Shown here: positions 1 to 43,675 of the stretch, one piece after another
How the letters are laid out: each line of letters opens with the position of its first letter
Position numbering within the stretch: the stretch's first letter is position 1
Assembly (NCBI GenBank): GCA_038244455.1
Contig: JBBRTK010000003.1
Coordinates: forward strand, 1 to 43,675
Direction: 5' to 3'
DNA from: Actinomycetota bacterium
GTDB taxonomy: Bacteria; Actinomycetota; UBA4738; HRBIN12
Length of the DNA: 43,675 bases
Made by a program: the position numbers and the translations under genes
The notes under the pieces: generated by a model
Told to the model about the DNA's origin: nothing
Databases searched by the model: none
Seen by the model: only the letters and a program-made list of their open reading frames with translations

Positions 1-1
1 A

Positions 2-736
2 GAGGCGCGCCAGAAGCGCCTCGAGATCGAGCGAGGGATGGCTGCGCGGAAGCGCAATCGCAAGATCGGCACGGCGCTCGTAGTGGCAGCCATCGTGGCC
101 GTCGTCGCGGTCGTCGTCTTCGCGCCGAAGAAGAAGCCCCCGAGCATGGCCACGCTAGTCAGCCAAGCCGATGCGGCGGCGAAGGCGGCCGGCTGCGACA
201 CGGTCCTCGACACCTCCAACTACGGGAACGCCCCGGGCGCGGACCCGGACATGGACCATCACCACATCGGCGACGCCACCGTCCCAACGCCACCGCCACT
301 CAGCAGTTACGCGTCGATCCCACCGGCGTCCGGCCCGCACAACGCGTCGGCCCTGAAGGGCGGCGTGTACGACTCGCCGCCCGACGTGTACCAGTCGATC
401 CATTCGCTGGAGCACGCGGGCGTGATCATCTGGTACTCCCCGGCAGTGTCCAACTCGTCCGAGATCGCGAGGATCAAGGAGTTCTACTCGCAGACGGCGA
501 ACGTCGGCCAGGCCAAGGTCATCGTGGCGCCGTACGACTACCCCGATCAGGGTGCGGCCGGGCAGCTGAAGCCGGGGGTGGAGATGGCCGTGGTGGCCTG
601 GCATCGCCTGCAGACCTGCGCCACGCCGAGCCTCCCGGTGGCGTTCAGGTTCGCGGCGCAACACGAGTTCCTGGGAGCGCCCATCGCGGGCCAGTCCTAC
701 ATCGGAGTGGCGCGCGAGCAGAACTCGGGGATGTAG
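2..736 (+). CDS. DUF3105 domain-containing membrane-anchored protein (probably 5'-truncated by the window edge)
   Basis: N-terminal TM helix, then PPASGPH, HSLEHAGVIIWY and VAWHRL motifs typical of DUF3105. The frame is open from position 2, upstream of the ATG at 38. Confidence 0.75.
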   Translation, partial: EARQKRLEIERGMAARKRNRKIGTALVVAAIVAVVAVVVFAPKKKPPSMATLVSQADAAAKAAGCDTVLDTSNYGNAPGADPDMDHHHIGDATVPTPPPLSSYASIPPASGPHNASALKGGVYDSPPDVYQSIHSLEHAGVIIWYSPAVSNSSEIARIKEFYSQTANVGQAKVIVAPYDYPDQGAAGQLKPGVEMAVVAWHRLQTCATPSLPVAFRFAAQHEFLGAPIAGQSYIGVAREQNSGM

Positions 737-748
737 CTCAGCGGGGGT

Positions 749-2545
749 TCAGCTGAGGGTGCATCCCGAGGCCTTGCAGGTGATGGTGCCGTGTTCGAAG
801 GTGGCGGAGCTGACGCCGCCGCCCCCGTGTACTCGCGAGGTCGGGAATCCCAGCGCCCCCGACGCCCCGCCGTGGTCAAGGTACGCCTGCAGCACCTTTC
901 CCCACAGCGCGCTGGCCCCGACTCCGGTCTTCGAGTAGATCCGGCCGCGGTTCAGATCGATCCTCTCGCAGCCGTTCGGGCAATCCAGCGTCTTACCGGC
1001 AGCGGTGAGGTCGATGACGTCGCTGATGGGGAACCCGAGGCGCCCTGCGGCGCCGCCGGCTGCGCGGTACTCGTCGAGGATCGCGCCGTTCAGCCACACG
1101 TTCACTCCGGCGTCGGCATTGGCGTAGATCGCGCCTTGCTGGAAGTTCTGGCTGCTGCCGCCGGTGAGCTTCTTCGCCGCGCCCTTGGGAAGACCGGGTG
1201 CGCAGTTCGCGGCGTCGTAGCTGGACCGGATCCCGCCGAGGATGTTGCGGTTGGAGTTGACCCAGACCCGGTCGTCGTACAGCCCCAATCGGGCCCGAAG
1301 ATCCGCTCCGCTGACGGCTGCGCTCTTGCCGTTCGTGCCGTAGGCGGTGATCGTTTCGACCCGGCCCGAAGTGCCACGCTTGCCGGCGCCGAACCGGGAC
1401 ACGGTCTGGAGTTGCCCGCCGAGCCCGAGCGCGCTGGTCACCGAGTCCGCCGAAAGCGTCTTCGACCAGTTGAGCCATGGATCGCCGGGCGCGGAAGCTT
1501 CACCCGGGTCGCAAACGCCGGTGAGGTAAGGGTAGCTCGACTGCGGTGTTCCCCACTGGACCTGGATGTCCTCGGTGTGACCGCCGTCGGAGGCCGTGAA
1601 GAACGTGTCGGCCACGGCGTGCTGGTATTCGACCGCTTCCGAGGCCGTGGCCTGGACGGCGCTCACCCACCGCGCCCCGTCTGGTCCGCTCGACTTGTTC
1701 CAGCCGATGTAGGTCTGGTCGTTGGCGCCGTCCACGACGTCGCAGCCGCAGGCGCTCTGCAGCGGATAGTGCTGCATCTTGTAGACGGCGTAGCTGCGGG
1801 CCGCGACCGCCTGGGTCTCGAGGGCCTGCATCGGCCAGCTGCTCGGCATCTCGCCGATGCCCAGGAGGTAGTCCTCCAGCGCGATCGGCAGCACGACCTT
1901 CATGACCCTGGCCGCGGGCGCACCGGTCATCTCCACCTGGATGTAGCCATGGTCGTACGAGGCACCAGCCTGTGGGATGGTCACGCGAGCCCCGCTGGAC
2001 ACATACGTCGCGAACAGGTCGAGCGTCGGGCCGCCCACGGGGGCGCCCCCGACCACCGCGCCATTCTCATCGACGATCTTGTAGCCGCCCGCGACGGCAT
2101 GCACCGTCCATGTCTTCCCGCCCGGCACTTGTCCGATGAGGGTGCCCGTATCGGGATCGCCCGTCAGGATGCTTACGGGACCGCCAACCGCATGCAACGA
2201 GATCACGGAGTTCCCAGCCGTGAGGCCGACCGTGATGGTTTTCGGGAGCGTGGTCTCGTTCACGACGTTCGTGCCGGAGTAGAAGTGTTCGAGGATCCGG
2301 GTGTGGTTCCAGCCTTGCTGGGCCAAGCCGTAGGCGCCCCACTGCGACATCCCGAGCCCGTGACCCCATCCCGAACCGAAGAACGTGAACGTGCCCGGTG
2401 CTCTTAGGGCGGCGCCCGGATCGGACGCGGGGCCCGCGACCAGCGCCGAACCGTTGCCGGCGGCGGAGCCGGCGGCACCAGCCGGGGAGGTGAGCGCTGC
2501 GACCACGAAGATCGCGGCGACGAGTGAGAACAAGCGTCGCATCAT
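749..2545 (-). CDS. SpoIID/LytB domain protein (putative peptidoglycan lytic transglycosylase) with C-terminal LGFP repeats, secreted
   Basis: Signal peptide MMRRLFSLVAAIF...AGA; GWGHGLGMSQWGA; LEDYLLGIGEMPSSW...ALETQAVAARSYA; FTASDGGHT; LGFPIS/LGFPTS repeats. Start moved to the ATG at 2545 (alternative 2542). Confidence 0.85.
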   Translation of the reverse strand: MMRRLFSLVAAIFVVAALTSPAGAAGSAAGNGSALVAGPASDPGAALRAPGTFTFFGSGWGHGLGMSQWGAYGLAQQGWNHTRILEHFYSGTNVVNETTLPKTITVGLTAGNSVISLHAVGGPVSILTGDPDTGTLIGQVPGGKTWTVHAVAGGYKIVDENGAVVGGAPVGGPTLDLFATYVSSGARVTIPQAGASYDHGYIQVEMTGAPAARVMKVVLPIALEDYLLGIGEMPSSWPMQALETQAVAARSYAVYKMQHYPLQSACGCDVVDGANDQTYIGWNKSSGPDGARWVSAVQATASEAVEYQHAVADTFFTASDGGHTEDIQVQWGTPQSSYPYLTGVCDPGEASAPGDPWLNWSKTLSADSVTSALGLGGQLQTVSRFGAGKRGTSGRVETITAYGTNGKSAAVSGADLRARLGLYDDRVWVNSNRNILGGIRSSYDAANCAPGLPKGAAKKLTGGSSQNFQQGAIYANADAGVNVWLNGAILDEYRAAGGAAGRLGFPISDVIDLTAAGKTLDCPNGCERIDLNRGRIYSKTGVGASALWGKVLQAYLDHGGASGALGFPTSRVHGGGGVSSATFEHGTITCKASGCTLS

Positions 2546-2631
2546 AAGAAGGAGGGTTCCCCTGGTCGGGCTTCGCACGCTATCACATCGGCTCCACGAG
2601 ACCGGAAGGCGAGCGGCCGTTCGGGGGACGG

Positions 2632-3651
2632 TCAGGCGGGACCGTACGTGGTGTTCGATGCAACCCGTTCTCCTTGCAGCGTAGCGTTAGCTGGGACAAC
2701 GGCGCCCTGGCCCAGAACGGAATCCTCAACCGTCGCGCCGTCGCCCACCTCCGCGCCGGCTCCTATCACGCTCCGCACGACCCTCGCGCCCGCCAAGACC
2801 CGCGCGCCGGGATGCAGCACCGAATCGTCGATCTGTGCGCCGGGCCCGACCAGCGCGCCCGGCCCGATGGCGACCCAGCGCCCCAGATGGGCCCGCAGGT
2901 CGATCTCGGCTCCTTCCCCCACCCATGGGGCGGCGTACGTCACGTCGTGCACCTTGCCTTCGAGCATGTCGAAATGCGCCTGGAGGTAGTTCTCGGGCGT
3001 GCCCAGGTCCAGCCAGTACGCGTCAGATGGGAACCCGTAGACGGGGCTGCCAGAGGCGATGACCGCAGGGAAGACCTCGCGTTCGATAGAGGAGGCCTGG
3101 CCCGGTTCCCACCGATCGAGCGCCGAGGGGTCGATCAGGTAGGTGCCGGCGTTGATCTCCCCCGGGATGAGATCGGCCGGCTTCTCGCGGAATTCCTCCA
3201 CCCTGCCGTCCGCATCCGTGATCACCAGCCCGAACGCGCGGGCGTCGTCCACGTGGTGCAGCGCGATCGTCGCGGCCGCGCCGTGCTCGCGGTGTTGCGC
3301 GAGCATGGTAGTCAGGTCGAGGTCGGTCAGGATGTCGCCGTTGAGCGCGAAGAACGGTTCCGCCCCCAGCTGGTCCAGGGCGTTGACGATGGCACCCCCG
3401 GTCCCGAGCGGCGCAGCCTCCGTGATCCAGGTCACGCGCGGGTGCCCCTCCCTCGATTCGATGAACGGCGCGAACGTCTCCTCCAGGTACGGGCTGGACA
3501 ACACGACCTCGGTGACGCCGTGGCGGCCGAGATGATCCAGAACGTGCGAGAGCGAGGGCCGGTCCACGAGCGGCAGCAGGGGCTTCGGCATGGTCTCGGT
3601 CAGCGGCCGCATGCGCGTGCCTTCCCCACCCACCAACACGACGGCCTTCAT
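2632..3651 (-). CDS. NDP-sugar synthase / mannose-1-phosphate guanylyltransferase-like (NTP transferase + hexapeptide repeats)
   Basis: MKAVVLVGGEGTRMRPLT..PKPLLP, LGTGGAI, NGDILTD, FREKP, WLDLGTP and a C-terminal LbH repeat region. The ATG at 3651 overlaps the upstream TGA. Confidence 0.85.
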   Translation of the reverse strand: MKAVVLVGGEGTRMRPLTETMPKPLLPLVDRPSLSHVLDHLGRHGVTEVVLSSPYLEETFAPFIESREGHPRVTWITEAAPLGTGGAIVNALDQLGAEPFFALNGDILTDLDLTTMLAQHREHGAAATIALHHVDDARAFGLVITDADGRVEEFREKPADLIPGEINAGTYLIDPSALDRWEPGQASSIEREVFPAVIASGSPVYGFPSDAYWLDLGTPENYLQAHFDMLEGKVHDVTYAAPWVGEGAEIDLRAHLGRWVAIGPGALVGPGAQIDDSVLHPGARVLAGARVVRSVIGAGAEVGDGATVEDSVLGQGAVVPANATLQGERVASNTTYGPA

Positions 3652-4520
3652 CAGCGAACGAACCTCCCTTTCAGCCATGCGATCTCGGCACGCGCTTCCA
3701 ACGCCATCCACGCGAACGGGACGGTCACCTTCCGCCACCCCCTCGCTCGGTGCTTACGGTAGTACCGGAGGATAGAGGCCGAATGCATACGGCTCATCCT
3801 GCGCGAGCGGCCCGTCGAGACCCCGATGGCGTGGATGATCTCCACTTTCGGCGTGAAGCGTACCGACCACCCGGCGTTCCGAAGTCGCGTCGCCATGTCG
3901 AGCTCCTCGGCGTAGAGCGGGAACCCTTCGTCGAAGAGCCCGACGGCGTCGAAGGCGGCGCGCGGCATCAGCATGCAGGCCCCGCTCACCCAGTCCACGG
4001 TTCGTTCGGTGGTCCGGTCCCAGCCTTCCATGTGGTAGCGGCGCGTGAACGCGTTCCCCGGCACGAACGGCGAGAGGAATGCGTGTCCCACCGCGTCGAC
4101 CACGCTGGGGAAGGGACGGCCGCTGGGGTACATAGATCCATCCGGGTTACGGATGGCGGGGCCCACGATCCCGGCCTTCGGGTGCTCGCGTGCGGCGGCC
4201 ACGTAGTCCGCCAGCGTGCCGTGAAACCATTCGGCATCGGGGTTGAGCAGGAGGACGTAGGGCGCTTCCGTCGCACCGATGCCCTGGTTCCATGCCGGGG
4301 AAAGGTAGACGTTGCGAGGGTTCTCGATCAGTCGGGCCCACGGGTGTGCGGCCACAGCGCGCCGATGCGAGTTGTCGCGCGAGGCGTTGTCGATGACCAG
4401 CACGTCGGTAGTGATCTGGCCGCGGTGCCTCTCCAGCGACGCGAGACACCGCTCCAGGTAGCCGCGCGTGTTGTAGTTCACGATGACGACGGCGAGCTCG
4501 GCGCCCGCAAGCGACGTCAT
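3651..4520 (-). CDS. Family 2 glycosyltransferase (WbbL-like rhamnosyltransferase)
   Basis: VVIVNYN, VIDNAS, LLLNPD, DWVSGACM and FDEGFPLYAEELD motifs; lies in an rml cluster. Confidence 0.85.
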   Translation of the reverse strand: MTSLAGAELAVVIVNYNTRGYLERCLASLERHRGQITTDVLVIDNASRDNSHRRAVAAHPWARLIENPRNVYLSPAWNQGIGATEAPYVLLLNPDAEWFHGTLADYVAAAREHPKAGIVGPAIRNPDGSMYPSGRPFPSVVDAVGHAFLSPFVPGNAFTRRYHMEGWDRTTERTVDWVSGACMLMPRAAFDAVGLFDEGFPLYAEELDMATRLRNAGWSVRFTPKVEIIHAIGVSTGRSRRMSRMHSASILRYYRKHRARGWRKVTVPFAWMALEARAEIAWLKGRFVR

Positions 4521-4891
4521 GCGGTGCGGGCGACCAGGATGATCCCCGCGATGATGAACGCTACACCCGCCCAGCGGAGCGGCGGAACGGATTCATGCAA
4601 CACGGTGAGGGATGCCAACACGATGATCACGTACCCGAGCGCCGCGAACGGATAGGCGAAGGACAACTCGACCCGGGAGAGGGCGAACAGCCAGACCACC
4701 GCGGACAGGCCGAACAGCACGAGCCCGCCCCACACCACGGGCGAGGCCGCCAGATCCTTCAGTCCCCCGGCTCCGAGGGCGATGTGTCCACCGCCGCCCG
4801 CCTTGGTAGTTACCCGGTCGACGCCGACCTTCAACGTGACCTGTGCCACGCCGGCCAGGAAGACCGACACGAGGATGAGGACGATGTTCAT
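4517..4891 (-). CDS. Small 4-TM EamA/SMR-family transporter (ArnE/ArnF-like)
   Basis: Four hydrophobic helices; WLFALSRVELSFAYPFAALGY motif. A GAAAGG RBS precedes the ATG at 4891 (alternative GTG at 4936). Confidence 0.75.
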   Translation of the reverse strand: MNIVLILVSVFLAGVAQVTLKVGVDRVTTKAGGGGHIALGAGGLKDLAASPVVWGGLVLFGLSAVVWLFALSRVELSFAYPFAALGYVIIVLASLTVLHESVPPLRWAGVAFIIAGIILVARTA

Positions 4892-4932
4892 GGGGTCGCC
4901 TTTCGTATGGGTTGGGGACGGCGCGGGCGCGC

Positions 4933-6108
4933 TCACAGATCTTCCACCGCCGCATCCATCGTGATGAACACCTGGTCGCGGCGCTCGCCCGACTGCTGGA
5001 CCTCGAACGAATACCGTTGGTCCTGCACGTGATAGACGCGGCTCGCATCACGTCCGTGGACGCCCAGCGTCACCCAGTACCGTCCTTGGACGAGCGGCAT
5101 CGCGCGGAGATGGAACGTCACCCTCTTCTTCCCGTCGAAACGCCCGAGTTGGATCTGCTCGGAGACGGTGTCGCCACCGAACACGTAGCGATTCGTGCCG
5201 TCGTGGAGCGCGAATGACACCACCGGGTCATCGATCGGCGTGTTGGCCTTGAGATCGACCTGGATCGTGAGGGATTCTCCGGGGTGGACGGGGCCCTCCG
5301 TGGCGCCCGAGGCGCGGATCAGCTCGGCGCCCATGATCTCGATCTCCTTGGAGCCTTCCTCGGTGGCGTAGTCCAGGTCCTTGTGCAGGATCTTCAGTCT
5401 GAGGGCGCGCACCACCTCGTCGGGTTGGCCCACCTTGTACACCGCGCCGTGGTCGAGCATCACCGCTTGGTCGCAGATCTGGCGAACGGTGTCGAGCGCG
5501 TGGGTGACCAGGACGATCGTTCGCCCGTCACGCTGGAACTGGGCGACGCGGTCCAGGCAGCGGGCCTGGAAGGCCTCGTCACCGACGGCCAAGACCTCGT
5601 CGATGAGCAGGATGTCGGGATCGACGTGAACCGCCACGGCGAACCCCAGCCGCACCAACATCCCGGACGAGTAGAACTTCACCTGCGTGTCCATGAAGTC
5701 GCCGAGCTCGGCGAAGCCCACGATGTCGTCGAACACCTTGTCGGTGTCCTTGCGACCCAGGCCCAGGAACGCGGCGTTGAGGTAGACGTTCTCGCGGCCG
5801 GTGAGTTCGGGGTGGAATCCCGCGCCCAGCTCCAGCAGCGCCGCGATCCGGCCTCGCTGGCGGATGATGCCCTCGGTTGGACGCAGGATCCCCGCGATGC
5901 ATTTCAAGAGCGTGGTCTTGCCCGACCCGTTGTGACCGATCAACGCGACCGACTTGCCCTGCGGCACCTCGAACGTCACGTTCTTCAGCGCCCAGAAGTC
6001 CTCGGCGCGCGTACGGCCCGACAGGAGCCGCGCCTTGAGCGAGCTGGGTTTCTCGCGATACAGGCGGAAGACCTTGGAAACATCGGCGATCTCGATGGCG
6101 GCCGGCAC
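4933..6108 (-). CDS. wzt: Polysaccharide ABC exporter ATP-binding subunit with C-terminal Wzt_C carbohydrate-binding domain
   Basis: Walker A GHNGSGKT, LELGAGFHPELTGREN, YSSGM signature, LLIDEVLAVGD, VTH; ~140-aa beta-rich C-terminal extension. Confidence 0.9.
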   Translation of the reverse strand: MPAAIEIADVSKVFRLYREKPSSLKARLLSGRTRAEDFWALKNVTFEVPQGKSVALIGHNGSGKTTLLKCIAGILRPTEGIIRQRGRIAALLELGAGFHPELTGRENVYLNAAFLGLGRKDTDKVFDDIVGFAELGDFMDTQVKFYSSGMLVRLGFAVAVHVDPDILLIDEVLAVGDEAFQARCLDRVAQFQRDGRTIVLVTHALDTVRQICDQAVMLDHGAVYKVGQPDEVVRALRLKILHKDLDYATEEGSKEIEIMGAELIRASGATEGPVHPGESLTIQVDLKANTPIDDPVVSFALHDGTNRYVFGGDTVSEQIQLGRFDGKKRVTFHLRAMPLVQGRYWVTLGVHGRDASRVYHVQDQRYSFEVQQSGERRDQVFITMDAAVEDL

Positions 6109-7008
6109 CTACAGCTCCTCCGCGAAGTCGCCGGACATCCGGAAGAACGTGCCCCACGTGAACCGGAGCAGGATGAGCGAGGCGGCCAGGACCGCGACAA
6201 GGAGCCCCGCCACCCACATAAGGCTGACGTCCGGCAACACGGTGTGCGCCGGCTTGCCCGCCTCGACCAACACATGCACCCCGTACAACGCTCGCTGGAA
6301 CCCCATCACGATCGGCGTCATCGGGTTGAGGAGGTAGAGCTTCCAGAACAGCGGGTGTCCCTTGACCACGACGAAGTAGTTCTGCACCAGCCAGCCCGAG
6401 TACACGATCGAGGTGAACCAGAACCAGACCAGGAGCCCCAGGTTCACCAGGTGCTGGATGTCCCGGTAGCGAACGTTCAACGCCGACACGAAGAACGTGA
6501 CCGCGGTCGTGAACACGAGCAGCGCGAGGAACGAAAGCGGATAGAGCAACAAGGTGGCGAGCGACACCGGATAGCGGGTGGCCAGCATGAACAACAGGAG
6601 CACCGCCGACTGCAGGACGAAGTCCACCAGGGACACCCCGATCGCCGCCAGCGGCAACAGCTCCCTGGGGAAGTAGACCTTCTTCACCAGGTTCGCGTTG
6701 TCCAGAACGGCCCGGGCACCTTGCGTGAGCGAGACGGAGAACATGTTCCAGGCGAGCAGCCCGGAGAGCAGGAATACGGGGAAATGCTTGATGTTGTTGC
6801 CCGTCACGATCACAACGAAGGTGAACACGATGAGGAACACGACGGGGTTCAGCAGCGACCACACCGCGCCCAGGACCGAGGCCGTGTACTTCACCTTCAG
6901 TTCCTTGCGGACCAGGTTCAGCAGGATCTCGCGGTAGCCGTACAGCTCGCGGACACGCCGGAAGACCTGCAGCTTGGGTGGTTCGGATGTGCGTTCGGTG
7001 ACGTTCAT
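6109..7008 (-). CDS. wzm: Polysaccharide ABC exporter permease
   Basis: ELKVKYTASVLGAVWSLLNP, NLVKKVYFPRE, RYRDIQHL, LNPMTPI; about 6 TM helices; adjacent to wzt. Confidence 0.9.
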   Translation of the reverse strand: MNVTERTSEPPKLQVFRRVRELYGYREILLNLVRKELKVKYTASVLGAVWSLLNPVVFLIVFTFVVIVTGNNIKHFPVFLLSGLLAWNMFSVSLTQGARAVLDNANLVKKVYFPRELLPLAAIGVSLVDFVLQSAVLLLFMLATRYPVSLATLLLYPLSFLALLVFTTAVTFFVSALNVRYRDIQHLVNLGLLVWFWFTSIVYSGWLVQNYFVVVKGHPLFWKLYLLNPMTPIVMGFQRALYGVHVLVEAGKPAHTVLPDVSLMWVAGLLVAVLAASLILLRFTWGTFFRMSGDFAEEL

Positions 7009-7083
7009 CGCGGTGGCGATAGCTGCACTCCTACGGGTCGCGAACACGCAGGCCAGCGCGTTCGCACGAGTCTAGCAACCGGG

Positions 7084-7890
7084 TCAGGCCTGACCTTGAA
7101 GGTTCGATGGCGTTCCTTTGAAGGTCCCCATGGCTCGCAGGTACGAGATGCCGGGGAGTTCGCCCGCCCCGGTGTCCCCCGCGCCCATGTCGGCCAGGGC
7201 GCCCGCCCACATCTCGAGGGCATCGTGAGCGGGGTCCGTCACCATCGCCAGCGTCTCCTGGATGACGCGAGAGAGCGATGGCACCGCGTCCGGGCCGGGC
7301 GCGATCACGCTGGTCGGGGTCAGCGATCCCAGCGCCTGGAGTTGATCAGCCAGGCCCCGGTGGGACACGACCAGGAACTTCGCCCGCCGGGCCAGATGCG
7401 CAACGGTCGCCAGCCCGAAACGCTCCTCCTCTGGAAGGTCCGGACCGAGGCTGTCCTGCGCGTCCCTCGCGATGTGCGCCGCGCGATAGCCGAGCGGGTC
7501 TCCCAGCCCTCGCAGCCGCCAGAGCAATGGGGAGATGTCGGCGACATCCAGCAGGATGACGCTCGACGCGATGAACGCGGCGCGGTAGGCGTTCAGGTAG
7601 AGGCCAGGGTCGGCCCCGATCTCGATCACGGCGACGTGGTAGCCGTGCGACCTGTGGACGTCGCCGGGCTTCACGGGCCAGGACCGGTCGATGCGGACAG
7701 CCGTGGGGAACCCCGCGGCGTGCAGCGCCGCCACCGACAGGCGCGAGGGCGGGACCATGAGGAAGACGTCCCCCAGCGTGCCCGGCACCAAGATCTTAGG
7801 CCCGAAGGATCGGCGGCCGGCGGCCCACGCGATCCGCCCCAGGCGCGTATGCCGCGGGATGAACCGCACGGCGACGTCACGCAGGCTCAT
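7084..7890 (-). CDS. Hypothetical protein resembling a degenerate, internally deleted GT4 glycosyltransferase
   Basis: ATGA overlap with the upstream GT4 stop. Segments loosely echo a GT4 N-terminal domain (AVIEIGADPGLY...VILLD; AKFLVVSHRGLADQL...TSVIAPG), but there is no C-terminal ExG(X)5E motif. Confidence 0.5.
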   Translation of the reverse strand: MSLRDVAVRFIPRHTRLGRIAWAAGRRSFGPKILVPGTLGDVFLMVPPSRLSVAALHAAGFPTAVRIDRSWPVKPGDVHRSHGYHVAVIEIGADPGLYLNAYRAAFIASSVILLDVADISPLLWRLRGLGDPLGYRAAHIARDAQDSLGPDLPEEERFGLATVAHLARRAKFLVVSHRGLADQLQALGSLTPTSVIAPGPDAVPSLSRVIQETLAMVTDPAHDALEMWAGALADMGAGDTGAGELPGISYLRAMGTFKGTPSNLQGQA

Positions 7891-8939
7891 GGCCCCAGCA
7901 GTCGTTCGACGATCTTGGGCCAGCCGGGCACGGTGTCGCGGACGCGGACGCGACCTGCCGCGCCGAGACGCGCGGCGAGCGCCCGGTCGGCGTGGAGCCT
8001 GTCGATGGCGGCCGCGATGGCCGTGGCGTCCGGTTCGGCGACGAGGCCCGTCTGTTCGTGGTCGACGAACTCCAGCGGTCCGCCGCTGTCGGAGCAGGTG
8101 ATGACCGGCCGTTCGGCGGCCATGCCCTCGATCGTGACGTAGCCGTAGTCCTCGTCGAAGGGTGGGTAGAGCACGGCGAGGGCGGTCAGGTATAGCTCGT
8201 GCAGCCGCGCGTCGCTGACACCGATCTCCAGCCGGACGCGGTCCGCGAGCCCGTGCCGGTCGATCAGCTCCCGCAGCATCGGTTCGTCGGGGCCGCGGCC
8301 CACCAGCACCAGTGACACCGGCGAGCGGACGTGTCGCATGGCTTCGATGGCCAGGGCTTGGCGCTTCACCGGTTCGAAGCGGCCGGGCAGGAATACGTGG
8401 TCGCCATAGGGTCCGGGCTGCTCGTCCAGAAGCGCCATCGTCGCGTCCGACGGGTGATAGAGGACCTCGCCCTGGATCCGCAGCGACTCCCACAGCCGGC
8501 GCTTGACGTTCGCCGAGTTGGTGAAGATCCTCGACGCCTCGTCGAACCCCACGCGATCGGCGTTCACGATCATGTCGCGGATCGCAGGCCCCTGGGGCTG
8601 GAGGGACAGATCGGCGAACTCGGGATGGTCCCAGAGGTCGTAGGCGGTCCGGTGCTGGTGGACCAGCCAGACGATCTTGCGTTCGTGGTGGACGAGGTAG
8701 GCGGGGAACTTCAGCGCGACCACCGCGTCGACCTTCAGCCCGTTGGACTCGGAGATGTCGAAGCTCCGCCAGATCGCCATGTTGTGCGCGAGCCGCGCGG
8801 GCGGGAACCATTGCCAGGCGATGGTGACCAGGTCCGCCTCGTGACCGGCCTCCTGGAGCGCGCGGACCAGCGCCTGCGCGTGCGCCTCCGCTCCCCCACG
8901 CACGAACGCGGCCTGCGGATGCAGGACCGCGATCCTCAC
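7887..8939 (-). CDS. Family 4 glycosyltransferase
   Basis: GGAEAH near the N-terminus, GRFEPVKRQ, PPFDEDYGYVTIEGMAAERPVI, SGGPLEFV. Confidence 0.9.
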   Translation of the reverse strand: MRIAVLHPQAAFVRGGAEAHAQALVRALQEAGHEADLVTIAWQWFPPARLAHNMAIWRSFDISESNGLKVDAVVALKFPAYLVHHERKIVWLVHQHRTAYDLWDHPEFADLSLQPQGPAIRDMIVNADRVGFDEASRIFTNSANVKRRLWESLRIQGEVLYHPSDATMALLDEQPGPYGDHVFLPGRFEPVKRQALAIEAMRHVRSPVSLVLVGRGPDEPMLRELIDRHGLADRVRLEIGVSDARLHELYLTALAVLYPPFDEDYGYVTIEGMAAERPVITCSDSGGPLEFVDHEQTGLVAEPDATAIAAAIDRLHADRALAARLGAAGRVRVRDTVPGWPKIVERLLGP

Positions 8940-9331
8940 TCGGCCGAACCTCGCCGGTCCGCGCCGCCCATCTGGACCAGCAGGACGCGGAGCTCTTCGA
9001 GTTCGGCCTCAACCGCCAACAGCCGGTCGGCGAGCGCCTTGGTCAGCTCGGCCTGATCCGCGATGAGACGGTCGTAGCGGCGCGTGATCGGCCTGGCCAT
9101 GCGGAACATCCGATACTTGAAGAAGCGTCGGCCGCGCCCGGCCGAGATGAGGTTGGCTTCACCGAGCGGGATCAGGACCCGTTCGTCGGCCCGAACCTGG
9201 GTTGCCATCTCGCGGAGCCTGTCGCGAACCTCCGCGGTGCCCATGTTCCCCTTCGCCGCGTGTTCCTGCGCCCAGTACAGTTCGCGAGCGAGCGCGTCGC
9301 GGGCGTCGTCTTCCAGGGGTTTGGGGGCCAT
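8936..9331 (-). CDS. Hypothetical protein with C-terminal coiled coil
   Basis: GTGA overlap with the GT4 start; heptad-like LIADQAELTKALADRLLAVEAELEELRVLL; TAGGCT -10-like hexamer upstream. Confidence 0.65.
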   Translation of the reverse strand: MAPKPLEDDARDALARELYWAQEHAAKGNMGTAEVRDRLREMATQVRADERVLIPLGEANLISAGRGRRFFKYRMFRMARPITRRYDRLIADQAELTKALADRLLAVEAELEELRVLLVQMGGADRRGSAE

Positions 9332-9377
9332 CGTTGCAGGTCAGCCTAGCAGCCGGATGGACGGCGTCCGAACGCGC

Positions 9378-10220
9378 TCATGCCGGCCCCATCGAGGTGA
9401 GGAAGGCCATCAACGCGGACTCCAACGGGGGCATCGGTGCCAGGCCGAGGTGCGCGGCGTACACGCTGGCGAGCGGCGAGTTCACCGGGCGGGGCGCCGG
9501 CAGTCCGAGGTAGGAAGCCTTCTGCGGCTCGACCGTCCCAGGGAGCCCCGCCAGCTGTTTGATCTGCCGCAGCACGTCGAACCAACAGGCCCGGTCGGGG
9601 CCCGCCAGGTGGTAGGTGCCGAATCGGCCGGTGAGCAGTAGGGGAAGGATCCGCTCGGCCAGGTGCCCGACGAACGTCGGCGTCCCGAACCGGTCTTCCA
9701 GGCCGCCCGCGGACTCGCCCGCCCGCAGGCGCTGCGTAGCCGCCGAGACGTAGTCGTCGCCGCCTCCGAACACGTAGCCGGTCCGGATGATGAAGTGCTC
9801 GGCCAGCGCGACGCGGACGTTCGTCTCGCCGGCGAGCTTGGCGCGGCCGTAGACGCTGATCGGGTTCGGCGTGTCGGTCTCGTCGTAGGACGTGGGCTTG
9901 GCGCCGTCGAAGACGTAGTCGGTGGAGATGTGCACCAGGACGGCGCCCGCGGCCCGTGCTGCCAGGGCCAGGCTCTGAGGCCCCAGCGCGTTGTCACGGA
10001 ACGCGCGCGCCGGATCAGTTTCGTTCTCGTCGACCTTCGTGAAGGCTGCGAAGTTCAGCACGGCGTCGGGACGCAGCGCCGTGATCACGGCCATGACGGC
10101 GCCGTGATCCCCGACGTCGAGATCCGCGCGGGCGAAGGCTCGCACGTCGTGGTGCGCCGGGACCTGCGCCAGGAAGGCGCGACCCAGCCCTCCCCCCGCG
10201 CCGGTGACGGCGAGCCTCAC
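9378..10220 (-). CDS. rmlD: dTDP-4-dehydrorhamnose reductase
   Basis: [32 protein letters not shown] (YxxxK), GTPT, APRPVNS. The GTG at 10220 overlaps the rmlB stop. Confidence 0.88.
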
Positions 10221-11233
10221 GACGTGGCTCCCGCCGCTCCGGCCGCGCGCGGCTCGGTCACGACGTTGACGCTGTGTGCGCGCCGAAGCCACCCCAGGTG
10301 ATCGCGGTACCACTCGACCGTTCGAGCGAGACCTTCGGAGAAGGTGACCTGGGGCGCCCATCCCAGCGCGCGGAGCCGGTCCGCGCGGACCCCGTAGCGG
10401 AAGTCGTGGCCCGGGCGGTCGGCGACGAACGCGATCAGGGACGGGTCGGCGCCCGCCAGTTCGCAGATCTGGCCCGCGAGGTCGATGTTCTCGAGCTCGT
10501 GGCCGTCGCCGATGTTGTACGTGACGCCGGGAAGGCCCCGGTCCGCGACGATGAGCGCGGCCGCAACCCAATCGGTGACGTAGAGGAACTCGCGACGCTG
10601 CTTCCCTTCCCCGTACACCGGGACCGGCCGGCCTTCGAGCGCATTCACGGCGTAGGTCGGGATCACGCGCTCGATCTGACGCGGGCCGAAGGCGTTGGTT
10701 CCGCGGACGACCGTCACGTTCTGACCGTAGGTAGTCACCGCGGCCTGGCAGAGGAGGTCGGCCGCGGCCTTGCTGGCCGCGTACGGACTCTGTGGACGCA
10801 GCGGATGATCCTCGTCGAAGAGGCCGCCCTGCGGGTCTCCGGGTCCGTACACCTCGTCGGTCGAGACCATCAGCAGCCGGACATCGCGTGCGCGAGTTGC
10901 CTCCAGCACCGACTGCGTGCCCAGCACGTTGGATGCCACGAACCCCCTGGGATCGTGGATGCTGCGGTCCACATGCGTCTCGGCCGCCGCGTGGATCACG
11001 AGGCTCGCCTCCGCGACGTGGCGCTCGACCAGTGGCGCATCGGTGACATCGCCCTGGACGAACGAAAAGCGCGGATCACCGTCGTGCTGCTCGAGGTTCA
11101 TCAGGCTGCCGCCGATGGACAGGCGGTCCAGGACGCTCACGCGAGCCCCGCTCGCGAGCGCCGCATCCACCAGGTGGGAGCCGATGAACCCGGCGCCACC
11201 GGTGATGAGCAGGTGATCGGACGCGGTCGGCAT
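10217..11233 (-). CDS. rmlB: dTDP-glucose 4,6-dehydratase
   Basis: [38 protein letters not shown]. Confidence 0.92.
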
Positions 11234-11242
11234 CAGGCGAGT

Positions 11243-12406
11243 CTATCTGGCGCGTTCGGCGGCCTGATGGAGTGCCTGAACGGTCGCGTTGGCGCACCGC
11301 TCCCACGTGAACCCCGTCACGCGGGCCAGGCCCTTCGCCCTCAGCATGGCCCGCAGGTCCGCGTCGGCGAGGAGTTCGTCTAGGCCCGCCGCGATCGACG
11401 CGGGATCGGCCGGGTCGACGAGGACGGCCGCGTCCCCGGCCACCTCGGGCAGCGAGGACGTGTTCGATGTGAGGACCGGCACGTTCGCGGCGAACGCCTC
11501 CAACACCGGGAAGCCGAATCCTTCGGCGAGCGAGGGATAGGCCAGGACCTCGGCGCCCGAGAGCAGCGCGAGGCGGTCGGGGTCGCTCACGTAACCGGTA
11601 CGCACCACGCGGGCGCGGACCTGCGGCGGCAGCGCGGCCACAGCTTCATCCACGCGAACCGAGGCGTCGGGGAACCAGTTCACGGTGCCGCCGGCCAGGA
11701 CCAGCCACACGTCAGGGTCGCGGGCCATCCCGAACGCGCGGATCAGTGCCGGGATGTTCTTCCGCGGCTCGATGCCGCCCAGGAACAGGGCGTACCGACC
11801 CCCGACCCTGAACCGGCGCAGGACATCGTCGATGACCGGCTGGGGTGCGGCGGTGAAGTCCGTCTGCTCCACGCCGTGATGCACCACGTGGATGCGCGCG
11901 GGATCGGTGCGCGGCGCGAACCCGACCAGATCGTCCCGCACAGCCTGGCTGGGCACGATCACGCCGGGTGCGGCCTGGACCGCCGCCAGCAGGCGGCGCC
12001 GCCAGCGTTCGTCGATGTGCGGCGCCGTCTCTGGATACCGAACGAAGGCAAGGTCGTGCACGACCGGCACGACACGCCCGGGATGCCCGGTGGCGGGTGC
12101 GAGGAAGTTGGTAGCCAGGAATAGGTCGAAGGAACCGGTCAGCCATTCGACCCGGGGGAAACCCGTCCGCCAGGCGAGCGGTTGGTAGAGACGGGCCGGG
12201 AAGTGCGCCGCGCGCTCGGTGAGGTTGGGCGCGGCGTCCGGGAAGAAGACGCGAGCCTTCAGGAGCCCCTTCGCGTGGAGGTACCAGGCGACGTAGGAGG
12301 CCTCCGGATCTGCCGGAGGGAGGTGGCGGAGCATCTCCCGGGCGTACCGCCCGACCCCGGTCGGACGGGGGCCGAGCGCCGGGCGCGCATCGACCACGAC
12401 CCTCAT
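11243..12406 (-). CDS. Family 4 glycosyltransferase (mannosyltransferase-like)
   Basis: TGVGRY, VHDLAF, GGIEPRKN, YPSLAEGFGFPVLEA, SSLPEVAGDAA, FTWERCA. Confidence 0.9.
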   Translation of the reverse strand: MRVVVDARPALGPRPTGVGRYAREMLRHLPPADPEASYVAWYLHAKGLLKARVFFPDAAPNLTERAAHFPARLYQPLAWRTGFPRVEWLTGSFDLFLATNFLAPATGHPGRVVPVVHDLAFVRYPETAPHIDERWRRRLLAAVQAAPGVIVPSQAVRDDLVGFAPRTDPARIHVVHHGVEQTDFTAAPQPVIDDVLRRFRVGGRYALFLGGIEPRKNIPALIRAFGMARDPDVWLVLAGGTVNWFPDASVRVDEAVAALPPQVRARVVRTGYVSDPDRLALLSGAEVLAYPSLAEGFGFPVLEAFAANVPVLTSNTSSLPEVAGDAAVLVDPADPASIAAGLDELLADADLRAMLRAKGLARVTGFTWERCANATVQALHQAAERAR

Positions 12407-13464
12407 CAGTCCACCTCGACCCGGCTCTGGTCACCGACCACGAGCCGGTGCGTGCCCGCCTCCCCCGAATGGCGAACGACGACGCCGCGGCCCAGGATCG
12501 AGCCGGCGAGCCCGTCGACCCCTTCGATCAAGCAGCCCTGCATGACGATGGCGTCGCGCAGGGCGCTGGCGCGAACCGTGCAACTGGGTTCGATGGAAAC
12601 GTCCGGACCGATCTCGGAATCTTCGATGAGACAGCCCGAGCCGATCACGACGGGGCCGTGGATCACGCTCCGGTGCACGCGAGCCCCGGGGCCGAGAACG
12701 AGCACCCCGTCGACCGAGGAGACGCGATCGACGTCCCCTTCGACGGCTCCCGCGCGGACGGAGAGCATCATCCGGTTGGCCTCCAGAAGGTCTTCGGGCT
12801 TTCCGGTGTCCTTCCACCAACCCTCGACCATCTGCGCGCGAACCGTCCGGCCGTTGTCGATCAACCACTGGATGGCATCGGTGATCTCGAGTTCGCCACG
12901 CGGACTGGGCGCGATGGCGGTCGCGGCCTCCAGGATGGAGTCGTCGAAGAGGTACACGCCCACCAATGCAAGGTCGCTGATGTGATCCGCCGGCTTCTCC
13001 ACCAGCCGGACCACGCGCTCGCCGTCCAGCACCGCGACCCCGAAGCGCTCGGGCTCGGGGACGCGCGCCAGGAAGATCTGCGCATCGGGCCGCGTTCGTT
13101 CGAACTCCTCCACGAACCGCGTCAGTCCCTCGAGCAGGACGTTGTCTCCCAGGTACATGAGGAAGGGCTCGCCGCGGACGAAGTCCGCGGCGGTCAGCAC
13201 CGCGTGGGCCAGGCCGAGCGGCGCTTCCTGAGGGATGTAGGTGACGCGCACCCCCCACCGGGAACCGTCGCCCACGGCCGCCCGGACCTCCTCGGCGGTG
13301 GATCCCACGACGATCCCGATCTCCGTGATGCCCGCGTCGCTGATGGCTCGCAGGGCGTGGAACAGGATCGGCGTGCCGGCCACCGGGATGAGCTGTTTCG
13401 CCTGCGTGTGGGTGATGGGCCGAAGGCGGCTGCCTTCGCCACCGGACAGGATGAGCGCGCGCAT
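12406..13464 (-). CDS. rmlA: Glucose-1-phosphate thymidylyltransferase, long form
   Basis: ILSGGEGSRLRPIT..AKQLIPVA, PLGLAHA, YLGDN, LVEKP, RGELEITDA, WKDTG and an LbH tail. Confidence 0.9.
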   Translation of the reverse strand: MRALILSGGEGSRLRPITHTQAKQLIPVAGTPILFHALRAISDAGITEIGIVVGSTAEEVRAAVGDGSRWGVRVTYIPQEAPLGLAHAVLTAADFVRGEPFLMYLGDNVLLEGLTRFVEEFERTRPDAQIFLARVPEPERFGVAVLDGERVVRLVEKPADHISDLALVGVYLFDDSILEAATAIAPSPRGELEITDAIQWLIDNGRTVRAQMVEGWWKDTGKPEDLLEANRMMLSVRAGAVEGDVDRVSSVDGVLVLGPGARVHRSVIHGPVVIGSGCLIEDSEIGPDVSIEPSCTVRASALRDAIVMQGCLIEGVDGLAGSILGRGVVVRHSGEAGTHRLVVGDQSRVEVD

Positions 13465-13507
13465 GGCGGTCAGTCTGGCAGGTGCCCGCCGCGGGGGCAG
13501 AGCGAGC

Positions 13508-14932
13508 TCAGGCGACCGGCAGGCAGCCCGGTGAGGTGGCCGGCGGCGTGGACGAAGGCTGGTAGGCCCCCGTGATGAACAGCGCCACCTGGTTCCCTCC
13601 CAGGAGCTTCGCCGACATCGCCTTCATCGGGATGTTCAGGAAGTAGGAGTGGACCACGGCAGCCTGGCCGGCCGCCGCCTTCGAGCCGGCGCTGTAAGCC
13701 AGCACCGTTCCCTTCACCGTCGAGCCGAAGTCCGCGTACTGGACGACGGCAGGCGAGATGTCGAAGCCCGCCTGCGACAGAACGGTTTCGACTCCGGCCG
13801 CCTTGCCCGCGGAGGCGTGATCGATCACGGGGACGGTGATCTGCGATTCCGACGTGGGCGCGCCGGGGAGACTGACCCCGACGCCGGGCGGTAGGGCGGT
13901 GTTGTTGACGAGAGCCTTGAAGAGCAGCTGCGCCGAAGGGTCGAGGAACTCCACATCCAGCGGGAACGAGTACTGGGGCACCGTGACCTGCCCCACATTC
14001 ACCGGCACGTCGCGGAACAGGACGTCACCGGTCGAGATGCCCTTGAGCTGGCCGGTGAGGAAAGCAAGATCGGCGATGGTCAATCCGCTGTCGCGCTTCA
14101 AGTTGGAGAGGACCGGCTTGATGTAGCCGGGGATCTTCAGGAGTTCGCTCGGCTGCAGGAGACGGTTGATGAGCGCCCGAAGGAACGCCTGCTGACGGCT
14201 TATCCGGTTGAAGTCCCCGTTCACGTCGCACGGCAGGTGACGCGAACGAACGTAGGAAAGGACCTGCTGTCCGGTCAGGTGCTGGCATCCCGGGCGCAGG
14301 TGGAGCTGCGTGTTGGGGTCGGTGAGCCAGCCGTCCGGCCCGGCCTCGTTCGGCGGGATGCACATATCGATGCCGTCGATGGAATCCACGACACCTTGGA
14401 ACCCGGCCAGGTCCACGTACAGGTAATGGCTGATCTTCAGACCGGTGATCTGCGAGACGGTCTTGGCAACCCGGAGCGGACCGCCGCCCGGGATCCCCCC
14501 GGTGAACGACGAGTTGATCTTCCCTTTGCCCATCCCCGGGATGTTGACCCAGAGATCTCGGGGGAACGACAGGATCACGGTCTTCCCGGTCGGTTCGGTG
14601 TGCACGACCATGATCACGTCGGCGTTATTGCCGGCGCCGGCCTGGGCGTTGGAACCGTTGGCGATGATCTGCGCCGGGGAAAGACCCGTGCGGGAATCGG
14701 AGCCGAGCAAGAGGTAGTTGCACGAATGGCTGGCGCAGGGACCGACGTACTTCGTCGAGGCGACCGGTCCCCGGGGTCCGCAGTCCGTGAAGCAATGGGT
14801 CCCGATCCTGTTGTTCAGGACGACGAGGACGTAGGCGTAGGCGCTGGCGGCGCCGACGATCAGGGACAGCGACGCCGTCATCGCGATCGCGATCCGGGTG
14901 GTACGGCCCGTCCGGTGGGAACCCTCACTCAT
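13508..14932 (-). CDS. LytR-CpsA-Psr (LCP) family glycopolymer-peptidoglycan ligase with LytR_C domain
   Basis: N-terminal TM helix; NYLLLGSDSR, ADVIMV, SFPRDLWV, KINSSF, YVRSRH, DFNRISRQQAFL. Start set at the ATG 7 nt after TAGGCT. Confidence 0.88.
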   Translation of the reverse strand: MSEGSHRTGRTTRIAIAMTASLSLIVGAASAYAYVLVVLNNRIGTHCFTDCGPRGPVASTKYVGPCASHSCNYLLLGSDSRTGLSPAQIIANGSNAQAGAGNNADVIMVVHTEPTGKTVILSFPRDLWVNIPGMGKGKINSSFTGGIPGGGPLRVAKTVSQITGLKISHYLYVDLAGFQGVVDSIDGIDMCIPPNEAGPDGWLTDPNTQLHLRPGCQHLTGQQVLSYVRSRHLPCDVNGDFNRISRQQAFLRALINRLLQPSELLKIPGYIKPVLSNLKRDSGLTIADLAFLTGQLKGISTGDVLFRDVPVNVGQVTVPQYSFPLDVEFLDPSAQLLFKALVNNTALPPGVGVSLPGAPTSESQITVPVIDHASAGKAAGVETVLSQAGFDISPAVVQYADFGSTVKGTVLAYSAGSKAAAGQAAVVHSYFLNIPMKAMSAKLLGGNQVALFITGAYQPSSTPPATSPGCLPVA

Positions 14933-15060
14933 GGACGGGAGCCTACCGGCGGGCCGCACGCAGCGGTCCGCCCGGGCCGCCTGCGTTCCCGTAGCCGAAT
15001 GGTGACGGCCGGTGATGGCATAATCCGCAGACCGCACCCTCGGTCTCCCAGGAGGAATCA

Positions 15061-15912
15061 GTGACCCACGATCTGACCGTGTTGCTCGTCGGCCTCGACG
15101 AAGCGACCCACGACGAACTCGCCAGCGAGGAAGGGTTCGCTGTTGCATCGGCCCTCACGCTCGAGGAAGGACTCGCGCGCGTGGTGGCCCCCGACGCCGT
15201 CGTGGTTGCGCTGGGCAGCATGGGGCCGATCGAGACGGTCGGGCGCATCCATGCGCATGCTCCCGACGCGGCGGTGCTGGTCGTGACCGATCCCGCCAAC
15301 GAAGCGGACGGTTCCGTCGCTCGCCACGCCGGTGCCGAAGACCACCTGGTTCGGGGCGCGATGCCGCGCGGACTCCTGTCCCGCGCGGTCCGCTACGCGA
15401 TCGAACACAGGCGCATGCAGCGCGAACTGGCCACCACCGACCCGGTGACCGGCATGCCGAACATCCGTGGATTCGGTGCGATCGCCGAGCATCACCTGCG
15501 GATGGCCGATCGGGTCAAACGCCCCGTCGTCTTCCTGTTCGTCCGGCTGGAGGGGTTCCTGAACACGCTGTCCGAGTACGGGGTCGGTGTCGCCGCCGAT
15601 GTGGCGCGCGAGGCGGCCGAGGTGCTGATGGAAGCGGTCCGGGACTCCGACGTTCCCGCGCGGCTGGGGCCGGACACGTTCTGTGTGCTCCTCACAGGCG
15701 AGGCCGGCGGCGCGGAGACACTGGTGCTCTCCCGCCTAGTGGAGGCCATCGCCGTCCGGAATGCCCGCTCGGACCAGCCGCGTTTCCTTTCGCTGAGCGT
15801 GGGGAGCAGCCTTTACGACCCCGAACACCCGGCGTCGCTGGAGCAGATCTTGGAATCGGCGGGACGGCATCTGGCCCAGCAGAGCGCCGAACGCAGACCC
15901 GCCGCCCCGTAG
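15061..15912 (+). CDS. Degenerate receiver (REC)-GGDEF domain protein, probably catalytically inactive
   Basis: GGAGG RBS; REC-like N-terminus (AGAEDHLVR...LSRAVRYAIEH); TDPVTGMPN...RDSDVPARLGPDTFCVLL...LSLSVG, with GPDTF in place of GGDEF. Confidence 0.8.
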   Translation: MTHDLTVLLVGLDEATHDELASEEGFAVASALTLEEGLARVVAPDAVVVALGSMGPIETVGRIHAHAPDAAVLVVTDPANEADGSVARHAGAEDHLVRGAMPRGLLSRAVRYAIEHRRMQRELATTDPVTGMPNIRGFGAIAEHHLRMADRVKRPVVFLFVRLEGFLNTLSEYGVGVAADVAREAAEVLMEAVRDSDVPARLGPDTFCVLLTGEAGGAETLVLSRLVEAIAVRNARSDQPRFLSLSVGSSLYDPEHPASLEQILESAGRHLAQQSAERRPAAP

Positions 15913-15955
15913 GCCGCGGCGACGCGCTGATCGGCGTCCCAGGACGCACCGCGGC

Positions 15956-16369
15956 TCAGCGAACCAGCAGGACCGGGCATTCGGCGTGCGTGATCACCTT
16001 GTTGGCCACACCGCCCACCAACAGGCTCTTCCATTCGGTCCAGCCTCGGGCCCCCATCACGATCAACCCGGCGCCCGCGTCCTTGGCCGCCGCAACGATC
16101 TCCTGGGGAGCTCGTCCGGCCGGCACGCGGCGGACCTCTCCTCGCGCGGTCACTCCCGCGTCGCTGAGGGCGGCCACGACTCCGTCGACCAGCGCCTGGG
16201 CCGAACCCGCAGGACCCAGATCGACGTTCGAACCTTCGAACCTCTCGTGTTCGCGCACGTGGAGCACGGTGACCTCCGCGCCGTAGCGCGTGGCCAGATC
16301 GACCGCCACCGTGACCGTCTTACTCGAATGCGCGGACCCGTCCACTGCCAGCAGGATCTTCTCGAACAT
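15956..16369 (-). CDS. Universal stress protein
   Basis: KILLAVDGS, LIVMGARG...LLVGGVANKV...CPVLLVR; GAAGGAG RBS before the ATG at 16369. Confidence 0.92.
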   Translation of the reverse strand: MFEKILLAVDGSAHSSKTVTVAVDLATRYGAEVTVLHVREHERFEGSNVDLGPAGSAQALVDGVVAALSDAGVTARGEVRRVPAGRAPQEIVAAAKDAGAGLIVMGARGWTEWKSLLVGGVANKVITHAECPVLLVR

Positions 16370-16467
16370 GGCGATCACTCCTTCGACCGGATGACACCAG
16401 CGTCCCAGAGATGGCCGACAGGTGCCCACATGCCGTGGCTCGGCCGCGCTGCGGCTAGGCTGGGTGG

Positions 16468-17607
16468 GTGAGTATCGATCCGAAGATCGACCGAACTCCG
16501 GGCCTCATCGAAGCCGGTCTGACGCTTTCGACCGAGCTTGACCTCGAGACGGTGCTGCAGCGCATCGTCGAACTCGGTCTGGAGGTCTCGGGCGCCCGTT
16601 ATTGCGCGCTCGGCGTCCTCGGGACCGACGGCATGATCGAACGCTTCATCACGGCGGGCGTGAGCGACGAGGTGCGAGAGCAGATCGGTGCCCCCCCCGC
16701 CGGCCACGGGATATTGGGGCTGCTCATCGCCGAGGCGCGACCCATGCGTCTCTCCAACATCAGCCGGGACCCCCGGTCGTTCGGGTTCCCCCCGAACCAT
16801 CCCCCGATGACGACGTTCCTGGGCGTGCCGGTCCGGGCGTGGGGACGGATGTACGGGAATCTGTACCTGACCGAGAAGGGTGGCGGGCTGGAGTTCGACG
16901 AGGCGGACGAGGAAACGGTGATGGTGCTGGCCACGCAGGCGGGCGTCGCCATCGAGAACGCCAGGCTCTACGCGGAGGCGCTGCAAGCGCAAGGAGAACT
17001 TCGCCGCCTCGAGGTCATGGAGGAGCGTGAGCGGATCGCGCAGGAGCTGCACGACGGCGTGATCCAATCGCTCTTCGCGGTGGGCATGGGCCTCCAAGGC
17101 GCCGCCGCGATGGCCGGCGACGAGGAGATGGCTCGGCGCATCGAGAACGCCGTCGAAGAGATCGATCGCGCCATCCGCGATCTGCGGAACTACATCTTCG
17201 GTTTGCGACCCGGGATCCTGGCCGACCGGCTGCTCGGCCAGGCCATCGATCAACTCGCGAAGGAGTTCTCCCAGCACTCCGACGTGGTCATCGTCGCGGA
17301 TGTCGACGAAGGTCTCGCGTCGGAGCTGGCCTCGAAGGCCGCCGACCTGGTGCAGTTCGTGCGCGAGGCGCTCTCCAACGTGGTACGACATGCCGGCGCC
17401 AGCACCTGCCGGGTCACGTTCCGCCGCGACCCGGAGGGAACGCTCGTGGAGATCGATGACGACGGCACCGGGTTCGACCCGCTCGCTCCCTTGACGGGTA
17501 TGGGTCTGGCCAACCTCCGCGAGCGCGCAACACGACTGGGCGGGCGCCTGGAACTGACCAGCTCCGCCGGCAACGGCACCACGGTTCGCGCGATCATCCC
17601 CTCCTAG
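16468..17607 (+). CDS. GAF-domain sensor histidine kinase, DosS/DevS-like (HisKA_3)
   Basis: GAF with GFPPNHPPMTTFLGVP...GNLYLTEK; H-box ERERIAQELHDGVIQ; EALSNVVRHA, DDGTGF, GMGLANLRERA. Confidence 0.9.
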   Translation: MSIDPKIDRTPGLIEAGLTLSTELDLETVLQRIVELGLEVSGARYCALGVLGTDGMIERFITAGVSDEVREQIGAPPAGHGILGLLIAEARPMRLSNISRDPRSFGFPPNHPPMTTFLGVPVRAWGRMYGNLYLTEKGGGLEFDEADEETVMVLATQAGVAIENARLYAEALQAQGELRRLEVMEERERIAQELHDGVIQSLFAVGMGLQGAAAMAGDEEMARRIENAVEEIDRAIRDLRNYIFGLRPGILADRLLGQAIDQLAKEFSQHSDVVIVADVDEGLASELASKAADLVQFVREALSNVVRHAGASTCRVTFRRDPEGTLVEIDDDGTGFDPLAPLTGMGLANLRERATRLGGRLELTSSAGNGTTVRAIIPS

Positions 17608-17610
17608 CCG

Positions 17611-18990
17611 CTAGGTCACAACCAGGGCCGTCACCATCCCGTACATGCCCTCGGGCCCTTCGACGTGGGGCAGGATGTGGCAGTGGAACGCCCACGCTCC
17701 CGGATAGATCGCGTGGACCAGGATGTCGAAGCGTTGCCCCGGGGCGACCACCAGGGTGTCGGCCATGTAGGGCTGCGCCAGCGGATAGCCGTCCTGCGCC
17801 ACCACCTCGAAGTGGTAGCCGTGCAGATGCATCGGGTGCAGGAGGGAACCGTCGTTCGCGATGTGGACCAGCACCCAGTCGCCTCGCTTGGCCGTGAGCG
17901 GCGCTGTGGCCGGAAAGGACTTCCCGTTGATGACGTACCCGAGGGTTCCGTCCCCGAGGAACAACGTGTAGGTGTCGTCGATGCGCGGCACGGTCCCGAG
18001 GGTCATCTGGCCGGTCCGCGGGTTGACGTCGGCCGAGGCATAGGGCCAGGCGTGGTTCGGCGGATCGACGATGATGGCGCCGTACAACCCGGCCCCCACC
18101 TGCTCGGTCGAGTTGAAGTGCGAGTGGTAGACGTACATCCCGGGCGGATCCTTCACGGTGAACTCGTAGGTCCAGTATTGGCCGGGCATGATCGGGTCCT
18201 GCGTGACGTAGGGAACACCGTCCATGGCGTTGGGCACCGTCATCCCGTGCAGGTGAAGCACCGTGGGCTGGTCCAACTGGTTCTGCACCACGATCTTCAC
18301 CTTGTCGCCGTAGGACACGTGGATCTCAGGGCCGGGGACGGTGCCGTTGAACCCCATCGCGTCTACGAACTTCCCCTTTGAAACCTCCCAGCGCACCTTC
18401 TCCGCCGCCAGGTTGAACACCCTGACGCCGTTCTGCATGGTCGGCTTCAGGATCTGACCGCCTGTGGTCGAGGTCTGTCCGCCGGCCAGGAACGCGTCGA
18501 CGCCGGCCTTGTGCATGTCGGCCATCTGCTGGGCGGTCAGGTTGGCCGAGGACATCCCCGTCATGGAACTCCCCGAGGCGGCTGCGCTCCCGGCGTTGAC
18601 CGTTGCGGTCATCCCGAGTTTGTCGTGGCCCGGCACAGTGCAGAGTGCGTCATAGGAACCCGCGGCCAAGGCCGGAACGGAGAGCTGCTGGGTGGCGTTC
18701 GGTTGGATCTCGCCGGTATCGTACGTCTTGTCGCCCACCGTGATGGCGAAGGTGTGGGTGGAGGGGCCGTCGTTCGTTACGGAGAACTCGACGGGCTGGC
18801 CCGCCGCGACGTCGATCTGGCTGGGTTCGATCTTGAAGTCGCTGAGGGTGACCACGGCCTTCGAGGGACCGGCGGCCGCCTGATCACCCGCGCCCGCGGC
18901 GCCCTTCCCGGAGGACCCGGTGCCGCAGGCCGCGCCTATGACCGCCATCACCGCCACAAGAACGAGGATCGTGCTGCGGAACCGTCTCAT
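17611..18990 (-). CDS. Lipoprotein multicopper oxidase with extra N-terminal cupredoxin domain
   Basis: Lipobox GAAC; cupredoxin HTF...CTVPGH...GM; MCO motifs HLHG, YHSH, HPMHLHG, HCHILPH...GM; AAGGAG RBS. Confidence 0.85.
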   Translation of the reverse strand: MRRFRSTILVLVAVMAVIGAACGTGSSGKGAAGAGDQAAAGPSKAVVTLSDFKIEPSQIDVAAGQPVEFSVTNDGPSTHTFAITVGDKTYDTGEIQPNATQQLSVPALAAGSYDALCTVPGHDKLGMTATVNAGSAAASGSSMTGMSSANLTAQQMADMHKAGVDAFLAGGQTSTTGGQILKPTMQNGVRVFNLAAEKVRWEVSKGKFVDAMGFNGTVPGPEIHVSYGDKVKIVVQNQLDQPTVLHLHGMTVPNAMDGVPYVTQDPIMPGQYWTYEFTVKDPPGMYVYHSHFNSTEQVGAGLYGAIIVDPPNHAWPYASADVNPRTGQMTLGTVPRIDDTYTLFLGDGTLGYVINGKSFPATAPLTAKRGDWVLVHIANDGSLLHPMHLHGYHFEVVAQDGYPLAQPYMADTLVVAPGQRFDILVHAIYPGAWAFHCHILPHVEGPEGMYGMVTALVVT

Positions 18991-19092
18991 CAGGGAACTC
19001 CTTCAGTCTGCCGGTACCCGAACGCCGGATAGGATGGCACAGTGTGGTCGGCCAGGTGGGGCACCTCGGGTGCTGGAGGACCCCACCGTCGT

Positions 19093-19106
19093 GGGTCTTT
19101 CGCCCC
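19093..19106. promoter_or_regulatory. DosR/DevR-type binding box
   Basis: GGGTC-TTTC-GCCCC fits the GGG(A/C/T)C-N4-GNCCC core. It is centred ~42.5 bp upstream of the ATG at 19142, which follows a CACACT -10-like hexamer (19129-19134). Confidence 0.6.
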
Positions 19107-19141
19107 TCGGAGAGCCAAGGGGAAGGTTCACACTCAAGATG

Positions 19142-19669
19142 ATGCTTGCGCGGTACTTCATCGAGCTTCCTTTGCCCCGATCCGTCGTGGAGCGCACGTT
19201 GCTGCGCGATCCGGAGGGCTGGGTGCCGGGGATCGCGAACGAGGCGAGCGAACGCGGCGACGCCCTCCTGGCCGAGGTTGGCTTCGGAACCGAGCGCCGG
19301 GTCACGCACAAGGTCGCCGTGTCGTTCGGACTCCCGATGGTCCTGGAATCCAAGACCTTGGTTCCGATCAGGTGGACGCCGACCGGCGCGCAGGGCCTGT
19401 TCCCCAGCCTGGACGCAGATCTCGACGTCGCCGCGCTCGGACCGGATCGAACACAACTCTCGATCAACGCGCGCTACCAGCCTCCGTTCGGTTCGCTGGG
19501 CAAGGCGGTTGACCGGGCGCTCCTGCACCGGGTGGCCGAGGCGACCTTGAAGGACTTCCTGGATGGGCTGGGTGACGCCATCGCCGCTGAAGCCAGCGGT
19601 CGATCCGCCGCGACGGGCGAGGACTCCGACGACGACGGCGCCCAGGGCCGTATACCATCGGCGACGTGA
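19142..19669 (+). CDS. Hypothetical protein (possible SRPBCC/START-like fold) upstream of the DosR-like regulator
   Basis: PIRWTPTG...LFPSLDADL...ARYQPPFGSLGKAVDRALLHRVAEAT; its stop overlaps the regulator start (GTGA). The fold assignment is inference. Confidence 0.65.
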   Translation: MLARYFIELPLPRSVVERTLLRDPEGWVPGIANEASERGDALLAEVGFGTERRVTHKVAVSFGLPMVLESKTLVPIRWTPTGAQGLFPSLDADLDVAALGPDRTQLSINARYQPPFGSLGKAVDRALLHRVAEATLKDFLDGLGDAIAAEASGRSAATGEDSDDDGAQGRIPSAT

Positions 19670-20337
19670 CCAAGACCCCGCCCTTGCGCGTCATGCTCGT
19701 TGATGATCACGAGATCGTTCGCGACGGCATCAGGGCCATGCTCGACGCCGAGGACGACATCGTTGTGACCTCAGAGGCCGGGACCGTGCGCGAGGCCATC
19801 GATGAAGCGCATCGAACCAAACCGGATGTCGTGGTCATGGACGTGCGACTGTCCGACGGCAGCGGCATCGAGGCGACCCGCGAGATCAGGGCGATGCATC
19901 CGGCCACAAAGGTCCTGATGCTCACGAGCTTCGCCGACGACGAGGCGCTGTTCGCCTCGATCATGGCCGGCGCGTCCGGCTACGTGTTGAAGCAGGTCAA
20001 GTCCGGTGATCTGCTGCGTGCCATCCGATCGGTGGGCGCGGGGGATTCGCTACTGGACCCGAGCGTGACCACGGCCGTTCTGGATCGGCTCCGAAGGGGC
20101 AAGCACCTCATGAAGGACGAGAAGCTCGCCCGCCTTTCACCGCAGGAGGAACGCATCCTCACCCAGATCGCCGACGGGAAGACGAACCGGGAGATCGGGG
20201 AGGACCTCAAGCTCGCCGAGAAGACCGTCAAGAACTACGTCAGCTCGATCCTGTCCAAACTGGAGGTGGCGCGGCGGGCCGAAGCCGCCGCGTACCTGGC
20301 CAGACACACCACCACCCCCGGCACCGTCCCCGAGTAG
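19666..20337 (+). CDS. NarL/LuxR-family response regulator, DosR/DevR-like
   Basis: LVDDHEIVR, VMDVRL, MLTSFADDEALFASIMAGASGYVLK, GKTNREIG...LAEKTVKNYVSSILSKL. Confidence 0.92.
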   Translation: MTKTPPLRVMLVDDHEIVRDGIRAMLDAEDDIVVTSEAGTVREAIDEAHRTKPDVVVMDVRLSDGSGIEATREIRAMHPATKVLMLTSFADDEALFASIMAGASGYVLKQVKSGDLLRAIRSVGAGDSLLDPSVTTAVLDRLRRGKHLMKDEKLARLSPQEERILTQIADGKTNREIGEDLKLAEKTVKNYVSSILSKLEVARRAEAAAYLARHTTTPGTVPE

Positions 20338-20357
20338 CGCGGGCACCTGACCACCGC

Positions 20358-20394
20358 CGGCCAAAGGTCCTCCCTGAACCGGGCCATCCGCCCA
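20358..20394. promoter_or_regulatory. Tandem weak DosR/DevR-type boxes upstream of the DoxX gene
   Basis: CGGCC-AAAG-GTCCT (20358-20371) and GGGCC-ATCC-GCCCA (20381-20394), 23 bp apart. Confidence 0.4.
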
Positions 20395-20452
20395 CTCCGC
20401 GCTGCCCGTGCCGGGTGGAGAGTGTGACCAAGACGCAAAGGAGGTGGGATCG

Positions 20453-21064
20453 ATGCAGACCGTTCGCACAGATGGCGCGGTTCAGCACATGCCCGCCATC
20501 GAAGCCGAGACCCGTCAGACCCGTGCATTCGGGAATGTGATGGGCGTTGCTCGGCTCCTGATCGGCTGGGAGTTTCTCTGGGCGTTCCTGGACAAGACCT
20601 TCGGGCTCGGGGTCGCCACGGACACGGCAAATGCGTGGATCCACGGCGGCTCCCCGGCCAGCGGCGTGATGTTCGCGCTGACCGGGCCGTTCACCGGGTT
20701 CTACCAGGCTGTCACCGGCGGGCACGCAGTGGCCGGCTTCACGGCGCAAGGTGCGCCGATCGGCTTCGTGCCGGTGAGCACATGGGTCAACTGGGTGTAC
20801 ATGGCCTCGATGCTGCTGATCGGCATCGGGTTGATGACGGGGATCATGACCCGCATCGCCGCGATCGGCGGGATCGTGTGGATGACGATCTTCTACACCG
20901 CAACGTTCTTCGCCGACGGACGCTACAACCCGTTCTACGACGTCCACGTGCTGACGGCTGTGGTCCTGGTCGGGATCATCGTTGTTGACGCCGGGAGGTA
21001 CCTGAGCCTCGGAAGGTACTGGAGGCGGTTCGAACTGGTGCAGACGCACCCGATCCTGACCTGA
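20453..21064 (+). CDS. DoxX/DoxD-family membrane protein
   Basis: AAAGGAGG RBS; ARLLIGWEFLWAFLDKTFGLG, AWIHGGSP, AGRYLSLG..W; 4 TM helices. Confidence 0.8.
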   Translation: MQTVRTDGAVQHMPAIEAETRQTRAFGNVMGVARLLIGWEFLWAFLDKTFGLGVATDTANAWIHGGSPASGVMFALTGPFTGFYQAVTGGHAVAGFTAQGAPIGFVPVSTWVNWVYMASMLLIGIGLMTGIMTRIAAIGGIVWMTIFYTATFFADGRYNPFYDVHVLTAVVLVGIIVVDAGRYLSLGRYWRRFELVQTHPILT

Positions 21065-21099
21065 CCCGCTGATGGCCTAACCCGGCCGAAGCGGGTGCG

Positions 21100-21127
21100 A
21101 GAGGGCGGGGAGCGATCCCCGCCCTCT
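21100..21127. terminator. Hairpin terminator between convergent doxX and acnA
   Basis: Perfect 12-bp stem AGAGGGCGGGGA / TCCCCGCCCTCT with a GCGA loop. Confidence 0.75.
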
Positions 21128-21141
21128 TCCGCGTTCCGGGC

Positions 21142-23772
21142 CTATGTGCTCGGCCTCCGGGTGGCGAGCATCTGCCGCAAGACCAGCCGCAGGATCCCTC
21201 CGGCCTCGAAATACTCGACCTCGGCGGCCGCATCAACACGAACCGTGACGCCGAAGGACGCTGTGCTGCCGTCCTCGCGAGCAACCTCCACCGTGGCGTC
21301 CTGGCCGGGTGAGATACCGCCGGCCACCCCGCGAACCGTGAACACCTCGCGCCCCGTGAGCCCGTGAGAGGCTGCGCTCTCCCCCGGCTTGTACTCCAGC
21401 GGAAGCACGCCCATCCCGACGAGGTTCGACCGGTGGATACGTTCGAAGCTCTCCGCCAGCACGAACCGCACACCCAGCAGATCCGGGCCCTTGGCAGCCC
21501 AGTCACGGCTGGACCCACTCCCGTACTCCTTGCCCGCCAGCACCCCGAGCGGCACGCCGTCGGCGCGGTAGCGCTCGGCTCCGTCGAAGACGCTCATGAC
21601 CTCGCCGCCGGGCAGGTGCGTGGTGAACGACCCCTCCGTGCCGGGGGCCAGTTCGTTCTGGAGACGGATGTTCGCGAACGTTCCCCGGACCATGACCTGG
21701 TGGTTGCCTCGCCGCGCCCCGTAGGAGTTGAAATCGGTGGGCGCGACACCGTGGTCCTGCAGGTAGCGCCCCGCCGGCGAATCGGGCTTGATCGACCCGG
21801 CGGGCGAGATGTGATCGGTTGTGATGGAATCCCCCACCTTCACGAGGATACGGGCGCCTCCGATATCGCCGCCCGCGGTCTGCGCGTCGAGATCGTGGAA
21901 GTACGGGGGCTCCTGGACGTAGGTCGACGCTGGATCCCACTCGTAGACGTCGCCGGTCGGGGTCGGCAGCGAGCGCCAATGGTCGTCGCCCTCCCACACC
22001 CGCGCGTATTCGTCCCGGAACTGGTCGGGGTCCAGGGATGTGGCGATCGCGTCGGACACTTGCGCGGCGGTGGGCCAGATGTCGGCCAGCATGACCGGTC
22101 CGTTCGGCCCGTGACCCAGCGGTTCGGTCGACAGGTCGATGTCAAGGCGTCCGGCCAACGCGTAAGCAACAACCAGCGGCGGCGAGGCCAGATAGGAGGC
22201 CCGCACCTGCGGATGGATGCGTCCCTCGAAGTTCCGGTTCCCCGACAGGACGGCGGCCACGTTGAGGCCGCGCTCTTCTACGGCGACCGCAACCTCCTGC
22301 GGGAGCGGTCCCGAGTTCCCGATGCAGGTGGTGCAGCCGTACCCGACCAACGCGAACCCGAGCTTGTCCAGATAGGGCGTGAGACCGGCGCGGTCCAGGT
22401 AGTCGGTGACCACGCGGGACCCGGGGGCCAGGGACGTCTTGACCCACGGCTGCACGTCGATCCCGGCTTCGACGGCGTGCTTTGCCAGCAGTCCGGCGGC
22501 GACCATCACCGAGGGGTTGGAGGTGTTGGTGCATGAAGTGATGGCGGCGATCACGACGCTGCCGTCGCGCAGTTGTTCGTCTCCTTGGTCCGCCCGCCGG
22601 TCTCCGTAGCGCTGCGTGAAGCTCTGCCAGACGCCGGAGAGCGAAACGCGGTCCTGCGGGCGGCTGGGGCCGGCGAGGGACGGCTCGATGGACCCCAGGT
22701 CCAGGCCGAGCACCTCGGAGAACTCCGGGTCCGGGTCGCCGTCCGTGCGGAAGAGTCCCTGCGCCTTGGTGTAACGCTCGACCACGTCGTCGGCCCGGTT
22801 GGTGAACCGGAGGAACGACAGCGTCTGGTGGTCGACGGGGAAGTACGCCGCGGTGGCCCCGTACTCGGGGCACATGTTCGACAGGGTGGCCCGGTCGGCG
22901 ACCGAGAGGGAGGACAGCCCGTCGCCGAAGAACTCGACGAACCTGCCGACGACGCCGTGGGTCCGAAGCATCTGGGTGAGCGTCAGGACGAGGTCTGTCG
23001 CGGTGGTCCCTGCCGGCAGCGCTCCCGTCAGCCGGACGCCCAGCACCAGCGGCTGGGGCAGGAACATCGGCTGACCCAGCATCGCGGCCTCGGCCTCGAT
23101 GCCGCCCACCCCCCAGCCCAGGATGCCGAGCCCGTTGATCATGGTCGTGTGGGAATCAGTCCCCACCACGGTGTCCGGATAGGCGACCCCGTCCCGGACC
23201 GACACCACCGTGCCCAGGTGTTCGAGGTTCACCTGGTGGCAGATCCCGGCGCCCGGGGGGACCACGCGGAGACCGCTGAAGACCTCCTGCGCCCACCGAA
23301 GGAACGCGTACCGCTCTCCGTTGCGCCCGTATTCGCGCTCGATGTTTGCTTCATACGCGCCGGCCGAACGGAACAGGTCGACCTGCACGCTGTGATCGAT
23401 GATCAGGTCGGTGGGGATGCGCGGGTTGATCTGCGCGGGATCGCCGCCGGCGCGCGCGGTCGCGCTCCGCATGGCGGCGAGGTCGACCACCGCGGGGACG
23501 CCCGTGAAGTCCTGCATGAGGACGCGGGCAGGCATGAACGCGATGTTCCCGGCCGGTCCCGGCCAGGCGGCCAGGGCGGCGATGTCGCCGTCCGCGACGT
23601 CGCGGGTCCCCGCGCGGCGCATCAGGTTCTCCAACAAGATCTTGACGGTGTGCGGGAGGCGGCCGAGGTCATCGATGATGCCCCGCTCCACCAGGTGATG
23701 CAGGCGGTAGATGTCGACGGTTCCCTCGGCGGTGTCCAGCCGCCCGAGCGCTGCGGTGAAGTCACTGGTCAT
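21142..23772 (-). CDS. acnA: Aconitate hydratase A
   Basis: RVLMQDFTGVPAVVDLAAMR, IDHSVQVD, GTDSHTTM, AAITSCTNTSNP, GYGCTTCIGNSG, ITTDHISPAG, GSSRDWAAKG; AGAAGGA RBS before 23772. Confidence 0.96.
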   Translation of the reverse strand: MTSDFTAALGRLDTAEGTVDIYRLHHLVERGIIDDLGRLPHTVKILLENLMRRAGTRDVADGDIAALAAWPGPAGNIAFMPARVLMQDFTGVPAVVDLAAMRSATARAGGDPAQINPRIPTDLIIDHSVQVDLFRSAGAYEANIEREYGRNGERYAFLRWAQEVFSGLRVVPPGAGICHQVNLEHLGTVVSVRDGVAYPDTVVGTDSHTTMINGLGILGWGVGGIEAEAAMLGQPMFLPQPLVLGVRLTGALPAGTTATDLVLTLTQMLRTHGVVGRFVEFFGDGLSSLSVADRATLSNMCPEYGATAAYFPVDHQTLSFLRFTNRADDVVERYTKAQGLFRTDGDPDPEFSEVLGLDLGSIEPSLAGPSRPQDRVSLSGVWQSFTQRYGDRRADQGDEQLRDGSVVIAAITSCTNTSNPSVMVAAGLLAKHAVEAGIDVQPWVKTSLAPGSRVVTDYLDRAGLTPYLDKLGFALVGYGCTTCIGNSGPLPQEVAVAVEERGLNVAAVLSGNRNFEGRIHPQVRASYLASPPLVVAYALAGRLDIDLSTEPLGHGPNGPVMLADIWPTAAQVSDAIATSLDPDQFRDEYARVWEGDDHWRSLPTPTGDVYEWDPASTYVQEPPYFHDLDAQTAGGDIGGARILVKVGDSITTDHISPAGSIKPDSPAGRYLQDHGVAPTDFNSYGARRGNHQVMVRGTFANIRLQNELAPGTEGSFTTHLPGGEVMSVFDGAERYRADGVPLGVLAGKEYGSGSSRDWAAKGPDLLGVRFVLAESFERIHRSNLVGMGVLPLEYKPGESAASHGLTGREVFTVRGVAGGISPGQDATVEVAREDGSTASFGVTVRVDAAAEVEYFEAGGILRLVLRQMLATRRPST

Positions 23773-23820
23773 GGTCGGATCCTTCTGCGGTTGGACAGCC
23801 ATCCTCCCACGCGGCCCGAC

Positions 23821-24360
23821 TCAGACGTCTTCGGCGGCGCCGGGTGCCTCCGCAGCCTCGGCCTCGCGGGCGGCCTTGACCGCAGCCTTGTGCGCGAGCC
23901 TCGCCTGGCGACGCAGGGACGCCTCTCGTTGGCGTCGCTTCTCCTTCTCGGACTCCGCGATGAGCGGAGGGACCGGGCGAGGAACGCCGTGTTCGTCAAC
24001 GGCAACGAACACCAGGTAGGCCGAGTTGGCGTGGCGGGAGCTGCCCGAGATGGGGTCGAGCGCGTCCACCCGAACTCCAACCTCCACCGAGGTGCGGCCC
24101 GCGTCGGTAACCGACGCCTTCAGGACCAGGACGTCGCCGATGTGCACGGGCTCCAGGAACGTCATCTCGTCGATGGCGACCGTCACGCACAACCCACCGG
24201 CGTGACGGATGGCGGCGAGACCGGCGGCGGTGTCGACCAGCCGCATGATGGCGCCCCCGTGCACCGTGCCCGCGACGTTGGCGTCGGTCACCTCCATCAT
24301 CTGCGTGAGGGTCACGTGTGAGTCGGCCACGCGCTTGGGGGTGAGGTCCCAGTCGGTCAT
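23821..24360 (-). CDS. Acyl-CoA thioesterase (hotdog fold)
   Basis: DANVAGTVHGG, VTVAIDEMTFLEPVHIGD, GRTSVEVGV, AYLVFVAVD...PRPVPPL. Confidence 0.9.
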   Translation of the reverse strand: MTDWDLTPKRVADSHVTLTQMMEVTDANVAGTVHGGAIMRLVDTAAGLAAIRHAGGLCVTVAIDEMTFLEPVHIGDVLVLKASVTDAGRTSVEVGVRVDALDPISGSSRHANSAYLVFVAVDEHGVPRPVPPLIAESEKEKRRQREASLRRQARLAHKAAVKAAREAEAAEAPGAAEDV

Positions 24361-24421
24361 GCCGGCATCCTATCGGGGCCATCTACCCCGGAGCCGGAGC
24401 GGCCGCCGGTAGCATCACCTC

Positions 24422-25177
24422 GTGCGCACGCTGCGGATCCCGGCCCTCGTCCTGCTCGTGGCGGCGGCAGCGTGCGGGGGCTCGGCTTCCCCGGTCCTCC
24501 CCTCTCCAACCTCCGATGTCACCCGGACGACCACCCCCACCCCCACCTCCACGCCGGCCCCCACCGCGAGCGCGCCCGCGAGCGTGGTGCCCTCCGGCGT
24601 CCCGTCGGGAACACCCGCCGGCTACGCGAAGGACGTCGGCGCCTCGAACCTGCCACCGTCCGCGCTGGTTCCCGGGGGCGTAGGCGTGACCGATGCGTGG
24701 TCCACGACGACGAGCGCCGGGGAGACCGCCGGCGTGGCCTACGCCCTGGCGGGCGACCCGCTCCAGGTTCCCCACGGCCTGGTCATCTGGCGCCGCTCGC
24801 CCGGCGTGGTTCCGCCGTGGAACCCGGTGTTCGGGCTCACGACGGATGCGGGCAGCGGCGTCTTCCAGATCGAAACCCTGCTGGGAGATGCCACCGGAGA
24901 CGGATCGGACGACGCCCTGGTGTTCGAGGCCACCGGCGGCAGCGGTGCGTGCGGCATCACGCTGCTCCTGGATCTGGCCGCGAACGCCCAGGTCTTCCGG
25001 AAGACTGCGTGCGACACCGTGGTGGGCTTCTCCCCAAGCCCCGTGGGCCTGAGCATCCGGCAGGCGGTCTTCGGGCCGTCGGACTCCCATTGCTGTCCCA
25101 GCGCGTTCCGCACCACCGTGCTCACGTACACGGGGACGACGTGGGTCGTCGCGTCCCGAACGAGCTCGCCCGCCTGA
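24422..25177 (+). CDS. Putative lipoprotein with S/T/P-rich linker and Cys-containing globular domain
   Basis: Signal peptide ending AAAAC; TTTPTPTSTP linker; GDATGDGSDD; SHCCPS; TAGCAT -10 6 nt before the GTG. Confidence 0.7.
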   Translation: MRTLRIPALVLLVAAAACGGSASPVLPSPTSDVTRTTTPTPTSTPAPTASAPASVVPSGVPSGTPAGYAKDVGASNLPPSALVPGGVGVTDAWSTTTSAGETAGVAYALAGDPLQVPHGLVIWRRSPGVVPPWNPVFGLTTDAGSGVFQIETLLGDATGDGSDDALVFEATGGSGACGITLLLDLAANAQVFRKTACDTVVGFSPSPVGLSIRQAVFGPSDSHCCPSAFRTTVLTYTGTTWVVASRTSSPA

Positions 25178-25186
25178 GGGGGCGTG

Positions 25187-27469
25187 CTAGATCAGCGTCG
25201 CGATGCTCCGGCGCCGGCTGACCTTCGAGATCTGCACCGCCACCGGGAACTGGTCCTTCACCTGTTCGGCGTGAGTGACCACGAAGAGCTGATGGAAGCG
25301 CGCGGAGAGTCGCCCCATCGCCAGGACCATCAGGTCCTTGCGCTCTTGGTCCAGCGATCCCAGCACCTCGTCCAGCACCAGCATGCCGACATCGGCGCCG
25401 GACACGCGAGACAGGTGCATCGAGATGGCTACGCGGAGCGCCAGGTTCGCCAGATCGGTTTCCGAACCGCTGAAGCGATCGATGTCGTAGTAGGTGTCGC
25501 CGTCGGCGATATGGATGCTCAATGTCTCGTCGTCGATCTTCAGGTCGTCGTACTCGTGGTTCGTGAGCTCGCGGAAGAGCGACTCGGCCTCACGGGAGAG
25601 CTCCGGCCCGACCCGGCCCACCAGGTGATCGCGGAATCCGTCAAGGAGCGTGGCGACGCGGTCACGGTAACGAGCCTCGGAGCGGAGTTCGTCGGCCCGT
25701 GTCGCGGTCTTCTGAGCCTCCTCCAGCGCGCCGTGAAGTCTGGCCAGGTCGGCCTCGGTCCGGGCCCGCAGATCGGTGGCGGCTCGCTCGGCCTCGCGCG
25801 CGGCCGCGAGTGCCGAATCCGCGTTCGCGCGCGCATCGCGCAGGGCGGCGTACACGACGGGGTCGTGGGCGAGGGCAGCAAGCGCCGCCGCTGCGGCGGA
25901 CGTTTCGGCAGCGATCTCTGACGTTCGTTCCTCCGCGGTGGTCAGGTCGGCGGTCAGCTGGTCACGATGCTCGGCCTGTTGGGCCAGGCGCGCCGACTCG
26001 GCGCCGAGCGTTCGTTCGCGTTCGACGCGTTCGGTGAGTTCGGCCGGATCGGGCACTGCGCCGTCGAAGGGTGCGGCGAGCGCGGTCAGCGCGGCGCTGA
26101 GGTCGTCCAGGCGCGTCTGGGCGGCGGCCCGGTCGCGCGCGGCCCGCTCAGCCGTCTGCCCCGCCGTCGCCGCCGTCTTCAGCGCCGCTTCGGCCTTGCC
26201 CAGCGCAGCGCTCGCCGCCTTCTCCGCCCGGGCGGCGGCTGCGGCCTTCGCAGTGGCTTCGGCGGCCTCCTGTTTGCGATGGGCGAGGTATCCGGTGAAG
26301 TCCTTGCCCAGCTCCCGTCCGCACGTGGGGCACGGCTCGGTGGGGTCGGCCTCCTTCGCGCGGGCGAGCCGGTCGGCGGCGCTCGCGGCCAGCTCCGCTA
26401 GCTGTTCGGCGGTGGCGGCGGCGCGGGCGGCTTGCGCGCGGGCATCGTCGGCCGCCGCGGTTGCCACTTCGAGCGCCGCGAGGGACTCCTGGGGATCCGA
26501 GACGGGGAGATCGGCCAGCTGACGCTCGACCACCGCGAGCTCCTCCGCCTTCGTGCGGTAGTTGCGCGCGGCCTGCAACAGCTCCCCGGCGCCGGCGAGC
26601 GAAGCCAGCTCGGCCTGGAGGGCCGGAAGGTGGGCCACCGCATCCGTGGTGACCTCGAGGCGGAGGATGACCTCGGCCTGGTGCGCCTGGAGACGGGTCA
26701 GCTCCCTGCCCAGCCCGTCCAGGCGCACGGTCAAGGTTTCCGCCTGCTGGCGCGCCGCGTCGGCGGCTTCGAACGCTGCCGCGGCGGCCGCGCGGGCCTC
26801 GGTCGCGATCTTGAGCCCGGCGGCCGCGGCCGTGGCGTTCCCAGCGGCCTCGGCGGCAAGGTCCTTCGCCTCCTTGATGTCTGCCTTGAGCTGACTCATG
26901 TCGGCGGCCACCCCCGCCAGCTGGTCGGCCTGCCTGCGCGCCTCGATCCCGTCCTTGCGGGCAACCTTGCGCGCGTCGTCCACCGGCCGGATCCCCAGGA
27001 GCCGAAGGACCATCTCCTTGCGCTTGCCCGCCGTCACGTCGGAGAACGCGTCCAGCTGCTTTTGTTCGGCGAACACGCTTGCGCGGAAGACCTGTCGATC
27101 CATCCGGAGCAGCCGCGCGATCTCGGCGTCCACGTCGCTCACGCCCGACGCCAACTGCAACGAACCCACGAGCAGCTCGGCGTCGGTGGCATGGTTCTTC
27201 CCTTTGATCGAACGCCGGACCTCGTAGGTACTGCCGCCGTGTTCGAAGATCATCCGGAGTTCGCAATCCGCAAGGAGCCCGTTCGTTCGGATCTGGTCCT
27301 TCTTCGTGCGGGCCGCGTCGATGCCGTAGAGCGAGACGGCGATGGCCTCCATCAGCGTCGACTTCCCCGAACCGTTCGGCCCCACGACGCCGATAACCCT
27401 GGCCGGCAGCTCCAGGTCCAGCTCCTCGAACTGCCGGTAGTTCCGCAGGCTGAGCTCGACGACCCTCAC
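25187..27469 (-). CDS. rad50: Rad50/SbcC-family SMC-like ATPase (760 aa)
   Basis: LRNYRQF, Walker A GPNGSGKS, Q-loop FAEQK, CPTCG zinc hook at residue ~380 (the midpoint), signature FSGSE, Walker B/D-loop LVLDEVLGSLD, VVTH; GTGA overlap with mre11. Confidence 0.9.
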   Translation of the reverse strand: MRVVELSLRNYRQFEELDLELPARVIGVVGPNGSGKSTLMEAIAVSLYGIDAARTKKDQIRTNGLLADCELRMIFEHGGSTYEVRRSIKGKNHATDAELLVGSLQLASGVSDVDAEIARLLRMDRQVFRASVFAEQKQLDAFSDVTAGKRKEMVLRLLGIRPVDDARKVARKDGIEARRQADQLAGVAADMSQLKADIKEAKDLAAEAAGNATAAAAGLKIATEARAAAAAAFEAADAARQQAETLTVRLDGLGRELTRLQAHQAEVILRLEVTTDAVAHLPALQAELASLAGAGELLQAARNYRTKAEELAVVERQLADLPVSDPQESLAALEVATAAADDARAQAARAAATAEQLAELAASAADRLARAKEADPTEPCPTCGRELGKDFTGYLAHRKQEAAEATAKAAAAARAEKAASAALGKAEAALKTAATAGQTAERAARDRAAAQTRLDDLSAALTALAAPFDGAVPDPAELTERVERERTLGAESARLAQQAEHRDQLTADLTTAEERTSEIAAETSAAAAALAALAHDPVVYAALRDARANADSALAAAREAERAATDLRARTEADLARLHGALEEAQKTATRADELRSEARYRDRVATLLDGFRDHLVGRVGPELSREAESLFRELTNHEYDDLKIDDETLSIHIADGDTYYDIDRFSGSETDLANLALRVAISMHLSRVSGADVGMLVLDEVLGSLDQERKDLMVLAMGRLSARFHQLFVVTHAEQVKDQFPVAVQISKVSRRRSIATLI

Positions 27470-28605
27470 ACGGTCTCCCCCTGCGCGGACTCCAGGTAGC
27501 GTGCGCCGAGATCGACAACACGATCGCGTTCCAGCCCCGAGAGGTCCTGGGTGGCAACGAACGTCGACCATTCGCTCGACAGCGAACCGATCTGGGGCGC
27601 CCCCTGGACGGCGTAGGACTCGGCACCGACGTCTGGCTCGATCTGGACGTGGAGCGCGCCGGGGACCGCCTCCTGGAACTCTTCGTTCCGCACCTGCCGG
27701 AAGGCTGCGGAGTCCACGTGCTCCAGGAAGACCCGGACCACCGAACCCTCGGGCGACCCCTTCGCGGCTCGTTCGACCGCATCGACCAGCTCACCGGGAC
27801 CTAGGCCCGAGGACTCCACGCTGAGCGTCACCAGCGGGCGCTCGCCGGGGTTCTCGATCTGCTCCACCGTGCCGGCGTCCGTGTCGATGATGACGAGCCC
27901 CTTGGGGCCCGCATCCGCCGGCTTGTCGGCGAACGAGAACGAGTCCGTGGAACCGGCGTACCAGGTTCGCTTCGATGCCTTCTGGAACACGTGGTAGTGC
28001 CCCAGCACCACCAGATCGAACCGCTTGTCGAACGCCCCCTCCTCGATCTCCAGCTCGTTGATGTCGCGCCCGTAGGCACTGACCGGCAGTGATGTGAGCG
28101 CCACGTGAGCGATGAGGAGATCGGTCGCATCCCCGCCCGCCGCCCCGGCCGCCACCTCCAGCTCGGCCCGGAACTCGTCCACGCCCAGGGTTTGCGGAAC
28201 GGCGTGCACCTTCACCCCCGCCAGCTCGGCGCTCCGCGCCTGCATCGACCACGCGAACTCCACGTTGGAGAAGACCTCCTCGAGCGCGGCGTAGGGCGAA
28301 CCCGTCCCCCGCACGCGCGGGGTGTCGTGGTTCCCGCTGATGCTCACGCCGCGCAGGCCCGCCGCGTTCAGGTTCTTCAGCCCCACGAGCACCTTCCCGA
28401 ACGTGCGATAGGTCGGCCGCGCGTGATCGAAGATGTCCCCGAGCCAGATGAACCCGTCGGGCTCCTGCGCGATGGTCTCCTGCACCGCCCAGGCGAAGGA
28501 CCGCAGGAAGTCCTCCTCGCGCGTGTTCCGGCCCTGTTCGTCCCGCAGGTGTGCCAGGTGCGTCCGCCCCAGGTGGGCGTCGCCGAGGGCGACCAGGCGC
28601 GCCAC
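27466..28605 (-). CDS. mre11: Mre11/SbcD-family metallophosphoesterase nuclease
   Basis: Motifs GDAHLG, GDIFD, SGNHD, LIAH, LGHYH, WYAGS; directly upstream of the Rad50-like gene. Confidence 0.9.
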   Translation of the reverse strand: MARLVALGDAHLGRTHLAHLRDEQGRNTREEDFLRSFAWAVQETIAQEPDGFIWLGDIFDHARPTYRTFGKVLVGLKNLNAAGLRGVSISGNHDTPRVRGTGSPYAALEEVFSNVEFAWSMQARSAELAGVKVHAVPQTLGVDEFRAELEVAAGAAGGDATDLLIAHVALTSLPVSAYGRDINELEIEEGAFDKRFDLVVLGHYHVFQKASKRTWYAGSTDSFSFADKPADAGPKGLVIIDTDAGTVEQIENPGERPLVTLSVESSGLGPGELVDAVERAAKGSPEGSVVRVFLEHVDSAAFRQVRNEEFQEAVPGALHVQIEPDVGAESYAVQGAPQIGSLSSEWSTFVATQDLSGLERDRVVDLGARYLESAQGETV

Positions 28606-30173
28606 TACTCGGCGAACCCCTTCGATCGTCCTTCGGGGACGGGCGGCAGCGGCGAGGGCCCCTTCACCGTCTTCAGGTGATCCTCGTAGAGATAGACCTG
28701 CGCCGGCAGCGCGAACGGCGCCTCCAGGTTCGTGATGATGGCCTCCCCGGGCATCAGCGTCTGGATCTCGGGCCCCAGGTCGGAGATGTCCTGCTTGGAG
28801 GATCCCCGCAGGATGTTGCGGTCCTTCTCATCGGCCAGCCCCAGGATGAAGAACGTGTTGAACTGGCTCAGGAGTTCGTCGTCGATGAGCTTGGGCTGCT
28901 GGCTGACCGCGCAGAGCCCGACCTTGAACTTCCGGCCCTCGCGGGCGACGCGGGGGAACACGTTCTCGTCCCCGCGTTGCACCCTGGACAGCACGCGCTG
29001 GGCCTCCTCGAGCGCGATCAGCGTTGGCGGCAGCGCTGCGAACGCCGCGCGGTCCTCCAGGAAGATCTGCCCGTAGGTGTCCAAGACCCGCCGGGTGATC
29101 ACCGAAGCCACGAGGATCTCCTCCATCGAGGAGAGCCCGCTGGTGTCCACCAGCACGGAGAGCCCGTTCATGAGTTCGTCGACGATGCGCGCGGACAGCG
29201 AGGGCTGGGACGGATCGCGGCTGATGCACGGCATGTCCAATATCCGCTGCGCGCGGCGTTGGATGACCTGCAACGTGCTGGAGGCAACGCCCAGCTCCTC
29301 GGCGAACTTCGGCACGTCGTCCTCCTCGCCCACGCGCGAGATCCATTCGTCGCCGTAGAAGCGGATGAGGCGATAGATCGCGTCCTCCTGCGCGTGGCTC
29401 CACTGATACGCGGTCTGCAGGTCCCCCAGCGTGAGCTCACCCAGGGAAAGCCGGAGCCCGGTGGCACCGGCGCCCGCCGCGCGCGTCGCGTAGACCTTCA
29501 GCCGGTCGGCCGCCCACGGATGGTCGCGCAGCCCCTTGCGAAGTCCGCTCCCCCCTTCCAGGTACTCCCCGTGCGGATCGAACAACAGACAGGCGTACCG
29601 GCCCGAGGAGGCCAGGACCTGCCCGGCGAGCACCTTCATGAGGTTGGACTTGCCCATGCCGGTGGTGGCGAAGACACCGACGTGACTGACCAGGGTCTCT
29701 CCCTTGATCCCCACCTCCAGATCGATCACGTCCTCACCGGAGCGGAGCTTGCCGATCCGGATATCCCCCATCTGTTCGGCCAGGAACGCGAAATCCTCCG
29801 GGCCGGGCGCCGTCACGCGCGCGAACTGCGCCGGAAGCGATTTCGGCTTACGGAACGCACCCGAGGTCCCGTCGATGTAGCCGAGCGGCTGACACTTCGC
29901 GACCTTGTACAGGCGCTGCTCAGGATCGTACAGCTCATACGGCGACTCGGCCCGGTCACCCGCCATGTAGGCGCCGGCGGTTCGTTCGGCCCAGGCGGGA
30001 TCGCTCGAATCCGACCCGTACGTCACGTCGATCGCCCGGAACAGGAAGCGGCGACCCCGCTCGGCGTCCTCCGCCACCAGCAGCTCGCCCAGGAACAGAT
30101 CCGTGCCGTAGTAGGCGCGGAACTGTGCTTCCAGCACGCTCTTGCCGAAGATCCGGCCTTTGTCCACGCTCAT
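28605..30173 (-). CDS. herA: HerA-family ATPase/helicase (HAS barrel + DUF87)
   Basis: N-terminal beta-barrel-like segment; HVGVFATTGMGKS Walker A, FDPHGEY, Walker B IALEEAQ, AREGRKFKVGLCAVSQQP, SQFNT. Confidence 0.88.
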   Translation of the reverse strand: MSVDKGRIFGKSVLEAQFRAYYGTDLFLGELLVAEDAERGRRFLFRAIDVTYGSDSSDPAWAERTAGAYMAGDRAESPYELYDPEQRLYKVAKCQPLGYIDGTSGAFRKPKSLPAQFARVTAPGPEDFAFLAEQMGDIRIGKLRSGEDVIDLEVGIKGETLVSHVGVFATTGMGKSNLMKVLAGQVLASSGRYACLLFDPHGEYLEGGSGLRKGLRDHPWAADRLKVYATRAAGAGATGLRLSLGELTLGDLQTAYQWSHAQEDAIYRLIRFYGDEWISRVGEEDDVPKFAEELGVASSTLQVIQRRAQRILDMPCISRDPSQPSLSARIVDELMNGLSVLVDTSGLSSMEEILVASVITRRVLDTYGQIFLEDRAAFAALPPTLIALEEAQRVLSRVQRGDENVFPRVAREGRKFKVGLCAVSQQPKLIDDELLSQFNTFFILGLADEKDRNILRGSSKQDISDLGPEIQTLMPGEAIITNLEAPFALPAQVYLYEDHLKTVKGPSPLPPVPEGRSKGFAE

Positions 30174-30175
30174 GG

Positions 30176-31252
30176 TCAGCTCCGATTCAAGATCTCGTGG
30201 AAGTCCTGGAACAGGACCTCGATGTCATCCTCGTGCATGCCTTCGCGCGTGAGCGCTTCGCGGAACGCGCGGCGCACATCCGCCACCGCGTAGCCGGTGA
30301 CGCGCGCAGCCTGATGGGCCCGCGCCAGCGGGTACGGATACCCGACGAACGCAGGATCCCCGGCGAGCCCCGCCAACCGGGAAAGGACCTCGCCGGGCTC
30401 CCCCGGCCCGCGCGCGATGTCCACACGGAACGCGTGCGCGGCGGTGGGCGCCAGGTGCGCGATGAAGATCTCCCCGACGTAGAGCCGGCCGAACACGGGA
30501 TCGGTGGAGATCCGGGCGGCCCAGCGGGAAGGCCCGACCTCGCGGTCGGCGCGGCGTTTGAGCAACGTGACCAACGGCGCGTTGCGTCCCCAGAACAGGG
30601 TGGAGGCCTTCACCACGCCAGCCAGGTGGACGCCGCGGGCCACCGCCGTCTCATGTGCCCGCCGCACCACCTCCGGGGGCACCAAGGGCCCCCCGTGCAA
30701 CGAGCCGTCGACCAGGACCAGGTCGCCGGACGCAGCCTCGTCGATGGTTCGGATGGTGGCCTTCCATTCCGCCCATCCCCGCAGCGCGTCGACCGGACGG
30801 GTTAGTTCCGGTAGCTGTCCGGGTTCTTCGCCGGTGAGTTCGCGCAGCGCCTCGCGCGCCAGGTCCGCAACCTCGTGCCGGGACACCGCCCGGATCTCGA
30901 GGGCGGGCGATTCGACCAGGTCGGTGGCGCCGCCCGCGAATCGCACCCTGGCCACCCGGAAAGCCGCCACCTGGAAGGAGCGAGCGTCGGCCACCAGGCA
31001 CGAACCGCCGTCCACCGCCCACACGACGCCGGGGTCTTCGACGGGCACCGGCTCGATACCGAACGCGTCCGGGTGGCCCGGGACCACCACGTCTTCTCCC
31101 AGTTCGAGCTGCCCGTCCACGATCCGGATGTCGCCTCCGGGGTCGCGCAACAGGTCCACCACGAAGGCTGCAGCCTGATTCAGCTGATCCCCGCGAACCC
31201 GGTCGGCGCCGACCAGACGGTCGGCCTCCACGGGGTCCAGCGCGCTCGACAT
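30176..31252 (-). CDS. nurA: NurA-family 5'-3' nuclease
   Basis: VWAVDGGS, LVLVDGSL, GVVKAST and GYPYPLARAH motifs; immediately upstream of herA. Confidence 0.85.
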   Translation of the reverse strand: MSSALDPVEADRLVGADRVRGDQLNQAAAFVVDLLRDPGGDIRIVDGQLELGEDVVVPGHPDAFGIEPVPVEDPGVVWAVDGGSCLVADARSFQVAAFRVARVRFAGGATDLVESPALEIRAVSRHEVADLAREALRELTGEEPGQLPELTRPVDALRGWAEWKATIRTIDEAASGDLVLVDGSLHGGPLVPPEVVRRAHETAVARGVHLAGVVKASTLFWGRNAPLVTLLKRRADREVGPSRWAARISTDPVFGRLYVGEIFIAHLAPTAAHAFRVDIARGPGEPGEVLSRLAGLAGDPAFVGYPYPLARAHQAARVTGYAVADVRRAFREALTREGMHEDDIEVLFQDFHEILNRS

Positions 31253-31258
31253 GGGCGA

Positions 31259-31280
31259 AGGATACCCACCCTCGCCGACG
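31259..31280 (-). promoter_or_regulatory. PafBC/RecA-NDp-type promoter for a leaderless nurA operon
   Basis: Minus strand reads CGTCGG-cgagggtggg(N10)-TATCCT-6 nt-ATG, versus consensus TGTCGG-N10-TANNNT (one mismatch). Confidence 0.6.
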
Positions 31281-31308
31281 TGATCCCAAGGCCATGAGCC
31301 GTTCGGAC

Positions 31309-31344
31309 CAGTCCCTCTTGACTAGAAGCAGTCCCCAGGGACTG
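31309..31344. repeat. CAGTCCC direct repeat plus inverted repeat CAGTCCC-CA-GGGACTG
   Basis: CAGTCCC at 31309-31315 and 31329-31335; its reverse complement GGGACTG at 31338-31344. Confidence 0.55.
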
Positions 31345-31370
31345 AAGGTTCGGCGGGTAGATGCCGATAG
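31343..31370 (+). promoter_or_regulatory. sigma28 (FliA/WhiG)-like promoter
   Basis: TGAA-N16-GCCGATAG versus consensus TAAA-N15/16-GCCGATAA, 47 nt before the RBS-preceded ATG at 31418. Confidence 0.5.
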
Positions 31371-31417
31371 GCAGGGGATAGAACGGGATCAGCGGTCAAG
31401 GACAAGAGGGGGATCTC

Positions 31418-34400
31418 ATGAGCCGGCCGAGGAACGCTTCACGCATCGCGCGCGTACCGTTGTTCGCGCTGGTCGTGCTGCTCGCCGGCGGCTCGATCGG
31501 TTCGATCGTGATGGCCGGCCGCGCTCGCGCCCACGCACAAGAGGCGATGGTCACCCAGGCCCGATCCGCCGTTGAGAACACGCTGTCCAGCATCTTCAGC
31601 GACAACGACCTGAGGACCATGTCCTCGCCCACGCGCGCCGCCACGCTGAACACCGAACTCTCCGTGGCGCTGGGCGCAACAGCCGTCTCCGACGTGACCC
31701 TCTACAGCTCGATGGGCGCGATCTTGTACGACATCCAGAACTCACGCATCGGCAACAAGCTCCTGGGCGAGCGGCTCGCGATCAAAACCGCCACCCACGG
31801 CGGCGCGGTCCCGACAATCGTCGGCACCGACCTCACCGTGATGCTCCCGATCCAGCGGTTCGGCACCCTGGGCGCGGTCATGCTGACGATGCCGCAGGCG
31901 CCGATCGATGCTGCGGGCCGCCCATGGACGGCGGCCGGGCTGATCATGGCGCTCTGCATCCTGCCGGCGCTGTTCATGCTGTGGTGGGTCGGACGCATCG
32001 CGGCCGCCTCGGGCGCGAACATCAGCTTCCGCCTCCAGCAGATGACCTCGGCTCCCTCGCGCCGGGAACAGACGCGTCCGTCCCCTGCCCCGGCGATGCA
32101 GCATGGGTTGAAGGAGGAAGGCGACGCGCGGAGGATGTCAGAGGAACGCGCCCGGGCCGCAGAGGAGCGCTTGAGCGTGCTCCAGGAGCAGTACCGCAAG
32201 ACCCTTGCCGACCTGCATGCCTCGAAGGAAACGCCACCACCGGCAACGGGGAGCAAGGCGCTCGAGGAACGCGCGCTCCAGGCCGAGGGGAAGCTCCGCC
32301 TCTTGGAGGGGCAGCTTCGCGCGGTCAGCGACGAACGCGACAAGATGGAGGAAGAGCTCCGCCTCACTCCCGCCGCCGCACCCGGAGAACCCGACCCGCG
32401 ACTGAAGACGGAGTACGAACGGATGGAAACCGAACTGGTCGGCGTTCGAGCGGAGCTGGAGGGAACGCAGACCGAACTCTCAGCCGCCAACCGAGAGCTC
32501 ACCGACCTGCTCTCCACGGTGGGCCGCGCTGAAGGGGACAAGGCCGACCGGATCCGCGACCTCGAGCAGGACCTGGATGCGGCACATGTGCAGATCCTGA
32601 CCACCCAGGAAGCGCTCGAGGCGGCGCGCGCCGAAGCCGACCAGGTCCAAGGACGAGCGGGGTCGGCGCAGACCGAGCTGGGATCGTTGCGTGAGGCCCA
32701 CGACCAGGCTGTCCGAGACAGGGACGCCGCCATCCTCTCCTCCCGCGAAGAGTCAGAGAGCCTGCACCGCGAACTGGATGCGCTGAGCGCGAGCGCCGGG
32801 GGAGAAACCGAAGCGGTTCGCGCACAAGCCGCGGAGGCCCGAGCGGCGCTCACGGCCCAAACCGAACGCATCCGGGAACTGCAGCAGCAGCTGGATGCCG
32901 CGCGGTCGGAGATCCTTCGCGCCGAGGAGACGGGCAACGCCGCCGGCGCGCACGCGGAAACCACCCGCACCGAGCTCGAGGCAACCCGCAAAGAGCTGCG
33001 CGCCCTGCGGAACGAAGAGCAGCGCGCGGCGATGCTGGAGGACGAGCTGCGCGCCACCCGCGCCGAGCTCGAGAACACCCAGGCTTCTCAATTGGCCGAA
33101 CTCGCGGAGCGAGACGCGGATCTCGAGGGCCGGGTTCGCCGGACCCGAGAGGAGTTCCAGGCCGTGATCGGTGAGAGGGACGTGCAGTTCGCCGCCAGCC
33201 AGAACGAACTCGGGTCGGCCCGGTCCGAACTGGGCCAGATCCGTATGGAGGCCTCCGCTGCGGCGAACGAGGCCCAAGCCCAGACCGCGCGCGCCGATGA
33301 TCTGGCCGGGCAAGCCGAGCGAGCCGAACGCGAGCTCCACGCGCAGCAGACCGTAGTCCGCAAGACCGCCGCCGACCTCCAGGAGGCCGTGGAAGCCAAC
33401 GCGGACCTGGCGCGCAAGCTCCAGGATCTGGAGAACCGCCGTCAGCTCGAGCTCGCCGACGAAGAGGGTCATCTGAAGATGGACCAGATCCTCTACGCCA
33501 CGCAGGAGCGCCTGGCCGGACAGACCGAACGGCTCATCGAGACGGAGGAACGCGCCCACGAAGCGGAGCGCTCGGTGGAGATCCTGAACGAGCGTCTGGA
33601 CGAGACGCTGTCGCAGCTGCGCGCCCTGCAGATGGCCGATGCGCTCCGCGACCTGCGGGGCGAGGAGCACGCCCAGCACGAGGCAGCCGCGGAGGCAGGC
33701 GCCATTGAGGATGAGGTGGTCCGACTCGAAGACCGCCGAGCGTCCTCGCCCTTCCTGAAGGAACTCACGCTGGATGCAAGGAAGTCGCTCACGCAGATCC
33801 TGGGGATCACGCAGATCCTGAAGTTCAAGAAGGATGCGAAGGACCAGGCGCAGCTGGTGAAGCAGCTCACGGCCTATGCGCGGCGCCTGGACCTGACCGT
33901 GAGCGATCTGGCCGACGCCGACAAGCTTGCACGCGGTTCGGTCGAACTCACGGTTCGCCGGACAGACCTGGAAGCCTTGGTCCAGCGCGTCGTCGAGGAA
34001 TCCGACGTGAGCGCGGACCACGACGTCCGCGTGGTCACGGAATCGGTGGTGTGCGGGGTGGATCAGCTGCGCACGGAGCAGGCGCTCGCCGGGCTCCTGC
34101 GTTCGAGCGCGGATCGCACACCCCAGGGAAAGTCCATCCTGGTCACGCTTCAGCAGGTCGAAGGTGGCGCGCTGATCTCCGTCGGCGACCCGGAGCCGTC
34201 CTCGGACGGCTCGCTGTCGCCGGTGGTCAGGCGATTCGCAGAGATCCAGGGCGGATGGGCCAAGGTGGATACGCGCGAGGACGGAACCGGTTCGATGTTC
34301 CGGATCTTCCTCCCCGACGGTGGGAGCAACAGCGCCGGGGCCGACCTTCGGATCGTCGTCAACGACGCCGGCCAAGGCGACTCGGAGGATGCCCCCTGGA

Positions 34401-34459
34401 ACGATGACGATCAGGACATGTTGGTCCGGGAGATCGGCCGTCTGGCGGAGCCGAGCTAG
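31418..34459 (+). CDS. Membrane-anchored long coiled-coil protein with degenerate histidine kinase (HisKA/HATPase) C-terminus
   Basis: Two TM helices flank a ~140-aa extracytoplasmic domain; ~550 aa of E/A/R/L/Q-rich heptads; C-terminal FLKELTLDARKSLTQILG...TDLEALVQRVVEE...EQALAGLLRSSADRTP...ISVGD...QGGWAKV...GSMFRIFLP. Confidence 0.8.
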   Translation: MSRPRNASRIARVPLFALVVLLAGGSIGSIVMAGRARAHAQEAMVTQARSAVENTLSSIFSDNDLRTMSSPTRAATLNTELSVALGATAVSDVTLYSSMGAILYDIQNSRIGNKLLGERLAIKTATHGGAVPTIVGTDLTVMLPIQRFGTLGAVMLTMPQAPIDAAGRPWTAAGLIMALCILPALFMLWWVGRIAAASGANISFRLQQMTSAPSRREQTRPSPAPAMQHGLKEEGDARRMSEERARAAEERLSVLQEQYRKTLADLHASKETPPPATGSKALEERALQAEGKLRLLEGQLRAVSDERDKMEEELRLTPAAAPGEPDPRLKTEYERMETELVGVRAELEGTQTELSAANRELTDLLSTVGRAEGDKADRIRDLEQDLDAAHVQILTTQEALEAARAEADQVQGRAGSAQTELGSLREAHDQAVRDRDAAILSSREESESLHRELDALSASAGGETEAVRAQAAEARAALTAQTERIRELQQQLDAARSEILRAEETGNAAGAHAETTRTELEATRKELRALRNEEQRAAMLEDELRATRAELENTQASQLAELAERDADLEGRVRRTREEFQAVIGERDVQFAASQNELGSARSELGQIRMEASAAANEAQAQTARADDLAGQAERAERELHAQQTVVRKTAADLQEAVEANADLARKLQDLENRRQLELADEEGHLKMDQILYATQERLAGQTERLIETEERAHEAERSVEILNERLDETLSQLRALQMADALRDLRGEEHAQHEAAAEAGAIEDEVVRLEDRRASSPFLKELTLDARKSLTQILGITQILKFKKDAKDQAQLVKQLTAYARRLDLTVSDLADADKLARGSVELTVRRTDLEALVQRVVEESDVSADHDVRVVTESVVCGVDQLRTEQALAGLLRSSADRTPQGKSILVTLQQVEGGALISVGDPEPSSDGSLSPVVRRFAEIQGGWAKVDTREDGTGSMFRIFLPDGGSNSAGADLRIVVNDAGQGDSEDAPWNDDDQDMLVREIGRLAEPS

Positions 34460-34462
34460 CCG

Positions 34463-35629
34463 CTACCCCAGGGACTTCAGCAGCTCACGGGCGATGACCA
34501 ACCGCTGGATCTGGTTCGTGCCCTCATAGATCTGCGTGATCTTCGCGTCGCGCATGTAACGCTCGGCCGGATACTCGCGCATGTAGCCGTTGCCGCCCAG
34601 GACCTGCACGGCGTCGGTGGTGACCGCCATCGCGTTATCTGAGGCGACGCATTTGGCGACCGACGCATGGAACGTCGTGCGCGGATCGCCAGCATCGCAC
34701 GCTGCCAGCGCCCGGTAGGTGAGCACCCGCGCCGCCTCCACCTTCATCGCCATATCCGCCAGCAGGAACGAGACCCCTTCGAACTCCATCAGCTTCTTGC
34801 CGAACTGGGAACGTTCGTTCGCGTAGGCCAGGGCCAGGTCCAGCGCTCCCTGGGCGATCCCCACCGCCTGGGCGGCGATAGCCGGACGGGAATAGTCCAG
34901 GGTCCGCATGGCGATAGCGAACCCGCCGCCCTCCTGGCCGATGAGTCGATCGGCCGGGATGCGGACATCCGCCAGCACGACCTCCCGTGTAGGCGAGCCG
35001 TGGATCCCCATCTTGTGTTCGGCCGGGCCGAAGCTCACGCCGAGGTCCTCACGCCCGACCAGGAAGGCGCTGATCCCTTTGGTGCGCAGGGTCGGGTCGC
35101 TGGTTGCGAACACGACGTAGGTGTGGCTCACGCCCGCACCGGTGATGAAGCGCTTCGTCCCGTTGAGGGTGAAGATCCCGGCGTCGTCGCGCACGTATCG
35201 CGTGGCGAGCGCGCCGGCGTCCGAGCCGGCATCGGGTTCGGTCAGGGCATAGGACATCAGCAGCTCGCCGCGCGCGATGGCCGACGTATGCGTTCGTCGC
35301 TGCTCATCGGTGCCCGCCACCATCAGCGGGACCACGCCGAGCTTGCTCACGATCGGCGTGAGCGCGACACCTGCTGAGACCCTCGACAGCTCCTCGATGA
35401 ACACCCCGAACGCCAACTGACCGCCGCCCGAACCGCCGTCCTCCTCGGGATAGCCCACGCCCATGAGGTCGTTGTCCACCAGCACTCGGTAGACATCCTC
35501 GGGCCATTCGTCCAGGGCATCGATCTCCGCGGCGCGCGGCGCGATCTTCGCCGCGAACAGCGCCCTGATGACCGAACGGAACTCCTCGAGTTCTTCCGGG
35601 AGTTCGTAGGGACGATCCAGCGCGGACAC
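34463..35629 (-). CDS. Acyl-CoA dehydrogenase (short-chain/butyryl-CoA type)
   Basis: YALTEPDAGSD, NGTKRFIT, KMGIHGS, QVLGGNGY, RDAKITQIYEGTNQIQR. Confidence 0.92.
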   Translation of the reverse strand: MSALDRPYELPEELEEFRSVIRALFAAKIAPRAAEIDALDEWPEDVYRVLVDNDLMGVGYPEEDGGSGGGQLAFGVFIEELSRVSAGVALTPIVSKLGVVPLMVAGTDEQRRTHTSAIARGELLMSYALTEPDAGSDAGALATRYVRDDAGIFTLNGTKRFITGAGVSHTYVVFATSDPTLRTKGISAFLVGREDLGVSFGPAEHKMGIHGSPTREVVLADVRIPADRLIGQEGGGFAIAMRTLDYSRPAIAAQAVGIAQGALDLALAYANERSQFGKKLMEFEGVSFLLADMAMKVEAARVLTYRALAACDAGDPRTTFHASVAKCVASDNAMAVTTDAVQVLGGNGYMREYPAERYMRDAKITQIYEGTNQIQRLVIARELLKSLG

Positions 35630-35634
35630 GGCCT

Positions 35635-36819
35635 TCAGCTCACGGCCCGAAGGATCAAGGCGTCGCCCTGCCCGCCGCCGCCGCAGATGGCGGCGGCCCC
35701 GAACTCGATGCCGCGCCGGCGTTGCTCCATCGCCAGGGTGAGAACGATCCGCGCGCCGCTGGCACCGATCGGATGCCCGAGCGCCACCGCGCCGCCGTTC
35801 ACGTTCACGATGTCTTCCGGGACGCCGAGCATCCGCGCGGAGTGGATCGGCACCGCGGCGAATGCCTCGTTGATCTCCAAGAGCCCTAGGTCCCCGGCAG
35901 CCAGCCCGCCGCGCTTCAGCGCTCGCTCGGTGGCGATCCCCGGAACCGTGTGAAGCGAGGCGTACCGGTCGGCGCTCATGCCGTAGGCGACGATCTCGGC
36001 CAGCGGCTCGAGCCCCAGCTCCCGGGCTTTCGTCTGGCTCATGACCACCACTGCGGCCCCGCCGTCGCTGATCTGCGAGGCGTTCCCGGCGGTCACGGTT
36101 CCTCCCGGGGTGAACGCGGGTTCCAGCCGCGCGAGCCCTTCAACCGTGGTGTCGGCGCGGATCCCCTCGTCCCGGCTGAACGCGACCGGCTCCCCTTTGC
36201 GCTGGGGAACCTGCACCGCGACGACCTCCTGGCCCATGCGGTCGGACTCCCAGGCTGCCTGCGCACGCTGGTGCGATCGCTCGGACCACGCGTCCTGCGC
36301 CTCGCGGCTCACCCCCAGCTCGGCGCTGATCTGGTCGGTCCCCTGGCCCATGTGCCGGTCGTCGAACGCGCACCAGAGCCCGTCGTGGATCATCGAATCC
36401 AGCATCTCCGCGTTCCCCAGGCGGCTTCCCTGCCGGGCCTTCGGGATGACGTAGGGCGCGTTGGTCATGGACTCCATCCCACCCGCGACCACGACGTCCA
36501 GGTCCCCGGCGCGGATCATCTGATCGGCCAGGGCGATGGCAGCCAGCCCGGAGGGACACACCTTGTTCACCGTGAGGGCGGGGACCTCCTTCGGGATGCC
36601 GGCGGCCACGGCGGCCTGCCGGGCTGTGATCTGACCCTGCCCGGCCTGCAGGACGTGACCCATGATCGTGTACTCGACCTGCTCGGGGGCGACGCCGGCA
36701 CGGATCAGCGCCTCTCGGATGGCCGCCGCTCCCAGATCGACCGCGCGCAGGGGCGCCAACCCGCCGTTGAACTTCCCGATGGGCGTCCGCGCACCCGCCA
36801 CGATCACCGAACGCGTCAT
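35635..36819 (-). CDS. Acetyl-CoA C-acetyltransferase (thiolase)
   Basis: ARTPIGK, NKVCPSG, GGMESM, NASQISDG, EINEAF, GHPIGASG, AICGGGG; start 7 nt after TAGACT. Confidence 0.93.
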   Translation of the reverse strand: MTRSVIVAGARTPIGKFNGGLAPLRAVDLGAAAIREALIRAGVAPEQVEYTIMGHVLQAGQGQITARQAAVAAGIPKEVPALTVNKVCPSGLAAIALADQMIRAGDLDVVVAGGMESMTNAPYVIPKARQGSRLGNAEMLDSMIHDGLWCAFDDRHMGQGTDQISAELGVSREAQDAWSERSHQRAQAAWESDRMGQEVVAVQVPQRKGEPVAFSRDEGIRADTTVEGLARLEPAFTPGGTVTAGNASQISDGGAAVVVMSQTKARELGLEPLAEIVAYGMSADRYASLHTVPGIATERALKRGGLAAGDLGLLEINEAFAAVPIHSARMLGVPEDIVNVNGGAVALGHPIGASGARIVLTLAMEQRRRGIEFGAAAICGGGGQGDALILRAVS

Positions 36820-36858
36820 GCCGATGAGTCTATCCCGGGCGGCCACCGAGCCCACGAT

Positions 36859-38706
36859 TCAGTTGCGGTTGGCGAGCGTCTTCTCGACGACCTCGAGGAT
36901 CTCGTCGCGGACCAGCTCGTCGCGCTGAACCAGCGCGGTGCGAAGCGCGGTGTGGACGTCGCGGTTCTCTTCCAGCACGGCCCGCACACGCTCCTTCTGC
37001 GCCACCAGGATGTCTTCGACCCGGGCCTTGCCCTCGCTGTCACCGAGCACACGGGCCACCAGGTTCTTGCCGCCCAGCGGGCCTTCGTTCATGGCATCGA
37101 AGCTGATGAGCGAACCCGCCATGCCGAACGAACCAACCATGCGCGCGGCCAGGTCGGTCGCGTGCGCCAGGTCGTTGGCCGGCCCCGTGCCGGATTCACC
37201 GAAGACCATCTCCTCGGCCACCAGCCCGCCGAGCGCGATCGCGATGCCCGCCTCGATCTCAGTCTTGGTCTGCGTGAAGCGCTCCTCTTCTTCGCTGTGC
37301 GCGAGCAGCCCGAGCGAACCGCGGCGCTTGATGATGGACAGCACCTCCAGCCGGCGACCCTTGCCCAGGATGTAGGCGACGGTGGCGTGCCCCGCCTCGT
37401 GCGTTGCCACCGAGTCGCGGTCCGCATCCGTGTAGACCACGGGCTGCTTCGTCCCGATCTCCTCGGTGAACTTGGCTTCCATGACGTCGTCGTTGTTCAT
37501 CTCGCGGCGGCCGTTTCGCAGCGCCACCAGGAGCGCCTCGTCGAAGAGGTGCTCGATCATGACGGGCGTGTACCCGAAGGTTTCGAAGGCGAGGTGTTCA
37601 CGGGCCTCGTCCGCGTCCAGCAGCTGATGATGGGACTTGCGGGCCAGGAAGAAGTCGATCAGGTCGCGGCGTTCGGCCTTCGTGGGGACATCGAAGTAGA
37701 GGCGGCGGTCGAACCGGCCGGGGCGCAGCAGCGCCGGGTCCAGCGAGTCGGCCCGGTTGGTGGCCGCGATGAGCAGGATGTTCGAGTACGGCGGCTTCAT
37801 GGCGGCCAAACGACGGTGCGCGGGTAGGTAGCCGTTGACCCAGCCGATGAACTTCCCCTTGATCCGATCGCCCGCAGCCGGCTGGTCGAAGGACTGCATC
37901 TGGATCAGGAGTTCGTTCACCATCGCGCCCGAATCCCCGCCGCCCATGTGGGAGACGGAGCGAGCGAGTCCCTCGGACACGGGGGTCGAGTTCACGGAGG
38001 AACGCGCCATGGCGATGGCGTCGATCTCCTCGATGAACCCGATGGCGCCGCCTTCCTTGCGGGCGGCCTTGCGCAGGGCCTTGTAGAACGAACGGATCCG
38101 GTGCGCGCTCATCCCCTGCCAATGCGAGGTCATGGACGGCGCCGAGATGAACAGGAACGGCACTCCCGCTTCCTTGGCCATGGCCTTAGCCAGGAACGTC
38201 TTTCCCGTCCCCGGTGGTCCCTCGAACAAGATGCCGCGCCGCGGCGTCCCGCCGAGTTCGGCGCGGAAGGTCGCATGTCCCAAGAACACGTCCAACGAAC
38301 GAACGACCTCGTCGACCTGACTGTCCAGGCCCTTCATGTCGGTAAGGCCGACCTCCACCTGTTCGGGATAGACGACCAGGTGGGGCGAACGCCCGCTCAT
38401 CAGCGGTCCGAGGACCATGACCAGGATCGCGAGCCCGATGATGATGGCCGGGACCATGATGACGGCGTTGTCACCCATCGTCGGCAACTTGAACGGCTGA
38501 TGGCTGACGTAGCGGTAGGCGAGGAAGGCGTCGGCGAGGATGAACAACGTGGCTGCGTGCCACACCTTCTTCACGCGCGTGCGCTCGCGCTGGCGGAACA
38601 CGTCCGCGCGGCCTTGCTGCATCAATGAAGAACCACTCAGGATGTCCGCGGCGGTGGGTGCGGCGCCGATGGCCGAAGCCACTGCTGCCGGTTCCTTCTG
38701 GATCAC
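36859..38706 (-). CDS. FtsH-like membrane AAA+ zinc metalloprotease (divergent paralogue)
   Basis: Two TM helices, Walker A GPPGTGKT, Walker B FIEEID, SRH ATNRADSLDPALLRPGRFDR, HEAGH, GLVAEE, ANDL; GAGGAG RBS before the GTG at 38706. Confidence 0.85.
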   Translation of the reverse strand: MIQKEPAAVASAIGAAPTAADILSGSSLMQQGRADVFRQRERTRVKKVWHAATLFILADAFLAYRYVSHQPFKLPTMGDNAVIMVPAIIIGLAILVMVLGPLMSGRSPHLVVYPEQVEVGLTDMKGLDSQVDEVVRSLDVFLGHATFRAELGGTPRRGILFEGPPGTGKTFLAKAMAKEAGVPFLFISAPSMTSHWQGMSAHRIRSFYKALRKAARKEGGAIGFIEEIDAIAMARSSVNSTPVSEGLARSVSHMGGGDSGAMVNELLIQMQSFDQPAAGDRIKGKFIGWVNGYLPAHRRLAAMKPPYSNILLIAATNRADSLDPALLRPGRFDRRLYFDVPTKAERRDLIDFFLARKSHHQLLDADEAREHLAFETFGYTPVMIEHLFDEALLVALRNGRREMNNDDVMEAKFTEEIGTKQPVVYTDADRDSVATHEAGHATVAYILGKGRRLEVLSIIKRRGSLGLLAHSEEEERFTQTKTEIEAGIAIALGGLVAEEMVFGESGTGPANDLAHATDLAARMVGSFGMAGSLISFDAMNEGPLGGKNLVARVLGDSEGKARVEDILVAQKERVRAVLEENRDVHTALRTALVQRDELVRDEILEVVEKTLANRN

Positions 38707-38843
38707 GCAAGGCTCCTCAGCCGCCAGGCGCCAGGGGGTTGCGCCGAGGCAGCCAAAGGTACACCGGCCGGCCTCCCCCGGATACCGGCCGTTCGGCCCA
38801 AACACCGGGCCCGAAGGGTGGCCCGGCCGCTACGCTGCACGCT

Positions 38844-39203
38844 ATGGCAAGGAAGAAGCTTCCCCCGGTCAGCGAACACGACCGCCAGGTGGTCGGAGGC
38901 CTGCTCCGGGACCTTCGGAGGTTCTCCGGCTACCGATCCGTCGAAACCGCCTCCAACACGGCGAGCTGCCCGGCCTCACGCCAGTCCATCTACACCTACG
39001 AACGAGGCGAGCAACTCCCCTCCCTCCGCCAGTTCCTGGAGTTGGTCGAGTTCTACGTCCTGGAGGCCCCGGCCAAGGCGGCCCGGCCAGCCACGGACCT
39101 GCGGGCCCACGGCGTGGCCTCCGTGGTCCGCGCCCTCGAACTCCCCGCCTACCATCTCCCGCACGCCCGCGACCTCATCGCCCGCATGCAAACCGAGGAC
39201 TAA
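38844..39203 (+). CDS. XRE-family helix-turn-helix protein
   Basis: GLLRDLRR...SRQSIYTYERGEQLPSLRQFLELVEFY; TACGCT -10 7 nt before the ATG. Confidence 0.75.
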   Translation: MARKKLPPVSEHDRQVVGGLLRDLRRFSGYRSVETASNTASCPASRQSIYTYERGEQLPSLRQFLELVEFYVLEAPAKAARPATDLRAHGVASVVRALELPAYHLPHARDLIARMQTED

Positions 39204-39205
39204 CC

Positions 39206-39616
39206 GTGCCCATCTCCCTCACCGACATCGACCACATCGGCATCGCGGTGGACGACCTCGAAGCATCCGTCGCCCTCTACCAGCGCCTCCTGGGAACGCC
39301 GCCGGCCCACCGCGAACGCGTCGAAGACCAAGGCGTCGAAGAAGTGCTGTTCGCGGCGGGATCCAGCTACATCCAGTTGCTCGGCGCCCTAGGCCCGGAC
39401 ACGCCCGTGGGACGATCCTTGGCCGCGCGCGGCCCGGGTCTGCACCACATCGCCTACCGAGTGGCCGACATCGAAGCCGCCCTGGACCACTTCCGCACCG
39501 AAGGCGCCCGCCTCATCGACGACACCCCCCGCCCGGGCAGCCGCAACACCCGCATCGCCTTCATCCACCCAGGCTCCATGAACGGCGTCCTGGTCGAACT
39601 GGTCCAAGAGAGCTGA
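39206..39616 (+). CDS. mce: Methylmalonyl-/ethylmalonyl-CoA epimerase (VOC fold)
   Basis: IDHIGIAV, QGVEE, IQLL, GPGLHHIAYRVADI, LIDDTPRPGS...IAFIHP...GVLVELVQ. Confidence 0.9.
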   Translation: MPISLTDIDHIGIAVDDLEASVALYQRLLGTPPAHRERVEDQGVEEVLFAAGSSYIQLLGALGPDTPVGRSLAARGPGLHHIAYRVADIEAALDHFRTEGARLIDDTPRPGSRNTRIAFIHPGSMNGVLVELVQES

Positions 39617-39633
39617 AGCCCGGTCGCGCGCGG

Positions 39634-39657
39634 GGCGGTGGGCCCCGGCCCGCCGCC
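39634..39657. terminator. GC-rich hairpin between convergent mce and ccr
   Basis: GGCGGTGGGC-cccg-GCCCGCCGCC, a 10-bp stem with one G.U pair. Confidence 0.55.
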
Positions 39658-39666
39658 AAGCCCGAT

Positions 39667-40908
39667 CTAAGTGACGTCCTTCAGCCCGTTCGTCGGAGCT
39701 CCCACCAGAACGGCCACATTGCCCTCCGGAAGCTGACCGTCCCCCATGAGCTGATGCACGTGCCCTGTCTGGTCATATGGGTACGCGGAGCCGAGCGTCG
39801 TCTGCACCGCCCCGTCGATCACGAGTTGGTTGAAGGCGGCGGCTTGTTCGTCGTTGAAGAGGTGGGAGCCCTGGTAGCGCTTCTGCATGTACCAGAGGTA
39901 GCGGACGTCGACCATGGTGTCGTAACCGGAGGTGCCGGCGCAGATGACGATCATGCCGCCACGATCGGCGACGAAGATCGACGTAGGGATCGTGTCCTGC
40001 CCTGGGTGTTCGAAGACGATGCGGGGGCTGGTCTTCTCGCCCAGCACGTCCCAGATGGCTTTGCCGAATGCCTTCGCGCCGGCGAACCAGTCCTTCCATT
40101 CGGGGCTGTCCCAGGCCGGCGGCACGCCCCAATGGCTGAAGTCCTTGCGGTTGATGTAGCCAACCGCGCCCAGGGACTTGCAGAACTCGCCCTTCTCCTC
40201 CGAACTGACCACCGCGACGGCGCGGCCGCCGGCGTGCGCGACCAGCTGGATCGCGAGTGAACCCAGCCCGCCCGAGCCGCCCCAGACCAGGACTACATCG
40301 CCGGGTTCAACGGTGTGGGGGGGCCAGCCGTGGAGCATGCGGTAGGCGGTGGAGCCGGTGAGCGTGGGGGCCGCGGCCTCTTCCCACGTGAGGTGATCGG
40401 CCTTGGGAAGGCACTGATGTGCCTGGACCTTCGTGAATTGGGCGAACGAGCCCCAGCACGAGTCGTAGCCCCAGACGCGGAAGCTTCCCGCCAAGCCCGG
40501 GTCCTTGCCTGCCATCACCCAGGGATCGTCGTGGTTCCACTGCCCCGCGTGTACGACCACGCGATCGCCGACGGCGACGTTCGTGACCTCGGAGCCGACG
40601 GCGTAGACGATCCCGGAGGCGTCCGAACCCACGATGTGGAAGTCGGTGGGTTCGTCCCAGCGGGCCTGGCCTTTGGTGACGTCAACGGGGATGCCGCGCG
40701 CGGCCCAGACGTTGTTGAAGTTCACCCCGGCGGCCATCACGGCGACCAACGCGTCACGGGGACCCAGTTCGGGGACGTCGATCACCTCGTCCTGGATCGC
40801 TATCTCGGGTTCACCGAACCGGTCGGGGCGCACCAACTGGGCATGCATCTTCGCGGGCACCTCACCGATGGGGGGAAGCTCGCCGATCTCGTACAGGTCC
40901 TTCGCCAT
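39667..40908 (-). CDS. ccr: Crotonyl-CoA carboxylase/reductase
   Basis: KDLYEIGELPP, VMAAGVNFNNVW, HIVGSDASG, VLVWGGSGGLG, FEHPG, ICAGTSG, RYLWYMQKRYQGSH. Confidence 0.88.
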   Translation of the reverse strand: MAKDLYEIGELPPIGEVPAKMHAQLVRPDRFGEPEIAIQDEVIDVPELGPRDALVAVMAAGVNFNNVWAARGIPVDVTKGQARWDEPTDFHIVGSDASGIVYAVGSEVTNVAVGDRVVVHAGQWNHDDPWVMAGKDPGLAGSFRVWGYDSCWGSFAQFTKVQAHQCLPKADHLTWEEAAAPTLTGSTAYRMLHGWPPHTVEPGDVVLVWGGSGGLGSLAIQLVAHAGGRAVAVVSSEEKGEFCKSLGAVGYINRKDFSHWGVPPAWDSPEWKDWFAGAKAFGKAIWDVLGEKTSPRIVFEHPGQDTIPTSIFVADRGGMIVICAGTSGYDTMVDVRYLWYMQKRYQGSHLFNDEQAAAFNQLVIDGAVQTTLGSAYPYDQTGHVHQLMGDGQLPEGNVAVLVGAPTNGLKDVT

Positions 40909-40974
40909 GGATCTCACCCTTTTCGCGTGGTCGGACGGTTCGCGGGGAACGCCGGGAACCCTAACAAAGCGAAC

Positions 40975-41622
40975 TCAGCCGACGATCCGACACTCCACGG
41001 ACCCGTCGGCGCGGCCGATCAGGATCTCGCTCACCATCCCGGGTGGGAACAGTCCGTGTTCGATCACGCCCGGGGTGCCATCGAACCGGGAGGCGAGAGC
41101 CGCCGGGTCATCGACCGGACCAAGGTAGTCGGCGATGATCCCCCCGTCGGGGCTGCGTGGCACGCCGCGGGGTTCGCTCGGCGAAAGTGCCCGGAGCACC
41201 GACGCCGCGCCGAACGCCAGGAGTTCCAAGGGGATGGGGGGTGCGATGGCGTCGACGAGCTTCGACTCGTCCACGATGACGACGAATCGGTCGGCCGCCG
41301 CTTCGATGAGCTTCTCCCGCGTGTGCGCACCGCCGCCGCCCTTCACCAGCCTCCCGTCCGGCGCCACCTGGTCGGCGCCGTCGATCGCGATGTCGAGCCG
41401 CTCCACCGTTTCGAACGGTTCGATGACGAGCCCCAGGGCGCGCGCAGCCTCCTCGGTTCGAGGCGAGGTCGCCACACATCTGAGCGTGAGACCGCGCGCG
41501 GCCAAAGGACCCAGGAGCAGCTCAACGGTGGAGCCGGTTCCGAGGCCCACCGTCATGCCGTCCTCGACCAAGGCCGCGGCGGCGGCGGCCACGGCGAGCT
41601 TCTGTTCGTGCTGGCCGGTCAC
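40975..41622 (-). CDS. rpiA: Ribose-5-phosphate isomerase A
   Basis: VGLGTGST, IDGADQV, KGGGGAHTREK, PGVIEHGLF. Confidence 0.93.
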   Translation of the reverse strand: MTGQHEQKLAVAAAAAALVEDGMTVGLGTGSTVELLLGPLAARGLTLRCVATSPRTEEAARALGLVIEPFETVERLDIAIDGADQVAPDGRLVKGGGGAHTREKLIEAAADRFVVIVDESKLVDAIAPPIPLELLAFGAASVLRALSPSEPRGVPRSPDGGIIADYLGPVDDPAALASRFDGTPGVIEHGLFPPGMVSEILIGRADGSVECRIVG

Positions 41623-42530
41623 GCCCAGCCGTCGGGCCGAGCCGGCGGCTCACCGCTACCCGGCGCAGGCGGCGCCGGGGGGCCGGCCCAGCCGAGCTGC
41701 GCGGCGGTGGGCGCAACGCCCTTCTTCGGCTTGAACGAGCCCGCGAGATCGTCGGGGCTGAAGGCGCCAGACGCGTCTCCCGTGGTGGCGAACCGGTAGA
41801 GCGCGGTGTTGAACACGGCGGACAGCGCGGTGGACACCGAGATCAGCGCCATGAACGCCAGGACGAACACGATGATGCCGATGACCGGGGATGCGGCGGC
41901 AAGCAAGCCGCTCACGATGAGGACCGGGATGGCCACGAGGAACACGGCGATCCCGATCGCGGCGTTGCCGACCAGCTGCTCGCCCCAGCGCTCCTTGAAG
42001 ATGTGGCCGGAGCGCTTGATGGCGTCGCCCACCTTCGCGTCCTCGAAGATGAGCACCGGCACCACGAAGAACGTGAGGATGTTCCACGCGATGGCGCCGA
42101 TGGCCCCGACGATCCGGCCCAGGATCCCGGCCCGTTCCTGGATGGCCCGCAGGATCATGCCGACGGTCGCGTTCACAACGGCCCACATGAAGATCGGGCC
42201 CAGGTGCGCACGGGCGGCAGCGAACCCGTCCGAGAGCGTCGCCGGCTCACCCTTGAGGCGCTTCATCGCGATGGCCACGAGCGCCGCGTTGAAGAAGATG
42301 GTCACGAACGAAAGCGCGACGTACATGATGAACCCCAGGACGTAGAGCGCCGGGCTCGGACGCTGACCCTGCTGCGGGATGCCGATCCCGAAGGCGCCCG
42401 CCGCGAACACCCCGATGATGAGGAGCGAGCAGAACATCGAGACGATGGGGAGCCAGAGCAGCTCTTTGTCGGCCTTGACGACACCCCAGCTGGCTTTCGC
42501 CAGCCGGAACCCGCGTGAAACCCTGCCCAT
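41619..42530 (-). CDS. Multi-pass membrane protein (DUF6159-like)
   Basis: GFRLAKASWGVVKADKELLWLP, FFNAALV, WNILTFFVVPV, KERWGEQ, FNTALYRFA; GAGGAGG RBS. Confidence 0.7.
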   Translation of the reverse strand: MGRVSRGFRLAKASWGVVKADKELLWLPIVSMFCSLLIIGVFAAGAFGIGIPQQGQRPSPALYVLGFIMYVALSFVTIFFNAALVAIAMKRLKGEPATLSDGFAAARAHLGPIFMWAVVNATVGMILRAIQERAGILGRIVGAIGAIAWNILTFFVVPVLIFEDAKVGDAIKRSGHIFKERWGEQLVGNAAIGIAVFLVAIPVLIVSGLLAAASPVIGIIVFVLAFMALISVSTALSAVFNTALYRFATTGDASGAFSPDDLAGSFKPKKGVAPTAAQLGWAGPPAPPAPGSGEPPARPDGWA

Positions 42531-42626
42531 GGATGCCTCCTCGGTTCGTCCATCAGTTCTTCGTCGTCCGATCGGCGTGCGTTCGGACGACAGATAGCGT
42601 ATCCGCGCGGAGCAGCCGTGCCGAAC

Positions 42627-43574
42627 CTATCCGGCAGGAAGTTCAGCCGAGGGGCAGATGGTGGCTCGCGGGCACCAGCCGCAATACCGGCCAGGCGTGA
42701 GTTCGGGTTCGCGGCCGGCAAAGAGAGCGGCGGCGGCCCGAACGGCGGCCGTCACCCGGTCCGCAGCGCGGAACAGAGTCTCTTCGGTGACGTCCTCGGA
42801 CTGCCATTCGCCGCTCTCCAGGAAGAGCGAACCCACCCGGAACGGGGGCACACCGAACCGGAGCGTCAGGAGCAGCGCGTAGAACCGGTTGTCCTCCACA
42901 TGCTCCGGGTAGGCACCGCCCGTCTTGAGGTCGAGCGCGAGCCGGGTGGCCCGCATGGGATCGGTCCGGTCCTGGATCCCGAGCACCAGGTCCATCCGTC
43001 CGGACAAGACCAGTTCGCCGCCGGAGAGTTCCGCGCGCGATGACAGCTCGGCGACCGGCGCCAGCTCGCGACGCAGTTCTCGCAGCGGTGGGAACGTCCC
43101 CTGGAACTGGGTGACGCGCCGGACGGCCTCCGCGACGACCTCGTCCTGACCCGGCGGCGTCAGCGCGCCCCAATACTCGGCGAATCGTTCCTCTTTGGTG
43201 ACCAATCGCTCGACCGCGAGGTCCACGGTCTGCGCGGGACCGAGGGGTTCACGGGCGCCGACCTCGACCTCGATGGCCTTGTGTTGGAGCACTCCGGCCG
43301 CGGTGGACACGGAGTGCTCGAACGGTTCGGACTCGCCCAGGAGCCGCGCGGTGAACATGCCCTGGCACTGGGTGAGCGCCGAGAGTTTCGCCTTGCTAAG
43401 CCAGAGCTGCTCAACCAGTTCGACCCCTCGGACGGCCTCCTCGATCCGGTCACGGAGGCGTTGGGGCAGATCCGCCGGGAACAGAGGCCGCTGCTGCCCC
43501 GCTCCCAGGAGGTGCTCCATGGTCCGGCGCTGGGGGTCCGTGAGCGGCATGGGCGGGGGCTGTGTGATCTCCAT
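42627..43574 (-). CDS. PD-(D/E)XK superfamily nuclease with probable 4Fe-4S staple (RecB/AddB/Cas4-like)
   Basis: LSGRMDLV (motif II), LDLKTG (motif III), DNRFYAL (QxxxY-like); one N-terminal Cys (TQCQG) plus C-terminal CGWCPRATIC. Confidence 0.82.
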   Translation of the reverse strand: MEITQPPPMPLTDPQRRTMEHLLGAGQQRPLFPADLPQRLRDRIEEAVRGVELVEQLWLSKAKLSALTQCQGMFTARLLGESEPFEHSVSTAAGVLQHKAIEVEVGAREPLGPAQTVDLAVERLVTKEERFAEYWGALTPPGQDEVVAEAVRRVTQFQGTFPPLRELRRELAPVAELSSRAELSGGELVLSGRMDLVLGIQDRTDPMRATRLALDLKTGGAYPEHVEDNRFYALLLTLRFGVPPFRVGSLFLESGEWQSEDVTEETLFRAADRVTAAVRAAAALFAGREPELTPGRYCGWCPRATICPSAELPAG

Positions 43575-43580
43575 GGCAGG

Positions 43581-43602
43581 ATGGTAGGCGGAGATACCGA
43601 CA
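43581..43602 (-). promoter_or_regulatory. PafBC/RecA-NDp-type promoter for the leaderless nuclease gene
   Basis: Minus strand reads TGTCGG-tatctccgcc(N10)-TACCAT-6 nt-ATG, an exact match to TGTCGG-N10-TANNNT. Confidence 0.75.
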
Positions 43603-43675
43603 TGCCCGAGACCCCCGACGACATCCTTCGCGCATTGGCCGACCCGGAGCGCCTCGCGATCGCGGGCGCGCTCGC
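43602..43675 (+). CDS. 5' end of an ArsR-like winged-HTH protein (runs off the window)
   Basis: GGAG RBS, then MPETPDDILRALADPERLAIAGALA (ArsR-type 'ALADPxRLxI'). Confidence 0.6.
   Translation, partial: MPETPDDILRALADPERLAIAGAL

Follow-up and report, generated by a model that had tools for sequence, protein, structure and literature searches.

The stretch of DNA analysed here, hereafter the window, comprises 43,675 nucleotides of an Actinomycetota genome (GCA_038244455.1, JBBRTK010000003.1:1-43675). Between positions 25187 and 31252, four contiguous genes were read on the minus strand, nurA, herA, mre11/sbcD and rad50/sbcC. The first, nurA (30176..31252), codes for a 358-residue NurA-family nuclease of a sequence type that we call type A; herA (28605..30173) codes for a 522-residue hexameric ATPase-translocase of the HerA/FtsK superfamily, mre11/sbcD (27466..28605) for a 379-residue phosphoesterase nuclease of the Mre11 family and rad50/sbcC (25187..27469) for a Rad50-family ABC ATPase with a central zinc hook. 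The TGA stop codon of nurA is followed by CC and the ATG of herA, leaving a gap of 2 nt; the TAG of herA and the GTG of mre11 overlap by 1 nt (TAGTG), and the TGA of mre11 and the GTG of rad50 by 4 nt at 27469 (GTGA). All three junctions are bridged by contigs of a second study's metagenome run (X2). Four contiguous genes with a 2-nt gap and overlapping junctions had been noted in a preliminary description of this DNA, and our reading of the sequence bears this out, with the start of rad50 moved to GTG 27469. A start at ATG 27571 (ORF 25187-27571) is disfavoured: in that frame, the regions matched by Pfam and NCBIfam start no earlier than residue 36-39, so the GTG is most likely the start, which yields a protein of 760 residues.

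The cluster is bounded upstream by a divergent plus-strand gene at 31418 and downstream by a convergent plus-strand gene (24422-25177). The latter ORF has a third-position GC of 0.89, whereas GC peaks at the first position in the minus-strand ORF that overlaps it. Judging from its position, the 165-bp intergenic region (31253..31417) between nurA and the divergent gene presumably contains the operon promoter. No sigma-70-like site was found in 31253-31417, and a LexA-box pattern with up to 3 mismatches gave 56 matches, all of them elsewhere; neither an SOS-type operator nor a promoter was found upstream of the cluster. A single terminator-like site lies within herA, and shuffled sequences give more.

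The window NurA matches Pfam NurA (PF09376) at 29.7 bits (cut-off 21, E 5.7e-7), no single stretch passing by itself, and relatives of the same type score from 20.2 to 50.1 bits, one of them (L049, 20.2) just below the cut-off. When the genome was searched in six frames with PF09376, no match appeared at E<=0.001; we take this to reflect the limited sensitivity of the search and do not count it against the identity of NurA. As the single sequence found only a chance match in the PDB (E 0.3), profile and fold comparisons were needed. A profile of 15 relatives matched 2ygk (NURA, E 1.6e-8), an entry titled Sulfolobus solfataricus NurA, in an alignment that takes in the segments DGG, DGSL and YPxPL..H. 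With the AlphaFold model (pLDDT 81.1, pTM 0.82), the top Foldseek match in the PDB was again S. solfataricus NurA (2ygk_A, E 4.6e-10, TM 0.50/0.55). TdpB of the TdpAB complex came second, and further matches included NurA of T. kodakarensis (9x1m/9x1n), NurA of D. radiodurans (7f6d_G), the NurA entries 3tai/3tal/3taz and TM1739 (1zup). According to the model, the window NurA has the RNase H-like NurA fold, at moderate TM-scores. Its motifs are AVDGG (79-83), VDGS (181-184) and YPYPL (305-309) followed by AH; an alignment of 15 sequences shows no variation at D81, E162, D182 and GYPYPL 304-309, and almost none at H313. We take D-E-D-H to be the catalytic set of NurA; these conserved acidic and histidine residues are present, and the protein is predicted to be catalytically active.

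HerA matches Pfam DUF87 (PF01935, the HerA central domain) over the whole profile (positions 1-220 of 220) at 86.6 bits (cut-off 23.2), and carries a Walker A motif (GMGKS, 172-176), a Walker B motif (LIALEE, 385-390) and an arginine-finger segment (REGRK, 411-415). Its best solved relative in the PDB is HERA 4d2i (83.3 bits), and the Deinococcus HerA 7f6d_B is absent from its PDB matches at E<=0.001. It scores 93.9 bits on NCBIfam HerA_Thermprot (cut-off 800) and stays below both archaeal equivalog cut-offs (NF040937 and NF040819; 93.9 vs 800 and 88 vs 970 bits). In studied HerA proteins, the N-terminal HAS-barrel is the domain that docks NurA. Pfam PF09378 (HAS-barrel) gave no match in the window HerA at E<=0.01; in another type of cluster found in the phylum, type B, the HAS-barrel is on a separate small ORF (20.6-30.6 bits).

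Mre11 scores 42.4 bits on Pfam Metallophos (cut-off 21.5). Its motifs DAH (9-11), GDIF (56-59), GNHD (91-94) and GHYH (202-205) contain residues that are invariant among 13 sequences, namely D9-x-H11, G56-D57, G91-N92-H93 and G202-H203-x-H205, which together with the likewise invariant H167 represent the five phosphoesterase motifs. None of the NCBIfam models reaches its cut-off (Mre11_Sulfo 53.1/500, Mre11_Halo 48.4/550, sbcd TIGR00619 46.8/77.65 bits), and as far as such scores can tell the protein is no more archaeal than bacterial. The same TIGR00619 model gives 161.2 bits on the SbcD of type C clusters, described below, and 122.4 bits on that of type B.

Rad50 has a zinc hook, CPTC, at residues 380-383 of 760, in its exact middle, and the head motifs Walker A (GPNGSGKS, 30-37), signature (SGSE, 667-670) and Walker B (MLVLDE, 696-701). 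It matches Pfam AAA_23 (64.3 bits) and SMC_N (54.7 bits, residues 38-785 of the longer ORF), and its middle, rich in Ala, Glu and Arg, probably forms a coiled coil. It scores 131.8 bits on the archaeal PRK03918 (cut-off 700) and 78.8 bits on the bacterial sbcc model TIGR00618 (cut-off 478.5), below both cut-offs. We know of no herA or nurA partner for the SbcCD nuclease of Escherichia coli. That enzyme (6s6v) has the same two-protein architecture of nuclease and ABC ATPase, with a zinc hook, but its SbcC is far longer (1048 aa) and matches the window Rad50 over the C-terminal lobe only, at 31.2 bits, compared with 63.8-76.7 bits for Rad50 chains in the PDB. All core motifs that had been named for the four proteins were thus found, and the families proposed for them match at the scores given above (PF09376, DUF87, Metallophos and AAA_23), the HAS-barrel not being detected.

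The archaeal gene order is herA-mre11-rad50-nurA. In the accessible text of two reports, the Sulfolobus and Pyrococcus operon mre11-rad50-herA-nurA brings together the same four families in one co-oriented cluster (PMC3326311, PMC2288612). The likeness extends to the proteins: the window HerA, NurA and Rad50 score best on archaeal structures or models, and Rad50 is short (760 aa) with a zinc hook. In contrast, the host of the window cluster is bacterial, nurA comes first, the scores are far under the archaeal equivalog cut-offs and no HAS-barrel was detected by Pfam. The proposal of an archaeal-type machine therefore holds in part: by best scores, the type A set leans archaeal for NurA, HerA and Rad50, whereas Mre11 does not discriminate. 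The NurA-HerA pair of Deinococcus radiodurans (PDB 7f6d; PMC9960219) is also bacterial, with nurA followed by herA, and its link to sbcCD has been left open (PMC4663267).

To place the cluster within the phylum, we used an evenly drawn sample of 401 Actinomycetota genomes. HerA was found in 73 of them and NurA of type A or type B in 64, with nurA, herA and mre11 colinear in 53 of these 64. A Deinococcus-type herA, denoted type C, is present in a further 88 genomes; when the 30 best type C loci are taken, 27 show the order nurA-herA-sbcD(-sbcC). Altogether, herA of any of four types occurs in about 179 of the 401 genomes. These figures do not support the earlier statement that bacterial nurA-herA pairs are usually apart from sbcCD, and neither does Oceanithermus profundus, for which a nurA-hepA(herA)-sbcD-sbcC cluster was published and, in the portion of the article available, read as an archaeal-like architecture for double-strand-break repair (PMC5448004). 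There, SbcD and SbcC are encoded downstream of nurA-herA as in the window; the phylum is different (Deinococcus-Thermus), and the two are likened by layout alone. A literature search, supplements aside, found nothing on a NurA-HerA operon in Actinomycetota.

Type A is present in at least 11 families of the sample, and NurA was found in every sampled member of three families (21/21, 10/10 and 10/10). Of 13 type A loci fetched, 12 have all four genes. Among 34 related loci in the order, 21 contain the full set, while 3 end after mre11, 8 after herA and 2 after nurA; these shortfalls are at contig ends, with the sole exception of L042, where no mre11 is found within 1.1 kb. In five relatives named below, type C clusters share with the window cluster the chromosomal slot and the continuation with sbcD-sbcC, but their proteins are of another kind. 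Their HerA scores 561.8 bits on 7f6d_B of D. radiodurans, their NurA 135.9 bits on D. radiodurans NurA and their SbcD 161 bits on the bacterial sbcd model (cut-off 77.65), whereas the window HerA and SbcD show neither feature. The HerA proteins of types A and C are not significantly similar by BLASTP, and hhalign gives their NurA proteins a probability of 33%, for a C-terminal motif alone. The four-gene layout is thus the rule in Actinomycetota and exists in at least three sequence types, type A being one of these non-interchangeable versions of a widespread nurA-herA-mre11-rad50 cassette.

The window belongs to a metagenome-assembled genome (350 contigs, 92% complete), so that genes seemingly missing may just be unassembled. 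In actinobacteria, the ends of double-strand breaks are resected by AdnAB, whose two subunits each combine a UvrD-like motor with a PD-(D/E)XK nuclease. Judging from domain architecture, an AdnAB-like pair is present on another contig (C125), as two adjacent ORFs each with UvrD-helicase, UvrD_C and PDDEXK_1 domains; RecC gave no match in the genome and RecB sub-threshold UvrD-like matches only. AdnAB does the same job with unrelated proteins, and it has not been replaced here. The contrast that had been drawn with AdnAB-using actinobacteria therefore fails, because this genome carries an AdnAB-like pair itself. A second SbcCD was not found: the models sbcc and sbcd match, within this genome, only the cluster and a 1195-aa open frame on contig C37, possibly an SMC protein.

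The cluster is surrounded by housekeeping genes, with no mobility genes nearby, and all four of its genes have a third-position GC of 0.86-0.90, the same as the neighbouring aconitase gene. The flanks are common across the order, with ftsH-thiolase-(acad)-orf1013 on one side and thioesterase-aconitase on the other. Between two genomes with the cassette (G410 and G018), DNA identity is 74.6% over the 6078 bp of the cassette and 74-78% in the flanks. In five related genomes of this family, which are without type A (G013, G014, G215, G240 and G009), a type C nurA/herA/sbcD/sbcC cluster fills the same slot. In this order, the cassette is an old part of the chromosome that has been passed on vertically in a fixed slot, in agreement with the initial view that it is not a recent arrival. 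The cluster is probably an ordinary DNA-break-repair operon for its phylum, with proteins that most resemble archaeal ones and a layout that is ordinary in actinobacteria.

With the gene identities, NurA fold, motifs, layout, distribution and slot described above, we consider it probable that the four genes form one operon, type A of a widespread cassette, in which the organism's sole Mre11-Rad50 (SbcCD-class) complex is combined with a NurA-HerA nuclease-translocase for the processing of double-strand-break ends. By analogy with archaeal and Deinococcus homologues, Mre11-Rad50 would recognise DNA ends and open or clean them, after which the duplex would be threaded by a HerA hexamer into a NurA dimer. 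The latter would degrade DNA 5'-3', leaving ends ready for RecA-dependent recombination. This processing may operate in parallel with the AdnAB-like helicase-nuclease whose genes lie on contig C125. As all four proteins are far below every NCBIfam equivalog cut-off, archaeal and bacterial, functional equivalence is assumed, and complex formation, the enzymatic activities and the repair role are to be taken as predictions. Of note, HerA-NurA of T. kodakarensis was reported in 2026 to cut both strands, and the authors question whether it takes part in resection (PMC12977600).

In a stronger form of the archaeal reading, the type A cassette would have come over whole from archaea and displaced an ancestral bacterial nurA-herA-sbcDC in situ. 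The archaeal best scores of the type A proteins fit this idea, as do the Deinococcus-like, bacterial character of the cassette in sister genomes and the sharing of one slot by types A and C, which are not detectably alike in pairwise comparison. The ESM Atlas also offers leads: its nearest NurA clusters are of mixed Archaea/Actinomycetota, of Bathyarchaeota and of Nitrososphaerota, and among its Mre11 clusters the third-nearest is from Methanobacteriota; by its own account, entries of this kind do not indicate transfer. However, none of the 68 HerA representatives nearest type A (the full-length ones among 150 listed, labelled by NCBIfam) is above an archaeal HerA equivalog cut-off, the best reaching 127.6 vs 970 bits. 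Moreover, the gene order is bacterial, models of SbcD and of Mre11 fit the window Mre11 about equally well and the composition is that of the host. Since type A spans at least 11 families and has diverged as much as its flanks, any transfer, in either direction, would be ancient, and we regard block acquisition as rather unlikely.

Still less probable is that the cluster mainly serves to destroy phage or other foreign DNA, with HerA-NurA shredding linear dsDNA in the manner of Sir2-HerA, DUF4297-HerA or TdpAB. The rank of TdpB among the fold matches of NurA would fit, and so would the PADLOC matches of HerA (up to 79.8 bits) and of Rad50 (about 72 bits on mad3 and LmuB). An antiviral role of archaeal HerA-NurA has been suggested (PMC12977600) and foreign-DNA destruction discussed (PMC3326311), in the available parts of these texts. 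Nevertheless, the PADLOC matches are at the level of generic HerA- and SMC-like ATPases and weaker than those to repair models, NurA and Mre11 have none, and no known anti-phage system is specifically matched in all its components. The cluster is a single copy among housekeeping genes in a slot conserved across the order, alternates with an sbcCD-bearing cassette and encodes the only Mre11-Rad50 complex of the genome; whole families carry it, unlike patchy, island-borne defence genes. Very improbable, finally, is an FtsK-like role of HerA-NurA in chromosome segregation or DNA pumping, with an incidental link to Mre11-Rad50. HerA does belong to the FtsK-HerA superfamily, comparative genomics led to the proposal that DNA is pumped into daughter cells (as related in PMC4663267 and PMC2588523), and a proliferation defect of D. 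radiodurans mutants is mentioned in the available portion of PMC5448004. Yet herA is closely tied to mre11 throughout the phylum, and in the window the stop codon of the one overlaps the start codon of the other; this argues for a function shared with Mre11-Rad50.

Coming back to the presumed repair operon, SbcCD/Mre11-Rad50 genes in Actinomycetota are usually accompanied by herA, and by nurA where checked; to our knowledge, reviews continue to present Deinococcus as the only bacterial genus in which HerA-NurA has been studied. It is tempting to speculate, tentatively and at somewhat less than even chances, that each Actinomycetota genome has exactly one cassette, drawn from mutually exclusive types that are not detectably alike (A, B, C and a fourth in one family), and that whole cassettes have displaced each other at a fixed slot, even within a genus. 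Type B would then be the one with a split-off HAS-barrel ORF and bacterial SbcCD, and type A the archaeal-leaning one. If so, the four proteins would evolve and be exchanged as a single co-adapted module, and throughout a major bacterial phylum Mre11-Rad50 would have HerA-NurA as an obligate partner, while type A might be of archaeal origin. The alternation of two unrelated cassettes at one slot provides a natural swap experiment for asking if HerA-NurA functions together with its own Mre11-Rad50, and it bears on the dispute whether HerA-NurA truly performs end resection. The Deinococcus-type NurA and HerA proteins of actinobacteria are wholly missed by Pfam and NCBIfam models, and annotations therefore under-report them.

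The four genes nurA (31252-30176), herA (30173-28605), mre11 (28605-27466) and rad50 (to 25187) appear as four minus-strand ORFs in the ORF listing of the window. Read along the strand, the TGA stop of nurA is followed by 2 bases and the ATG of herA, the G of the herA stop TAG is the first base of the mre11 GTG, and the mre11 stop lies within a GTGA, the rad50 frame being opened by its GTG (27469). In the ORF listing, rad50 starts at ATG 27571. Since the Pfam and NCBIfam family matches all begin at residue 36-39 of this longer ORF, we placed the start at GTG 27469; the resulting Rad50 has 760 aa, with its CPTC hook at residues 380-383. Third-position GC is 0.86-0.90 across the four genes, and contigs from another study's metagenome span each junction. 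A divergent gene at 31418 marks the upstream limit of the operon, and its downstream limit is set by a convergent plus-strand gene (24422-25177; lipoprotein-like N-terminus, third-position GC of 0.89) that lies in the gap after rad50. A 235-aa minus-strand ORF overlapping the latter (24383-25090) is probably spurious, as its GC peaks at codon position 1 and its product is Arg/Gly-rich; the family search returned no match for either ORF.

Pfam assigned the herA product to the HerA central domain (86.6 bits), the mre11 product to Metallophos (42.4 bits), the rad50 product to AAA_23/SMC_N and, weakly, the first ORF to NurA (29.7 bits for a cut-off of 21). A single-sequence search of the PDB with this putative NurA found nothing. 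A profile of 15 relatives matched NURA 2ygk (E 1.6e-8), titled S. solfataricus NurA in the fold search. The PDB folds closest to an AlphaFold model built on the 15-relative alignment (pLDDT 81, pTM 0.82) were those of NurA from S. solfataricus, T. kodakarensis and D. radiodurans, of P. furiosus-type entries and of the NurA-like TdpB, and the alignment shows conservation of residues D81, E162 and D182 as well as of the GYPYPL..H block. From the profile match, the fold and these residues, the first ORF is a NurA. A preliminary description of the cluster was thus right about the four genes, in terms of families, junctions and the NurA assignment, and a motif check found every motif that it had named.

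That description also presented the operon as an archaeal hallmark, unusual for actinobacteria. Within the order of the source genome, all four genes occur in the same order in 21 of 34 related loci, and 12 of the 13 incomplete loci end at a contig end; at one locus, L042, no mre11 was found in the 1.1 kb remaining downstream of herA. In four of these loci with the window's kind of cassette (L018, L025, L039, L042), herA and mre11 are separated by a 0.7-1.2 kb gap or by an additional ORF, where the genes overlap in the window. We then used a phylum sample of 401 evenly drawn Actinomycetota species genomes, 73 of which matched the window's HerA. Those with a HerA at least 49% identical to it, 37 in number, were defined as type A: nine from the same order as the window, including the source genome, one whole family (21/21) and seven others. 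A NurA profile matched in 64/401 genomes, namely the 37 of type A and 27 with a second kind of cassette, type B, which is present in 10/10, 10/10 and 7/21 genomes of its families. By combined match coordinates, 53 of the 64 have nurA, herA and mre11 colinear and less than 3 kb apart; in nine of the others, contig ends divide the set, and in the last two herA and mre11 lie 8.9 and 11.4 kb from each other.

Among 20 fetched regions, the four genes are complete in 12 of 13 type A loci, the thirteenth being cut by a contig end, and four of five type B loci have the order nurA, small HAS-barrel ORF, herA, mre11, rad50; the fifth (L057) has no rad50 match before its contig end. The remaining regions comprise one with herA apart from mre11-rad50 and one with herA alone. 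The extra type B ORFs (L056:5338-5934, L059:7564-8142, L060:9738-10400, L061:7407-8072) encode about 200 aa, and the HAS-barrel model matches two of the four (30.6 and 20.6 bits), so that the NurA-docking barrel looks as if it were encoded apart from the ATPase in type B. One in-frame stop (TAG, TAA or TGA) interrupts each of five type B NurA matches (genome and contig G258:C95, G114:C24, G167:C36, G220:C16 and G185:C24). Pseudogenes, sequencing errors or split genes may account for them; the families concerned otherwise all retain the cluster.

The chromosomal slot of the cassette is flanked in the window by ftsH, thiolase, acyl-CoA dehydrogenase and 1013-aa coiled-coil protein genes on one side and by thioesterase and aconitase genes on the other, and these flanks are common across the order. 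The 1013-aa protein gene (31418-34459, plus strand), divergent from nurA, adjoins the slot in relatives whatever cassette is present. Its product carries a membrane segment at the N-terminus and a very long coiled coil rich in Ala, Glu and Arg, and its C-terminus resembles a histidine kinase; the CreC model scores 40.6 bits against a cut-off of 356, and Pfam gives no match. In five same-family genomes without type A, the slot contains four genes, two without Pfam or NCBIfam match, then a bacterial sbcD (TIGR00619, 161 bits, above cut-off), then sbcC. By profile, one of the two unnamed protein types matches D. radiodurans HerA (7f6d_B) over its full length at 561.8 bits, and the other matches D. 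radiodurans NurA (7f6d_H) at 135.9 bits and also TM1739. The slot of these genomes therefore holds a Deinococcus-type nurA-herA-sbcD-sbcC cassette, type C.

The type C HerA profile has matches in 115/401 genomes, 88 strong and 27 weak, and inspection of the lists showed no genome shared with the NurA-profile set of types A and B. Of the best 30 type C loci, 27 show nurA, herA and sbcD in colinear order, with the start of sbcC mostly in view; one exception lies on a cut contig, one has nurA beyond the fetched flank, and one has sbcD 2.8 kb off. Unpublished genomes contribute two of the 64 (G029, G117), eleven of the 115 and three of the 30 loci (L093, L095, L106); without them, the NurA profile matches 62/399 genomes, 52/62 being colinear, the type C HerA profile matches 104, and 24/27 type C loci are colinear. 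The layout thus pervades Actinomycetota, and the presumed rarity is refuted. This phylum-wide distribution and the alternative cassettes in one slot are side results of more interest than the window's operon itself. The actinobacterial Deinococcus-type NurA (~310 aa) and HerA (~580 aa) have no Pfam or NCBIfam matches at all (L072:14140-17294 of genome G013, L073-L076, L077-L106), and in standard annotation these proteins, encoded upstream of sbcDC, are likely to remain hypothetical. As for the 27 weak matches, they all belong to one family, f19, in which 30/31 genomes carry an Mre11-like gene of a distinct kind (profile A2, about 245-265 bits) and 27/31 a HerA-like ORF of ~680-700 aa, which by match coordinates mostly precedes it by 0.3-3 kb on the same strand (for example G173:C40:38595-40793 and G065:C39:53706-55827). 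No NurA was found in f19 with profile A3, and the arrangement may represent a fourth cassette type.

How archaeal is type A? Its HerA scores best on HERA 4d2i (83 bits) and does not match D. radiodurans HerA at E<=0.001; its NurA is closest by profile to 2ygk, that of type C to D. radiodurans NurA. Type A Rad50 scores 131.8 bits on PRK03918 versus 78.8 on sbcc, and 64-77 bits on Rad50 chains versus 31 on SbcC in the PDB, whereas in types B and C the sbcc score exceeds those of the archaeal Rad50 models. Mre11 is non-discriminating (Mre11_Sulfo, 53 bits, versus sbcd, 47 bits; SbcD 7dog and Mre11 3auz both ~35 bits), while SbcD of types B and C is above the bacterial sbcd cut-off. Judged by best scores, type A therefore leans archaeal, and the archaeal likeness first proposed holds in part, for HerA, NurA and Rad50. 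The type A scores are all far under every equivalog cut-off, and of the 68 nearest HerA representatives scanned, not one reaches an archaeal cut-off. ESM Atlas neighbours include archaeal clusters, which is a lead only. The nurA-first order is that of bacterial nurA-herA pairs, according to passages of PMC5448004.

For two type A genomes from different genera, identity is 74.6% across 6078 bp of cassette versus 74-78% in the flanks, in line with the earlier view that the cassette is not a recent arrival; for a type C pair, the values are 72.7% and 72-81%. With divergence comparable to that of their flanks, both types have long occupied the slot. When a type A genome is compared with a type C genome from its own genus, flanks align at 68-80% and the cassettes are unalignable save for one 236-bp piece. 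This pattern fits either an ancient polymorphism or the replacement of one cassette by another through recombination in the conserved flanks.

The source genome, with the window as its contig 3, is a 2.7-Mb, 350-contig MAG, 92% complete; the public genomes nearest to it are MAGs of uncultured Actinomycetota. A search with the sbcc and sbcd models revealed no second SbcCD, and the cluster is the only Mre11-Rad50 found in this 92%-complete genome. Two adjacent plus-strand ORFs on its contig C125 (L071:1006-3930 and 3927-7130; 974 aa and at least 1068 aa, the second truncated where the contig ends) both contain UvrD-helicase, UvrD_C and PDDEXK_1 domains, which by domain content is the AdnAB architecture. 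RecC had no matches in this genome, and the RecB search gave sub-threshold UvrD-like matches only. The cluster is therefore no stand-in for AdnAB, and the contrast initially drawn with AdnAB-using actinobacteria does not apply.

In the scheme outlined in parts of PMC3326311, PMC9960219 and PMC8708640, a HerA hexamer feeds duplex DNA into a NurA dimer and Mre11-Rad50 prepares the ends; by homology, the window's cluster may work likewise. T. kodakarensis HerA-NurA is described as cutting both strands, with its resection role questioned (excerpts of PMC12977600, 2026). Repair is favoured over defence as the role of the cluster, given its housekeeping context, single copy and alternation with an SbcCD cassette. 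Sections of a review (PMC8708640) place NurA/HerA homologues in Actinobacteria and other phyla, with studies in D. radiodurans only, and in Oceanithermus profundus sbcD and sbcC lie downstream of nurA-herA (PMC5448004, in part). Our literature search, over the main text of available papers, found none on actinobacterial nurA-herA-mre11-rad50 clusters. Near its end, the window also encodes a stand-alone 315-aa PD-(D/E)XK nuclease-family protein (42627-43574, minus strand; PDDEXK_1, 48.7 bits).

Follow-up and report, generated by a model that had tools for sequence, protein, structure and literature searches.

A likely PafBC-dependent promoter element precedes an archaeal-type nurA-herA-mre11-rad50 operon in an uncultured actinomycete

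To our knowledge, PafBC binding has been demonstrated only in mycobacteria, which are also the only bacteria in which the PafBC regulon has been defined by experiment. The mycobacterial regulon already includes end-resection complexes. Damage-induced defence systems and restriction modules resembling NurA and HerA, such as TdpAB, exist as well. The in vivo PafBC consensus is given as tGTCgg(N10)tA(N3)T, where lower case marks bases with conservation of 50% or less, and the upstream element sits at -23 to -28 (PMC8635444, cited in part). According to the same part of that source, PafB specifically reads only the GTC of the hexamer, with R46 and R50 recognising both of its G:C pairs, while PafC contacts domain 4 of SigA and thereby stands in for the -35 contact; specific binding by the mycobacterial proteins required RNA polymerase and ssDNA (PMC8635444). 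Accepted members of the M. smegmatis PafBC regulon include sbcD and adnAB (PMC11348249, in part), and dual control of recA by LexA and PafBC has been described for mycobacteria (PMC8223512, in part). Among defence-related systems, TdpAB belongs to the tdpABC phosphorothioation system (PMC12914056, in part), and in Moraxellaceae a damage-response activator also controls defence genes (PMC12392091, in part). A full-text literature search returned no paper joining PafBC with NurA (supplementary regulon tables of the primary studies lay outside its scope), and searches on HerA and NurA with actinobacterial DNA damage, or with Mycobacterium, Rad50 and Mre11, returned archaeal or unrelated papers only.

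The window analysed here, by which we mean the whole stretch of 43,675 nucleotides, contains a promoter of this geometry on the minus strand directly 5′ of nurA. Read in the direction of transcription, CGTCGG (31280-31275) is followed by a 10-nt spacer (31274-31265), the hexamer TATCCT (31264-31259), a 6-nt gap (31258-31253) and an ATG (31252-31250). The original prediction had described this locus as CGTCGG-N10-TATCCT-N6-ATG, and every coordinate of that description matches the sequence. With the A of the ATG as +1, the PafBC-type -26 element CGTCGG occupies -28 to -23, its GTC triplet corresponds to 31279-31277, and the -10 hexamer, which has the TANNNT form of SigA promoters, occupies -12 to -7. 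No start codon of the 358-aa ORF lies 5′ of this ATG, which has no Shine-Dalgarno sequence upstream of it. From this layout, transcription and translation of nurA are both predicted to start at the A of the ATG, which would make the mRNA leaderless. No -35 element is present before nurA; the position at a 17-nt spacing holds GGGATC, which agrees with TTGACA at 2 of 6 bases, and a sigma-70 scan of 24000-31600 returned 0 sites. The SOS box GAAC-N4-GTTC does not occur in the nurA upstream region (31253-31417), and in the whole window it has three matches, at 17846, 34809 and 36112. The first base of the nurA hexamer is C where the canonical TGTCGG has T. We expect this base to be tolerated because position 1 of the consensus is weakly conserved (50% or less) and PafB reads the GTC alone (PMC8635444, in part). 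Considering the layout together with the evidence presented below, it is highly likely that these 22 nt form a hybrid promoter of the RecA-NDp type, which depends on PafBC and combines a -26 with a -10 element, and that they drive leaderless transcription of nurA-herA-mre11-rad50.

An imperfect inverted repeat (31309-31344; 15-nt arms, 80% complementarity, 6-nt loop) lies 30-65 nt upstream of the -26 element, between nurA and a divergent gene for a secreted protein of 1013 aa (31418-34459, plus strand). Pieces of the repeat (GACTGGTCCGAAC) recur in relatives of the same genus. The repeat could be an operator or could form part of the divergent promoter.

A PafBC-type promoter presupposes the activator, and the genome encodes a candidate pair. 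The assembly comprises 2.72 Mb in 350 contigs (67.5% GC, 92% complete, 4% estimated contamination), with the window as contig C3. Two tandem WYL genes on contig C12 are the sole WYL-domain matches in the assembly, and they lie in a Pup-proteasome locus with the order dop-prcB-prcA-pafA-...-pafB-pafC-...-tatC-helicase. The first matches M. smegmatis PafB (7p5x_AY, E 2.4e-36) and has identical residues at the positions of R46, R50, K52 and R56 in the alignment, so that the DNA-reading arginines are kept; the second matches PafC (7p5x_AX, E 5e-43). PafB was also present in all five relatives tested. As two of the five are genomes in a single contig with a nurA gene of their own, a binning error that joined the window to pafBC is no longer a concern.

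Given this pair, we scanned the genome for the motif and used the other 21 spacings within N4-N25 as controls. TGTCGG-N10-TANNNT occurs at 19 sites, against a mean of 2.3 (range 0-4) at the control spacings. The peak thus falls at exactly N10, and PafBC-type sites stand before recA, uvrA, uvrD, an AdnAB-like gene and radA. CGTCGG-N10-TANNNT, the form found at nurA, occurs at 16 sites against a mean of 5.5 and a maximum of 10; CGTCGG-N9-TANNNT also reaches 10 copies. The hexamer CGTCGG is about three times commoner in the genome than TGTCGG (6086 versus 2120 copies), so about a third of the CGTCGG-N10-TANNNT sites are expected by chance. The signal sharpens for sites with leaderless geometry, defined as a start codon 6-9 nt past the -10 hexamer followed by a long ORF of high GC3: TGTCGG at N10 is found seven times in this setting (mean 0.19 at the other 21 spacings) and CGTCGG five times (mean 0.14). 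When candidate leaderless promoters were filtered more strictly, leaving 368, NGTCNN stood at N10 in 20 cases, compared with 4-7 at other spacings, and NGTCRG in 13, compared with 0-2 elsewhere. The stricter filter required an upstream in-frame stop or low GC3; it excluded polA, holB and dnaB and left one CGTCGG site.

The genes behind these sites include core damage-response genes of the genome. First ORFs behind the 19 TGTCGG sites that relate to DNA encode RecA, UvrA, a UvrD helicase, an AdnAB-like protein (UvrD plus PD-(D/E)XK), DNA polymerase III delta (holA), RmuC, a RecN-like SMC protein, the PD-(D/E)XK nuclease of the window and a DUF6504 protein. Regulators and small proteins account for five more (two ribbon-helix-helix proteins, a Crp-like regulator, a ThiS-like protein and DZR_2), and at two sites the ORF, for FtsH or DUF192, begins 81-89 nt downstream. 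The remaining three precede an ORF with no Pfam match, a contig-end fragment and no ORF, respectively. The five leaderless CGTCGG sites precede nurA, polA (DNA polymerase I), a holB-like gene (delta′-like), dnaB and a gene for a protein of no known family. The dnaB gene behind its CGTCGG-type site (contig C156, 425-2755) contains an intein, within which lies a homing-endonuclease domain of the LAGLIDADG type. Behind TGTCAG sites lie a RadA-like gene, a ComM-like gene, ssb (SSB) and a LysM gene beside lexA, and a second UvrD helicase gene follows a single GGTCGG site. The remaining relaxed matches include sites before housekeeping genes (folP-like, CTP synthase, GatC, PPK2) and are probably chance background. 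Upstream of recA (contig C11, 18221-18303), an SOS box (CGAACAGGTGTTCG, 18221) lies 61 nt upstream of a PafBC-type site, TGTCGG-N10-TAGCGT (18282), which is the arrangement described for mycobacterial recA (PMC8223512, in part).

Within the window itself, GTCGG-N10-TANNNT has two matches on both strands together, the nurA site and 43581-43601, and the bare GTC-N12-TANNNT finds the same two sites, against 3.69 expected. The second site is canonical (TGTCGG-N10-TACCAT-N6-ATG, 43581-43602, minus strand) and lies 73 nt from the contig end. Behind it is a gene for a PD-(D/E)XK nuclease of 315 aa (42630-43574, minus strand; Pfam PDDEXK_1, E 1.2e-12). This nuclease also has a weak match to the PADLOC DruK model (E 2.2e-08). 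The claim that the hexamer is absent from the other promoters of the window and is confined to two DNA-processing loci is therefore borne out by the two-strand search. In shuffled sequence, the mean number of GTCGG-N10-TANNNT matches was 0.52, and 9 of 100 shuffles gave two or more, so the motif count inside the window is no more than chance. The significance of the element consequently comes solely from the genome-wide and orthologue tests.

For the orthologue test, one genome per species was scanned, which gave 77 loci, all from metagenome-assembled genomes of uncultured Actinomycetota or Actinomycetes and most with NurA matches of 60-97% identity. Seven lacked the N-terminus or a match, leaving 70 usable. 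NGTCNN-N10-TANNNT followed by a start after 5-9 nt is present in 66 of the 70 orthologous nurA promoters; at spacings of 6-9 and 11-14 the same pattern is found in 0-3 of 70. This count is frame-free, as requiring an in-frame start missed 14 of the 70 sites through offsets in the N-terminal alignment. The 66 sites comprise 48 distinct 22-mers, in which the spacer sequence varies freely while its length is fixed at 10. Of these 48, 25 have T as the first base of the hexamer, 19 have C, and A and G occur twice each; at the fifth base, G (32 sites) outnumbers C (10) and A (6). The T, A and final T of the -10 hexamer are invariant. Same-genus relatives (86% protein identity) have TGTCGG and TGTCAG, and a relative at 97% has CGTCCG. 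Since the genomes are kin, the counts overstate independence, and the diversity of the spacers is the better argument. The conservation of the motif upstream of nurA orthologues that the original prediction called for is thus present, at a spacing of exactly ten. The SOS box GAAC-N4-GTTC was found in 0 of the 70 nurA promoters of this order.

The nurA -10 hexamer is tighter than TANNNT demands: in 48 of 48 distinct sites (loci L060-L135) the fifth base of the nurA -10 hexamer is C, and in 44 of 48 a G stands two bases 5′ of this hexamer. The -10 hexamers of other PafBC-type sites in the genome (TAGGAT, TAGCGT, TACCAT) do not follow this nurA-type constraint. The element is missing in four of the 70 loci (L073, L075, L091 and L135). 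L073 and L075 have kept TATCCT, with AGGGCC or GGGGCC in place of the hexamer, and carry a palindrome, TCGACC-N-GGTCGA, about 40 nt upstream, which may be the site of a replacement regulator.

The element heads four ORFs that lie on one strand, adjacent or overlapping, in the order nurA-herA-mre11-rad50. NurA (358 aa, 30176-31252, minus strand) scores 29.7 bits with the Pfam NurA model, against a cut-off of 21. Searched against solved structures, the NurA alignment gave a non-significant NurA match only (2ygk, E 0.11), so the fold search settled its identity: the best Foldseek matches of the AlphaFold model (mean pLDDT 79) are all NurA structures, namely 2ygk (E 4.8e-10), 8wfd_G (8.5e-10), 9x1n_G, 3tal and 7f6d_G. 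The start of herA (522 aa, 28605-30173, minus strand; Pfam DUF87/HerA, E 3.4e-24) overlaps the nurA stop, and among NCBIfam models its product scores better with the archaeal double-strand-break repair model (E 7.4e-27) than with the anti-phage HerA model (8.5e-15), all below the equivalog cut-offs. The mre11/sbcD-like phosphoesterase (379 aa, 27466-28605, minus strand; Pfam Metallophos) matches Mre11_Sulfo (E 2.9e-14) and sbcd (E 3.3e-12) with scores short of the respective cut-offs. The rad50/sbcC-like SMC ATPase (Pfam AAA_23 and SMC_N) is listed as an ORF of 794 aa (25187-27571, minus strand), but its true start is probably near 27469, because position 2 of the profile aligns to residue 36; it matches the NCBIfam Rad50 model with E 2.3e-38, again below the cut-off. 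With scores beneath the equivalog cut-offs, HerA, Mre11 and Rad50 can be assigned at the family level only.

We also examined the operon in more distant lineages. The NurA subfamily is present in 37 of 401 genomes sampled across the phylum, including 21 of 21 in a family with about 74% GC, here called f14; this tally and one of 16 of 41 among relatives take in one unpublished genome (G029), on which no reported count or sequence depends. In f14 the order nurA-herA-mre11-rad50 was found in 2 of 3 loci examined. A GAAC-N4-GTTC SOS box, with eight different N4 sequences, is present in 17 of 20 f14 nurA loci, between -55 and +12 of the projected NurA start. The remaining three (L141, L149, L159) have TGTC[CG][GT]-N10-TAGACT instead of the SOS box. 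All four f14 genomes tested have a lexA gene, as does the genome of the window. By sequence, then, the operon is linked to a DNA-damage regulon in two lineages through two different regulators.

The f14 promoters show further features. Across the f14 nurA loci (L137-L151, L163-L166), the SOS box follows directly on a -10-like hexamer, TTACGCT, in 17 of 20, and about 40 nt further upstream lies a conserved TACACT-N6-7-TGCTTCCCCT block, which may be a second promoter. In six loci (L137, L139, L140, L147, L148, L150), TGTC[TCG][GC]-N10-TANNNT-N7-GTG occurs about 470-516 nt upstream of nurA, where it heads a leaderless gene just 5′ of nurA on the same strand; ORF calls, available for L167 alone, give the gene 125 aa there. 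Signals of both the PafBC and the LexA type may therefore be present in the f14 neighbourhood. In distant NurA loci (27-45% identity), an in-frame leaderless GTC site directly at the gene was not found, and the seven low-GC or more distant loci L152-L158 lacked PafBC-type sites and SOS boxes alike over the 200 nt examined (for L156, over 55 nt of upstream sequence).

Two explanations would deny PafBC a role at nurA. The element might be an ordinary leaderless SigA promoter in a GC-rich genome, with a CGTCGG that happens to lie ten bases before the -10 hexamer. The window statistics agree with this (two matches against 0.52 expected, reached by 9 of 100 shuffles), as do the sheer abundance of CGTCGG, with its 6086 copies, and the ten copies at N9. 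Against chance of this kind, however, stand the five leaderless CGTCGG sites at N10 where a mean of 0.14 was seen elsewhere, four of them before genes that act on DNA, and a GTC held at the exact spacing in 66 of 70 orthologues while the spacer around it diverges, and we regard a fortuitous match as very improbable. It is almost as hard to believe, if marginally less so, that the conserved GTC element is genuine but recognised by another activator, or by a sigma factor with an unusual upstream element. The nurA -10 hexamers are indeed tighter than those of PafBC sites in general, with their C at the fifth base in 48 of 48, and the inverted repeat at 31309-31344, 30-65 nt upstream, could serve some other protein. 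Yet elsewhere in the genome the motif stands before classic members of the PafBC regulon (recA, uvrA, uvrD, radA, the AdnAB-like gene and the LysM neighbour of lexA), PafB retains the arginines that read GTC, the assembly, 92% complete, yielded no WYL-domain protein besides PafB and PafC, and the geometry is that of the published -26/-10 arrangement (PMC8635444, in part). The proposal that the operon is wired into the PafBC regulon of its host is accordingly supported by the pafBC pair, the enrichment at N10 and the conservation in orthologues, with the caveat that the hexamer is CGTCGG and not TGTCGG.

A different objection accepts the PafBC-dependent promoter and holds that the operon, or its NurA-HerA half, serves defence against phage or foreign DNA, with damage induction as an alarm. 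In the fold search, TdpB of TdpAB ranks second among the matches of the NurA model (8wfd_G, E 8.5e-10); HerA and the SMC-like ATPase match the PADLOC models HerA, LmuB, mad3 and PtuA, which are generic ATPases; damage-linked control of defence genes is reported in Moraxellaceae (PMC12392091, in part); and nurA is patchy among relatives (16 of 41 genomes). Against these points, NurA and the Mre11-like protein have no PADLOC match at all, no described system in PADLOC-DB 2.0 has all of its components matched by the operon, and HerA, Mre11 and Rad50 score highest on archaeal double-strand-break repair models. The order nurA-herA-mre11-rad50 is kept in 40 of 40 loci with full flanks, most of which retain the same acyl-CoA dehydrogenase neighbourhood, and this stability indicates that the operon is not a mobile island. 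In addition, the distant family f14 has the same operon under a LexA SOS box, and in M. smegmatis sbcD is accepted as part of the PafBC regulon (PMC11348249, in part). We therefore consider a defence role unlikely, albeit less so than either of the explanations that leave PafBC out. The original prediction had argued for DNA repair rather than anti-phage defence; repair is made likelier by the f14 SOS box and the stable synteny but is not proven, as restriction modules with NurA- and HerA-like proteins exist.

Returning to the PafBC-dependent promoter, we propose a mechanism borrowed from the mycobacterial system. After damage, ssDNA would activate the PafB-PafC heterodimer, the helix-turn-helix domain of PafB would read the GTC triplet at -27 to -25, and PafC would touch domain 4 of SigA in place of the absent -35 contact (“sigma adaptation”). 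RNA polymerase would then open TATCCT and initiate at the A of the nurA ATG. On this model the operon would be silent or expressed at a low level without damage and would be induced by damage alongside recA, uvrA, uvrD, the AdnAB-like gene and radA, and co-induction with those repair genes would fit a role in double-strand end processing. The model predicts that mitomycin C or a fluoroquinolone induces the operon in a manner dependent on the GTC and on PafBC. More broadly, we lean towards the hypothesis that NurA-HerA-Mre11-Rad50 of Actinomycetota is a damage-induced machine for processing double-strand ends whose damage control has been rewired between lineages, with PafBC activation here, LexA repression in f14 and a TGTC-type site in three f14 genomes. 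If true, such rewiring would be regulatory evidence, independent of biochemistry, that bacterial NurA-HerA linked to Mre11-Rad50 acts in repair rather than defence.

Compared with the known systems, the nurA promoter most resembles the mycobacterial RecA-NDp promoters (M. smegmatis and M. tuberculosis, for example at recA), with which it shares the GTC hexamer at -28 to -23, the N10 spacer, TANNNT and the lack of a -35 element. The setting is also shared, as the pafBC pair lies in a Pup-proteasome locus and the co-regulated genes act in repair. It differs from the mycobacterial promoters in the C for T at the first base and in its host, an uncultured actinomycete with a 2.7-Mb genome, and from the mycobacterial regulon in that the operon downstream includes nurA and herA. 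The site is very probably not a new kind of element but adds an archaeal-type end-processing operon to the known PafBC regulon. The PafBC promoter code would thus transfer to an uncultured actinobacterial order and take in nurA-herA-mre11-rad50 there. Because the first base of the -26 element is hardly constrained (25 T and 19 C among 48 distinct nurA sites), scans that demand TGTCGG miss members of the regulon.

The operon itself resembles the archaeal herA-mre11-rad50-nurA double-strand-break resection operon and the bacterial HerA-NurA of Deinococcus radiodurans (PDB 7f6d): the four protein families are shared, the predicted model confirms a NurA fold, and the HerA, Mre11 and Rad50 profiles come closest to archaeal repair models. 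It departs from the archaeal operon in that nurA comes first, NurA has 14% identity to 2ygk, the NCBIfam equivalog scores fall below cut-off, and a bacterial damage activator appears to have been placed over the genes. TdpAB (PDB 8wfd) likewise pairs a NurA-like fold with a HerA-like ATPase. The operon described here differs in its Mre11 and Rad50 and in its stable chromosomal setting, and neither a tdpC-like gene nor a modification gene was identified next to it. The operon of f14 (about 74% GC) shares the gene order nurA-herA-mre11-rad50 and has a link of its own to a DNA-damage regulon, there by predicted LexA repression at GAAC-N4-GTTC (17 of 20 loci) and here by predicted PafBC activation. 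The same operon under two damage regulators in two lineages bears on whether bacterial NurA-HerA acts in repair or in defence.

Follow-up and report, generated by a model that had tools for sequence, protein, structure and literature searches.

The question raised by this locus is what purpose may be served by a sensor histidine kinase whose catalytic elements have gone. The window, by which the whole analysed stretch of 43,675 nucleotides from an Actinomycetota bacterium is meant, carries an open reading frame for a protein of 1013 residues (Table 1) that has the sensor and the kinase fold of such an enzyme, a very long helical stalk between them, and a kinase core in which the catalytic motifs are lost. 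The reading preferred here, to which a probability of roughly three in four is given, is that of a non-catalytic docking or tether protein, membrane-anchored and most likely dimeric, built on a sensor-histidine-kinase chassis.

The gene appears sound. Its ATG start is preceded by a Shine-Dalgarno-like sequence, a strong ribosome-binding site, its GC content at the three codon positions (0.74/0.47/0.84) is of coding type at the third one and resembles that of the neighbouring genes, and its overall dN/dS against three congeners (0.12-0.17) indicates purifying selection. Contigs of an independent run (X2) span the stretch, each long piece differing from it at 0-1 positions and by zero indels; they leave the frame intact, and it is intact also in 5 congeners and dozens of other species. 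The original prediction, which saw an intact frame and no obvious pseudogene, was therefore borne out by ribosome-binding site, GC3 and selection. It also supposed a divergent promoter region shared with nurA; the 165 bp to nurA are there, but a scan of them for consensus sigma-70 sites found no promoter, a negative result which says little for Actinomycetota. A terminator scan returned two antisense terminator-like sites, not above the 1.5 expected from shuffles.

Table 1. Coordinates of the gene, the parts of its product and the neighbouring genes in the window
Feature	Position	Strand	Remarks
Rad50 gene (rad50)	25187-27571	-	type W cassette
Mre11 gene (mre11)	27466-28605	-	type W cassette
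HerA gene (herA)	28605-30173	-	type W cassette
NurA gene (nurA)	30176-31252	-	type W cassette
Divergent neighbour cassette, archaeal-like, type W	25187..31252	-	
Divergent intergenic region, nurA / pseudo-kinase gene	31253..31417	.	165 bp; holds AAGAGGGGGA at 31404-31413
Pseudo-kinase reading frame	31418..34459	+	1013 aa plus stop; intact
TM1	31454..31519	+	residues ~13-34, Kyte-Doolittle scan; AF2 helix 7-59
Extracytoplasmic PDC/sCache-like (extracellular PAS) domain	31520..31927	+	residues ~35-170; AF2, Foldseek
TM2	31928..32002	+	residues ~171-195; Kyte-Doolittle hydrophobic segment and AF2
Membrane-proximal cytoplasmic region	32003..32407	+	residues 196-330; Pro/Ser/Ala-rich linker
Pro-free helical stalk	32408..33727	+	residues ~331-770; periodicity and proline map
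DHp-like helical hairpin	33728..33967	+	residues 771-850; sequence alignment, AF2, Foldseek
Leu785 at acceptor-His position	33770-33772	+	within DHp; Lys789 at phosphatase T/N position
Degenerate CA (HATPase-like) domain	33968..34321	+	residues 851-968; alignment, AF2, Foldseek
Ser896 at N-box Asn position	34103-34105	+	within CA domain
D924-P-E-P-S in place of G1	34187-34201	+	within CA domain
Acidic low-confidence tail, then short conserved amphipathic helix	34322..34456	+	helix ~996-1010
Convergent downstream block, syntenic across family	34463..38805	-	
Acyl-CoA dehydrogenase gene	34463-35629	-	downstream block
Thiolase gene	35635-36855	-	downstream block
FtsH-like AAA+/M41 protease gene	36859-38805	-	downstream block

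Sensor module and stalk

An Arg-rich cytoplasmic N-terminus precedes TM1, and the predicted order of membrane segment, external domain and membrane segment agrees with two hydrophobic segments and with the sensor fold recovered by AF2 and Foldseek. The AF2 model of residues 1-240 (pLDDT 88.5, and more than 92 across the ectodomain) places between the two TM helices a long N-terminal helix and a five-stranded sheet with flanking helices, the arrangement of a single PDC/sCache domain. By Foldseek the best match for the sensor part is the WalK ectodomain (4ywz, TMt 0.61), and CitA (2j80, 0.62), DcuS, DctB and TlpQ are matched as well; a Pfam search of the whole protein gave no Cache hit and no PAS hit. 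The models thus identify the N-terminal part as a true input module of a sensor kinase, of the TM-PDC/sCache-TM type.

Between TM2 and the head a coiled coil of ~550 residues had been foreseen. The long helical stalk stood, but residues 196 to ~330 proved to be partly a Pro-rich linker, with prolines at 213, 221, 223, 225, 273-275 and 318-327, of which the last two groups form hinges, and with a conserved helical block at 241-260. Farther on there is zero proline across residues 328-777, and hydrophobic periodicity has its maxima at 3.5-3.6 residues in most windows from ~320 to 700. A profile over 110 homologues distinguishes conserved stalk blocks at 341-360, 521-580 and 661-720 from a lineage-specific insert at 401-520. 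The distance from TM2 to DHp is 468-833 residues in 105 full-length homologues (median 557) and never shorter than 468. The periodicity, together with the composition and the lack of proline, points to a stalk of coiled-coil type of ~450-530 residues which, judged from the residue count, would extend ~65-80 nm if it were one continuous coiled coil; an antiparallel fold-back may shorten this reach.

Models of SMC and tropomyosin type matched the stalk only below threshold, and Pfam run on the whole protein gave coiled-coil families only, all below threshold. Some relatives bear the label "chromosome segregation ATPase". An SMC/Rad50-type coiled-coil ATPase was rejected, since no head halves are found at both ends; NCBIfam SMC matches lie within the rod alone, at residues 467-771, and reach 33 bits where the cut-off is 567, and the Pfam search found no AAA or SMC_N domain in the protein.

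Loss of catalytic motifs and conservation of the head

In sequence, residues 772-968 can be aligned with HK853 (4jas_A, E 1.6e-5) and with RetS (E 1.4e-4). The AF2 model of residues 734-1013 (pLDDT 85.8, pTM 0.71, with pLDDT >90 over residues ~773-968) consists of a DHp hairpin and an alpha/beta CA domain, and its top Foldseek matches are HK853 (4jav, 5.7e-14) and DivL (4q20_B, 6.4e-14), with RetS at 1e-10, so that the C-terminus does model as the DHp and HATPase-type CA domains which the original prediction expected. The decay it had read from the letters, namely Leu in place of the H-box His, an N-box without Asn, a decayed G1 and a missing lid and G2, is confirmed motif by motif in the HK853 alignment. 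Opposite SHELRTPL of HK853 stands TLDARKSL, with Leu785 at the acceptor His; NLLNNG faces GLLRSS, with Ser896 for the Mg-binding Asn; DNGIG faces DPEPS, and G2 reads S-L-S-P-V. The ATP lid is deleted, 10 residues being left where HK853 has ~35. Nor is the D/ExxT/N phosphatase motif present, D786-A-R-K789 standing in its place, and position 789 is held by K106 H10 R5 in 121 homologues.

Pfam HisKA (PF00512) and HATPase_c (PF02518) have no match at E<=1 in the protein, a few relatives come close to the Pfam cut-off for these two models or fall below it, and an NCBIfam match to CreC (1.5e-10) lies far under its cut-off. Alignment and model together show a head that keeps the histidine-kinase core fold without the residues for autophosphorylation or for dephosphorylation of a response regulator. 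By fold, motif loss and purifying selection the protein belongs with the bacterial histidine pseudokinases. A complex prediction for two copies of residues 734-1013 gave a median score of 0.29 against a mark of 0.42, which has no bearing on binding either way.

The degenerate state is common to the family and is no local decay, as was seen in an alignment of 121 homologue rows, with a further check in 69 species-representative loci. The acceptor His is absent in 110 of the 121, position 785 being occupied by L62 T13 H11 S10 V9 F6 M3 R2 A2 I2 N1, and position 896 by A45 S26 T16 F16 N8 G7 and others in 3. His and Asn together occur in none (0/121); the 11 homologues with the acceptor His are all without Asn, G boxes and lid, and the lid is 10 residues long in every row (121/121) and every locus (69/69). 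Of the two outcomes that the original prediction named as fatal to it, a C-terminus unlike DHp/HATPase and close orthologues with His, Asn and DxG intact, neither was obtained. Four residues are invariant in the alignment (D786, R895, D924 and P935). The DHp surface is nearly invariant, exposed charged residues included, e.g. LKHKKDAKDQAQL. The head is the most constrained part of the protein, for dN/dS is 0.03-0.055 in DHp and 0.03-0.05 in CA, compared with 0.13-0.23 in the stalk and 0.08-0.22 in the TM/ectodomain part. It may be that the 11/121 His-bearing and 8/121 Asn-bearing variants are phosphorylated by another kinase, and that some residual nucleotide contact persists through invariant D924, the adenine-contacting Asp of G1. 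A literature search found no description of this pseudo-kinase family, and the nearest clusters in the ESM Atlas are "hypothetical protein" clusters of Actinomycetota, followed by ordinary kinases; the family is an undescribed one of uncultured Actinomycetota.

Steps from enzyme to scaffold are traceable at the locus itself. In sister genera the same place holds a CC-HisKA-HATPase_c protein above the Pfam gathering thresholds, in which His has become Ala (AVAAEVRRPLT), Asn is kept (LLANAGRRT) and the lid is retained. This His-less, lid-bearing form, which seems to be divided between two genes, has the look of an intermediate in evolution, and a graded series leads from it (split or fused) to the lid-less fused form. 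The nearest His-containing relatives (L098-L102, P0175 and P0176) were considered as the ancestral form and rejected, as none has the TM-PDC-TM-stalk design. In several related genera the gene is missing, cut to the membrane module or split, and therefore the head is dispensable in some lineages. Canonical kinases occur elsewhere in these genomes.

Two readings can be weighed on this evidence, and each is highly improbable. That the protein is still an enzyme, either a kinase with another acceptor residue or an ATPase, might be argued from the retention of D924 and of the overall Bergerat-type fold, but every member is without G1, G2 and the entire lid, Asn survives in only 8/121 and as many as 11 kinds of residue occur at the acceptor position. 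A decaying gene, in which function is lost in one lineage on the way to a pseudogene, would accord with the split, truncated or empty loci of related genera; it is hard to reconcile with the strong constraint on the whole frame and above all on the head, with intact frames in so many species, or with the gene's strong ribosome-binding site and GC3 of coding type.

Candidate partners and the neighbouring break-repair cassette

Because the catalytic residues are lost, yet the head is the most conserved part and blocks of the stalk are conserved too, the docking or tether protein would act by binding. Its chassis is that of a working kinase (N-in TM1, a PDC/sCache domain outside the cytoplasm, TM2, DHp and CA) with two changes: TM2 and DHp have been set apart by a flexible linker rich in Pro and by a helical stalk, and the kinase core has been disabled. 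A docking or tethering head would in this way be held far from the membrane, with the ectodomain in the cell envelope. A response regulator or kinase, as with DivL and RetS, is one candidate partner; the DNA-end-processing cassette next to the gene is another.

The neighbourhood was compared over 73 family loci from species-representative genomes, 67 of them informative upstream. A NurA-HerA-Mre11/SbcD-Rad50/SbcC cassette lies directly upstream in 65 of the 67: in 48 loci it is of type A (co-directional, the gene coming right after sbcC), in 12 of the divergent type W and in 5 of the divergent type A'. Where gene and cassette are co-directional, a median of 130 bp separates the sbcC stop from the gene start (n=39). 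The W and A cassettes are non-orthologous, with Rad50 and SbcC 25-30% identical and no tblastn match for NurA and HerA. The adjacency to nurA noted at the outset is thus real and widely conserved, but in most species it takes a co-directional form downstream of a non-orthologous SbcC. PADLOC has no match for the protein, and for the cassette its matches are generic ones to HerA and to SMC-like proteins (LmuB, mad3), so that the locus bears no mark of a defence system.

It is possible, if tentative, that the protein is a two-component regulator in the manner of DivL or RetS, its dead DHp/CA head binding a response regulator, or pairing with a working kinase as a heterodimer, and thereby tuning a pathway. 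The near invariance of the DHp surface, DivL and RetS among the closest folds and the complete sensor input module that has been kept are consistent with this. On the other hand, neither a receiver-domain gene nor a paralogous kinase is among the conserved neighbours, the window's only two-component genes (a GAF-HisKA_3 kinase and a LuxR-type regulator) are unrelated and 12-15 kb away, and the Pro-rich linker with its hinges argues against rigid signalling from TM2 to the head. It is more doubtful that the protein is a fifth, membrane-anchoring or regulatory part of the NurA-HerA-Mre11/SbcD-Rad50/SbcC machine, tethering or gating break repair, perhaps on an envelope cue received through the PDC domain. 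Besides the near-constant position and the short distance to sbcC, such a link can call on the persistence of the adjacency through at least 6 well-supported changes from one cassette type to another (counted on a quick pseudo-kinase tree of 58 rows), and on a second family of the order in which a homologue of the membrane module alone adjoins nurA. Related loci are, however, not independent of each other. Synteny extends over the whole region, from aconitase as far as thiolase and the FtsH-like gene, and the convergent thiolase is an equally constant neighbour (69/73), so the adjacency to nurA could be plain inherited synteny, and a head that is 55-60% identical across both non-orthologous cassette backgrounds is hard to square with a specific interface. 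Moreover, the gene occurs in a 93% complete genome with HerA of neither type (G024) and at two loci without a local cassette (L077 and L078), and conversely one genome (G010) has the cassette and only 140 bp at the expected site of the gene.

The widest form of the cassette proposal must be called unlikely: an unrecognised membrane partner of bacterial NurA-HerA-Mre11-Rad50, in which a dead kinase on a ~70-nm rod couples the state of the envelope to DNA-end processing in the nucleoid, or tethers broken DNA or repair complexes to the membrane, with two non-orthologous cassettes interchangeable at one locus. No membrane partner of bacterial NurA-HerA clusters was found in the literature. The near-constant adjacency to two interchangeable break-repair cassettes makes a concrete, testable functional hypothesis for these Actinomycetota of soil and sediment, a lineage without a cultured model. 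As for the repurposed sensor kinase acting as a scaffold or tether that the original prediction put forward, the dead-kinase fold, the sensor module and the family-wide conservation speak for it; the nurA adjacency carries less weight, as it may be synteny only, and the examples given there of what it might serve (polarity, cytoskeleton, chromosome anchoring) are conjectural.

Comparison with known histidine kinases and pseudokinases

The chassis of TM, PDC-type ectodomain, TM, DHp and CA is shared with the HK853/WalK-type HisKA sensor kinases, and HK853 is the best match for the head in both sequence and fold. In comparison with them the present protein has lost His, Asn, G1, G2 and lid, and a ~500-residue stalk has replaced the HAMP/PAS linker. 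A functional HisKA-type sensor histidine kinase was rejected: the fold is there, whereas the acceptor His, the Asn, G1, G2 and lid, the phosphatase motif and the Pfam HisKA/HATPase_c matches are absent.

RetS of Pseudomonas aeruginosa (PDB 6dk7, 7n0e), whose input is of the 7TMR-DISMED2 kind and which carries two receiver domains, is matched in sequence and fold at the values given above, but it is not known to have a long stalk and comes from an unrelated lineage. According to the available part of one report, it is kinase-like and binds the DHp of another kinase, GacS (PMC8498467).

The second-best structural match is DivL of Caulobacter crescentus (PDB 4q20; E 6.4e-14, TMt 0.60, identity ~20%), likewise a DHp and CA pair without the acceptor His which acts by binding and not by phosphotransfer. 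In DivL, which is distributed among the alphaproteobacteria, Tyr takes the place of the His and PAS domains are present. The protein described here has a PDC ectodomain, a ~500-residue stalk, a deleted lid and no PAS domain, and it is not regarded as a DivL orthologue, since Pfam gives no PAS match and position 785 holds Leu or a variable residue rather than Tyr. For DivL the mechanism of a histidine pseudokinase is known, as far as the accessible part of the source goes (PMC4211667).

PsmA of Streptomyces venezuelae is a histidine pseudokinase of the actinobacteria. The part of its description that was available (PMC12963549) reports a variable residue at the His position between conserved flanks, decayed ATP motifs, loss of the D/ExxT/N phosphatase motif, no detected autokinase activity, binding to DivIVA and a scaffold role. 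The same part presents it as cytoplasmic, with PAS-PAS-DHp-CA, a 696-residue disordered region and REC, and as found in Streptomycetaceae only (PMC12963549). The two actinobacterial histidine pseudokinases are thus alike in the variable His position, the decayed ATP motifs and the lost phosphatase motif; they differ in that PsmA, in so far as that part of its description goes, is without TM segment, ectodomain and coiled-coil stalk. PsmA orthology was rejected, as the protein here has two TM segments and an ectodomain and no REC domain. Histidine pseudokinases have only recently been recognised as bacterial scaffolds, with DivL and PsmA (2026) as examples, and the present family adds a third, architecturally extreme design beside them: a full sensor-kinase chassis with a stripped kinase, its lid excised, at the end of a very long stalk.

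Architecture of the pseudo-kinase

The pseudo-kinase ORF at 31418-34459(+) is intact, as was claimed by the original prediction: it comprises 1013 codons with AAGAGGGGGA placed four bases 5' of the ATG, its GC content at codon positions 1/2/3 (0.74/0.47/0.84) is like that of the neighbouring genes, and in contigs of the independent sequencing run X2, which cover all of the stretch, each long piece has 0-1 differences and none has an indel. A 1-base deletion at window position 32024, noticed in one contig of run X5 (90-95% likeness) and absent from run X2, probably stems from misassembly or from a related organism.

Two membrane segments (~13-34 and ~171-195) are indicated by hydropathy. The positive-inside rule is used to orient such segments, and due to four Arg in the N-terminus and basic residues after TM2 both ends of the protein are placed in the cytoplasm and residues 35-170 outside, in agreement with the TM - external domain - TM order predicted originally. 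In the AlphaFold2 model of residues 1-240 (37-row alignment, pLDDT 88.5) TM1 extends as a long helix; between it and TM2 lie two short helices and then a five-stranded sheet. Foldseek matched this input module to the ectodomains of WalK (4ywz, TMt 0.61) and CitA (2j80, 0.62), and also to DcuS, DctB and TlpQ/Tlp3 chemoreceptors, all at E 1e-4 to 1e-3. As modelled, the ectodomain is a single PDC/sCache-type sensor domain, and with this input module present the sensor-kinase chassis is complete.

The coiled coil of ~550 residues proposed before is probably shorter: residues 328-777 contain no proline (composition A 18, E 16, L 12, R 12 and Q 7%) and most windows between ~320 and 700 have their maximum of hydrophobic periodicity at 3.5-3.6 residues, but a Pro-rich linker and hinges reaching residue 327 precede them. 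A coiled coil rises 0.148 nm per residue, hence by residue count the 450-residue stalk would measure ~67 nm if it were one continuous coiled coil; it may instead fold back. TM2 and the DHp motif lie 468-833 residues apart (median 557) in 105 full-length homologues. In 110 sequences residues 401-520 are an insert possessed by few homologues, and blocks 241-260, 341-360, 521-580 and 661-720 show a mean top-residue frequency of 0.74-0.84, roughly the level of the head, which argues that the stalk is more than a mere spacer.

Features of the pseudo-kinase, its locus and the window
Feature	Position, locus, count or dN/dS	Remark
H-box	L785, K789	T-L785-D-A-R-K789-S-L vs HK853 S-H-E-L-R-T-P-L; acceptor His and phosphatase Thr gone
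N-box	G892, S896	G892-L-L-R-S896-S vs HK853 N-L-L-N-N-G; both Asn gone
G1	D924	D924-P-E-P-S vs HK853 D-N-G-I-G; G1 glycines gone
G1-to-G2 span		10 residues vs ~35 in HK853; ATP lid deleted
Pro/Ser/Ala-rich stretch	196-235	directly after TM2
Conserved helical block	241-260	
Pro hinges	273-275, 318-327	
dN/dS, whole protein	0.12-0.17	
dN/dS, TM/ectodomain part	0.08-0.22	
dN/dS, stalk	0.13-0.23	
dN/dS, DHp	0.03-0.055	
dN/dS, CA	0.03-0.05	
dN/dS, tail	0.22-0.41	
Upstream type A cassette	48/73 loci	co-directional, gene directly after sbcC
Upstream type W cassette	12/73 loci	archaeal-like, divergent; includes L096, split form
Upstream type A' cassette	5/73 loci	~40% identical to A, divergent
No upstream cassette	2/73 loci	aconitase instead (L077, L078)
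Upstream sequence too short to judge	6/73 loci	
Alternating non-orthologous cassettes	window 25187-31252(-), L020:1451-7831, loci L025-L097	
Split-form two-ORF loci	L105:4339-6811, L106:5345-8394, L107:6080-9172, L110:3619-6016	
Window, polysaccharide cluster	2632-15148	cell envelope; nucleotidyl transferases, GT2/GT4 glycosyltransferases, RmlD-like, epimerase, Wzm/Wzt-type ABC transporter and LytR-CpsA-Psr genes
Window, signalling genes	15061-20337	unrelated to pseudo-kinase; GGDEF protein, universal stress protein, multicopper oxidase, GAF-HisKA_3 kinase (16468-17607), LuxR-type response regulator (19666-20337)
Window, rad50/mre11 overlap	27466-27571	106 bases, first-start calls
Window, FtsH-like AAA+/M41 protease	36859-38805(-)	283 bits vs NCBIfam FtsH cut-off 600
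Window, glyoxalase-domain ORF overlap	38540-38805	ORF 38540-39616(+) overlaps 5' end of FtsH-like gene

The head and its lost motifs

Pfam HisKA and HATPase_c do not match the pseudo-kinase even at E<=1, and NCBIfam CreC matches it at 1.5e-10, scoring 40.6 bits where the cut-off is 356. In a phmmer search of PDB sequences residues 772-968 align with HK853 (4jas_A, E 1.6e-5) and RetS. The AlphaFold2 model of the head (40-row alignment, pLDDT 85.8, pTM 0.71, above 90 at ~773 to 968) consists of two long DHp helices and a five-stranded alpha/beta CA domain, after which come an acidic stretch of low confidence and a last helix (~996-1010); among solved structures Foldseek places HK853 (5.7e-14) closest, then DivL, a pseudokinase (4q20_B, 6.4e-14, TMt 0.60), with RetS near 1e-10. 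The C-terminus thus does model as DHp/HATPase, and alignment with HK853 reproduced each loss read originally: Leu at the H-box His, an N-box without Asn, a decayed G1 and an apparently deleted ATP lid. The head has no acceptor His, phosphatase motif or ATP site.

A word-indexed search with residues 760-1013 gave 258 proteins at E<=0.001 among 8,000 scored candidates; the best 120 of them are 55-100% identical over the head, mostly 900-1,270 aa long with a few shorter fragments, and every one originates from a metagenome or an Actinomycetota MAG, labelled mostly as hypothetical. Exhaustive HMMER against 1.84 billion representatives yielded 49 clusters at E<=1e-30 and below these mostly ordinary kinases, whose match to the head is broken in two by the lid that they carry. 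The 121 aligned rows include the query twice (P0001 and P0002); in them position 785 is L62 T13 H11 S10 V9 F6 M3 R2 A2 I2 N1 and position 896 is A45 S26 T16 F16 N8 G7 I1 V1 L1, while D786, R895, D924 and P935 are invariant; in the 65 species-representative loci with the column, position 785 is L43 V6 M6 H2 T2 I2 plus four singletons. The degenerate state is kept across the family: the 10-residue lid replacement is present in 121/121 rows (and 69/69 species-representative loci) and His and Asn never occur together in the 121 rows, although His alone is found in 11 and Asn in 8. The catalytic positions are therefore the variable ones amid nearly frozen sequence, a signature which PMC12963549 describes for PsmA as well. 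Nei-Gojobori dN/dS values against three congeners are listed in the table. A more distant group (P0165, P0167, P0169, P0170, P0172; 33-35% head identity), likewise without His and lid, carries the motifs ALS(L/M/V)(D/N)(A/V)KRS(L/I)S and VE(D/G)G, in some members with two TM plus stalk, and may be a sister pseudo-kinase family.

The locus in relatives and the repair cassettes

Among 41 related genomes full-length orthologues (E<=1e-68) are present in 5/5 congeners and 7 more genomes of the same GTDB family, that is 12 of 24 family genomes, and in 0/16 genomes of other families of the order. In G008, G015, G021 and G018 the locus comprises two ORFs, encoding a ~400-aa membrane protein (TM-ectodomain-TM plus coiled coil) and a ~400-aa soluble protein (coiled-coil-HisKA-HATPase_c); G017 has the soluble gene alone and in G012 a 131-aa ORF with one TM precedes it. 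The soluble proteins scanned (G018 pieces outside the scan) pass Pfam gathering scores; the form retains a full-length lid and the motifs AVAAEVRRPLT (Ala for His), LLANAGRRT (Asn retained) and D-D/T-G-P/T-E/D-V-P. The two ORFs in sister genera may reflect a recurrent assembly frameshift instead of a true gene split, against which stands the existence of separate metagenome proteins of the soluble type (P0168). A fused lid-containing form is also known (P0177, 951 aa). Only the membrane gene lies at the locus in G006, G007, G016 and G023, a membrane-module-only homologue adjoins nurA in G025, G032 and G038 (second family of the order), in G010 acad and nurA are separated by 140 bp, and the queries used found no match in G027, G028, G030, G031, G036 and G040. 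It would appear that His was lost first and the lid later in the fused lineage, and that some lineages can do without the head.

Within the window 165 bp separate the gene from the divergent nurA, as noted originally, and herA, mre11 and rad50 follow nurA; on its other side the gene is convergent with genes of an acyl-CoA dehydrogenase, a thiolase and an FtsH-like protease. The protease is always part of the syntenic block, and an insertion in its AAA domain is suggested by a match stretched over residues 192-372. True starts of the overlapping ORFs (rad50/mre11; glyoxalase/FtsH-like) probably lie further downstream. A context scan with one genome per species gave 80 loci, 73 of which (L025-L097, several in the 41 genomes) belong to the family; their sources are without exception MAGs of uncultured Actinomycetota, one of them with the depositor label Thermoleophilaceae. 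Adjacency to a cassette was upheld in 65/67 informative loci, but the divergent type W arrangement occurs in only 12/73, the co-directional type A being the usual one. Type A encodes a 311-aa weak NurA-like protein (Pfam NurA E 0.002-0.014), a 578-aa HerA/FtsK-like protein, SbcD and SbcC; in the co-directional form the sbcC-to-gene gap has a median of 130 bp (n=39), possibly an underestimate since calling the gene from its first start codon may make it too long. Types A and W are non-orthologous (Rad50/SbcC 25-30% identity; NurA and HerA without tblastn match at E 1e-3), and their HerA types are mutually exclusive in the 41 genomes: A in 21, W in 16 (including unpublished G029), both in 0, neither in 4 (G003, 72% complete; G005, 64%; G024, 93%; G037, 94%). 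A quick maximum-likelihood tree built from 58 pseudo-kinase sequences (omitting rows <600 aa as well as 16 that were uninformative or out-family) requires 11 changes of the cassette label, and for A as for W well-supported branches force at least 6 of them, thus the cassette was swapped repeatedly at one locus.

Proposed role and known pseudokinases

So striking an adjacency invites the idea of a functional link to the DNA-end-processing cassette, which is nevertheless rather unlikely. The convergent thiolase is an equally constant neighbour (69/73 loci), G024 has the gene but no HerA of any type, G010 has the cassette but not the gene, and a head 55-60% identical across A and W backgrounds is unlikely to fit two unrelated protein sets. 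Conserved adjacency alone does not demonstrate such a link. The protein itself is a sensor-kinase chassis whose long stalk, conserved in parts, carries a dead head that is strongly conserved. Like kinases, it would dimerize through its DHp and a parallel coiled coil, and the head, tail and stalk blocks would bind a conserved partner, positioned tens of nanometres from the membrane or drawn towards it. Rigid allosteric coupling from ectodomain to head is unlikely because of the Pro-rich linker and hinges; the role of the ectodomain is more probably localisation or envelope anchoring.

Neither Pfam nor NCBIfam holds a family of its own for the pseudo-kinase, and full-text literature searches found no description of it. 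The fold is the one hallmark of a functional HisKA kinase that it possesses. The known histidine pseudokinases DivL and PsmA and the kinase-binding RetS share a similar working mode, however their architectures are unrelated to that of the pseudo-kinase family.
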